Source of the DNA: Pseudomonadota bacterium
GTDB taxonomy: Bacteria > Myxococcota_A > Polyangia > Palsa-1104 > JAEUJZ01
Reading direction: 5' to 3'
NCBI GenBank assembly: GCA_035345735.1
Contig: DAORCZ010000004.1
Span: 1-35,173, forward strand
Length of the DNA stretch: 35,173 bases
The position numbers and the translations under genes were made by a program. The notes under the pieces are model-generated. The model ran no database searches and was not told where the DNA came from. It saw only the letters and a program-made list of their open reading frames with translations. Position 1 is the first letter of the stretch. Each line of letters opens with the position of its first letter. This document shows, in pieces, positions 1 to 35,173 of this stretch.

Positions 1-179
1 GGAACGGATTGTGTCGGAAGTGAATGGCTGATGTCTGCACCGAGCCAGTTATCTTTGTGGCGCAGCTCGGGGCTGTCATGGACTCAAGGGTGCTTCGTCC
101 TCGGTTCGAAGAGCTTCTTCAAGTCGCCGAAGTAGTCGTTGTCGGTCTTGAAGCGCCAGGTGAGGTAGGTCATCTTCAT
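1..179 (-). pseudogene. Second copy of the immunity-like gene, interrupted by an in-frame stop and running off the window edge
   Basis: Minus-strand ATG at 179 (or 173) reads M(K)MTYLTWRFKTDNDYFGDLKKLFEPRTKHP, then TGA at 84-86. The intact copy (294-635) has Trp at exactly that position (TKCSW). The same frame continues VHDSPELRHKDNWLGADIS, which aligns to IHYSTERNDRVDWLGATIG in the intact copy. Confidence 0.55.
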
Positions 180-293
180 TCGCGCTCTCGCAATCGAGGA
201 GTTTGAAGGAGAAACCCAAGGCGTGGCTTTCGAGCAACCTCCCCCACCATCTCTGCCCGAACGACTCCAGATAGGCGTTCTGTCGCCCTTGCC

Positions 294-635
294 TCAGTAC
301 CGGTGGATGGTCGTCTCGATCTCCTCGATCTCACGCGCGCCGACGATTGGGAGTATCTCGCTGAGCACCTTGTTCCGGGCAGCCGCGATGCGCTCATCGT
401 GCTCTGCGTCCTCTGTGGCGACCTTGAGCACGGCGTCGAGTATACCCATGTAGCGCTCGTAGAACCGCAGCTCTGCCTTGTCACCGATGGTCGCACCGAG
501 CCAGTCAACCCTATCGTTCCGCTCGGTGCTGTAATGGATCCAGGAGCACTTGGTGGCCGGTGCGAGCAGCTTCTTCAAGTCACCGAAGTAGTCGTTGTCG
601 GTCTTGAAGCGCCAGGTCAGGTAGGTCGTCTGCAT
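294..635 (-). CDS. Small cytoplasmic protein (113 aa), putative cognate immunity protein of the upstream toxin-like gene
   Basis: ATG ORF starting 52 nt downstream of the 1310-aa gene on the same strand. No signal peptide or TM segment. Duplicated in tandem (see repeat). The immunity role is inferred from synteny only. Confidence 0.6.
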   Translation of the reverse strand: MQTTYLTWRFKTDNDYFGDLKKLLAPATKCSWIHYSTERNDRVDWLGATIGDKAELRFYERYMGILDAVLKVATEDAEHDERIAAARNKVLSEILPIVGAREIEEIETTIHRY

Positions 636-687
636 TCGTGGTCTCGCAATCCAGGAGCTGAGGCCTTCTGCGTGAGGCGGTGGCCAT

Positions 688-3600
688 CTAGTGCCGATCA
701 GGCCCGGTGTACATGGTCGGTGGCGTCGTGAACGGATCGTTGCCGATGTTCAGTTTGAAATCGAATAGGCCGTCTTTGTTTTCTGGTCTTGTCAGTATCT
801 CGGGGTCGTAAGCACGCTGGTCCCAGTCTTTGCCGTACCGGTAGAGGTCGCGCCCCAGGTCGGTATTGGAGAACCCGGGCTTTCCGTCGGGTGAGCCTGT
901 CTTGAAGATACCGTAGTCAGCGTTAATCGGGTTGTCGACCTGCATCGCTCCGACCTTGGCTTGGTCGCTAAACACCGCCAGATCGGTGTCGGACTCAGGC
1001 GTCCATGCGCCGCGTTTGAACCACTGCTCATCGCTGCCTCCAAGACCATAGTGCCGTAGGAGCTTCATCGGGTTGTTCTTCCAGCCCGTGGTACCGGAGC
1101 CGACCTGGACGACCTGCATGTCGCTGATGCCGTTGCGGTCGGCGATGGTAGCGATTCCCTCCTGGAACTCGCGCATTTGCTGGGTTGATCCCGTGAGATC
1201 GTTGACGTCGCCGCTCTTTCCTTTGTAGGTCAGCGGCACCCGCTCACCCTCCGCGTTCCCTTCGACCGCGAGCTTCAGCCGCTCGGCGGAGACCCCGGAC
1301 GGATGCTCGGCTTCGCCGCTCTGGACACGCTGGTAGTTCGACTCGTTGAGCTTGCGCAGGTGGTTGTGGGCGGCCTGGATGATCTCGTCCGTCGTAGAGC
1401 CCGATGTCAGACCAGCGGCCTTCCCCGCTTCGCTATTCACGAAAGTATCCATGCCGTTGAACTGGAGCTGGTGATTGTCGTGTTCCTCTGGGCTGATCTT
1501 GCCCGCCGCAAAGAGCTCGGCTTCCCGCTCGCGGCTTAGATGACCTTCCTTGGGCAGAGCATCGAGCTTTTCCTTCGCCCACTTGACGGCCTGTTCGACC
1601 TCCATGGGGGAAGGCGGCAGCTTCTTCGGCCCCTCCGGGTTGGTGACGTCCGCTGCGGTCAAGACAGCGGTCGTCTTGTCGTCGTGGGTCTTGCCGCCCA
1701 GAGTCGGCTTGGAGGCGTTGTCCTTCGCCGCCGCGTGTTCAAGCGGTTGGTTTGGGTCTTCAGACCGCCGCCGACCGTACTCCTCTTCCCAGGACCGGAG
1801 GGTCTCGTGGTCCTCGCGGGTCTTCGCAAACGGCTTCAGTTCATCGACGGCCTTGAGCTGCTCAGCGTTCTTGGCCAGTTCTTCATGGATTCTGGCGGCG
1901 GCATCAGCGGGTAGTTTTTCGCCGAGCTGCGCCGCCTTTTCCTTCGGTAGCGCTGGTGCCATCTTCGCCGCTTCTTCCGGCGGCAGAGCCTGGGTGATGC
2001 CCGCGGCGTGATCTGGCGGGAGCCCCTCGAGCACCTTGGCCGCCGCTTTGGCATCCGGGTGCAGACTGTCCCCCGACTTGGTTGCGGTCTGGCTGGCTGG
2101 CGGATCGATTCCTTCGCTGCCGGGAGGCTTGGTCGGGGCTTCCGATTGGGTCGGAGCCGGGGACTCGTTGGCTGGCTTGTTCGGCGCCGTTTCGTCTACC
2201 GGTGGCGACGATTCCGCGAGGGTCTTCGCCGCGGCATCGGCCTTGGACTTCAGATGCTGCTCATGCAGGGATCCTTGATAGCCCGCTGCCGCCCCCTGCG
2301 CCGTGCCACCGGCAACGGAGCTTACCCACTTGTTCAGAAGCTGGCCCGAGTCCCCGTGATACATCTCGGGGTTCACCACGTTGCCCGCGATAGCGCCGGC
2401 ACCGCCCGATACTCCGCCTTTCCACGCGCTGAAGCCAGCGCCTCCCTGCCCCATGGCGTGGTTGACGTAGCCAGATGCCAGACCAGACGCTGTGCCAGTC
2501 AGCAGGCCCATGCCGCCCGCCTTGGCCAGCGTGCCCAGCGGATTCGCTCCCTTCCACGTATTCGGATCAAGCGACGCGCTAGTCACGTTGTTGATGGCAT
2601 TCCCCGCTGCCCCCGACACGCCTGCCACAATCAACTGCTGCCCCAGCTCGGAGCTGGTCACGCCCTTCGCCAAGTTCGAAAGCGAGCCTCCGGCTGCCCC
2701 CATCGCGCCCAACGCACCACCGGTCGCCGCGCTCACGCCGGTCATGACGAGATCGTTTCGCAGATCCTCGTTTGAATAGCCCGCGCCTTGGATCGCGATC
2801 TTCGTCGCGATCGACGCCCCGCCACCCACCACTGCCGAGGCCAATGCCACCGCCGCCGGAGCCGCCGTACCCCCTGAGGCCACGGTCACGATGACGCCCG
2901 CCGTCACTGCGGCTGCTGTCGCTGCCGTGTTGGCCACCGCATCCTTGCTCTCCTGGTACGTCTTGGTGTCCATGTTCTGGTAGCCGGTCAGCTCTTCCAG
3001 GCGCTTCTCATCCTCTTTTGTCAGCTTTCCCGCCTGCGCCTTGTCCGCTAGCTCCTTGACGCGCGCATGCTGCGAATCGAGCAGCTTGCCCTTGTCGCTG
3101 AACAGATCCATGAAGCCGCGCGAGAACGCACTCGATCCCGAGCCGCGCTCGAACTGATAGGACTCTTCGGCACGGGCTAATCGCTCTTCCGGAGTCTTCG
3201 GCTCGCCTTTCATGAGCTGGCCGATCTCAAACCCCGCGCGACCGCTCGTGTTCTCCTGCAGCTCTTTGCGTAGGTCGATCTGATAGTCCTTCTGGTACTG
3301 CGCGACTAGCGTCTTGACCTGCTCCGCGTCCTTGCCTTCCAGCGTCTTTTTGATCAGCTCCTTGTCGGTCGACAGCCAGCTCCCGTGCATCGCGTACTTC
3401 ATCGCGAAGGTGTCATCGAGCTTCCCCTTGTCCTTCAGCATCTGGGCCTTGTCTTGGTCCAGGCCGGAGAAGTTCTCGTGAATCATCGCGTCGAGGTTCT
3501 GTCCCTTGGGCCCCTGTCCGTACTCCTTGTTGTAGGCCTCGATGATCTTCTTGTGCAGCTCGGGGTCGTTCTTGTCCGACTTCTCAAGCTCCTTGTAGAT

Positions 3601-4620
3601 GGCTTCCTTGTCTGTGAAGAGCCAGCCTTCTGTCGCAAGCTTCATCTTCGCAGCCGACGCTTTGTACTTGTCGCCATCCATGAGCGCGGTAGCGACCGTC
3701 TTCTCGGTACCGCTGAAGTTCTTGTCGAGGGTCTGGGTCAGGGTCTCGGACTTGCCCGTCGAGTTCTTGGTCTGCTCGGCGTAGGCCGCGGCCAGCTTTT
3801 CGCGATCCTCTTTGCTTCCTGCGGATTCCAGCGCCTTGTTAACAGTGTCCTTGTCCTGACCAATGCCCATTCCCAAAAAGCCGCCGCCACCAAACAGACC
3901 CCCGTGCATCGCTTCGTCGATCTTGACGGCGTTTTCCTTCGCCTTGTCCCCAGCGAGCTGCGCTTCAACCAGCTGCTTGTCACGTCCATCAAGCGTCGCC
4001 AAGACTTCGGGACCAGCCTGTTTGGCGACCTCGGCCCGCTTGGCTGGATCGGTGATTCCGGCGAGGATCTTGCCGACCTGCTCCTTGTCACAGTTGCCGA
4101 AGAAAGTTCCGCTCTTGGCTTGACGCAGAGCCTGCACCGCGGCGTCCACTTCATTGCCAGCCAGCGACGCCTTCGCCTCTTTGAGTTGCTCCTTCCCCAG
4201 GTTCTTGCCGATGTCTGCATCCAGGTTGTGACCGGGAAAGTGATCGGCGTAGGACTTGCGGATCTCGGCGATCTCCTCCGCGCTCTTGCCCCGTAGCTGA
4301 TCAAGCACCTTGGCCTGATCGCCACCCGAGACCCACCAGCCGTCCATCGATTTGAAGATGTTGTTGGCGGTCTCCGCCATCGCTTTCTTGTCGACCGGCT
4401 TGGCGGCGGCCGCAGGACTTGGTGTGGGCGCTGCGGCTCCGCCTGCAGTCCCTGCTGGAGTCGAGGGCTGGCCAGGCGGTGGGGCGTGCGCGGGCGTTGT
4501 CGTCGGAGCGGGTGCCGGAGTCGTTGCCTGACCAGGCGCTGAAGTCGGCTGTGATTTCTGCGCGGCGTTGTCGCTGCCGCCAAACATCGAATGAAATGCA
4601 GTGCCGATCGACTCAAACAT
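688..4620 (-). CDS. Large multidomain polymorphic-toxin-like protein (1310 aa): annexin-type repeats, a Gly/Ala-rich hydrophobic region, a PAK-rich linker, and a C-terminal putative effector domain
   Basis: Long ATG ORF preceded by a G7 tract. aa 80-475 contain about 5 repeats matching the annexin repeat pattern (for example TDKELIKKTLEGKDAEQVKTLVAQYQKDYQIDLRKELQENTSG and GDQAKVLDQLRGKSAEEIAEIRKSYADHFPGHNLDADIGKNLG). aa 563-785 are Gly/Ala/Ser-rich and hydrophobic, like a glycine zipper. aa 867-914 are four 12-aa LPxxxAAxxxxx repeats. aa 1000-1310 form a distinct C-terminal domain. Confidence 0.85.
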   Translation of the reverse strand: MFESIGTAFHSMFGGSDNAAQKSQPTSAPGQATTPAPAPTTTPAHAPPPGQPSTPAGTAGGAAAPTPSPAAAAKPVDKKAMAETANNIFKSMDGWWVSGGDQAKVLDQLRGKSAEEIAEIRKSYADHFPGHNLDADIGKNLGKEQLKEAKASLAGNEVDAAVQALRQAKSGTFFGNCDKEQVGKILAGITDPAKRAEVAKQAGPEVLATLDGRDKQLVEAQLAGDKAKENAVKIDEAMHGGLFGGGGFLGMGIGQDKDTVNKALESAGSKEDREKLAAAYAEQTKNSTGKSETLTQTLDKNFSGTEKTVATALMDGDKYKASAAKMKLATEGWLFTDKEAIYKELEKSDKNDPELHKKIIEAYNKEYGQGPKGQNLDAMIHENFSGLDQDKAQMLKDKGKLDDTFAMKYAMHGSWLSTDKELIKKTLEGKDAEQVKTLVAQYQKDYQIDLRKELQENTSGRAGFEIGQLMKGEPKTPEERLARAEESYQFERGSGSSAFSRGFMDLFSDKGKLLDSQHARVKELADKAQAGKLTKEDEKRLEELTGYQNMDTKTYQESKDAVANTAATAAAVTAGVIVTVASGGTAAPAAVALASAVVGGGASIATKIAIQGAGYSNEDLRNDLVMTGVSAATGGALGAMGAAGGSLSNLAKGVTSSELGQQLIVAGVSGAAGNAINNVTSASLDPNTWKGANPLGTLAKAGGMGLLTGTASGLASGYVNHAMGQGGAGFSAWKGGVSGGAGAIAGNVVNPEMYHGDSGQLLNKWVSSVAGGTAQGAAAGYQGSLHEQHLKSKADAAAKTLAESSPPVDETAPNKPANESPAPTQSEAPTKPPGSEGIDPPASQTATKSGDSLHPDAKAAAKVLEGLPPDHAAGITQALPPEEAAKMAPALPKEKAAQLGEKLPADAAARIHEELAKNAEQLKAVDELKPFAKTREDHETLRSWEEEYGRRRSEDPNQPLEHAAAKDNASKPTLGGKTHDDKTTAVLTAADVTNPEGPKKLPPSPMEVEQAVKWAKEKLDALPKEGHLSREREAELFAAGKISPEEHDNHQLQFNGMDTFVNSEAGKAAGLTSGSTTDEIIQAAHNHLRKLNESNYQRVQSGEAEHPSGVSAERLKLAVEGNAEGERVPLTYKGKSGDVNDLTGSTQQMREFQEGIATIADRNGISDMQVVQVGSGTTGWKNNPMKLLRHYGLGGSDEQWFKRGAWTPESDTDLAVFSDQAKVGAMQVDNPINADYGIFKTGSPDGKPGFSNTDLGRDLYRYGKDWDQRAYDPEILTRPENKDGLFDFKLNIGNDPFTTPPTMYTGPDRH

Positions 4621-4714
4621 CGTTGCGCCCCCCCGGGCTCACAGGTTGTGCAGGTTCCTAATGAGTTATCGGCACCTAGAAACAAAGGTTTGGTGCGCGC
4701 CTATGTGGCTTCGC

Positions 4715-5221
4715 TTACTCAGTAAAATGAAGCATCGGCGGTGGCGGTGGTGTCGTCGGCAACACCCGCCAGGGCTTGGGGAACCACGCCCAGCGTGTGC
4801 CGAGCAAGACCAGTCCATCAAAGGCTACGCCGGCGTCTCGCGAAAGCGCAATGAACTCCCAGCAGACCCAAATCTGTCCGGGCTGTAGCTGCGGCCCAAT
4901 GCTGATGTACCCACCCGGAAAGTGCTGCGCACGCTCATTTCTCTCTAAGAAGTCCTCGCTCCGCGCTACCGCTATTTGCAGTCGCACTTGATCGTCCCGC
5001 ACGGGCCATGCAGGCAGATTTTCCCAGAGCACGCTGTAGCCAGCCCGCGCGGCTTCAGCGCATTTGGGAAGGAAGACGCGAGCATAATCGTCGGGCTCGG
5101 GGCGAAGTGCCCGCACCATGTCCATGCGCGTCGCCGCTAGCGCCGGGTCGAGAAAACGTGAAAGCAGAACCTGCGCTTCCTGCTGACAGGTGTCGAGAGA
5201 TTGCCCTCTCATGGATGTCAT
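4715..5221 (-). CDS. Hypothetical protein (168 aa), co-oriented just upstream of the toxin-like gene
   Basis: ATG ORF with GAGGAA immediately upstream. It starts 7 nt after the stop of the preceding ORF. No family recognised. The C-terminus is W/P-rich (WAWFPKPWRVLPTTPPPPP). Confidence 0.55.
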   Translation of the reverse strand: MTSMRGQSLDTCQQEAQVLLSRFLDPALAATRMDMVRALRPEPDDYARVFLPKCAEAARAGYSVLWENLPAWPVRDDQVRLQIAVARSEDFLERNERAQHFPGGYISIGPQLQPGQIWVCWEFIALSRDAGVAFDGLVLLGTRWAWFPKPWRVLPTTPPPPPMLHFTE

Positions 5222-5228
5222 TTCCTCA

Positions 5229-5747
5229 TCAAGAATTCGAAGACGGAAGGGTGTTCGCCAGCGCGTCTAGGTGCGCCGCAACGTTCTTGCGCGAGGGGGC
5301 CCCCTTCCAGATGATGACGAAGCCGCCGGCGGCACCTACGACCGCGCAGACCACGTCCTCGCGACCGCGCGCGGCGCGCTCTTCCCAGGGCTTGCGCCAA
5401 GTCTCATCTAGCTTCGCGGAGGGCGGCAGATAAACGCCTACATAGATGGTCGGCGTCTGCACCGGCACATTGCGGATAAGCACCGTCTCCGTCCGACGAA
5501 ACAGCAGCAGCGAAAAGGGCATCCCCGGCCGCAGCGAACCCGCGAACGCCGCATACGCGGAAAAGCCCATATGGGGCTCCTGGCTGGCAAACACCGTTGC
5601 CAGCGCAGCCTTCTTTGCAACAAAACCGCGCTCGGCGATGAGCTCGTCAAACCCACCCATGATGTCGCGCGATCGGCGCCAGAGATAGAGCGGCGTCGCA
5701 ACGGTCACCGCGAGAGCGATCCACATGACTGCCTGCATCTTGTGCAT
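5229..5747 (-). CDS. Hypothetical membrane-anchored protein (172 aa)
   Basis: ATG ORF with an N-terminal hydrophobic helix (AVMWIALAVTVATPLYLW). Tightly linked to 4715-5221. No family recognised. Confidence 0.5.
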   Translation of the reverse strand: MHKMQAVMWIALAVTVATPLYLWRRSRDIMGGFDELIAERGFVAKKAALATVFASQEPHMGFSAYAAFAGSLRPGMPFSLLLFRRTETVLIRNVPVQTPTIYVGVYLPPSAKLDETWRKPWEERAARGREDVVCAVVGAAGGFVIIWKGAPSRKNVAAHLDALANTLPSSNS

Positions 5748-5836
5748 CGACTATCAAGGTACACCAACGACGGCGGTTGCTGCGAAGAAGCCGCGGTAGA
5801 CATGGTACGGTGGGAGACACTCGAGGAGGATGTTCG

Positions 5837-6532
5837 ATGACCGCCCAGGCGCGCGCCATCTCGATGCGAGATGCCTACTTCCTGACGTACTTGGCTGCGT
5901 GCGTCGGACCACCCCTTGTCGTTCGTGGGCTTCTTGGGCTGCTGTCCGCAAGGCCTGGTCAAGACGCGCTGTCGCACGCTCTGGAATTTGCAGCCAAGAC
6001 GCTCCCCCTTTATGACCAGAAAGCGCAGGGCACCTATCGCCTGCTGTTCGAAACGACAGCGGAGTACGGGCTCGTCATTCCAACAGAGCCGACGACCGCG
6101 ATCGCCTATGAGTCCTTCCTGCAGATCACACGTTCCGTCATTTCGCGGGCCGTTTCGGCATCACAAAACTCCGCCGTGAGCGCTGCCTATGATGCGGGCA
6201 CAGCAAGCGGCGACCTGCACCTATCGCTGTATGTCGGGCGTACCTTGTTCTATCTGCGCCCCAGCGCACCCGAGCAAGCGTTGTTGGCCACGGCGGCTGG
6301 CAACGTCGCGCGTACGCTGTTTGCCGCCCAGAAGCGGCTCGCTGAAGCGCTACGTCATTCGGCCTGGCCAGCCGTAGTAGTCGAGCTCGGGAAGAAGATG
6401 GAGGCGCTCTTTACCTTGCCTCCAGATGCCGCGCACGTACAGCACGCTGAGACGCACGCTGAGTACTCCATTTGGGAAAGGAAGGTCGTATCGCTCCTCG
6501 ACGAGCTCGGCGCGACCATCGCAAGAGTTTGA
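5837..6532 (+). CDS. Hypothetical protein (231 aa)
   Basis: ATG at 5837 preceded by GAGGAGGA (5823-5830). Divergent from 5229-5747. No recognisable motif. Confidence 0.55.
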   Translation: MTAQARAISMRDAYFLTYLAACVGPPLVVRGLLGLLSARPGQDALSHALEFAAKTLPLYDQKAQGTYRLLFETTAEYGLVIPTEPTTAIAYESFLQITRSVISRAVSASQNSAVSAAYDAGTASGDLHLSLYVGRTLFYLRPSAPEQALLATAAGNVARTLFAAQKRLAEALRHSAWPAVVVELGKKMEALFTLPPDAAHVQHAETHAEYSIWERKVVSLLDELGATIARV

Positions 6533-6611
6533 GCGCAGTCGTCTGCTCGGCTGTCACGTCACCGACAACAGCAGCCGGGCCGGCGACCGCTAACTAGTCC
6601 GCAGCCTCAGA

Positions 6612-7949
6612 TCAGTTCTTTGATGTGCCAGGAGGTATGTCTTTGGAGTGAGTGCGCAGAGCCTTGCGTAGCTCTGCTCGTAGATGGCTGGGAAGGCGAT
6701 CCAGAGCGCGGGCGAGTTCAGCAGGGTCTGCGCTCGATAGGTCTAGTTCGGCGGGCTCCGAGACTGACCTGACCAGCGCCTCTTCCACCAGCCTACTCCT
6801 CACCCTCTCAACCGTCCCCGGTGCTGCATAGTGCTTCGCCGTGATCTGAAAACTCCCATGCCCCAGCGCCGCCGCCACCGCGCTGGATGTCGCGCCCGCC
6901 TCAAGCGCCAGCGTCGAGTGTAATCCGCGCAGGCTGTGCGTCGAGATCCGCGGGACGCCGGCTTCCTGGCACAGCTTCTGAATGCGCGTCCACAGCCAGG
7001 CATCGGTCAGCGGCTTGTCGGGGTGAATGGGGCTCTGACCAAATAGGAATTCATCGGGCGACTTGCCCTCGGCGCAGCGCAAGAGCAGCGGGCGCAGGAC
7101 ATCGGGGACGTTCAGGCGACGGCGCGCGTTGTCGGTCTTGCCACGCGTGATCCACAGCACGCGGCCGGCATCGTCGAGATCACGCACGATGCGGCACAGC
7201 ACCTCGCTGGCGCGCATGCCCAGCATCAGTGCCATCAGCGCGCAGGTCGCGGCGCGGTCGCCGGTTTGTGCACGCTCCACGGCGAGGGCGACGAAGCGGC
7301 GGGCTTCATCGATGCGAAGCTGAGCCTTGCCGACCTTGGGCTTGCCGACCGGCTTGATCGCGGCGAACGGATTCTGCGCCGCATATCCCTTTTCGACAGC
7401 CCAGGCGTAGAAACGTTTGCACTGAGCGAGCACGGTGCGATGAGACGCGGCGGCGACCGGCTTGCCTTTTCCGTCGAGGATGCGGCGCGTCTTAGCTTCA
7501 TACTGTGCAGCAGCCCGGGCCGACGTGATTGCGCCGAGCGAGGTGTCCTCGCCGAGAAATCGCTCGATCGCGCGCGTGATGTTGCGCGCGGTGACCGCTC
7601 CGCGCACGCGCAGCAGATAGTCCTGATACTCCGCGAGTGCGTCCGACATCGATCGGGCACCACGCGCGATCAGCGTCTGTTCGAGATCCGCGCGCAGCTT
7701 TTCCGCGGCGGCGATTGTCGGCACCACCATCGACTTGCGCGCCATGCCATCGACCACCACCATGCGGTAGCCGTTACGCGCCCTGTACGGACCATAGACA
7801 CGCGGAGAGGCCATCATCTGATCATCGCTCAGCTTTTTTGCGCTGAGAACCTCAATCGCAGCGAGGGCACGACGTGACCGCCGTGGGGATGTGTGCCCTT
7901 TGCGCCGAGCCAGCGCCGCCAGCGTGTCGTGTGATGTGGGGCGATTCAT
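6612..7949 (-). CDS. Tyrosine recombinase / phage-type integrase
   Basis: Catalytic signature in order: GMRASEV (Arg), THSLRGLHST (His-x-x-Arg), LGHGSFQITAKHY (His ... Tyr). GGAGG lies 6 nt upstream of the ATG at 7949. Confidence 0.9.
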   Translation of the reverse strand: MNRPTSHDTLAALARRKGHTSPRRSRRALAAIEVLSAKKLSDDQMMASPRVYGPYRARNGYRMVVVDGMARKSMVVPTIAAAEKLRADLEQTLIARGARSMSDALAEYQDYLLRVRGAVTARNITRAIERFLGEDTSLGAITSARAAAQYEAKTRRILDGKGKPVAAASHRTVLAQCKRFYAWAVEKGYAAQNPFAAIKPVGKPKVGKAQLRIDEARRFVALAVERAQTGDRAATCALMALMLGMRASEVLCRIVRDLDDAGRVLWITRGKTDNARRRLNVPDVLRPLLLRCAEGKSPDEFLFGQSPIHPDKPLTDAWLWTRIQKLCQEAGVPRISTHSLRGLHSTLALEAGATSSAVAAALGHGSFQITAKHYAAPGTVERVRSRLVEEALVRSVSEPAELDLSSADPAELARALDRLPSHLRAELRKALRTHSKDIPPGTSKN

Positions 7950-9247
7950 CGGCGACCTCCGCTTTCATCTAGACAGTCGTTTCTGAGCACCGCGTCCAGG
8001 CGCGCTGTCCGCAGCAACAGCACACCTGCCGCGCATAGCGACACCGCGGCCAGCACGGCGAAGAACAGGCCATGCGGCCAGCGCGACCACAGCAGGCCGA
8101 GCAGCCCCGCGGCGACATTGCCAACGGCGCCCGCTGCGAACCACAGGCCAATCGCTTGTCCGCTGCGACCCGCAGGGGCGAGGCGCGTGATTAGCGACAT
8201 GCTTAGCGGACCCAGAAAGATCTCCGCGATCGACAGCAGGATGTAGCAGCCTAGTAGCCAACCAGGATGTACGCGTGCTCCGTCGCCAAATCGAAGCGAA
8301 ACTGCCGCCAGCAACGCGAACGCAGCGGATGTGAAGACGTAGCCCCAGACCATCTTCAGCGGCGTCGATGGCTCGGCATCGTGCTCACGCAACCACGTCG
8401 CGAGCAGGCCCCACGCAGGCAGCAGCGCGATCACCAGCAGACCATGCAGCGACGCAAAGTCCGTTGGGCCAATACGAATTGAATGACCATTCAGCGTGAT
8501 CGATCGCGCCGTGTTCGATTCAGCGAACAGCGCCAGCGATCCACCTGGCTGCATCGCGGTCAGCCAGAACACGACGGCGAGCGCGGAGAGCAGCCACACT
8601 GCGCGCCATCGATCACGCGTGTTTGTATCGGGATGACCTTCCCGATGCATTGGCAGTGGCTGCGGCTCGGCCTGCGGCAAGCGACTCGCCAGCGATGCCA
8701 GCAAGAGCGCGCCGAGCAGCAGGACAATCGTGGCTAACGTGAACAGGCGCGGCCAGTACGCACCGGCCCACGTGCGCTCTGCACACAGCGGCCCGACAAT
8801 GCCCGCGACATTGATCGCGAGGTACTGAATCAGGAAGCTGCGATCGCGTCCCGCATCAGTCGATGAAGTGGCGCCGATCAGCGTGGTCATGCTCGGACGG
8901 AACAGGCTGTGACCAGCGACCACGATCGCGAGCGCAGGCCACAGTAGCAGCGCCACATCCGACGCCAGTAGCGCATGCCCTAGCGTCAGCAGCGCGACAC
9001 CCAGCAGTAGCCCGGTCGTCGGGCCGAGCCTGTGATCAGTCAGCATGCCGCCGGGCAGGCCCCCGACGTAGGACAGCGCGTTGAACAAGCCGAGGACCAG
9101 CAGCGCCGTTGGCTCAGTCAGACCGTGGCGACGATGCAGATACAAAACAAACAGCGGCAGGATCGCGGTGAACGCGAACCGCTCGCAGCCCTGCACGACG
9201 CAGAGCCAGACCAAGGCAGGGGTTGCTCGACCAGACGTGCTTTGCAT
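7946..9247 (-). CDS. MFS transporter of the POT/PTR2 (proton-dependent oligopeptide transporter) type
   Basis: Multiple TM helices. The N-terminal motif GCERFAFTAILPLFVLYL resembles the POT ExxERFxYY signature. ATG at 9247 has GGGAGAAG upstream (the longest ORF would start at 9325). Its stop overlaps the integrase start (ATGA at 7946-7949). Confidence 0.75.
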   Translation of the reverse strand: MQSTSGRATPALVWLCVVQGCERFAFTAILPLFVLYLHRRHGLTEPTALLVLGLFNALSYVGGLPGGMLTDHRLGPTTGLLLGVALLTLGHALLASDVALLLWPALAIVVAGHSLFRPSMTTLIGATSSTDAGRDRSFLIQYLAINVAGIVGPLCAERTWAGAYWPRLFTLATIVLLLGALLLASLASRLPQAEPQPLPMHREGHPDTNTRDRWRAVWLLSALAVVFWLTAMQPGGSLALFAESNTARSITLNGHSIRIGPTDFASLHGLLVIALLPAWGLLATWLREHDAEPSTPLKMVWGYVFTSAAFALLAAVSLRFGDGARVHPGWLLGCYILLSIAEIFLGPLSMSLITRLAPAGRSGQAIGLWFAAGAVGNVAAGLLGLLWSRWPHGLFFAVLAAVSLCAAGVLLLRTARLDAVLRNDCLDESGGRR

Positions 9248-9477
9248 ACACTTCTCCCGTTTGCGGCGGGCGCTGGTTTCCAGGCCGTGGCCCGTCGCAG
9301 GCAAGGGAGCGGGCGCAGGCTCCACCCTGCGTCCGCTCCTGTTTCATCCCGGCCGCTCAGCCAGAGCGCAAGACAGCCGTACCAGAGTCTCTAGACCTGG
9401 TGGCGCAGACGTGGCAGGGTGTGCGATGCGTTTGTTAGCAGCCGAGAAGCATTAGCGAACAACCTCAAACTATGATC

Positions 9478-9516
9478 GCAAATGTTTGCAGTCAACAATC
9501 ATCTGCAAACATTTCT
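9478..9516. promoter_or_regulatory. Paired palindromic operator-like sites upstream of the RHH gene
   Basis: GCAAATGTTTGC (9478-9489) and GCAAACATTTCT (9505-9516). nt 9480-9491 and 9503-9514 form a perfect 12-nt inverted repeat with an 11-nt spacer, ending 10 nt before the ATG at 9525. Confidence 0.5.
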
Positions 9517-9524
9517 CGCATGCC

Positions 9525-9710
9525 ATGCCGAAAACTGCCGCCATCGGGGTCCGTGTCGATCCCAAGATCAAAGAAGCCGCCGAACGCGCCGCCGCCGAGG
9601 ACCACCGCTCGGTAGCGTCCCTTTTGGAAAAACTGCTGACGGAGTATCTGACGGAGAAGGGCTATCTAGGCACAGGCCGCAGCAGTGGCGGCAAGGATGC
9701 CCGCCGCTAG
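9525..9710 (+). CDS. Ribbon-helix-helix (CopG/Arc-type) DNA-binding protein
   Basis: MPKTAAIGVRVDPKIKEAAERAAAEDHRSVASLLEKLL fits the beta-strand, helix, helix pattern of RHH repressors and antitoxins. Small size (61 aa). Confidence 0.65.
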   Translation: MPKTAAIGVRVDPKIKEAAERAAAEDHRSVASLLEKLLTEYLTEKGYLGTGRSSGGKDARR

Positions 9711-9728
9711 CCGGGTCATGCTGTCAAC

Positions 9729-9762
9729 GCGTCAGCGTACCTGACGCTTCGGTGACTTGTTG
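9729..9762 (+). terminator. Candidate intrinsic terminator after the RHH gene
   Basis: GCGTCAG-cgtac-CTGACGC perfect 7-bp stem (9729-9747), followed by a moderately T-rich tail ttcggtgacttgttg. Confidence 0.3.
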
Positions 9763-9875
9763 ATGCCTGGTCGACGGTGTGCTCGCAGACCAGCGGAGCT
9801 TGGCCAGACGGATCCATGATCTGTCATGATGCCTTTTGACGGATCCTAAAGACGGATCGCAGGGGGGGGCAGTTC

Positions 9876-10985
9876 ATGTCAGAGCAGGGGCACACCGACA
9901 AGCGGTGCGCGCAGTGCGCAGGACCCATCCAGGCGAAGGGTCGTCGAGACCGCAAGTACTGTTCGCCAACGTGCCGGACTGCGGCTTGGTCTGCCCGTGC
10001 AGGCAAAAGGCCGCTGGCGGCACATTCGTCCGCGTCTGGCGCCGAGCCGCGACAGGCCAGCGGTCTCGCAAACGGCAGCGCCGGGTTGAATGATCTGTCG
10101 GTGCAGGCGATTGCTCAGGCCGTGGTGGCGGCCATCGCCGAGTTATCAGGGCGGCAGCAACCGTCCCTTGCAATGGCCGATGTTGCCGCCGTGTTGGATG
10201 GGATGCCTCCAAATGGTTCATCCACATCCCCGGTGCAGGAACAGATGCAGGCCATGAAGCGGCTGCAGGAGGAGGTCATGCACCTGCGTGATGAGTTGGC
10301 TCAGATGCGACAAGAGCAAGAGGAGTGCTGGTCGCAATGCAAAGCAGCGCTGGAAGTGGAGAGCATGGCGGGAAGGCACGCCGCACATCAGAGGCAACAA
10401 CTGGCTAAAGACGTGACCACCTTGGGCGAAACCCTGACCAAGCTCCGCGCGGTCGCCGAACGGACTCGGAACGACGTTTTTGACCTCAGAGACTGGCTCT
10501 ACGAAACACGGCGAGAACAGCCAAGTCTGGACGATGTAGTCGCGGGCCTACCGCCTTCGCAGCAGCAGTTTCTCAAGCGCGTGCTGTCGGAACAAAGCCA
10601 GACGGTTCAGGCTGATGTCGGTCGGTTAGGCGACCCGCTGCTTTTTCTGATGCGAAAGAAGGTCATCTTCCAACACGAGCTCGCACTACTGCGCCGCACC
10701 AGCTATTTGCAGGGCTCGGCAAGGCGTCTACCTGATGACCGACCGGAGACGCTTGAGCAGTCGATCCAATACGCCGCGCAAGAGGCTCGCGAACTGTTCA
10801 TGGAAAAACAGCGGCAATTCAAGTCGGGCAAAGCCAGATGGCTCCCAGATAGGAGCCGCCTCGATGAGGAGAGCGAACTCCTGCTGCGCCGGGAACAAGA
10901 GGCCGTGATTGAAAAAATCGAAGATGAGCTCGCGACCGCGCGCCGCAGGAAGGAAGAGGAGGAACATGAGGGCAGACGGCGCTAG
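9876..10985 (+). CDS. Zn-ribbon plus coiled-coil protein (369 aa), function unknown
   Basis: N-terminal CAQCAGPIQAKGRRDRKYCSPTCR (CxxC...CxxC ribbon). Long Q/E/R-rich predicted coiled coil and a basic/acidic tail. ATG preceded by a G8 tract (9862-9869). Confidence 0.6.
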   Translation: MSEQGHTDKRCAQCAGPIQAKGRRDRKYCSPTCRTAAWSARAGKRPLAAHSSASGAEPRQASGLANGSAGLNDLSVQAIAQAVVAAIAELSGRQQPSLAMADVAAVLDGMPPNGSSTSPVQEQMQAMKRLQEEVMHLRDELAQMRQEQEECWSQCKAALEVESMAGRHAAHQRQQLAKDVTTLGETLTKLRAVAERTRNDVFDLRDWLYETRREQPSLDDVVAGLPPSQQQFLKRVLSEQSQTVQADVGRLGDPLLFLMRKKVIFQHELALLRRTSYLQGSARRLPDDRPETLEQSIQYAAQEARELFMEKQRQFKSGKARWLPDRSRLDEESELLLRREQEAVIEKIEDELATARRRKEEEEHEGRRR

Positions 10986-11277
10986 GTTCGGCAGGGCATG
11001 TGAGGGCATTGAAAGACGGAGCGAGTAGCAAGTCCAGGACATGCGTCGGCGGCAGTTCGACGCCGGGAATCGAAATCATTGAGAGACGACTTCGTCCACG
11101 ACTTCGCCTCGTTGACCGACAAGGGGAAATCGCGTGCAAACGGGAGGCCTCACGATGCGACGCCGTTGGCGCACCATTGGCAGTCACTGCCCCGGAAAGG
11201 ACAGCAGTCCGGCGTTAGAGACGCAGCCGCCGCCCGCCCAGCAAGCAGGGTGCGAACGCTGCGATCCTCGCCCCCGG

Positions 11278-12324
11278 CTACTTCACCCTCTTTGTCCCCG
11301 GTGAGCGCTTCCCAGGCAGGACCAGGACAGCGCGATCAAAATCGCTCGGCGCAGCGGCTGCTCCTTCGAGCCGTTTCTGGTGGAATTTGTCGTACTCATG
11401 CTCGGCAAATTCCTTGGCCATGTCGTGCGAGATGCGGCCCGCGTGCTGCAGGATCTCACGGCTGTTCAGCGTCAAGAAGGCATGCAGCTTGGCGATCCAG
11501 TCGCGCATGTACATGGGAATGCGGCGCATCGCCTGGCCCTCGGCGAACAGAAGGTACTGCTCGACCAGATTGTTCAGCGCAGCCAATTCGTCCTCGGACA
11601 GATAGTTCTTCGCGATGCTGACGTCGCCCTTGCGGACCTTGGGACCGCGCCAGTTGGTCAGGCCCATGTTGGGCTGCTCGGCGTTGGCGCGCTCGCGGAT
11701 GATCTCGGCGGCGGTGTGGCCGGTGATGGCCCAGTGCAGCTTGTTCTGAACTGTCTGAAAGAACTGAATGCTGACGTCCTGTGTCGGGTCGTAATCGAGG
11801 CTGGTCGCGTAGATGTCGGTGATTTTCTGATAGAAGCGCCGCTCCGACGTGCGGATGTCTTGAATCCGCCGCAGCAGCTCTTCGAAGTAGTCGAATGGCT
11901 GGTCGGGATTCTTCAGCCGCTCGTCGTCCATGACGAAGCCTTTGACGATGAACTCGCGCAGCTTCTGGGTCGCCCAGATGCGAAAGCGCGTCGCCGTATG
12001 ACTGGTCACGCGGTAACCAACCGAGATGATCGCATCCAGGCTGTAGAAGCTAGTTCGGTACTTCTTCCCGTCGCTGGCAGTAGTAAAGAAGATCTTTACT
12101 ACTGCCTCTTCGGACAGCTCGCCTTCGGTAAAGATGTTCTTCAGGTGCTGGCTGATGTTCTGCTTGCTGGTCTGAAACAGCTCAGCCATGTGCTGCTGCG
12201 TCAGCCACACCGTCTCGCCCTGCAGCCGCACGTCCAGCTTCAGCTTCCCGTCCTCAGCCTGATAGACCAGAAACTGCCCCAGCTCAGGCGGGGCAAGCGC
12301 GGGCTCGATGTCGTCGTGGGTCAC
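11278..12324 (-). CDS. rhuM: RhuM-family protein
   Basis: LKLDVRLQGETVWLTQQHMAELFQTSKQNISQHLKNIFTEGEL ... YSLDAIISVGYRVTSHTATRFRIWATQ is the characteristic RhuM N-terminal HTH region. GTG start with GAGGA upstream. Confidence 0.85.
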   Translation of the reverse strand: MTHDDIEPALAPPELGQFLVYQAEDGKLKLDVRLQGETVWLTQQHMAELFQTSKQNISQHLKNIFTEGELSEEAVVKIFFTTASDGKKYRTSFYSLDAIISVGYRVTSHTATRFRIWATQKLREFIVKGFVMDDERLKNPDQPFDYFEELLRRIQDIRTSERRFYQKITDIYATSLDYDPTQDVSIQFFQTVQNKLHWAITGHTAAEIIRERANAEQPNMGLTNWRGPKVRKGDVSIAKNYLSEDELAALNNLVEQYLLFAEGQAMRRIPMYMRDWIAKLHAFLTLNSREILQHAGRISHDMAKEFAEHEYDKFHQKRLEGAAAAPSDFDRAVLVLPGKRSPGTKRVK

Positions 12325-12682
12325 GGGAGGGTCCTCGCAGGCGGCGTCGTAAACAGCGATCGGCAGCCACGCTCAACAAGGCTGCTCATCGCAGAGCGCG
12401 ATCTATAGCGCGGTTCCCTGACGCCCGGCAGTTGAATCCAGCCACTCGACTCGTGCGCGCTGACGGGCCATCGAGCGAGGCTGGCCTAGCCAACGACCCG
12501 CCAATCCCAAACGCAACTGATCAGCGGAGAGCGCTCGCAACCATGGCCAGCGTCCCGAATACGGCTATGAAGACCAAGGTCCTGATCAGGCCAACGCCCG
12601 AGGAGACAGTCGAATTACTTGGCTCACGATGTTGGCGATCGAACTGCCAGCGTGAGTTCCAATAGAACAGTGTTGCTGACGT

Positions 12683-14659
12683 CTAACTTGCCAGCCAGTC
12701 AGTGGGCACGAGGGCTTTCCCGTCCCGCCATACATCGACCAAGTGGGCATCGACATGAGCCCATACATCCTTGCTCGCATGGTCCAGCACTAGGATCTGT
12801 AGGCCCTTGCTCGCCTTAGCAGCTGCACCGAGTGTGACGAATATCTTGCGAACCGCTGCAATGTCTTCATCGCCGAGGATCGGGTCGTCTCCCTCCTTGG
12901 CCTCTTTGGCGAGTGTTCGTGGGAAGTAGACTTGGCTCGGTTGGTCGAGAACGAGCAAGCTCGGTACCGAGCTGGTCTTGAGGCTGAGGAATAGATCGTG
13001 GAGGCCAAGCATTGCAGCGATGTGGTACGAGAGCCAGTTCGCGCCGCTGCCGATTTCCCAGAGAAAGTCGGGTCGCCCAGACCTTCCCGTCACACGGATC
13101 GTCAGATCGTCGATGTTCAACTCGGCAGGGTCGTTCGGACGCTCCGAGTCGAGGCCGGGAAGGAGCCTCGCCATAGTCGCAGTCACGCGGGCGAGCGCCG
13201 CTTTCTGTCGCTCTCGCGCTGCTCCATCCGAGATACCTGCGCGGAGCTGGTCGAGCCGAACCTTCAGATCTGCCACTTCCGCTGCAAGCGCTGGATCTCC
13301 ATCGGGTGTTTTCAACACGATTAGTGCCTGCTCTATGCGACCGAGGAAGCGATCGACGGCAGTTCGTCGCCACCGTTCCCTCTGAATGCGTGTTGAGCGG
13401 GCTTCGATGGCCTGCTTTCGCGAACGCACCCCCTTCAATCTGTCGGTGAACTGCCGCACCTGCTCGCGCACCTGGACCAACTCCTTGTCGAACGCTGCTG
13501 GAACCGGCTCAAACTGGCGGGCGTTCGCCTCCACGTTCGCCAATGCGTCGCACAGCGCATCGAGTTCGTCGGTTGCGTGGTCGAGCCCGCCGCCGCACAC
13601 AGGACAAGTCGCGTCAGTGCTACCCGCGAGGTCACGCAGCCACCGCGAGAGCTGCAGGCGATCTCGCTGTTTCTTCAGCGCGCCCGTGTAGTCGGTCACC
13701 GTTGAGCGCAGCTTGGTCATGTTGTCCAACCGCACCTTCACCTCGGCGAGCTGCAGCGAGATTTCCCCCTCCTCTTTATCGAGACCAGCGGTCTCGGCAG
13801 CCGCTGCATCTAAAGCGCTGTCAGAAACGAGGGCGTCGTCCGATGTCTTCTGGACGACCTCCTCGAGCGATGCCAGTAGCTGCTCGGGGCGTTGGCCAGG
13901 GGAGGCGCTATCGGACGAGATGAGCCCCAAGTCTCGCGCCTCTGAAACCCAGTTCTGAAGCTCCGCGCTCCACCGCTCTGAAGCGGTGCGTTGTGCACTC
14001 AGCTCTCTCTCCTTGCGTCGATATTCTCGAACGAGCTGATCAAGTTCCCAACGCCGAGCGAGAACGTCAGGAGTCACCGCGCCAAGGACATACGGGAAGA
14101 TCGTTCGAAGCTTCTCCTTGTGCTCCATTGTGTCGGCCCTGAAGAACAACACATCGGGATTGGCGACAATGTTCTGCGGCTGAAACGTGAACGCGAGCAG
14201 ATCGCGGAAGCTGGGGCGGGCCTTGAAGTTGTTGCCCTGAGCCGCGGGGTCAAAGCTGAGGTTCGACAGTCCAGCGAGTTTGTCGAGCATCCTTTTCACT
14301 GCATCTACATTGGTATTCTTCTCGCGTACCGAGTGCGGGATGTCGATAGTCTCGCCTTCAAGCAGGAACATGTCCCCCGTGCTTTGCTGGTCGCCGGGCT
14401 CACGTCTGGCGAGCAGCTTCTCGCCGTCATCTGTAGCAATGACGACACCGAACCAGGAACAAGCGTCACGAATCGTCTTTACAGGCACAGCGCACCGATC
14501 GGAACCTAGGCAGTAGTCGATGATCGGAATCACTGCAGACTTACCCGTCTTTGATGCGCCCGTGATCACGTTCAGTTTGTTGGCAGCGAACGACACGACA
14601 CGCGGTTCGAACTGCTCGTTGCGGGGCCAGAGGACAAGGCTTCTGATTTGGAGGTGCAT
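12683..14659 (-). CDS. DUF3732-type ABC/SMC-like ATPase of a three-component ABC (ABC-3C) system
   Basis: N-terminus MHLQIRSLVLWPRNEQFEPRVVSFAANKLNVITGASKTGKSAVIPIIDYCLGSDRCAVPVKTIRDACSWFG is the canonical DUF3732 start. Walker A GASKTGKS at 14537-14560. Long coiled coil with CPVC at 13595-13606. Signature-like GSGANW. Walker B LLVLDQPS. The ATG at 14659 lies 1 nt after the upstream stop. Confidence 0.9.
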   Translation of the reverse strand: MHLQIRSLVLWPRNEQFEPRVVSFAANKLNVITGASKTGKSAVIPIIDYCLGSDRCAVPVKTIRDACSWFGVVIATDDGEKLLARREPGDQQSTGDMFLLEGETIDIPHSVREKNTNVDAVKRMLDKLAGLSNLSFDPAAQGNNFKARPSFRDLLAFTFQPQNIVANPDVLFFRADTMEHKEKLRTIFPYVLGAVTPDVLARRWELDQLVREYRRKERELSAQRTASERWSAELQNWVSEARDLGLISSDSASPGQRPEQLLASLEEVVQKTSDDALVSDSALDAAAAETAGLDKEEGEISLQLAEVKVRLDNMTKLRSTVTDYTGALKKQRDRLQLSRWLRDLAGSTDATCPVCGGGLDHATDELDALCDALANVEANARQFEPVPAAFDKELVQVREQVRQFTDRLKGVRSRKQAIEARSTRIQRERWRRTAVDRFLGRIEQALIVLKTPDGDPALAAEVADLKVRLDQLRAGISDGAARERQKAALARVTATMARLLPGLDSERPNDPAELNIDDLTIRVTGRSGRPDFLWEIGSGANWLSYHIAAMLGLHDLFLSLKTSSVPSLLVLDQPSQVYFPRTLAKEAKEGDDPILGDEDIAAVRKIFVTLGAAAKASKGLQILVLDHASKDVWAHVDAHLVDVWRDGKALVPTDWLAS

Positions 14660-14660
14660 G

Positions 14661-15149
14661 TCAGAACTCCACCTTGAGCAATCCCGCAACCTCGAAGAGC
14701 GAGACATCGCGGCACCAGGCACCGAGCTTCTCAGCAGACTTCAGAAGGTCGCTTACGGCCCTTGCTTCCGTAGGGGGCACCGCTTGGGACCTAGGCCAGA
14801 GGACCGCTTCTTTCGGAACAAGCGTGACCAACCCCGCCCGAATTGCGATGCGTAGGGAACGCAGAGACAGATCTCGCATCGCGAGCATGCGGGGGTGAAT
14901 TGAAAGCAGGACGTCGCCACGATCGCTGAACTTCGCCTCGAACTTTCTTAGGCCCGAAGCAGCGTGCGTTCCCGCTACTTCTTCGAACGACTTCGCATGG
15001 AACGCGAGCGGGAGAACCAAGAACGCCACCGGCAAGGGGGTGCCGTTCGTACTCGAATTGGGGGAAAATCCGCAGACGAAGCGCCAGAGCAACGTCGCGC
15101 CCAGGGCAGGGTTCTGCATCGCCTGGACTTCGTTGAGGAAAGCCGTCAC
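14661..15149 (-). CDS. ABC-3C middle component (162 aa)
   Basis: The motif QNPALGATLLWRFVCGF ... PLPVAFLVLPLAFH is typical of middle-component proteins found between effector and DUF3732 ATPase. The GTG start overlaps the upstream stop (GTGA, 15146-15149). Confidence 0.75.
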   Translation of the reverse strand: MTAFLNEVQAMQNPALGATLLWRFVCGFSPNSSTNGTPLPVAFLVLPLAFHAKSFEEVAGTHAASGLRKFEAKFSDRGDVLLSIHPRMLAMRDLSLRSLRIAIRAGLVTLVPKEAVLWPRSQAVPPTEARAVSDLLKSAEKLGAWCRDVSLFEVAGLLKVEF

Positions 15150-16447
15150 GCACCACCGCCTTCATCGATGAAGCTGTGCCCTGAAGTGGCTGCTGGGGCG
15201 GTTGCTGCTTGCCCCTTCACAGCCTGTTCGTTCAGTCCGTCTGCCCTGAAGAAATCACGGTAGCGTGGATGCCACCCGATTCGCAGCGAGTCGGCGAGCG
15301 TGTGAACGCTGCCGGGCACGAAGTACATGGGAACATCCATGCCTTGGAGACGCATCTGTAGGCTACTACAGTTGGCATAGAGAAGGCGCCCTCGGTCCTC
15401 CTCAACGGCGGTCCTGTGTTCGATCTCGACGCGGGTCCTTTGGCTATACCAGGCTCGCTCGAGGCCATCCTCGAAGTCACAGAAGCTGCCCTCGATGACG
15501 TCGCCCCGCTCGCTCCATGTCGTCCGATCGACTGCGGAGCGCAGGAAATCGTTCACCGCTTGAACCAAAGCGGATTCCTCGCACTTCACGGCCTCCAGCT
15601 GTCGAACGTAGGTTCGCGCTCGTAGTTCTTTGTCGACATCGGCCTGCGAGATGTCCGCTTGCGTCGACCTGAGCAGGTTCTCAGACCGGTCGAATTTCCT
15701 CGCGGCGCCAACGAGTTGATTATGAAAGTCCTCGTATGGGAGAATAGCGGGCAGTCTCTTCTCAACGAGCTTCTTGATGGTGCGGTCTGCCCAGCCGAGG
15801 AGGTAGAACAGCACTTCTTCACAAGCGCCATCGCTGATCGCTTTCGCTGCGATCAGTGGGAGCAGGTCATCGTTCGGTGCGCCAGAACCTTTTTCGAGCG
15901 TCAGATTCGTGAAAAGGAGGGCAACTACGTCATCAGACGCCGCCAGTACGCCGTTCACATGCTCGCCCAGGTCGGCAGGCAGCTTCGCGCGTGCAGCACG
16001 TCGGGGGGCATTGCCCCAGAACTCGTTGCGTAGCTTTTGAACAAGTGCGTCAGCATCGGCCTTGTTCGTTACTTGATGAATGCGATCGATGACGTCCCCG
16101 TGGTGATCCTGGGCGACATAAAGCACGAACTTCGTGTCCAACTTCAATGCGCCGTCGCGGATAGCGCGGACCCAGTTGTGCAGCGTCTTCCATAAATCGA
16201 CGCTGCGGTCGGCCACCGGGTTATGAGTGAGGCCGCTCTTGTCCTGTTCCGCGAGAACGCCGTCGGGGCCCTGCGTCGCGACATCGTCGAGGTGCTCCAC
16301 GGACACCGCTTGGCCAGGACGTGCGCGAAGGAGGTGGGCGACTGAACGTGTGACTTGAATGACGTAGCCATAGAACTGGCCTGGCACATTGGTGCTGCGC
16401 CTCTTCTTCCTGGTCGTCTTTGGCGTCGCGTTCTTCGTTGTCGTCAT
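15146..16447 (-). CDS. ABC-3C effector: Cap4/DUF4297-like PD-(D/E)xK nuclease N-domain plus ABC-3C C-terminal domain
   Basis: GYVIQVTRSVAHLL...VSVEHLDDVATQGPDGVLAEQDKS matches the G-Y-x-Q ... E-x-x-D ... Q-x-K layout of the Cap4 dsDNA nuclease domain. The C-terminus carries ...PGSVHTLADSLRIGWHPRY. Codon third-position GC rises sharply after the ATG at 16447 (the longest ORF would start at 16546). Confidence 0.75.
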   Translation of the reverse strand: MTTTKNATPKTTRKKRRSTNVPGQFYGYVIQVTRSVAHLLRARPGQAVSVEHLDDVATQGPDGVLAEQDKSGLTHNPVADRSVDLWKTLHNWVRAIRDGALKLDTKFVLYVAQDHHGDVIDRIHQVTNKADADALVQKLRNEFWGNAPRRAARAKLPADLGEHVNGVLAASDDVVALLFTNLTLEKGSGAPNDDLLPLIAAKAISDGACEEVLFYLLGWADRTIKKLVEKRLPAILPYEDFHNQLVGAARKFDRSENLLRSTQADISQADVDKELRARTYVRQLEAVKCEESALVQAVNDFLRSAVDRTTWSERGDVIEGSFCDFEDGLERAWYSQRTRVEIEHRTAVEEDRGRLLYANCSSLQMRLQGMDVPMYFVPGSVHTLADSLRIGWHPRYRDFFRADGLNEQAVKGQAATAPAATSGHSFIDEGGGA

Positions 16448-16736
16448 AGAGTCACGCTGATTCCGAGAGTCGCCACGATGCTGTCGGTTGCGGAGTGCCC
16501 ATATACGTCTGGTTCCGAGTCCGCATTCAAGTAGGTAGGCATACATCGCTCCTCAAGCAGAGGCGAGGAAATAGATACATTCACTGACTGGCCTTGAGCG
16601 CTACTTGTTGAGCCCGCAAACACACAATCTCTGAACGAATGCCCGACTGAGAAAGCAACGCCCGAGGGCCTGCACCAAAGCCACTGCGATTTTCCCCGCG
16701 TCTAATCGTCCGAGCTGACCCATCGGGGAAAGACAC

Positions 16737-19700
16737 ATGGTTGCATCTGTGACGGCGTTTCCATACCGCGGCATCCTGCATCGCGATCTGAAGCCGGCGA
16801 ATGTGCTGGTGGTGCGCGATGGCGACGAGCAGAAGGTCAAGCTGCTGGACTTTGGCTTGTCGCTGGTGCGATCGCATGCGCAGCCCAAGGGCGGCGAGAT
16901 CTCGGGCACCATCGCGTACATGGCGCCCGAGCTTTTTCTGGGCCAGCCGGCGTCGGAGGCGGGGGATCTTTTTGCCGTCGGAGTCATCGCCTACGAGCTG
17001 CTCTGTGGCCGCCATCCGTTCGAGAACGAGGTCGATGGCGAGCTGATGGCTGCCATCGCGCGGCGCGAGCCGAGCTGGGAGGGACTTCGTGACCAGCCGG
17101 CGCTGCTGACGCTGCTGCAGCGACTGTTGGCCAAGGCGCCGTCCCTGCGTCCCAGCGTCGATGAGACCTTGAGCCTGCTCAGTCGGGCAGCGGGCCTACC
17201 AGCGGCGGCCGAGTCGGTGGCGCTGCGCGAGAGCGCGCTGCAGTCGGCGCGCTTGGTCGGTCGCGAAGAGTCGCTGAGTCGCCTACGCGAAGCGCTGAGC
17301 CTGGCGCAGACCGGCAGCGGCAGCCTGTATTTGCTGGGCGGCGAGAGCGGTGTCGGCAAGTCGCGGCTGATGGAAGAGCTGCGCGTCCACGCGCTGGTGC
17401 AAGGTGTCTACGCAGTGCGCGGCCAGGCGGTCAGCGAAGGCGGCGGTGCGTTTTCGGTCTGGCAGTCGATCCTGCGCGCCCTCTGTCTGCGCGGCGAGCT
17501 CGATGAGCTAGAAGCGAGCGTGCTCAAGGTGATCGTGCCGGATCTGGAGCGCTTGCTAGAGCGTCCGATTGCCGATGCTCCCGAGCTGCACGCGCAGGCC
17601 GCGCAGCTTCGCTTGATGAGCGTGATCGAGTCGCTGCTGCTGCGGCAGCGCGATCCCCTGTTGCTGCTGCTGGAAGACGTGCACTGGGCCGATGCCGAGA
17701 GCCTGTCCCTGCTGCGCCGCGTCGCCTTGGCCTGCCAGAGTCGCCCGCTCTTGATCCTCGCTTCCTATCGCGATGATGAGAGCCCGAGCCTGCCCCAGGA
17801 GTTTCCCGGCTCGCCGGTGATGAAGCTGGAGCGACTCAAGACCGCCGACATCGGCGAGCTGTGTCGCGCCATGGTTGGCCCGCAGGCCGCAACGCCGGAG
17901 CTCGTGAGCTTTCTCGCACAGGAGACCGAAGGGAATGTCCTTTTCATCATCGAAGTGACGCGGGCACTGGCCGAAGAGGCCGGCGCGCTGAGTCAGATCA
18001 TGGAGCACGGGCTGCCCAAGCACGTCCTTACCGGCGGCATTCGGGCGATCGTGCAGCGACGGCTGGCGCGGCTACCGCAGTCGGCGCTGCCGCTCTTGCA
18101 GCTGGCGGCGGTGGCGGGGCGACAGCTGGATCTGGATCTCTTGCGGCGCTTCGAGCCGCAGCTAGAAGCCTGGCTGTATCTTTCGGCCGACGCCGCGGTG
18201 TTAGAGGCCAGCGATCGCAGCTGGCGCTTTGCGCACGACAAGATCCGCGAGAGCCTGCTGTCGGAGCTGGATCCCGCCCGCCGGCGCGCGCTGCACCTGG
18301 CGGTCGCGGAGGCGATGGCGGGCCTGTATGTCGGATCGGCCGCGCACGCCGCAGCCCTGGCCGAGCACTATCAGCGCGCGGGCGAGATCGGCAAAGCCGC
18401 GCTGTATCAGGTCGAAGCGGGCATGTTCGCCCTGGCCCAGGGAGCGACCGAGCAGGCGACGGCGCTTCTACTGAGCGCGCTTTCCGACGAAGGGCGGACG
18501 CACTTGCCGGCAGAGGGAGCAGCGCGGGCCTACGGCGGCTTGATCCAAGCGCAGGCGGCGCTGGGGCAGTTTCCCACCTGCATCGCGGTGTTCGAGGGGT
18601 TCATGGGGCAGATCGGGCTGCAGATGCCGGTCGGCTATGCCGCCATCCTGCGGTCGCTAGCGGCCATCTCGGCCCGGCAGCTGCGCGGCCATCGCAAGCC
18701 CCTATCCGACGAGCGCGCCACGGTGCTGCGCGAGGTTGCGCATGCCGCCCGCTGGGCGGCCGAGACCTATGTCTGGGTGGGACGGCCGCTGCAGAGCATC
18801 GCCACCGCCCTGCTCGGGGCTGAGCTGGCCTATGAGCTTGATGAACCCGGCCTGCTGGCGCACTACCTGGCGGGATTTAGCTATCTGGCGGGGCTGATTC
18901 CGCTGCATCCCGGCAGCGAGACCTTCCTTTCGGCGGCCGCTCGTTCGCTAGAGAAACATCCGACGACGCGCGGGGCCCTGGACTTCGGACGCATCGCCAG
19001 CGTGCGCTACTTAAACGCGGCTCGCTGGGATCTGGCGCTTCGGCAGATGGAGCCGCTCATCGCTCTTTCCCGCGAGGTCGGTGACGAGCAGTCGCTGATG
19101 TTCGGCTTGTCGTTCAGCTTCATCATCGGCTTTCGCCTGGACGACGAGACGCTGTATCGCTCGCGCGGGCCGGAGCTCTTCGAGCGAGCCCAGCGCAACC
19201 AGAGCAGCCAGTTTGCCCGCACCTATCCGCTTTACGAAGGTCTGCGCGCGCTGCGGGCCGGCGATCTGGCGAGTGCAGCCCGCTGGCTGGGCGAGTCCGA
19301 GCGCTTCGTGCAGCGCTCGCAGGATGTGGTGGGCAAGATCCTCGTCGGCGGCGTGATCGCGCTTTACGAGCTCAAGCGGGGCGAGCGCCAGCTGGCGCTG
19401 GCCCGGGCTGAGGCGGTGCTGGAGGTGGGGGAGGCGACGCGCTTGTCGAACGATGTGGTCGGCGAAGGCATTGCCGCCGTGGTGGATGTGTATCTGACGC
19501 TGCAGGAGCTGGCCGACCCGGCCCAGCCGCGAGCCTACGTCGAGCCGCTGCGGCGAGCCCTGCGCTTGCTGCGTCGCTGTGCTCAGATCTTTCCTGGCAT
19601 CCTGCCGCGGGCTCTCGCCTTTCACGGACGCGCGGCATGGAACTATGGGGCGGGGCAGCTTGCCGAGCGGCTGCTTTCGCTGGGTCTGCGGCAGGCCGAG

Positions 19701-19835
19701 CGGCTGAGGATGCCGTACGACATCGAGCTTGCGCGGGGTCTGCAGCGTCATTATTTCGCCACGCTGCCCAAGCCGGCGGCAGACTGGAACGCGGAGCTGC
19801 GCGCGGTCTCGGCGCTGCTCCGCGACATCCTGTGA
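16737..19835 (+). CDS. Ser/Thr kinase - P-loop STAND/AAA ATPase - TPR-like protein (PknK/MalT-like), lacking the kinase N-lobe
   Basis: The ORF begins about 10 residues before HRDLKPAN (subdomain VIb). DFG and APE are present. No Gly-loop, VAIK or alpha-C sequence is found in any upstream frame. Walker A GGESGVGKS at 17337-17363. Walker B LLLLLEDVHWAD. Long helical repeat C-terminus. Confidence 0.8.
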   Translation: MVASVTAFPYRGILHRDLKPANVLVVRDGDEQKVKLLDFGLSLVRSHAQPKGGEISGTIAYMAPELFLGQPASEAGDLFAVGVIAYELLCGRHPFENEVDGELMAAIARREPSWEGLRDQPALLTLLQRLLAKAPSLRPSVDETLSLLSRAAGLPAAAESVALRESALQSARLVGREESLSRLREALSLAQTGSGSLYLLGGESGVGKSRLMEELRVHALVQGVYAVRGQAVSEGGGAFSVWQSILRALCLRGELDELEASVLKVIVPDLERLLERPIADAPELHAQAAQLRLMSVIESLLLRQRDPLLLLLEDVHWADAESLSLLRRVALACQSRPLLILASYRDDESPSLPQEFPGSPVMKLERLKTADIGELCRAMVGPQAATPELVSFLAQETEGNVLFIIEVTRALAEEAGALSQIMEHGLPKHVLTGGIRAIVQRRLARLPQSALPLLQLAAVAGRQLDLDLLRRFEPQLEAWLYLSADAAVLEASDRSWRFAHDKIRESLLSELDPARRRALHLAVAEAMAGLYVGSAAHAAALAEHYQRAGEIGKAALYQVEAGMFALAQGATEQATALLLSALSDEGRTHLPAEGAARAYGGLIQAQAALGQFPTCIAVFEGFMGQIGLQMPVGYAAILRSLAAISARQLRGHRKPLSDERATVLREVAHAARWAAETYVWVGRPLQSIATALLGAELAYELDEPGLLAHYLAGFSYLAGLIPLHPGSETFLSAAARSLEKHPTTRGALDFGRIASVRYLNAARWDLALRQMEPLIALSREVGDEQSLMFGLSFSFIIGFRLDDETLYRSRGPELFERAQRNQSSQFARTYPLYEGLRALRAGDLASAARWLGESERFVQRSQDVVGKILVGGVIALYELKRGERQLALARAEAVLEVGEATRLSNDVVGEGIAAVVDVYLTLQELADPAQPRAYVEPLRRALRLLRRCAQIFPGILPRALAFHGRAAWNYGAGQLAERLLSLGLRQAERLRMPYDIELARGLQRHYFATLPKPAADWNAELRAVSALLRDIL

Positions 19836-19847
19836 GGTCACCGCGCC

Positions 19848-21206
19848 GTGCTCGCAAATCGCATCACTGCTCTTTTGGGTCCACAGTCGCCGCTCACTGG
19901 GCTGCGCAATATGCTGGCGCTGCGCACCGATCCCTTGGCCTTCCTGATGTCGGCCGCGGCCGATGGAGGGATCGCCTATCGCCGCATCGGCTCGTATCGT
20001 GCCTACCTGCTCAACGATCCTGAGGATGTGCGCGAGCTCTTGCTGAATCATCACAAGAGCTCGATCAAAGGTCCGCTCTTGCAGCGCTCGAAGGAGCTTC
20101 TGGGCGAGGGGCTGGTCACCGGAGATGGCGAGCATCACCTGCGGCAGCGACGGCTGCTGCAGCCGTTTTTTCATCGTCAGCGCTTGCTGCGCTACATGCC
20201 GACGATGGTCAGCTGTACCGAGCGCTGCCTGGCGCGCTTTGCGGATGGCCAGACGCTGGACCTGCACCGCGAGATGATGCGCCTGGCGCTTTCGATCGTC
20301 GGCCAGGCGCTGTTCGGCGATGACTTCGAGCGCGACCTTGGCGAGATCTATCAGGCACTCGATCACATCGGCGCGGCGCTCAATATGCGGCAGGAAGTGC
20401 TGACGCTGGTCCTGGAGCGACTGGGGCTGCCCGCCCCCGCGCATGCCCGCCTGAGGCAGGCGCGGCACATCCTGGGGTCGGTGATCGCCCGCCTGCGCAG
20501 CGAGCGGGCGGCCAGTGCCGAGACGCGCAGCGATCTGGTGTCGCATCTGCTGACCGCGAAGGACACCGATGGCGATGGCGGCACGATGGCTTGGGAGTCG
20601 CTGCTCGACGAATGCATCACGCTGCTCCTCGCGGGTCATGAGACCACGGCGAACGCGCTTTCTTTTGCGCTGTATCTGATCTCGCAGCATCCCCGCGTCG
20701 AAGCGCGCCTGCAGGCCGAGGTGGCGCAGGTGCTGGGCGACCGGCCGCCCACCGCCGACGATCTGCCGCGTCTTGTGTACACCGAGCAGGTCTTTGCTGA
20801 GGCGATTCGCCTGCATCCCCCCGCCTGGATGATGGGGCGCTTTCTGACGGCGCCGATCACCCTGCGTGGGCGCGAGTTTGCGCCGGGCGAGCTCCTGATG
20901 ATCAGCCCGTACACCATGGGCCGCGATCCGCGCTTCTATCCCCAGCCGCTCGACTTTCGGCCCGAGCGCTTTACGCCCGAGGAGCGACAGAGTCGTCCGC
21001 GGTTTGCCTATTTTCCGTTTGGCGCGGGCCCGCGGCAGTGCATCGGCGAAGGCTTTGCGTGGATGGAGGGAACGCTGGTGCTGGCGATGGTGGCGCAGCG
21101 CTTTGCCCTGCGCCTGGCGCCCGGAGCCACAGCCGAGGTCGAAGCGCTCTTGACGCTGCGACCCAAGCACGGCATGCCGATGCGCATCCACCGCCGCGCA
21201 CCCTAA
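19848..21206 (+). CDS. Cytochrome P450
   Basis: Heme-binding loop [17 protein letters not shown]-helix [13 protein letters not shown], and ExxR (EAIR). GTG start 12 nt after the kinase-STAND stop. Confidence 0.9.
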
Positions 21207-21223
21207 GCGCGACAGCGGGGAGC

Positions 21224-23650
21224 TTACTTGGCGATGAGATCGAGGAGACGCACGGTCTCGCCGGCGGCAAGGACCGGATCGTAGGCGGTGTCAGCGATGC
21301 CCGAGACCACCTTGGTGATGTTGTGGTCGATGGTGCCGGGCTTGGACCACGACGCGACCGGGGCCGCCGTGATGTAGGCCGAGAACGTGTGATGTCCCGA
21401 TCCCGGGCGCTCGCCGATGAGGTGAATGATCGAGCGCTTGCTGTCGGGATTGCCGACGCCGCTGTAGAGGATCTCGCCCAGCTGATAGCCGGCTCGGACG
21501 CGGCCATTGCGCACCGCGATGTGCATCGGGGCGGTGCGATAGCCAGCGCTGTCGAGCGTGCCCCGCAGCTTGGCCAGGTACGGCGCCAGGTGGCCGTCAT
21601 CGGTTAGCGCCAGCGAGCACAGACCATCCGAGACGATGATCTGGACGTTGTAGCGATCGCCACTCATCGCTTTGGCGGTGCGCACCTGCTCGATCGATCG
21701 CGCCTCGATCTGCTCGCCGGTCGGCGGATGCCAGATGTAGTCCTTGCGATCGGCGGACTGGGTATGGGCTTCCAGCACCATCGGCAGCGACTGCACAAAG
21801 GCCGGCGTGAACTCGACCCACAGGCTGTCGCGGCCGTCCTTGTACAGCCGGCGGATCTCGCGATCCAAGGTGGGCTCTAGCTCGGCCGGCGAGCCGCCGA
21901 ACTTTTCGGCGATCCACACGCCGCGATCGCGGACTTCTTTCAGCTGCTTTGCACCCTCGGCGAAGATCTCGGCCTGGGTACGGGTGTCGCCCTTGGCCAG
22001 GCGGTACTTGTAAAAGACCCAGATCGGATCGCCGAAGTGGGCGGTGGGCTGGCCGCGGCTGTCGATGACCTCGATGCTCTTGAAGAAGTCCCACAGCGCA
22101 TCATCGACCTTGTAGCCAAAGTTCTGCCGCACCCGCACGTGATCTTGGAAGGCGGTGGTCAGGTAGCCGAGCATGGGATCGTTCTTGGTCGGCAAGCCCA
22201 TGAGATACGCGGGATTGGCCGGCATGATCTGCTCGATGCACCAGTCGAGATCGTCGAGCGAGACATCCATGTGCAGCGTCGAGCAGATGTCGAGACCAAG
22301 CGTGATGCCATGCAGCTTGCCCATCACCGTGTCTTCTAGGCAGCAGCGCACCAGCTGCTCGCGGCTGCGGAAGACTTCGGGACCAATGAAGCCGGCGACG
22401 TCGTTGACGTGCACCCACGGCGCCTCGGGCTTGCCGGCTGTGCGCTGCGCTTCGGCGACCTTTTGCTTCAAGGCGCGGGCGAAGCCGTACTTGCGGGCCT
22501 CTAGCACCACCATGTCGACGCCCTGGTCTTTGCCGTTGGTGAAGTCGGCACCCTGGCCGGTCTCGAAGTAAAGGCCATACTTGCCGGTGCGCCGCTTGGC
22601 GTGGTCGAGCATCTTCTGCACGCTGACGTCGAACGTCGCGTTGGCGGCATCGTTGCCGGCCAGGCTCTGGAACCACAGCGCCGTCGAGCCAGGGAACTTG
22701 TCTTCGACCTCGGCCTGGACATCGATGTGGGCCAGCACGCAGTGCGGCAGCCGGTCTTCCAGCTTGAAGGTGCGCAGGATGTCTTGCAGGCGGTTTTCGA
22801 TCGCTGCCACCGACTCGGGAGCGCTCGACACCGGGTTACAGCCCAGCACGACATCACCGACGGCATAAGCAAAGCCATCGAAGACCTGCCAGGTGATGTC
22901 ATCGACATGATCGGTGGGCGAGTTGGGCTGGATGCGCGCGCCCATGTATCCCGCCTGGCCCACCCGGCTGCCGGGCAGCGCGTGGAAGATTTTTTTGCCG
23001 ATGCGAATCAGCTCGGCGTTGCTGAGCAGCTTGACCACGCAGCCGATGACATCGCTGCTCAGACCGGGGAGGAAGCTCGCGATCTGCGCCGCATCCGACG
23101 ACAGCAGGTTGTCGCGCAGCTGCCCCAGCGTCCAGGTGGCGATGCGGGCCCGGGCGGTGCCATCGGTGGTGGATTGGATCAATCGATACTGTTCATCCAG
23201 GAGCAGCGGCTGCGCATCCAAGTCCGCGAGCTTGGTGTTGGCCAGCAGCGTCCGCGCGTTGCGTCGACTGTCGGCATCGTCGCGATCGCTGGCCACGCCG
23301 ATCGCTTCATCGCCTTCTTTGTACTCGTTGGCCGCGCCAATCACTTGACGGTACAGCGTGGCATCGAAGGCGCCGCGCTGACGGCGGATGTAGGCGAAGA
23401 CATCTTCACCGGGCTCGATCTCGGGGATGCGCACCGTGCTGCCGGAAGGCGGCGGCGGGGCTTCGTTCTGGCCACAGCCACCGGGCAGAACGGCCACCGC
23501 CGTCCCAGCGGCCAGCGTGCCTAGAAAACCGCGTCGTCGCATCGAAAACGGCGAGCTCACCGCAGGTCTTTTCGCGGCCTCCGTCCCGGAAGAGATGCGA
23601 GGGGGCGTCGGGGTCGACGCGGGCCGCAGGGAGCGAGATGAGTACGCCAT
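21224..23650 (-). CDS. eutBC: Fused ethanolamine ammonia-lyase large plus small subunit (EutB-EutC) with a twin-arginine N-terminal signal
   Basis: The EutB region is collinear with E. coli EutB (GARIQPNSPTDHVDDI, GDVVLGCNPV, LYFETGQGADFTNG, GFIGPEVF, LEDTVMGKLHGI, YLTTAFQDH). The C-terminal region matches EutC (VQIIVSDGL ... IHLIGERPGSG ... SAY). FSMRRRGFLGTLAAGTAVAVLPGGCG near the N-terminus. GGAGG lies 5 nt upstream of the ATG at 23650 (the longest ORF would start at 23677). Confidence 0.9.
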   Translation of the reverse strand: MAYSSRSLRPASTPTPPRISSGTEAAKRPAVSSPFSMRRRGFLGTLAAGTAVAVLPGGCGQNEAPPPPSGSTVRIPEIEPGEDVFAYIRRQRGAFDATLYRQVIGAANEYKEGDEAIGVASDRDDADSRRNARTLLANTKLADLDAQPLLLDEQYRLIQSTTDGTARARIATWTLGQLRDNLLSSDAAQIASFLPGLSSDVIGCVVKLLSNAELIRIGKKIFHALPGSRVGQAGYMGARIQPNSPTDHVDDITWQVFDGFAYAVGDVVLGCNPVSSAPESVAAIENRLQDILRTFKLEDRLPHCVLAHIDVQAEVEDKFPGSTALWFQSLAGNDAANATFDVSVQKMLDHAKRRTGKYGLYFETGQGADFTNGKDQGVDMVVLEARKYGFARALKQKVAEAQRTAGKPEAPWVHVNDVAGFIGPEVFRSREQLVRCCLEDTVMGKLHGITLGLDICSTLHMDVSLDDLDWCIEQIMPANPAYLMGLPTKNDPMLGYLTTAFQDHVRVRQNFGYKVDDALWDFFKSIEVIDSRGQPTAHFGDPIWVFYKYRLAKGDTRTQAEIFAEGAKQLKEVRDRGVWIAEKFGGSPAELEPTLDREIRRLYKDGRDSLWVEFTPAFVQSLPMVLEAHTQSADRKDYIWHPPTGEQIEARSIEQVRTAKAMSGDRYNVQIIVSDGLCSLALTDDGHLAPYLAKLRGTLDSAGYRTAPMHIAVRNGRVRAGYQLGEILYSGVGNPDSKRSIIHLIGERPGSGHHTFSAYITAAPVASWSKPGTIDHNITKVVSGIADTAYDPVLAAGETVRLLDLIAK

Positions 23651-23821
23651 CGGAGCCTCCATTCGTTGTGCTGCCAAGCGCTGCGAGGAGAAACGACGAC
23701 AACGAGCGCCAAAGTGCGTCCGTGCGTCAGAGCTGGCGCATCATCGAAAGATGACTGCGAGGGGTCAAGTGTGTCGTGCAGGAACGGCGTCGAGGGGAGC
23801 CGACGTCAGCCGACGCGGCGG

Positions 23822-25663
23822 CTACTTGGCGGCGGCGGGAGCCGGGGGCGTGGCCTCGGGAAGGGCGGCCGCTGCGGTGCCCCCGTCGGCTCCGATCAGC
23901 ATGGCGGGCGGACACTCGCGCTTGTCGAGCGAGCGGGCCTGGGCACTGCTTGGCACGGTAGCCAAGAGGCGCTGCATCTCGGCCAGGAACTCGTTGCAGC
24001 GACCGGCGAGGCGCAGCTGTTCCGCCTGCGCAACGTGCGCCGCCGCGTACTGCTCCAAGGCCGCGTCGTAGTAGCCCTGGGACAGCCCGAAGTACACCGA
24101 CTCGTGCGATAGCAGCGCGTGCAGGCGCAGCACCTCGTCGGCATCGGGACGGGTAGCGGCGGCGACGAGGCGTTCGTACAGCTCGTGCATCGGCTGCTCT
24201 TTGGCCGCGCGCCCCTGCAGCGCCATCAGCAGCGCCAGCTGATCAGGCAGGAGGGTTGCGCCGAACTGCTGCTGCAGCTCAGTCACGCCGGTCATCACGC
24301 TGTTCCACTGGCGAGCATCACGCAGCGCTTCGAGATTGCGTAGGCGCGCTGTCACTGCCTCGTCCTGCGGCACCTTGTACATCGAAGGTGGCAGCCAGCC
24401 GGCCAGCAGGCGCTGCAGCGGCAGCGAGTGGCGCACGGCGTAAAACCCGACGGCGCTGAGCAGCATCAGGCCCAGAAACAGGCCACCAGTTAACGCGCTG
24501 CGCATCGGCGAGGTCGGCGGTCGCAGCTCGGCTTCGCTGTGATCGGCGATCGCGCCCTGGCTGGTCACCGAAGGCGCTCCTGGGTGCTGGGGGCTGCTTG
24601 GCAGCGACGAGGGCCCAGGATCGCTGCTTCCCTGCGGCAAAGCGGCCTGCTGTCCGCTGCTCTTGGCTCCCGGTAGTCCGCGGGCTGGGCCGCCTCCCGG
24701 AATCGCGCCCGAGCTAGCCGATCCGGCCGGCACCAAGATCATCCCCGAGGGCGAGACCACCGGAACGTAGCCCCCCGACGAGAACGCCCCAGGAGCGCGC
24801 AGCGCCATCTCGCACTCTTCGAGCGCTAGCTCCAGCGCCGCGGCGTGGGCGTAGCGCTCTTCCGGTCGCTTGCGCAGGAGGCGCATCACGACCTCGGCGA
24901 TCATCTGCGGTACGGTCTCGGGCAGGGGCTTGGGCGGCGTGCCGAGATGGGCAAACAGCACTTCGTGCGGCGTGCCGACAAACGGCGCGCTGCCGGTCAA
25001 GATCTCGTAGAAGACGATGCCGGCGGCGTACAGATCGGCGCGGCCATCGATGACCGGATTTTCCGTCACTTGCTCGGGGGCGACGTACTTCGGTGTACCG
25101 ACCAGCATGCCGGGGGCGGTCAGGCGCTGATCGACCTTGTTGACCTGCTTGGCCATGCCGAAGTCGAGGACCTTGAGCACCACCTTGCCGCCCGGCTTGT
25201 AGCGCAGGAGCTTCATGTTCTGCGGCTTGATGTCGCGATGCACGACCCCTAAGCGGTGGGCCTCTTCCAGGGCCGAGGCCAGCTGGCGCATCAGCTGCAC
25301 GGCGCGCAGCGCGTCGAGGGTGCCCTCGCTCTTTAGCACCTCGGACAGATCAACCCCTTCGACCAGCTCCATGACCAGAAAGGGCTGGCCGTCCTCGACG
25401 CCGAAGTCGAACACCTGGGTGATGACAGGATGATTGAGCTGGCTCCACACCCGGGCTTCGCGGTTGAAGCGCTCGACGGCGTCGGGGGTGTCGAAGGTCT
25501 CTTTGCGCATCATCTTGATGGCCACCGCCTTGCCCATGGCGAGGTTGATGCCGCGAAAGACGACGCCCATGGCGCCTTCACCCAAGATGCCGTCGAGGCG
25601 ATAGTGCGCCTTGAGCGTCCGTCCCAGCATGGACTGGGCCCACAGCATCGTCGGGTTTGACAT
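23822..25663 (-). CDS. Membrane-anchored Hanks-type Ser/Thr protein kinase
   Basis: GEGAMGVV, AIK, HRDIKPQN, DFG and APE in order. S/P/G-rich linker, one TM helix (GGLFLGLMLLSAVGFYAV), and a C-terminal extracytoplasmic helical domain of about 190 aa. The start is uncertain (25663 ATG vs 25720 GTG). Confidence 0.85.
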   Translation of the reverse strand: MSNPTMLWAQSMLGRTLKAHYRLDGILGEGAMGVVFRGINLAMGKAVAIKMMRKETFDTPDAVERFNREARVWSQLNHPVITQVFDFGVEDGQPFLVMELVEGVDLSEVLKSEGTLDALRAVQLMRQLASALEEAHRLGVVHRDIKPQNMKLLRYKPGGKVVLKVLDFGMAKQVNKVDQRLTAPGMLVGTPKYVAPEQVTENPVIDGRADLYAAGIVFYEILTGSAPFVGTPHEVLFAHLGTPPKPLPETVPQMIAEVVMRLLRKRPEERYAHAAALELALEECEMALRAPGAFSSGGYVPVVSPSGMILVPAGSASSGAIPGGGPARGLPGAKSSGQQAALPQGSSDPGPSSLPSSPQHPGAPSVTSQGAIADHSEAELRPPTSPMRSALTGGLFLGLMLLSAVGFYAVRHSLPLQRLLAGWLPPSMYKVPQDEAVTARLRNLEALRDARQWNSVMTGVTELQQQFGATLLPDQLALLMALQGRAAKEQPMHELYERLVAAATRPDADEVLRLHALLSHESVYFGLSQGYYDAALEQYAAAHVAQAEQLRLAGRCNEFLAEMQRLLATVPSSAQARSLDKRECPPAMLIGADGGTAAAALPEATPPAPAAAK

Positions 25664-25855
25664 GTCGATTTCCAAGCTCAAGCGTAGTGCGAAAGGTGTC
25701 ACCTTCTCAAGCGCTGTCACAGGGCAAAACCCGCGACATCGGCGGGCTTTGCGCAGGGAATCTGTGTAGGTGGGCTCGGGGGGCGGGCGCTGCTACGGGA
25801 CTCTCGGAAGCCGGGCAAGAGGTGATAGCTTGTACGTTTACCGCATAGGTCAAGG

Positions 25856-26932
25856 ATGAACGGTCTTCTGCTCGTCAACGTTGGGACGCCCGATGAACCA
25901 ACCCCACAGGCGGTGCGTCGCTATCTGCGTGAATTTTTGGGGGATGGACGGGTGGTTGATATCCACCCCATCGCGCGGGCGCTGCTGTTGCATCTGGTGA
26001 TCTTGCCGCTGCGACCGCGGCGCAGCGCCGAGGCCTATCGCAAGGTCTGGACGTCGCGCGGCTCGCCACTTCTGGCCTATTCGCAGGATCTGGTGGCGGC
26101 GCTTGCGCTGCGGCTGGGGCCCGACTGGGCGGTGCGGCTGGGGATGCGCTATGGCCGGCCTTCCATCGCCAGTGGCCTCGCCGAGCTTTTGGCCGCAGGC
26201 TGCGAGCGCTTGGTCATCCTGCCGCTCTATCCGCAGCAGGCGTCGAGCAGCACCGGCGCGGCCGTCGATGCGGTGTTCGCGGCGCTTGGCACGCGACAGA
26301 GCCCGCCACCGCTTTCTATCCTGCCGCCGTTTTTCGACGACCCCGGCTTCCTGTCGGTGCTGGCGGCGCATGGCCGGCCGATCATTGAGCGCGACAAGCC
26401 CGATCACGTGCTGTTCAGCTTCCACGGCCTGCCCGAGAGACAGATCCGCAAAGCCGACGCCGAGCGCTGCGCCGATCTGGGGGCTGCAGCGAGCCCACAC
26501 TGCCTTTCGCGCTCGGACTGCTGCGATGCGCTGGGGCCGCAGAACCGCGGCTGCTATCGCGCGCAGAGCCACGCCACCGCGCACGCCTTGGCGGCGCAGC
26601 TTGGGCTCTCGCGCGAGCGCTACAGCATCTGCTTTCAGTCGCGGCTGGGACGGACGCCGTGGATTCGGCCGTTTACTGACGAGGTGCTGCTGTCCTTGGC
26701 CAAGGCCGGAACGCGCCGGCTGGTGGTGTTCTGTCCGGCCTTTGTCACCGACTGCCTAGAGACGCTGGAAGAGATCGCCATCCGCGCCCGCGCCGACTTT
26801 CTGGCAGCCGGCGGCGAGTCGCTGAGTCTGGTGCCGGCGCTCAACGCCGATCCCGCCTGGGCCGATGCCTTGGTGGCCCTGTTGCGGCGCCAGCTTGCCC
26901 TGGCCAGTCCCGGCGCACCGACGACGACCTAG
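25856..26932 (+). CDS. hemH: Ferrochelatase with an internal Cys-rich insert
   Basis: N-terminus MNGLLLVNVGTPDEPTPQAVRRYLREFLGD, plus LVILPLYPQ, FSFHGLP and CLETLEEI are ferrochelatase hallmarks. Insert C205-x10-C216-x5-C222-C223-x9-C233 (nt 26468-26554). Confidence 0.92.
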   Translation: MNGLLLVNVGTPDEPTPQAVRRYLREFLGDGRVVDIHPIARALLLHLVILPLRPRRSAEAYRKVWTSRGSPLLAYSQDLVAALALRLGPDWAVRLGMRYGRPSIASGLAELLAAGCERLVILPLYPQQASSSTGAAVDAVFAALGTRQSPPPLSILPPFFDDPGFLSVLAAHGRPIIERDKPDHVLFSFHGLPERQIRKADAERCADLGAAASPHCLSRSDCCDALGPQNRGCYRAQSHATAHALAAQLGLSRERYSICFQSRLGRTPWIRPFTDEVLLSLAKAGTRRLVVFCPAFVTDCLETLEEIAIRARADFLAAGGESLSLVPALNADPAWADALVALLRRQLALASPGAPTTT

Positions 26933-26954
26933 TCGGCGAGGGCTGGACATCAGC

Positions 26955-27026
26955 AACTATCAAAAAATAATAAACATCTAACATAGATACATAAAATATA
27001 TTTATGTTGATGTTTAATTATTGAGA
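26955..27026. repeat. AT-rich (12 G/C in 72 nt) nested palindrome between convergent hemH and a beta-barrel-like gene
   Basis: Inner perfect hairpin ACATAAA-atata-TTTATGT (26989-27007). Outer arms AAACATC(T)AACAT (26973-26984 region) and ATGTTGATGTTT (27004-27015). The surrounding DNA is about 70% GC. Confidence 0.7.
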
Positions 27027-27034
27027 TCCCCGGG

Positions 27035-27655
27035 CTACAGCCGCATTCCCAGGCCGAGCGCGATGTTCATGCTCGACTGTGGCAGCCGCGTGGTGGGCGG
27101 TGCCGCGGCGGTGCCATCGATGCCGACCCGCATCCACAGCCCCAGGGCGCGGGGCAGCGCGTTGCGCGGCAGGATGTCGATCCCCAGGCGCAGAAAGCCG
27201 CCGAACAGCAGCGCCGATAGGTTGGCGTCTTCGGCCTCGTTGCAGCAGCGCCACAGGCGGCCTCCGCTGGCTCCCAGGCCGATGCGAATCCAGTCGGTCA
27301 CTCGCACCTGGGCCATGGCATGACCGCTGGCGTCGATGTACATGCCGGTCAGGCTCTGGTCGTCGCCGACATGCGACAGGAACAGCGCGCGACCGCCGAG
27401 CAGGAAGCCAAAGCCGTTGTCGAATTCCAGACCGACGTTGAGCTCGGGTCCGCCGCCGGCGAGATGAAAGCCGGGGTTGCGGTCGTCGGTCCAGGCGGCC
27501 CGCCAGCTTCCCGCGCCGGCGATGTCAAAGGCCAGGTGATCGGCGATGAAGCGTCCGGCTCCCGCGGCAGCGGCCGGTGACGGCCCCGCCAAGCCCAGGC
27601 AGAGCGCGATGGCTACCGCGAGGCGCAGTCGCTGAGCCGGAGGAGATCGCAGCAA
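27035..27655 (-). CDS. Secreted, probably outer-membrane beta-barrel-like protein (206 aa)
   Basis: Signal peptide RLRLAVAIALCLGLAGPSPAAAAG. Alternating hydrophobic, Gly-rich beta-strand pattern to the C-terminus. TTG start, so the start is uncertain. Confidence 0.5.
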   Translation of the reverse strand: MLRSPPAQRLRLAVAIALCLGLAGPSPAAAAGAGRFIADHLAFDIAGAGSWRAAWTDDRNPGFHLAGGGPELNVGLEFDNGFGFLLGGRALFLSHVGDDQSLTGMYIDASGHAMAQVRVTDWIRIGLGASGGRLWRCCNEAEDANLSALLFGGFLRLGIDILPRNALPRALGLWMRVGIDGTAAAPPTTRLPQSSMNIALGLGMRL

Positions 27656-27670
27656 GGCCGGCTCCGCAGG

Positions 27671-28516
27671 CTACGGCTGCTGCTGCACAGTCATGCCCTC
27701 GCCCGTCGGCGCATCGGCATGGCTAGGCTGCACATCGTAACTTACGCCCTTGCAGCGCGCGGTATCGGGAGGAAAGCGCGGGGCGAACTTGTAGACGTTG
27801 AGGGCTAGCTGCAGGTTGAACTCGCCGACCGCTTGCTCGGGCTCGCGATCGGTCCAGAAGCGCAGGCCCTGGACCTTGGTCGAGCCGCAGGGATCGAACT
27901 TGCCATCGCGCTGCTTGGCCAAGATCTCGAACATGTCGGCCGCGAGGTTCTTGGTGCAGGCCTGCTCGCCGTCGGCACAGCGGAAGCCGAAGGTGCGGTA
28001 CCAGCGCTTCCAGCGCGGGCTGTATTCGCTGATGCGCAGGCGGGGCTCGGCGCCGAGCGTGGGGTTCGCGGCCGTGACGTGATAGCGCACGCGGTAGACG
28101 CCAGTGGGCAGGTCGACGTAGATGCAGGCGGCCTCGGGCAGCGGTCCGGTCTTGAGGAAGGTGCCGATGCCTTCGATGGTGATCCGCATCGAGTCGTTGC
28201 CGCGCCCAGTGCGGAACTCGAAGCGCTTGTGGCCCTCGGGCGGGACGGCGGGTTCGAAGTCGCCGTCGGGCGAGGTGCCGCGGCCGTAGATATCGACATC
28301 GCGACAGGCGCAGATCCCGCCCTTGCAGCGCGCGCCGACCCCGGGCAGCGTCGGGACATCCTCGCGCACATCCGAGGTATCCAGAGCCGCCGCCGGCAGC
28401 TTGCCGCTGCCACCGTGCGCTTCCCCGCCGCGCTCTGCCTGGGGGCCGCTACAGGAAAAGAGTCCCAGCAGTGCCCCGGCGGCCAGCCACCGACTGCGCC
28501 AAATTCCCGTCAGCAT
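27671..28516 (-). CDS. Cys-rich lipoprotein (281 aa), function unknown
   Basis: Signal peptide with lipobox LLGLFSCS. Multiple Cys in the mature part. Lies 15 nt upstream of 27035-27655 on the same strand. Confidence 0.6.
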   Translation of the reverse strand: MLTGIWRSRWLAAGALLGLFSCSGPQAERGGEAHGGSGKLPAAALDTSDVREDVPTLPGVGARCKGGICACRDVDIYGRGTSPDGDFEPAVPPEGHKRFEFRTGRGNDSMRITIEGIGTFLKTGPLPEAACIYVDLPTGVYRVRYHVTAANPTLGAEPRLRISEYSPRWKRWYRTFGFRCADGEQACTKNLAADMFEILAKQRDGKFDPCGSTKVQGLRFWTDREPEQAVGEFNLQLALNVYKFAPRFPPDTARCKGVSYDVQPSHADAPTGEGMTVQQQP

Positions 28517-28619
28517 TGGCTTAGCCTAACACAGTTGCCCGCCGCAGCATCGGAAGAGGGGGGCGGCGCAGCGTCGCGCCAGACCGACGGGGCAAGAGCG
28601 GTGGCGGCAGCAATCGGCA

Positions 28620-29633
28620 CTAAACCGCTTTCGGCATCATGCCGTGCTCGCGAAACCAGGCGATGGCGTCGCGGACCGCGGGCTCGATGGGGCTTATGAC
28701 ATAGCCCAGCTCAGCCTGTGCCTTGGCCGATGTGAAGAGATAGCCGTCGAGGTAGCCGTAGCGAACGGTGACGCTGTTGATGTTGGCCTCGCGACCGCTC
28801 AGCACTTGCCAGAGGTCTCCGGCCCAGCCCACCGGCAGCGAGAACGGCCGCGGGATGGAAAGCGCGATCGGCGGCGTGCCCGCAAGCAGCGAGATGCGGC
28901 GCCACATCTCGGCGTAGGGCAGGTTGTGACCAGCCAAGATGTAGCGCTCGCCGCGACGACCGCGCTGCCAGGCGGCGATCATGCCGCGCGCGACATCGCG
29001 GACATCGACGAAGCTGTTGCAGCCGGTCGGCGCACCCGGCGCGGCCCGCCCGGCCACCTGGATGATCATCCGTCCCGAGCTGGGTCGGGCGTCGTAAGGA
29101 CCGAACATGTAGCCGGGATTGACGATCACTGCGTCGAGGCCGCGGCCGATCTCGGCGAGGACGACATCTTCGGCCTGGCGCTTGGTGATCGAATAGGCCT
29201 CATCAACGCCGTAGTCGGGGAAGTTCCAGCGCGCTGTCTCATCGACGGGCTGGCCATCGGTCGAAATGGCGCAGGTGACCACCGACGAGCAGTGGACCAA
29301 GCGCGGCGCCTTGCCACCGGCCGCCGCTTGGCCCAGGGCGGTGATGACGTTGCGTGTTCCTTCGACGTTGGTGCGCGTGATCTCGGGCGTGGGACGTCGG
29401 CGGTAGCTGATCGCCGCGGCGCAGTGAAACACGACATCGCAGCCCGTAAACGCCGCTTGCAGGCCCGCCCGATCGTCGAGATCGGCCGTGACCCACTCAA
29501 TGGGGAACGCGGCCAGGTGCTTGACGACGCTTTGGCCCCGACGGGTGCAGCGGACCGCAACGCCTTGCCGCAAGAGCTCGATCGCCAGGTTGGCGCCGAG
29601 TAGACCGGATGCTCCAGTGATCGCTGCCTGCAT
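28620..29633 (-). CDS. NAD-dependent epimerase/dehydratase family (extended SDR) protein
   Basis: ITGASGLLGANL Rossmann motif at the N-terminus and catalytic YSITK. ATG at 29633 preceded by GAGGAAGG (the longer ORF to 29894 lacks support). Confidence 0.85.
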   Translation of the reverse strand: MQAAITGASGLLGANLAIELLRQGVAVRCTRRGQSVVKHLAAFPIEWVTADLDDRAGLQAAFTGCDVVFHCAAAISYRRRPTPEITRTNVEGTRNVITALGQAAAGGKAPRLVHCSSVVTCAISTDGQPVDETARWNFPDYGVDEAYSITKRQAEDVVLAEIGRGLDAVIVNPGYMFGPYDARPSSGRMIIQVAGRAAPGAPTGCNSFVDVRDVARGMIAAWQRGRRGERYILAGHNLPYAEMWRRISLLAGTPPIALSIPRPFSLPVGWAGDLWQVLSGREANINSVTVRYGYLDGYLFTSAKAQAELGYVISPIEPAVRDAIAWFREHGMMPKAV

Positions 29634-29764
29634 GCCTTCCTCTGCCGAACGGGGACGATGTCTGGCTGCGCTTGTACCACACTGGGGCTCGATCCTGGCC
29701 GGTCTGCGTGAATCTTCCGAGTCGCGAGCAGAACCCGATAGAATGACCGCCATTTGGAGAACGC

Positions 29765-30634
29765 ATGTCGCGACTGCTGAAGGAACTGATCGAGCTACTG
29801 GCTCTGGAGCGCATCGAGGAGAACCTGTTTCGAGGTCAGAGTCAGGACCTGGGCTGGGGGCAGGTGTTTGGCGGGCAGGTGCTGGGGCAGGCACTGAGTG
29901 CGGCCGTGCACACCGTCGAGGCCAATCGCCACGTTCACTCGATGCACGCTTACTTTTTGCGTCCGGGGGATGCCCGGCGACCCATCGTCTACAACGTCGA
30001 TCGCCTGCGCGATGGCGGCAGCTTTACGACGCGGCGCGTGGTGGCGGTGCAGGGCGGGCAGCCGATCTTCAACATGTCGGCCTCGTTTCAGATCGAAGAG
30101 CCCGGCCTGGAACACGCCGACGCCATGCCTGACACGCAAGGTCCCGACGGGCTGCCCTCAGAGCTAGAGCTGTGGCAGCGCTATGCGCAGCGCTTGCCGG
30201 AAGGCACCCGCGTGCGCGCCCTCGCCGAGCGGCCGATTGAGCTGCGCCCGGTCGACCCCATCGATCCCTTCGCGCCGCACAAGAGCCCGCCCTCGCACGC
30301 GGTGTGGCTGCGCGCTTCGGGACCGCTGCCCGACGACCCGGCGCTGCATCGCTACCTACTCGCCTACTGCTCGGACTTCGCTTTCGTGACGACCGCGATG
30401 CGACCGCACGAGCGCACCTGGATCGATCCCAAGATGCAGGTCGCCAGCCTGGACCACGTGATGTGGTTCCACCGGCCGTTCCGCATGGACGAGTGGCTGC
30501 TGCACGTCATCCACAGCCCCTCGGCCTCGGGCGCGCGCGGCCTGGTGCGCGGCAGCATCTTTTCGCGCGATGGTCGCCTCGTCGCCTCAACTGGCCAAGA
30601 AGGCCTCATCCGCGAGCGGCAGAAGCCGCGCTAA
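29765..30634 (+). CDS. tesB: Acyl-CoA thioesterase II
   Basis: Collinear with E. coli TesB: LLALERIEENLFRGQSQDLGWGQVFGGQVLGQAL, HSMHAYFLRPGD, RDGGSFTTRRVVAVQ, LDHVMWFHRPF, SASGARGLVRG. Confidence 0.92.
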   Translation: MSRLLKELIELLALERIEENLFRGQSQDLGWGQVFGGQVLGQALSAAVHTVEANRHVHSMHAYFLRPGDARRPIVYNVDRLRDGGSFTTRRVVAVQGGQPIFNMSASFQIEEPGLEHADAMPDTQGPDGLPSELELWQRYAQRLPEGTRVRALAERPIELRPVDPIDPFAPHKSPPSHAVWLRASGPLPDDPALHRYLLAYCSDFAFVTTAMRPHERTWIDPKMQVASLDHVMWFHRPFRMDEWLLHVIHSPSASGARGLVRGSIFSRDGRLVASTGQEGLIRERQKPR

Positions 30635-30649
30635 TCCCCCCGCGCCCCG

Positions 30650-31744
30650 CTACTTCTTGGGGGCCTGCTGCGCCTCGCGAATCGCCCGCCACTCTTCTTC
30701 GTAGGCGCTCAGCCGCTCGATGACGATGTCGAGGTTGCGCTCGTTCATCTCGTTCTTTTCGGTGCGCGTCATGTCCGCCATCTGTCGCGCCACCTCACCG
30801 AGCTGATCGCACAGCAGGCTGATCGTCGTCAGATCCACCATCCGACGATCCTTGCCGGCAAACTTCTGGCGATACTCTTCGAAGATGTCGTTGGCAGCGC
30901 CACCCAGCATGCCCATGATGTCGGCGAGCGGAGCGGCCTGCCGCGCCTTGCGGATCTCGGCCAGCTCAGACTCGTTGTGACGTAGCGCCTGCTCGACGAT
31001 GCCGATGTTGTTGCGGTTGTTCTCGACGGCCGGACCCGACAGCTTCAGCTCGCGCATGCTGCTGCGGATGCGGCGCAGGTTTTCGACCACCCGCTGCAGC
31101 AGCGCCGGACGGCGCGTGATGCGCGATTTTTCGACGAAGTGCTTGTCGTAGATCGCGAACTGCGCGTTCGCCAGATCGGCCAGCCGGCTGGCTCGCTCCT
31201 CGGGGGATCCCTCGCTCTGCGCTCTCTCGATCTGGCGCGTCTCGTCGGTGTACTGATCGACGACGCGGGTCACCAGATCGGCATCGGTCTGATAGGAGGT
31301 GTTCGGCTTGACCGACAGGATCACGCTCATGCGCTGGCGGATCGTGCGCAGCTCTTCGACCATCTCTTTGAGCAGGCCGAGATCGCGGGTGCCTCGCGAC
31401 TGACCCGCAAAGTGACGCTGATAGCGAGCGAAGACGAAGTTGGCCTGGGCCGCCAAGCGGGCAAACTCCACCGCTTCGGTTCCGCCGGCCTTGGCATCGA
31501 CGATGGCCTGGCGCTCGGTCTGATACATCGACAGGCGACCCCGGGCTTGCTCCAACGCCGCGGTCACGCCGTCGCTCTTGGCTTGTTTCTCAAGCTCCGC
31601 CACCACGCTGCGCAGGCGATTGAGCAGCTCATCCATCACCGCGAGGTCGCGGGTCGCTCGCGCTTGGCCAGCGAAGTCCGATTCGTAGCGCGCAGTGACG
31701 TCAGCGATCTCTTGTTCCAGGTTCGCAAGGGTTCGGTTAGCCAT
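30650..31744 (-). CDS. All-helical protein built from four internal repeats of about 90 aa, function unknown
   Basis: The core motif recurs four times: ARYESDFAGQARATRDLAVMDELLNRL, ARYQRHFAGQSRGTRDLGLLKEMVEEL, AIYDKHFVEKSRITRRPALLQRVVENL and EEYRQKFAGKDRRMVDLTTISLLCDQL, with Tyr at aa 20, 108, 199 and 291. Confidence 0.75.
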   Translation of the reverse strand: MANRTLANLEQEIADVTARYESDFAGQARATRDLAVMDELLNRLRSVVAELEKQAKSDGVTAALEQARGRLSMYQTERQAIVDAKAGGTEAVEFARLAAQANFVFARYQRHFAGQSRGTRDLGLLKEMVEELRTIRQRMSVILSVKPNTSYQTDADLVTRVVDQYTDETRQIERAQSEGSPEERASRLADLANAQFAIYDKHFVEKSRITRRPALLQRVVENLRRIRSSMRELKLSGPAVENNRNNIGIVEQALRHNESELAEIRKARQAAPLADIMGMLGGAANDIFEEYRQKFAGKDRRMVDLTTISLLCDQLGEVARQMADMTRTEKNEMNERNLDIVIERLSAYEEEWRAIREAQQAPKK

Positions 31745-31952
31745 GGGGTCTCACAGTATGCGGGAGGGCTTCTCGCAAGAAGAGGTAAAAAGGGGGTCCT
31801 TGTACCTTGGGGCGTCGGCGGAAAACCGCAAGGGGCACAGAGCCGCGATCGGGGGGCGCTCGCGAGTTGGCTGGCGCAAGAGGACCGAGGAAGAGCCGCA
31901 GTGAATGCGGGGCTCAGCGCGGCGAGCACGGGGGCAGAAGCGGCGGGCAGGA

Positions 31953-33398
<1,446 letters not shown>

Positions 33399-33596
33399 GG
33401 ATGCGCTCGGAGGAGGCTAGGGCAACAGGAACGCGCCCCGCTTATAGGGGCCGTCGACAGATAAGTAGGCACAGCAACGTGATTATAGCCGCCGAGCCAT
33501 TTTCTGAGCAAGGCACAAGAAACCGACCGCTGTGCCGGTTCGTTGGGTAGGGGGCTGTGGGGAGATGCGGGAGAGGGCGGGGGAGATGCCGGGCGG

Positions 33597-34313
33597 CTAG
33601 GGCTCGCGCGGCGACAATCGCTGCATGCTGCGCTGACCCAGGCTGGGCAGGGCAGGGATGGCACGTGCCGTCGGTGGAGCAGGGGGAGCAGGGGGCGCTG
33701 CCGAAACGGCAGGGGCCGGTGGAGCGACCGGCGCGACCGGCGTGACCGCTGCGACCGGCGGGGTTGGCGATGGGCTGGCCGCGGGGGGCGTGCGGCGGGG
33801 GGGGCGTGCGGCGGTCGAACCCAGCGCGGGAGGCGCCGCCACGGGCGGACTCGTCACCGAAGGCGTCGGCGATTCCTTGGGCACGACGGGGACTGGCTGG
33901 GCCGGCGCGACGGCTTCCGCGCGCGGGGCCGGTGGCGGTGAGTCGGCTGGGCGGCGGGCGCGGGGCGGATCGCTGACTGGCGGGGCGGCAGCGGGCGTCG
34001 GGCTGGCGGCAGCGGCCTCGGTCTCGCTGACAAACACCACGCGCGGCGAGAGGATGTCGCCCAGCACGCGACCGGTGCTGTGCAGCCGGACCCGCTCGCG
34101 GGCCTTCAGCGTCCCGCGAAACACGCCCAGGACCTCGGCTTCGCCGACCTCGGCCTGCGCCGCCTCGACGCGTCCCTCGGCGCCCACGATCAGGCGACCG
34201 GTGACGTTCAGCGGGCCTCCTTCGAAGCGTCCATCGATCTGGACGTCTCCCTCCGCAGTTAACTGACCAACAAAGCGGGTTCCCGCAGAAAGGACGGTCT
34301 TAGCAAGCGTCAT
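33597..34313 (-). CDS. Bactofilin with a long Pro/Ala-rich C-terminal tail
   Basis: The N-terminal 110 aa show the bactofilin (DUF583) beta-helix pattern: VLSAGTRFVGQLTAEGDVQIDGRFEGGPLNVTGRLIVGAEGRVEA...VLGVFRGTLKARERVRLHSTGRVLGDI. The tail is PVAPVAPPAPA-type low complexity. Confidence 0.85.
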   Translation of the reverse strand: MTLAKTVLSAGTRFVGQLTAEGDVQIDGRFEGGPLNVTGRLIVGAEGRVEAAQAEVGEAEVLGVFRGTLKARERVRLHSTGRVLGDILSPRVVFVSETEAAAASPTPAAAPPVSDPPRARRPADSPPPAPRAEAVAPAQPVPVVPKESPTPSVTSPPVAAPPALGSTAARPPRRTPPAASPSPTPPVAAVTPVAPVAPPAPAVSAAPPAPPAPPTARAIPALPSLGQRSMQRLSPREP

Positions 34314-34596
34314 TGGGCCGGCACAGTATCACCGCCGAGCCGCGCTGTACATTAAGAGGATCGGCAGCCGGGGCGGCGGGGTATCTTGTCGGCCCGTTCC
34401 CGTGCGCACGCTTGGCGGTCTAGACGGGGGCGCGGTAGGGATGCCGAATCACTCCGACGGAGAGTTGGCACTCCGTGGCGGATAGAAGCTGCTCGGGGAG
34501 GGAGCTGGGACTGGTTGGCGTATTAACAGCAGTTCCGGCCTGCATCTGAGAGCGATGCGGTCGCAAGAGGAGCAGGGGCCGAGGTCGACTGCGACG

Positions 34597-34625
34597 CTTC
34601 GTCCCAACCGAAAGCCGGGACGAAG
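34597..34625. other. Perfect 9-bp stem-loop in the rimO-bactofilin spacer
   Basis: CTTCGTCCC-aaccgaaagcc-GGGACGAAG. No U/T tract follows on either strand, so it is not a canonical terminator. Confidence 0.5.
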
Positions 34626-34724
34626 CTCATCGAGTCATAGGTGACGAGCATCAGGTTGATGCTGAAGCTGGGGGAAGTGAGCTCCAAGCGGAGGGATGCG
34701 GTCACGAACCGCGGGGACGCGGAG

Positions 34725-35173
34725 CTAGGCGACGACGCGCAGCTTGACCGGCAGCTTGATACCTTGCGGCGGGCGGTAGGCGGGCTGCAGGACGGCGCTC
34801 TCGCTCTCGACGGTGGCGGCGAGGTCGTAGTCGGCGCTGCCGGTGACGCGGGCCTGTACCAGATCGCCGGGGCGCAGCACCAGGTCGGCAGCGTCCTCGC
34901 CCAGGGACAGGAAAACGCGGCCATCGATCTCGGGGGCCTGGCCGGCGTGGCGACCGGCCATCACGAACTCGCTCTCGTCCGATTCTCCCTCGACAAGCAC
35001 GTCAATCAACGTACCGCGCCGGGCCCGCTGGTGTTTTTTACTTACCTGGCGCTGGATGCGCAGTAGCTCGCGACGGCGCCGCTCGGCTTCCTTGGCCGGC
35101 ACGACCTCGGTCAGGGCTCCCGACGGCGTGCCCTCCTCGTGCGAGTAGCAGAAGACGCCGACGTGATCGAACT
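34725..35173 (-). CDS. rimO: Ribosomal protein S12 methylthiotransferase RimO, C-terminal part (5' end outside window)
   Basis: The frame is open to the window edge: FDHVGVFCYSHEEGTPS...RRRRELLRIQRQVS...AGRHAGQAPEIDGRVFL...GDLVQARVTGSADYDL. This matches the RimO radical-SAM C-terminal/TRAM region (E. coli ADAPEIDGAVYL ... ADEYDL). Confidence 0.85.
   Translation of the reverse strand, partial: FDHVGVFCYSHEEGTPSGALTEVVPAKEAERRRRELLRIQRQVSKKHQRARRGTLIDVLVEGESDESEFVMAGRHAGQAPEIDGRVFLSLGEDAADLVLRPGDLVQARVTGSADYDLAATVESESAVLQPAYRPPQGIKLPVKLRVVA

Follow-up and report, generated by a model that had tools for sequence, protein, structure and literature searches.

Organization of the locus

The window (i.e., the whole stretch of 35,173 nucleotides that was analysed) carries a locus in which two small genes, up172 and up168, precede a toxin gene and its immunity gene(s) (Table 1); this operon is probably a toxin-immunity system of the polymorphic type, belonging to uncultured Myxococcales. 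The hosts of the related loci are Myxococcales MAGs, one of which (relative locus L006) encodes a full-length orthologue of the toxin with 88.7% identity. The 1310-aa reading frame given to the toxin in the earlier note is supported by the list of open reading frames and by the conservation of the full reading in relatives. Note that Met81 is the start chosen by gene callers in some relatives; the long reading is correct because many homologues share the first 16 aa and the Pro/Ala/Thr linker, and because the 1310-aa product was also called by JGI in the relative locus L024. From the N- to the C-terminus, the toxin is composed of a short motif on a Pro/Ala-rich flexible linker, five annexin repeats, a glycine zipper, spacer repeats and an exchangeable C-terminal warhead.

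Conservation of the helper genes was observed directly. Indeed, up168 adjoins the toxin in most related loci (being duplicated in the distant ones) and also adjoins giant annexin toxins of another architecture, and its relatives occur alone and downstream of toxins as well; it had no match in Pfam, NCBIfam, PADLOC or the PDB. For up172, no family match was obtained in Pfam, NCBIfam, PADLOC or further family searches. The divergent 251-aa gene is 79% identical in L001, is also present in L006 and L024, and was not found in more distant related loci; its membership of the locus is uncertain since it is conserved in the closest relatives only. The locus is situated in a lower-GC island adjoining a tyrosine integrase and a Lamassu system. 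The earlier note did not mention the two upstream helper genes, nor that the warhead is nucleotidyltransferase-like and the second copy behind the toxin a pseudogene.

Table 1 Features of the toxin locus (positions in the window; residues of the toxin)
Feature	Position	Strand	Toxin residues	Basis or remark
Second immunity copy, pseudogene	1..179	(-)		Truncated by contig end; starts nt 179(-); TGA at 84-86
Putative cognate immunity gene, 113 aa	294..635	(-)		Homologue behind same toxin domain in four architectures
Toxin gene, 1310 aa	688..4620	(-)		Stop codon included; ORF list, 39 homologues
C-terminal toxin domain, nucleotidyltransferase-like	691..1380	(-)	1081-1310	G1174-S1175, S1210-D1211-x-D1213, D1287-F-K-L-N
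Helical pre-toxin region	1381..1857	(-)	922-1080	BLASTP/BLASTN breakpoints nearby
MgtE_N-like LPxxxAA helical repeats	1858..2049	(-)	858-921	Spacer ahead of warhead; Pfam
Ala/Pro/Ser-rich linker	2050..2250	(-)	791-857	Family homology mostly stops at or just ahead of it
Gly/Ala-rich hydrophobic glycine-zipper region	2251..2955	(-)	556-790	Putative membrane-insertion and translocation module
Helical junction	2956..3195	(-)	476-555	Longest conserved run of the family: Y-x-F-E-R-G-S-G-S ... L-D-x-Q
Five annexin repeats	3196..4383	(-)	80-475	Degenerate Ca2+ sites, Trp/Phe-rich AB loops; profile against PDB, AF2 and Foldseek, loop analysis
Pro/Ala/Thr-rich low-complexity linker	4384..4572	(-)	17-79	A 27%, P 24%, T 14%
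Conserved N-terminal aromatic/small-residue motif	4573..4620	(-)	1-16	MFESIGTAFHSMFGGS; candidate export or import signal
up168, putative helper gene, 168 aa	4715..5221	(-)		Cytosolic; motifs FPGGY, W-x-W-F-P-K-P-W-R-V-L-P
up172, putative helper gene, 172 aa	5229..5747	(-)		One N-terminal transmembrane helix; upstream of up168 in many loci
Divergent gene, 251 aa	5777..6532	(+)		Membership uncertain

Conserved part of the toxin

Homologues open with variants of the same N-terminal motif (e.g., MFEFITDLF, MFDSVLNFF and MSLFGWLGG...WSSVTSLFGGG), with the consensus MFExIxxxF, followed by a Pro/Ala linker of like kind that varies in sequence and length. The lack of a recognisable export module, already remarked from the sequence alone, was found again here: the hydrophobicity analysis detected no Sec-like hydrophobic core in the N-terminus, and export modules had no match in Pfam, NCBIfam or PADLOC. 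The 16-aa motif is the sole candidate trafficking signal of the toxin. In addition, no secretion-system component (sheath, tube, baseplate, VgrG, Hcp, PAAR, eCIS_core or known adaptor) was present among the scanned ORFs of the window, and none of the same secretion genes occurred within ±10 kb of the toxin in five relatives located on contigs of 61 kb-1.4 Mb.

As a single sequence, the toxin gave one annexin match in Pfam, under the cut-off (23.3 bits versus 25), and weak matches to the PDB annexins (E about 0.3). A profile built from 18 family members retrieved annexin VI (E 1e-46) and A5 (E 1e-26) from the PDB, and the AF2 model of the region (pLDDT 84.5) retrieved annexins only with Foldseek (prob 1.00), which confirms the about five repeats first proposed for these residues. 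The overall layout of the five modelled repeats differs from the four-repeat annexin disc, on which it could not be superposed (TM 0.2-0.34). The Ca-dependent binding that such repeats had been taken to imply does not follow, since the canonical Ca2+ ligands are lost in all five repeats and Trp/Phe-rich AB loops stand in their place. Indeed, in the toxin and its near relatives the G-x-G-T-D/E motif is gone from every AB loop, and four repeats have an Asn in place of the acidic ligand, which is deleted from the remaining one; both features are retained by distant homologues. The view of the annexin as an unusual targeting device is not supported either, as annexins are already documented in bacterial toxins (PMC3482391, PMC3894181, PMC8213781). 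They were described as accessory membrane-breaching/entry modules of polymorphic and PVC toxins, PVC-delivered ones with annexin included (Zhang et al. 2012, PMC3482391), they are enriched in eCIS loci and were put forward as an indicator of eCIS effectors directed against eukaryotes (Geller et al. 2021, PMC8213781), and a five-domain myxobacterial annexin was included in the study of Kodavali et al. (2014, PMC3894181), where a cytosolic, membrane-anchored topology was predicted for one bacterial annexin.

Behind the annexin repeats, the junction is a run of invariant and near-invariant columns in the family alignment and forms three helices in the AF2 model, whose pLDDT is low at 421-434. The Gly/Ala/Ser-rich hydrophobic stretch reported next to it is real, with its bounds now refined (Table 1): these 235 aa contain 40% Gly+Ala, 10 GxxxG and 30 small-xxx-small-xxx-small motifs, as well as the sole strongly hydrophobic segment of the whole toxin (centred at 569-605), and are kept in 34 of the 39 homologues, without similarity to any Pfam glycine-zipper family. 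The spacer repeats match MgtE_N of Pfam with 31.9 bits (cut-off 25.9); longer LPxxxAA arrays are carried by the relatives P0004 and P0005, for which BLASTP and BLASTN place recombination breakpoints at about aa 915 and 955, respectively.

Variable C-termini, warhead and immunity genes

In most of the 39 homologues, BLASTP homology to the toxin ends at about aa 765-807. The N-terminal ~790 aa are conserved, and 30 homologue tails fall into 17 unrelated C-terminal clusters, PLD, Fic, PT-HINT-linked and adenosine-deaminase-like ends being found in the family. The survey of homologues proposed in the earlier note thus found a conserved N-terminus and a C-terminus that changes along with the gene downstream. 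Cassette swapping was observed directly. As an example, the identity of one relative is about 90% as far as the spacer repeats (aa 915), after which a different warhead follows. L002 displays 92% and 98.5% DNA identity to L001 and L006, respectively, across the part that ends with the glycine zipper, past which come an unrelated warhead and then a HEAT-like gene; the latter is also found in L001 (99.6% identical), behind the NTase-type warhead and its immunity copies, where it is an orphan immunity gene.

The C-terminal domain is indeed distinct, with its core at the residues given in Table 1, and has 67 relatives in 1.8 billion representatives. These mostly end 900-2500-aa proteins with other N-termini, their partners being eCIS_core, MORN and an adjacent 2H phosphoesterase, and the domain is also found on a PAAR (T6SS) protein directly behind VgrG and on stand-alone proteins. 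Its near-invariant motifs GS, SDxD and D-F-K-L-N lie on predicted strands beta1, beta2 and a later strand, respectively. For the AF2 model (pLDDT 96.5), the top-ranked PDB folds were MNT, DrrA, CutA and TUT4, with a best Foldseek E of 0.5 and TM of at most 0.38; the profile search of the warhead family against the PDB gave no match, and NTP_transf_2 was the sole Pfam family matched by more than one member (E 0.045, at the DxD strand). The GS...DxD...D signature suggests that the warhead, an unannotated domain without a significant profile or fold match, is a diverged Pol-beta-type nucleotidyltransferase.

A ~110-aa homologue of the putative immunity protein follows the warhead in annexin toxins, in the VgrG-PAAR locus, in a stand-alone pair and behind a shorter toxin. 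Using hmmsearch with the 113-aa family profile, the gene was retrieved in the VgrG-PAAR locus (E 3e-11, the overall figure being reported as 1e-11 or better), after the stand-alone 216-aa toxin (E 1.5e-11) and behind a 542-aa toxin in L012; the protein has no Pfam or NCBIfam match. As for the small duplicated ORF noticed downstream of the toxin, the first copy is a real gene, and the duplicate is here a truncated pseudogene with 81% DNA identity to it, in which a TGA replaces a Trp codon. This second copy is intact in L024 and L006, and two or three intact tandem copies exist in relatives.

Discussion

The polymorphic-toxin logic that the earlier note read in this gene order is sustained by the strong annexin profile, the conserved N-terminal part, the unrelated C-terminal clusters with their changing downstream gene, and the 113-aa family found behind the same C-terminal domain in four architectures. 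In the mechanism that we infer, which comprises every biochemical activity of the toxin as well as its export route, the 113-aa protein would neutralise the warhead within the producer, as suggested by their strict co-occurrence. In addition, up168 may shield or escort the membrane-active annexin/glycine-zipper module, since it travels with this module in two toxin architectures, and it could equally fulfil a second immunity function. The toxin would exit by a route encoded by no recognisable nearby secretion gene, for which our leading guess, a tentative one, is a self-contained bacteriocin-like release and uptake via the N-terminal linear motif. In the target periplasm, the annexin repeats would dock without Ca2+ on acidic phospholipids of the inner membrane, and the glycine-zipper segment would insert and pass the warhead into the cytoplasm, with a precedent in the Tde1 glycine zipper. 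The warhead may then act with NTPs on an essential target in the cytoplasm, either the 3' end of an RNA or a protein, whose modification would cause growth arrest, and kin with the immunity gene would survive.

Alternatively, and with a slightly lower probability than the leading guess, the toxin may be loaded onto a contractile injection system whose genes lie at a distance. The corresponding view of the toxin as a cargo effector of an eCIS or T6SS encoded elsewhere, with the N-terminal motif and linker as loading signal and up168 as adaptor or chaperone, is of rather low probability. The same annexin and glycine-zipper module (query aa ~80-775) does occur inside 2100-2300-aa toxins whose genes lie directly behind that of a WHD-AAA ATPase, terminate an operon of large genes and are followed by immunity-like genes and the up168 domain (L086, L108, L051); eCIS loci are enriched in annexin (PMC8213781), PVC-delivered toxins contain it (PMC3482391), and the warhead itself is found on PAAR and eCIS_core proteins. 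However, no injection-system or adaptor gene was detected in the regions scanned here, and the operon upstream of P0037 is without Pfam-recognisable eCIS core genes, save the AAA ATPase. Moreover, in the MFE-type proteins the 16-aa motif stands where the giant toxins have ~780 N-terminal aa, which points to a different route.

It is improbable that the toxin is an anti-eukaryotic effector, with annexin repeats directed at phosphatidylserine-type lipids of amoebae, nematodes or fungi, and with small ORFs that would only prevent self-intoxication before export. Diverse soil organisms are preyed on by myxobacteria, and host-directed effectors commonly have Fic and PLD domains like those that end some family members. 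Annexin occurs mostly in eukaryotes and was proposed as a marker of such eCIS effectors (PMC8213781), but immunity genes that are orphaned or amplified in tandem argue for exposure to a toxin arriving from kin, the same warhead-immunity pair is found in a VgrG-PAAR-DUF4123 locus of the sort usual for antibacterial T6SS effectors, and without the Ca2+ sites the classical mode of PS binding is no longer available. Finally, the absence of an export signal of known type would allow a cytoplasmic, membrane-anchored protein, as predicted for one bacterial annexin (PMC3894181), and hence an abortive-infection or toxin-antitoxin-type defence effector, in which the annexin repeats and glycine-zipper helices would keep the NTase at the producer's own inner membrane and the small ORF would serve as antitoxin. 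This would agree with the lower-GC island, with the neighbouring integrase and Lamassu system and with the stand-alone overlapping TA-like pair (L022/L023), but such an effector is very improbable: exchanged warheads together with orphan and tandem immunity genes typify exported polymorphic toxins, the same warhead is carried by PAAR proteins beside VgrG and by eCIS_core proteins, the C-termini of other family members are PT-HINT-released toxins, PLD or Fic, and no gene of the locus was matched by PADLOC models.

Comparison with known systems

As a polymorphic toxin-immunity system, the locus belongs to a known kind, within which the warhead and antidote of this cluster, its helper genes and its export route are undescribed. 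The prePAAR T6SS effectors use hydrophobic helices for entry into the target inner membrane, with Eag (DUF1795) chaperones encoded alongside, and thus also combine a membrane-entering toxin with a small cytosolic protein that could shield its helices. However, the query has no PAAR or prePAAR motif, and up168, whose chaperone function is suggested by co-occurrence, matches neither DUF1795 nor another family.

Tandem GxxxG or small-xxx-small motifs are shared with the secreted toxins Tde1 (PMC10240207) and T7SS TelE (PMC10434224). In the Agrobacterium T6SS effector Tde1, the glycine zipper is indispensable for the passage of an enzyme that acts in the cytoplasm through the target inner membrane (PMC10240207) and is a short N-terminal motif, whereas that of the query is a 235-aa central region behind annexin repeats. 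Pol-beta-fold NTases (MNT of HEPN-MNT, MenT/AbiEii, the DrrA AMPylation domain and RelA/SpoT-like Tas1) resemble the warhead by G-S ... D-x-D ... D on an alpha-beta-alpha-beta core and by pairing with a small neutralising protein, as presumed for the query; the warhead differs by the lack of a significant sequence or structure match, a longer GS-to-DxD spacing and the extra conserved motifs N-P-x-K, W1266 and F-K-L-N.

The annexins of Kodavali et al. (2014, PMC3894181), likened here by description, include myxobacterial proteins with up to five annexin domains (as in Corallococcus coralloides), predicted transmembrane regions and fused toxin domains (e.g., Pyocin_S and Colicin D on an annexin from Burkholderiales), for which annexin-assisted toxin delivery was suggested; C-terminal polymorphism, immunity genes, the N-terminal motif, helpers and the state of the Ca2+ sites are treated here and lie outside that study. 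The Haliangium/Microscilla annexin PVC/eCIS toxins (PMC3482391, PMC8213781) are alike in their myxobacterial hosts, in an annexin N-terminal to an exchangeable enzymatic toxin domain and proposed to help breach target membranes, and in that relatives of the query annexin/glycine-zipper module occur in giant toxins behind an AAA ATPase gene. In contrast to the query, they possess a DUF4157/eCIS_core metallopeptidase, lie at eCIS operon ends and were described with a single annexin domain, whereas the query has five repeats and a 235-aa glycine zipper, and adds the two features that are new in this analysis, namely the short N-terminal motif MFExIxxxF with its Pro/Ala linker and the dedicated helper genes up168 and up172.

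Toxin polymorphism and cassette displacement

Comparison of the 1310-aa toxin with its homologues (P-numbers for proteins, L-numbers for the related loci) places it among the polymorphic toxins sensu Zhang et al. 2012, which it fits in polymorphism, immunity linkage and orphan cassettes; among the features of the class examined here, a recognisable trafficking domain is the only one that it lacks. BLASTP similarity to most relatives ends at aa 765–807 (overall range ~765–955), and the tails of 30 homologues form 17 unrelated C-terminal clusters, including PLD, Fic and ends preceded by PT-HINT, while that of P0004 is weakly adenosine-deaminase-like. The downstream gene follows the C-terminal type, being a 113-aa gene for the NTase type, a HEAT-like gene for the deaminase-like type and other genes for a third type. 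The earlier note had seen polymorphic-toxin logic in this layout and had proposed a survey of homologues for a conserved N-terminal region with a variable C-terminus and downstream gene, which is the pattern found here.

At the DNA level, L002 matches L001 with 92% identity and L006 with 98.5% as far as the glycine zipper extends, with no similarity beyond. A HEAT-like gene comes after the unrelated toxin end of L002, and this gene returns (99.6% identical) in L001, where it follows the NTase-type end and the immunity copies of that end. As read from these sequences, the L001/L002 pair is a case of cassette displacement leaving an orphan immunity gene. Note that at L005 the Fic-ended P0031 has behind it a distinct gene of 283 aa (13192–14043) that also carries a Fic domain, an odd protein to find in the 'immunity' position.

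An NTase-like warhead and its immunity family

The distinct C-terminal domain pointed out in the earlier note (the warhead, aa 1081–1310) is confirmed as a module, since its ~210-aa core recurs on proteins with other N-termini. Searched exhaustively with HMMER, 1.84 billion representatives gave 67 relatives, in most of which the core lies at the C-terminal end of 900–2500-aa proteins; it occurs on eCIS_core/DUF4157 proteins (P0056, P0064), with MORN repeats (P0047) and fused to PAAR (P0107). In three giant and unrelated proteins (P0047, P0055, P0081), a 2H-SAK phosphoesterase domain (PF22547) lies beside the warhead, an adjacency that hints at nucleotide or RNA-end chemistry common to both. 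A literature search for a name for the warhead via 'Swiss Army Knife 2H' found none.

The conserved columns of the warhead are G1174-S1175-x-T-x-G, P1184-x-K1186, S1210-D1211-x-D1213-x-A-x-F-S1218, W1266 and D1287-F-K-L-N. Indeed, G1174 is invariant in both alignments (27 and 47 rows), S1175 is invariant in the first and 98% conserved in the second, D1211 and D1213 are invariant, and D1287 is 89% conserved. In the structural model (pLDDT 96.5), these motifs follow strand 1 or map to strand 2 and a later strand, which is the layout of Pol-beta-type nucleotidyltransferases. The warhead has the signature of that fold: hG[GS] after beta1, [DE]h[DE]h on beta2 and, on a strand further along, a third carboxylate. 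We regard a nucleotidyltransferase of the Pol-beta type as the more likely reading, with weak direct matches. Among fold and family comparisons, Foldseek against the PDB placed MNT, DrrA, CutA and TUT4 on top, but with E ≥ 0.5 and TM ≤ 0.38, and Pfam NTP_transf_2 was the only family matched by more than one warhead member (3/27, best E 0.045). The warhead profile had no match among PDB sequences, Foldseek against BFVD gave nothing significant, and hhalign against one kanamycin nucleotidyltransferase sequence gave no signal and is uninformative. Deaminases rank after the NTase folds in the Foldseek list, none of them significantly. The deaminase fold is defined by an H-x-E / C-x-x-C zinc site, and since the warhead alignments hold no conserved His or Cys column, this site cannot be present and the deaminase reading is rejected.

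The 113-aa immunity gene downstream of the toxin has no family match in Pfam or NCBIfam. A word-indexed search finds only relatives that are at least 70% identical, and the profile built from them detects the gene right after this warhead in three contexts beyond the query type: a VgrG-PAAR-warhead-109 aa-DUF4123 locus (L020, E 3e-11), an acidobacterial MAG with a stand-alone 216-aa warhead and an overlapping 113-aa immunity gene (L022/L023, E 1.5e-11), and L012, where the homologue comes after a 542-aa toxin ending in the warhead. The same immunity family therefore accompanies the same warhead in four architectures. The L012 toxin cluster (7391–13864) consists of this 542-aa ORF, the immunity homologue (9044–9385) and then, directly, an annexin toxin of the MFE/MSLF type (with an N-terminal motif like that of the query), whose end is other than the NTase-like warhead; neither helper gene (up168, up172) was detected in this locus.

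Immunity copies stand in tandem, two to three in relatives and three in the close relatives L006 and L024. The small downstream ORF had been taken as duplicated; two copies do exist in the window, but the second is a pseudogene cut by the contig end. The contig is 35,173 bp long and coincides with the window. Its end, inside a tandem immunity array, is probably an assembly break at a repeat, and anything beyond nt 1, such as orphan immunity genes of the L001 kind, would lie off the contig.

Annexin repeats and the middle region

Single-sequence searches with the full protein (Pfam, NCBIfam, PADLOC and phmmer against the PDB) returned only MgtE_N and sub-threshold annexin matches, and profiles were required. 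The query alone matched Pfam annexin (PF00191) in one repeat, at 23.3 bits against a gathering cut-off of 25, a threshold that most homologues pass, and matched PDB annexins at E about 0.3; its clade is divergent. The A2 profile (query aa 75–530 aligned with 17 homologues) matched annexin VI in the PDB at E 1e-46 and annexins A5, A7, A11 and XII at 1e-25 to 1e-27. In addition, the AlphaFold model of the region (pLDDT 84.5) displayed five five-helix units, the form of the ~70-residue annexin repeat, then three more helices, so that the annexin-type repeats recognised in the earlier note stand on both profile and model. Foldseek returned annexins only (probability 1.00), with low global TM-scores (0.20–0.34), meaning that the repeat packing either departs from the four-repeat disc or is poorly predicted.

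These repeats had also been expected to bind phospholipids in a Ca-dependent manner, and here the sequence argues against the earlier note. A type II Ca2+ site combines G-x-G-T in the AB loop with an acidic ligand ~38 residues downstream, and none of the five query repeats holds one. In the A2 alignment, every repeat of the distant homologues has the canonical G-x-G-T-D-E loop and acidic ligand (x-E-hydrophobic-S-G), both of which are lost in the query and its seven nearest relatives. The five AB loops of this clade read GWWVSGGDQ, GTFFGNCDK, GMGIGQDK, GWLFTDK and GSWLSTDK, and Asn stands in place of the acidic ligand in four repeats (1, 3, 4 and 5), whereas a deletion has removed it from repeat 2. 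This alignment of loops and ligands indicates that the type II sites are gone and that the membrane-facing loops are aromatic or hydrophobic; we infer that membrane association would be Ca2+-independent. The query is predicted to be a natural case in which annexin repeats have exchanged Ca2+-bridged membrane binding for binding through hydrophobic loops.

The junction of the annexin repeats with the glycine zipper (aa 476–555) holds the longest conserved run of the family (Y-x-F-E-R-G-S-G-S ... L-D-x-Q), in which F, R and the first G are invariant and E, S and the second G are at least 90% conserved. This junction, predicted with low confidence around aa 495–508, may serve as a hinge, be cleaved or bind the helper. 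The Gly/Ala/Ser-rich stretch reported before is found at aa 556–790, with 40% Gly+Ala, 10 GxxxG and 30 double small-xxx-small motifs, and is kept in 34 of 39 homologues; the toxin matched no curated glycine-zipper family (Pfam Gly-zipper_*) at E ≤ 1. An Ala/Pro/Ser linker comes after the zipper, then MgtE_N-like LPxxxAA repeats (31.9 bits, above the Pfam threshold).

N-terminal motif and helper genes

Automatic gene calls begin at Met81 in several relatives (P0001–P0004). The first 16 aa of the query, MFESIGTAFHSMFGGS, recur as variants at the N-termini of many homologues (MFEGITKAFNSVFGGG, MFEFITDLFSS, MFDSVLNFFGVG and MSLFGWLGG...WSSVTSLFGGG), the Pro/Ala/Thr-rich stretch after them is likewise found again, and an independent gene call in a JGI metagenome (L024) gives a 1310-aa toxin; together, these three observations support the long reading. 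Hydrophobicity analysis found no hydrophobic segment at the N-terminus, the sole strongly hydrophobic stretch of the toxin being centred on aa 569–605, and no export or trafficking module (Sec/T5SS/T6SS/T7SS/PVC/MuF etc.) was matched in Pfam, NCBIfam or PADLOC, in agreement with what had been noticed at first reading. The conserved 16-aa motif, which is undescribed, would then be the only trafficking-type feature at the toxin N-terminus. It is not a recognised TonB/TolB box, and its resemblance to a TonB box (Thr between hydrophobics) is at most suggestive. A double-glycine (PCAT) leader was also considered for 'MFGG' and rejected: the GG is not kept (P0006, P0017 and P0022 are without it), and a C39-ABC transporter is absent near the relatives.

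Two helper genes, up172 and up168, lie upstream on the toxin's strand, 7 nt apart from each other and, in the case of up168, 94 nt from the toxin; neither matched Pfam or PADLOC, and profile searches of the PDB gave nothing for either. Both are found again across related loci, with 83% identity to the window in L001 and 51–63% in L003, and the distant loci L105–L107 hold the TM protein and two up168 paralogues. A profile scan of metagenomes gave 80 up168 loci. In some of them, up168 precedes an MFE-type toxin; in others it comes after a toxin of 2100–2340 aa. These large toxins are preceded by a WHD-AAA ATPase gene, have this annexin/glycine-zipper module embedded after another N-terminus of ~780 aa and end in PT-HINT and a toxin. 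Since up168 occurs in both architectures, it travels with the annexin/glycine-zipper module and not with the N-terminal motif, and it may have a chaperone or protective role for this membrane-active module. A few up168 genes stand alone: at L038, L045 and L062, one of them on a low-GC contig, single family members lie amid unrelated genes with no annexin toxin within 6–8 kb, so that the up168 family is wider than the toxin family.

Host and genomic setting

Among genome records, a MAG of Myxococcales is closest (84% DNA identity over 6.5 kb; toxin 88.7% identical), and the 14 genome loci are labelled as Myxococcales (10), Deltaproteobacteria, Acidobacteriota, Pseudomonadota and Proteobacteria (one each). 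GC content is 57–63% over the first ~17 kb of the window and 62–70% over the rest. Toxin loci of the family sit among housekeeping genes or beside an integrase, the latter in the window, L005 and L024; a tRNA scan found no tRNA gene (a possible island insertion site) in the window. The lower-GC island of the toxin locus also holds a complete Lamassu-type defence operon. Elsewhere, an 817-aa ORF fuses EutB and EutC, the large and small subunits of ethanolamine ammonia-lyase. Three Ser/Thr protein kinase genes lie within 17 kb, one of them fused to an AAA_16 ATPase; multiple genes of this kind are typical of myxobacterial genomes, and their presence is consistent with the taxonomic assignment of the window.

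Features of the toxin locus and its surroundings
Feature	Position (nt)	Strand	Description
Second immunity copy	1–179	−	starts at nt 179; TGA (84–86) replaces a Trp codon; cut by contig end
Immunity gene	294–635	−	113 aa
Toxin ORF	688–4620	−	1310 aa (ORF list)
Toxin junction run	2956–3195	−	aa 476–555
up168	4715–5221	−	168 aa; FPGGY and WxWFPKPWRVLP motifs
up172	5229–5747	−	172 aa; one N-terminal TM helix
Tyrosine integrase	6612–7949	−	Phage_integrase, 62.6 bits; adjoins toxin operon
Lamassu-type operon	12683–16546	−	complete
LmuB	12683–14722	−	DUF3732; PADLOC LmuB E 7e-131
LmuC	14661–15149	−	Lamassu operon member
LmuA	15146–16546	−	Pfam CTD7 of ABC-3C systems
Ser/Thr protein kinase	16737–19835	+	
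EutB-EutC fusion	21224–23677	−	817 aa
Ser/Thr protein kinase	23822–25720	−	
Ser/Thr protein kinase	31953–33398	−	

Novelty and significance

Annexin domains in bacterial toxins are already documented, including multi-domain myxobacterial annexins with TM regions (PMC3894181, PMC3482391, PMC8213781). The literature searched does not describe, as a unit, a five-repeat annexin without Ca sites joined to a long glycine zipper, nor the N-terminal motif, the up172/up168 helpers, or the NTase-like warhead with its immunity family. The toxin family is widespread in uncultured Myxococcales, and what makes it interesting is chiefly its unexplained export route, along with the new toxin-immunity pair. 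This pair (an NTase-like domain and a ~110-aa protein), for which Pfam has no model, is shared with T6SS and eCIS effectors. As for export, the family has no known trafficking domain, yet its conserved N-terminal motif and dedicated helpers offer a concrete handle on an unknown export/import route. The putative modular lipid-docking and translocation cassette could also serve protein delivery.

Delivery, entry and comparison with known systems

The ORFs scanned in the 35-kb window revealed no component of a secretion system, and nor did the ±10 kb around relatives on five long contigs (61 kb to 1.4 Mb). Our leading guess, which remains tentative, is a self-contained, bacteriocin-like route via a short N-terminal epitope on a flexible linker; no Pyocin_S/colicin domain or lysis gene was identified for the query with Pfam. 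The toxin might instead be loaded onto a distal contractile injection system, which we consider only slightly less likely. DUF4157/eCIS_core is absent from the toxin, from the scanned window ORFs and from ±10 kb in five relatives, and the toxin gene is not the 3′-terminal member of an eCIS operon; for the giant annexin toxins, only the WHD-AAA ATPase is recognisable upstream, and their linkage to eCIS is a lead.

For entry, we propose that the annexin repeats would dock on lipids of the acidic inner membrane, and the glycine zipper would then mediate passage of the warhead, for which the glycine zipper of Tde1 is a precedent (PMC10240207); an entry-related role was also proposed for annexins in PVC toxins (Zhang et al. 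2012; PMC3482391). Altogether, the MFE-type motif, up172 and the up168 paralogues could constitute a hitherto undescribed, self-contained delivery route for very large myxobacterial polymorphic toxins, independent of T1–T9SS and contractile injection systems, in which Ca2+-independent annexin repeats with Trp/Phe loops would recognise a lipid and not a protein receptor, and the long glycine zipper would carry the new NTase-type warhead across the target inner membrane; taken as a whole, this scheme is speculative and rather unlikely.

Polymorphic toxins, which in myxobacteria drive both kin discrimination and predation, are known to be delivered by outer-membrane exchange lipoproteins, T6SS, Rhs and eCIS. 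With T6SS effectors, the query has only its warhead in common, shared with a PAAR effector, and no T6SS marker (PAAR/VgrG/Hcp, MIX/FIX-type, DUF4123/DUF1795/DUF2169) was found in the toxin or the neighbourhood searched. Colicin/pyocin-like bacteriocins open with an unstructured translocation domain bearing a short Ton/Tol-box epitope, have a receptor-binding middle and a cytotoxic end with its immunity protein, and come with a lysis/release gene. The layout of the query recalls theirs in part, since a Pro/Ala linker carries its short, conserved N-terminal motif and an immunity gene accompanies the toxin.

Follow-up and report, generated by a model that had tools for sequence, protein, structure and literature searches.

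A probable type II ('short') Lamassu defence operon with a Cap4-like nuclease in horizontally acquired DNA of a probable Myxococcota genome

Both anti-phage and anti-plasmid activity have been reported for members of the Lamassu family, which is equivalent to the DdmABC systems and to the ABC-3C systems (PMC10586767; Li et al., bioRxiv 10.1101/2025.03.14.643221). ABC-3C is a computational name (Krishnan, Burroughs, Iyer and Aravind; Pfam CTD1-12, MC1-8 and DUF3732) for the same family, and is older than the experimental Lamassu/DdmABC work. Cryo-EM structures of the subtype that combines a Cap4-CTD7 effector, an MC3 middle component and a short LmuB cover the apo, DNA-bound and activated-tetramer states; they are of LmuACB from Salmonella enterica serovar Tennessee (9hqu, 9hqx, 9hr5; Li et al.) and of DdmABC from Vibrio cholerae (Lamassu Vc-Cap4; 9nxx, 9ny5, 9nyg, 9uxh; Haudiquet et al., PNAS 2025, PMC12663957). 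In the solved systems the trigger is dsDNA ends in vitro and the phage replication origin in vivo, LmuC bridges the LmuA C-terminal domain to LmuB and contacts DNA, and LmuA cleaves dsDNA non-specifically. The published model, in which LmuA is sequestered, is set free when DNA ends are sensed and then acts as a tetramer, has mutational support. In the V. cholerae system, DNA ends are sensed by an A1B2C1 complex that sequesters LmuA, which becomes a tetramer on activation. SbcCD has been proposed as the Lamassu ancestor.

Three co-oriented minus-strand genes at 12683-16546 of the window (the whole 35,173-nucleotide stretch of DNA analyzed) very probably constitute, with a likelihood that we put at about 90%, a horizontally acquired Lamassu defence operon, lmuA-lmuC-lmuB, of type II ('short') and the Cap4-nuclease subtype, in a probable Myxococcota genome (Table 1). 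All three proteins exceed the Pfam gathering cut-offs, for CTD7 (gene 1), MC3 (gene 2) and DUF3732 (gene 3), and the PADLOC LmuA, LmuC and LmuB models each match the respective gene, the profile matches across the trio ranging from E=1e-16 to 1e-131. These matches, together with dN/dS values of 0.08-0.13 per gene (against three homologous loci) and the recurrence of identical operons on 12 independent metagenome contigs, indicate that lmuA, lmuC and lmuB are real genes rather than chance open reading frames. The trio is conserved as a unit, in A-C-B order, at no fewer than 10 loci across four phyla (Myxococcota, Acidobacteriota, Planctomycetota and Alphaproteobacteria). A sequence-only reading had called the locus a three-gene ABC-3C conflict operon, which is borne out by the matches to Pfam models built from the ABC-3C work, with no difference in kind from those systems. 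Its further statements, that such operons have no known mechanism and are predicted only computationally, and that the trigger, the middle-component role and the effector target had not been shown experimentally, are outdated, given the equivalence with Lamassu and DdmABC, for which assays and cryo-EM structures that address all three points are published.

Table 1. Coordinates of the lmuACB genes, their motifs and neighbouring features in the window
Feature	Position	Strand	Remarks
lmuA	15146-16447	-	433 aa; effector, predicted N-terminal Cap4-like nuclease domain and C-terminal CTD7 oligomerization/sequestration domain
LmuA predicted N-terminal Cap4-like PD-(D/E)xK nuclease domain	15848-16384	-	residues ~22-200 (433-aa numbering); alignable with the N-domains of the Salmonella and Vibrio LmuA structures
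LmuA nuclease active-site motifs	16232-16297	-	E51-H-L-D54-D55-V (16280-16297); E67-Q68-D69-K70 (16232-16249)
LmuA CTD7 domain	15254-15610	-	residues 280-398, ends IGWHPRY; Pfam PF20283 CTD7, 3.2e-16
LmuA C-terminal tail	15149-15253	-	low confidence, pLDDT <50 for residues 404-433; ends DEGGGA
lmuC	14661-15149	-	162 aa, GTG start; MC3-type middle component
lmuB	12683-14659	-	658 aa; short-type SMC/Rad50-like ABC ATPase sensor
LmuB Walker A GASKTGKS	14537-14560	-	K40 is the ATP-binding lysine; aligns with K40 of Salmonella and Vibrio LmuB
LmuB zinc hook C352-P-V-C355	13595-13606	-	sole CxxC in the protein, at the coiled-coil apex; aligns with CPMC of Salmonella LmuB
LmuB signature motif GSGANW	13034-13051	-	aligns with Salmonella IGSGSN (S536)
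LmuB deviant Walker B LLVLDQ	12941-12958	-	aligns with Salmonella FLILDQ
Right-hand boundary of the foreign segment	16765/16766		219 bp upstream of the longest lmuA open frame, inside a host Ser/Thr-kinase gene
rhuM (RhuM/PDC-S05 gene)	11278-12324		358 bp downstream of the operon
Arc/RHH gene	~9486-9710
Tyrosine integrase	6612-7949		4.7 kb from the operon

The nearest solved system is that of Salmonella, to the cryo-EM chains of which (9hqu/9hqx/9hr5) all three proteins align over their full length, albeit with moderate identity (LmuA 34%, LmuC 43%, LmuB 48%). The two systems share the subtype, i.e. LmuA with a Cap4 N-terminal domain and CTD7 and an MC3-type LmuC, as well as the gene order, a short LmuB, a single CxxC zinc hook and an LDQ Walker B. 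The functional residues are likewise kept, including the catalytic lysine of LmuA (K70) and its key CTD-interface R/W/T residues, and, in LmuB, the Walker A lysine (K40), the head DNA contacts (K122, R152 and K183) and the signature serine. The differences include an extension of ~35 residues at the C terminus of LmuA, with no counterpart in the solved proteins, and the setting, the present locus being known from sequence alone in a high-GC, probably myxobacterial, genome. V. cholerae DdmABC has the same three components with a Cap4 effector, and is also on a horizontally acquired island, but is more distant, with weaker alignments than Salmonella LmuACB for all three proteins (LmuA 8.7e-36, LmuC 5.8e-6, LmuB 1e-147); moreover, Vibrio LmuB is without a zinc hook, whereas LmuB here has CPVC.

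The lmuA open frame from its first ATG (15146-16546, minus strand) encodes 466 aa; comparison of 36 aligned homologues places the conserved start at the nearly invariant Met34 (ATG 16447), and the 33 codons upstream of it show no conservation. The protein matches PADLOC LmuA (2.1e-45, residues 51-431 of the 466-aa form) and Salmonella LmuA (9hqu_C/9hqx_A; 7e-72 over 385 residues). Its AF2 model (pLDDT 84) has as its best Foldseek match the LmuA of 9hr5 (3e-32), followed, after the LmuA entries, by other nucleases of Cap4 type, namely HerA-DUF (9c1m, 3.9e-5), HamA (8zue, 1.8e-3) and Avs3 (8dgc, 2.4e-3); the CBASS effector Cap4 (6vm5) is matched with an E value of 4.5e-3 and a probability of 1.00. 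The sequence-only reading had proposed a Cap4/DUF4297-like layout for gene 1, quoting the strings GYVIQ, VEHLDDV, EQDKS and IGWHPRY, all of which are in the translation. The Cap4-like part stands, on the basis of the predicted fold and the alignment to solved LmuA; the DUF4297 part does not, since the Pfam DUF4297 model gave no match to LmuA even at E<=10, and the search with the LmuA sequence profile did not reach the Cap4 PDB entries. As neither sequence-level match was obtained, the Cap4 label of the predicted PD-(D/E)xK nuclease domain rests on the fold and the homologous solved LmuA proteins. Within this domain E51, D55, E67 and K70 are invariant among the homologues aligned, and D54 and Q68 nearly so. 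K70 (codon 16238-16240) aligns with the catalytic lysine K68 of Salmonella LmuA, which is Ala in the mutant structure 9hqx; the K68A substitution abolishes both nuclease activity and defence. The CTD7 domain superimposes on the C-domain-only chain 9hr5_D (Foldseek TM 0.91, rmsd 1.7), with the equivalents of Salmonella R328, W330, T306, R305 and W308 conserved. LmuA and CBASS Cap4 appear to have in common the N-terminal endonuclease fold and activation by oligomerization; unlike Cap4, LmuA has neither a SAVED nor a CARF sensor domain, and its activation would be by release from LmuBC rather than by a cyclic oligonucleotide.

LmuB aligns end to end with 9hqu_A (1.5e-190, 47.6% identity overall), the two halves of the head being 63% and 53% identical and the coiled coil 34%. 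It matches PADLOC LmuB at 7.1e-131 and Pfam DUF3732 at 6.7e-47, the accession of the latter being named LmuB_C in newer precomputed annotation. The Walker A lysine codon maps to the coordinates given for it in the sequence-only reading; mutation of the equivalent K40 in Salmonella and Vibrio LmuB causes loss of ATPase activity and defence, and defence by the Salmonella system requires the zinc hook. The Walker B sequence is of the form hhhhD[Q/S/T/E] reported for short Lamassu systems. The ABC ATPase head, coiled coil, zinc-hook architecture and DNA-end recognition are shared with Rad50-Mre11/SbcCD, and LmuB has weak matches to Rad50, SMC and RecN models and to the Pfam Rad50 zinc hook; together with the derivation of Lamassu from SbcCD in the literature, these could be taken to indicate a housekeeping DNA-repair module of the SbcCD/Rad50-Mre11 type with no immune role. 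We regard this as extremely improbable. The Rad50/SMC/RecN NCBIfam matches reach 14-50 bits, far short of the curated cut-offs (300-1087), whereas the LmuB models give 436 bits; the coiled coil is much shorter, the Walker B is D-Q, and the partners are a Cap4-CTD7 nuclease and MC3, rather than an Mre11/SbcD phosphoesterase. Furthermore, the foreign DNA in which the operon lies is missing from a relative with 95% identity.

LmuC matches Pfam MC3 (3.9e-29), PADLOC LmuC (1.3e-7) and Salmonella LmuC (9hqu_D; 1.8e-30, 43% identity). Among the basic residues that contact DNA in Salmonella LmuC (R59, K62 and K72), K72 is kept, and the other two positions are Gly and Ala. That two of these three contacts are not conserved, that LmuB has Met at the position of Salmonella Y178 and a coiled coil only 34% identical, and that LmuA has its additional tail, would fit a genuine Lamassu of a clade that senses a different trigger, or has a modified DNA-sensing surface, relative to Salmonella and Vibrio, e.g. 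one that is mainly anti-plasmid or is tuned to myxophage replication intermediates. We consider such a divergence highly unlikely, as the LmuB head contacts to the DNA end (K122, R152 and K183) are conserved and LmuC surfaces vary and co-evolve across the Lamassu family anyway. The tail, too, has another explanation that is good enough. Its D-[DE]-G-G-G end is conserved in close homologues, with a variable linker, and the last lmuA codons contain the Shine-Dalgarno-like GAAGGCGGTGG (15153-15163), 3 nt upstream of the lmuC GTG, which may act as the lmuC ribosome-binding site; in most of seven other loci examined, a GGAGG- or GGCGG-like string precedes the lmuC start by 3-6 nt. The junctions, which are as had been read from the sequence, are a GTGA at 15146-15149, in which the lmuC GTG (15149-15147) overlaps the lmuA TGA (15148-15146), and a TGA-c-ATG at 14657-14663, comprising the lmuC stop (14663-14661), a single c (14660) and the lmuB ATG (14659-14657). 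This ATG is the biologically supported lmuB start within a longest open frame of 12683-14722 (minus strand), and the three genes appear to be translationally coupled.

The lmuACB operon is in horizontally acquired DNA, at the right edge of a foreign segment of low GC3: its GC content is 0.596 and that of the right flank 0.668, the respective GC3 values being 0.69-0.71 and 0.80-0.84. The lower-GC context with an integrase, an RHH gene and rhuM had been recognized in the sequence-only reading, in which 'beside' is loose, if acceptable, for the integrase. No CD-NTase gene was found near the operon. A close relative's contig matches window positions 16766-29833 at 95% identity, and its sequence further left is unrelated; it encodes a kinase of 1221 aa, which here lacks its initial ~198 codons, among them those for the kinase N-lobe. 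The junction is also present in an independent contig, 99.7% identical over 12177-18778, which confirms it. Degraded copies of the operon are found elsewhere: a locus with frameshifted lmuA and lmuB (L008), another in which lmuB is split by ~1.3 kb (L012) and three that are fragments only (L013, L015 and L016). A scan for a sigma-70-like promoter upstream of the operon, not tuned for the host phylum, found none, and a few residues important in Salmonella differ (LmuB Y178; LmuC R59 and K62), consistent with a silent or decaying island-borne remnant of Lamassu ancestry that no longer works as a defence in its host. This we judge very unlikely, because the three open frames are full length with respect to the solved proteins, the residues for catalysis and ATP binding are preserved, dN/dS is ~0.1 and an identical LmuB protein recurs on 12 contigs that come from several metagenome samples.

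From homology to the Salmonella and Vibrio systems with solved structures, a mechanism may be proposed for the operon as a Lamassu defence system. In it, one LmuC and two LmuB protomers, which are SMC/Rad50-like and have a zinc hook and folded coiled coils, would clamp the CTD7 of one LmuA and so keep its Cap4-like nuclease monomeric and inactive. When LmuB and LmuC bind dsDNA ends of an invading phage or plasmid, or DNA structures associated with its replication, LmuA would be released, probably aided by the slow LmuB ATPase. The freed LmuA would then tetramerize via CTD7, pairing two nuclease domains into an active site, and the tetramer would cut DNA with little sequence specificity, including that of the host, so aborting the infection.

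The overall results place the lmuACB locus, in a host that is probably myxobacterial, within the well-known family that comprises ABC-3C, Lamassu and DdmABC. The family is already characterized by phage and plasmid assays and by cryo-EM structures, and the locus is an ordinary member of it.

On sequence criteria, the lmuA-lmuC-lmuB operon (genes 1, 2 and 3, respectively) is a new, uncharacterised member of the known and structurally solved Lamassu family. According to the literature, the names ABC-3C, Lamassu and DdmABC all denote a single family (PMC10586767; Li et al. bioRxiv 10.1101/2025.03.14.643221), the characterised subtype of which is Cap4-CTD7/MC3. The Pfam matches of LmuA to CTD7 (3.6e-16), LmuC to MC3 (3.9e-29) and LmuB to DUF3732 (6.7e-47) are all above the gathering cut-offs, and the PADLOC models for LmuA, LmuC and LmuB match at 2.1e-45, 1.3e-7 and 7.1e-131, respectively; PF12532 is already named 'LmuB_C' in newer precomputed Pfam annotation. 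The PDB alignments with the chains of the Salmonella enterica LmuACB complex (cryo-EM entries 9hqu, 9hqx and 9hr5) are essentially end to end, with 34% identity for LmuA (E-value 7e-72), 43% for LmuC (1.8e-30) and 48% for LmuB (1.5e-190), and V. cholerae DdmABC (9nxx, 9ny5, 9nyg, 9uxh) aligns more distantly. The sequence-only reading, which had named the architecture as ABC-3C, was correct in this respect; of the families that it proposed to check, the C-terminal domain (as CTD7), the middle component (as MC3) and DUF3732 match, but the DUF4297 model does not. The N-terminal half of LmuA, scanned alone at E<=10, gave no match to Pfam DUF4297/Cap4, and a 36-sequence LmuA profile searched against the PDB found LmuA entries only, without reaching Cap4. 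The Cap4 label was therefore tested by fold. A Foldseek search of the PDB with an AlphaFold2 model of LmuA (pLDDT 84) placed LmuA structures on top (3e-32), followed by further proteins with Cap4-type nucleases, namely HerA-DUF4297 (9c1m), Hachiman HamA (8zue), Avs3 (8dgc) and Cap4 (6vm5). The description of LmuA as Cap4-like hence rests on its fold and on homology to solved LmuA, not on Pfam membership.

At the level of motifs and residues, the locus has all the sequence-testable hallmarks of a type II/short Lamassu system of the Cap4 subtype. LmuB is an ABC ATPase of the SMC/Rad50-like kind; DUF3732 forms its C-terminal head half, and the Walker A motif GASKTGKS (Gx4GK[ST]) is at residues 34-41. 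Short LmuB proteins have about 600-660 aa and a deviant Walker B, hhhhD[Q/S/T/E] (PMC12663957); that of the window has 658 aa and LLVLDQ at residues 568-573, with the Walker A lysine (K40), the signature serine and the LDQ of the deviant Walker B all kept. Short Lamassu systems have 0, 1 or 2 copies of the CxxC zinc hook at the apex of the coiled coil, the Salmonella system having one; the single CPVC of LmuB (residues 352-355) aligns with the Salmonella CPMC. LmuC, an MC3 middle component, is encoded between lmuA and lmuB, and LmuA comprises an N-terminal effector domain and the ABC-3C C-terminal domain (CTD) CTD7. The effector is a Cap4-type PD-(D/E)xK nuclease, K70 of which is aligned to K68, the catalytic lysine of the Salmonella enzyme; D54/D55 and Q68 are likewise conserved positions in the printed alignments. 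LmuB K122, R152 and K183, head residues that contact the DNA end in the solved system, are kept, as are the equivalents in the LmuA CTD of R328 and W330 (oligomerisation) and of T306, R305 and W308 (LmuB/LmuC interface). From these conserved interface residues, we predict an LmuA1-LmuB2-LmuC1 sequestration complex, an LmuA tetramer that forms upon release and dsDNA cleavage of a non-specific kind.

Other identities were considered for genes 1 and 3 and rejected. For LmuB, the best Rad50/SbcC and SMC scores are 14-50 bits against curated NCBIfam cut-offs of 300-1087, and there is no Mre11/SbcD or kleisin partner gene among the neighbours; the RecN score is likewise far below its cut-off. Wadjet pairs JetC with JetA, JetB and JetD, whereas at the lmu locus the match of gene 3 to JetC is marginal (9.2e-4 over 125 coiled-coil residues) and the PADLOC models found no JetA, JetB or JetD. 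The fold of LmuA recalls the CBASS effector Cap4; in CBASS, however, a SAVED/CARF sensor is fused to the nuclease and a CD-NTase is encoded nearby, and the lmu locus lacks both, gene 1 being without a SAVED domain and its neighbours without a CD-NTase-like Pfam match.

The view that the system has no known mechanism and is a computational prediction only, leaving open what triggers it, what the middle component does and what the effector attacks, is out of date, because structural and genetic answers have been published for this exact subtype. If the operon works as its solved relatives do, the LmuA CTD would be sequestered in an LmuA1-LmuB2-LmuC1 complex, which would keep the nuclease monomeric. 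LmuB and LmuC would bind dsDNA ends, and LmuA would be set free, a step to which the binding or hydrolysis of ATP by LmuB has been linked; free LmuA would then form a tetramer, two nuclease domains building one active site, and would cut DNA, leading to abortive infection. For the solved systems, binding of dsDNA ends is reported in vitro and enrichment of LmuB at the lambda replication origin in vivo, and the published cleavage by the LmuA tetramer has a degenerate preference and leaves 1-nt 3' overhangs.

The clade of this operon is 70-77% identical internally, but its identity to the solved systems is no more than 34-48%. Relative to Salmonella, LmuB Y178 is replaced by Met and, in the surface of LmuC that contacts DNA, R59 by Gly and K62 by Ala (LmuC K72 is kept), and LmuA has about 35 extra C-terminal residues, which are modelled with low confidence. 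Given this divergence, the three replacements and the disordered tail, one may envisage that the Myxococcota-centred clade recognises a different DNA structure, or regulates LmuA release differently, compared with the Salmonella and Vibrio models; we consider this very unlikely. The tail is disordered and variable, yet has a conserved D-[DE]-G-G-G-A at its end. The DNA of the tail end, especially 15153-15163, is a purine-rich, Shine-Dalgarno-like string of the GGAGG/GGCGG type before the lmuC start, and such a string lies 3-6 nt from the start of lmuC both in the window and in most of seven other loci checked. The tail end thus probably embeds a ribosome-binding site from which lmuC would be translated in a coupled manner.

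Features of the window (positions in nt)
Feature	Position	Strand	Remarks
172-nt direct repeat	30-201 and 486-657		80% identity
1310-aa ORF	688-4620	-	Pfam: weak MgtE_N and annexin matches only; low-GC3 segment
Three small family-less ORFs	4715-5221, 5229-5747, 5777-6532		after the 1310-aa ORF
Tyrosine integrase	6612-7949	-
MFS/POT-family transporter ORF	7946-9325	-	upstream of the integrase
RHH gene followed by 369-aa ORF	9486-10985	+
Arc-like RHH gene	about 9525-9710	+	within 9486-10985
RhuM-family gene	11278-12324	-	Pfam 1e-111; PADLOC 'phage defence candidate' PDC-S05 at 1e-144
Gene 3 (lmuB) ORF	12683-14722	-	ORF scan; ATG at 14659-14657
Gene 2 (lmuC) ORF	14661-15149	-	ORF scan; between genes 1 and 3
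Gene 1 (lmuA) ORF, long form	15146-16546	-	ORF scan
LmuA C-terminal tail	15149-15253	-
Truncated kinase copy	16737-19835	+
Ser/Thr kinase gene	23822-25720	-	full-length; syntenic core region
Ser/Thr kinase gene	31953-33398	-	full-length; syntenic core region

Reading the junctions base by base bore out both of the couplings described from the sequence alone: the GTG of lmuC (15149-15147) overlaps the lmuA stop TGA (15148-15146) to give GTGA, and a single base separates the lmuC stop TGA (14663-14661) from the ATG of lmuB. The peptide strings quoted for the proteins likewise recur in our translations, and the Walker A motif is at 14537-14560, where it had been placed. An alignment of 36 homologues puts the conserved initiator of lmuA at Met34 of the long ORF (ATG 16447), giving a protein of 433 aa, and reveals no conservation in the 33 codons upstream. 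The alternative ATG at 16546 has GAGGAG just 2 nt before it; because the 33-codon N-terminal extension is not conserved, it is probably the wrong start. That the lmu genes are real is indicated by dN/dS values of 0.08-0.13 per gene against three homologous loci, which are rough because dS is saturated, and by an identical LmuB encoded on 12 contigs of public metagenomes, drawn from several samples (ENA, JGI, Logan); six of these contigs were retrieved and are 99.7-100% identical to the window in nucleotide sequence. Over 12200-16900, terminator-like sites were no more frequent than expected by chance, and a sigma-70-like scan that was not tuned to this phylum revealed nothing resembling a promoter.

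In a scan of species-representative genomes, 16 related loci came to light. Those from Myxococcota MAGs (Haliangiales, Kofleriaceae, Polyangiales, Archangiaceae) have the closest LmuB homologues, at 70-77% identity, with a Chondromyces fragment at 80%; the alphaproteobacterial loci are 33-37% identical. Further LmuB homologues occur in Thermoanaerobaculia, Holophagaceae and Phycisphaerae, which argues for horizontal spread. The three genes are conserved as a unit, the co-oriented A-C-B order recurring in at least ten loci from four phyla (L001-L006 and L009-L011, with L014 lacking a detectable lmuC). Among the matches listed for the 172 LmuA homologues at E<=1e-5, CTD7 is the only Pfam domain in nearly all. 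Some of the related loci are decayed: an Archangiaceae MAG (L008, 4213-7965) has frameshifts in lmuA and lmuB, lmuB of Devosia soli (L012, 4201-7524) is broken by about 1.3 kb, and the loci from Chondromyces apiculatus (L013, 6001-6565), a Sphingomonas and a Bradyrhizobium (L015, L016) have C-terminal lmuB fragments only. Several Ser/Thr kinases are encoded in the right flank of the window; their best named relatives are from Polyangia, which fits a myxobacterial (Myxococcota) host; two of the kinase genes are tabulated as part of the syntenic core region. A literature search found no study of a myxobacterial Lamassu system, a gap of sampling rather than of kind.

L017, a contig of a close relative, shares 95% identity with the window over 16766-29833 and is unrelated to it left of 16766. 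The breakpoint, 16765/16766, is at about codon 199 of a gene for a 1221-aa kinase-AAA_16 (STAND-like) protein, and the Lamassu-bearing foreign DNA begins exactly at this truncation point. The window copy, 96% identical to the L017 protein (P0121), lacks ~198 N-terminal codons, including the kinase N-lobe, and starts at a fortuitous ATG within the foreign DNA. An independent contig (L018) spans the junction, which is therefore not an assembly artefact of the window. GC3 is 0.66-0.77 in the left-hand genes, 0.69-0.71 in the lmu genes and 0.80-0.84 on the right side; the lower-GC setting with integrase, RHH gene and rhuM that had been pointed out is thus present, the foreign segment carrying, besides these, an MFS/POT transporter and several family-less ORFs. 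Among potential island landmarks, no tRNA or Rfam family was found, and neither the operon nor the 1-20 kb region is flanked by direct repeats that convincingly resemble att sites. An exact-protein look-up of the 1310-aa ORF in the contig collection found no copy, that of RhuM a 1.2 kb contig only, and no part of the window encodes the kinase N-lobe that was lost; the left boundary therefore probably lies outside the window. Over window positions 11795-16786, five independent metagenome contigs with the identical operon (L019-L023) tend to end at 16783-16786, just beyond the kinase breakpoint, and have their other ends at 12257-12436, between lmuB and rhuM. The contigs suggest population-level variation at both edges of the ~4.4 kb Lamassu cassette.

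The rhuM gene is 358 bp downstream of lmuB and has a host-like GC3 of 0.82, compared with 0.69-0.71 for lmu; it is no conserved neighbour of the operon in other loci. The integrase overlaps by 4 nt with the end of the transporter ORF, an unusual partner for an integrase. The 369-aa product of the ORF after the RHH gene has a CxxC...CxxC zinc ribbon at its N-terminus, as well as a long coiled coil; its PHROG matches, to the zinc ribbon of HNH endonucleases, are weak, and it has no family assignment. The 1310-aa ORF has no match in PADLOC, NCBIfam or PHROGs. On the minus strand, each copy of the direct repeat forms the 5' part of a small gene; the two genes are tandem paralogues (MQTTYLTWRFKTDNDYFGDLKKL... 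and MKMTYLTWRFKTDNDYFGDLKKL...), and the second (MKMTYLTWRFKTDNDYFGDLKKL...) contains an in-frame stop codon and is a probable pseudogene.

The overall results have little significance beyond annotation, and with respect to the release trigger and the contribution of ATP hydrolysis, the locus is no easier test bed than the Salmonella and Vibrio model systems. They add an intact copy of the Lamassu-Cap4 operon, in a lineage that is high in GC and probably myxobacterial, and show that the operon came with foreign DNA whose arrival cut short a kinase gene of the host. Should recognition or release prove to differ in this clade, the clade would offer a natural variant in which to dissect the LmuA release step.
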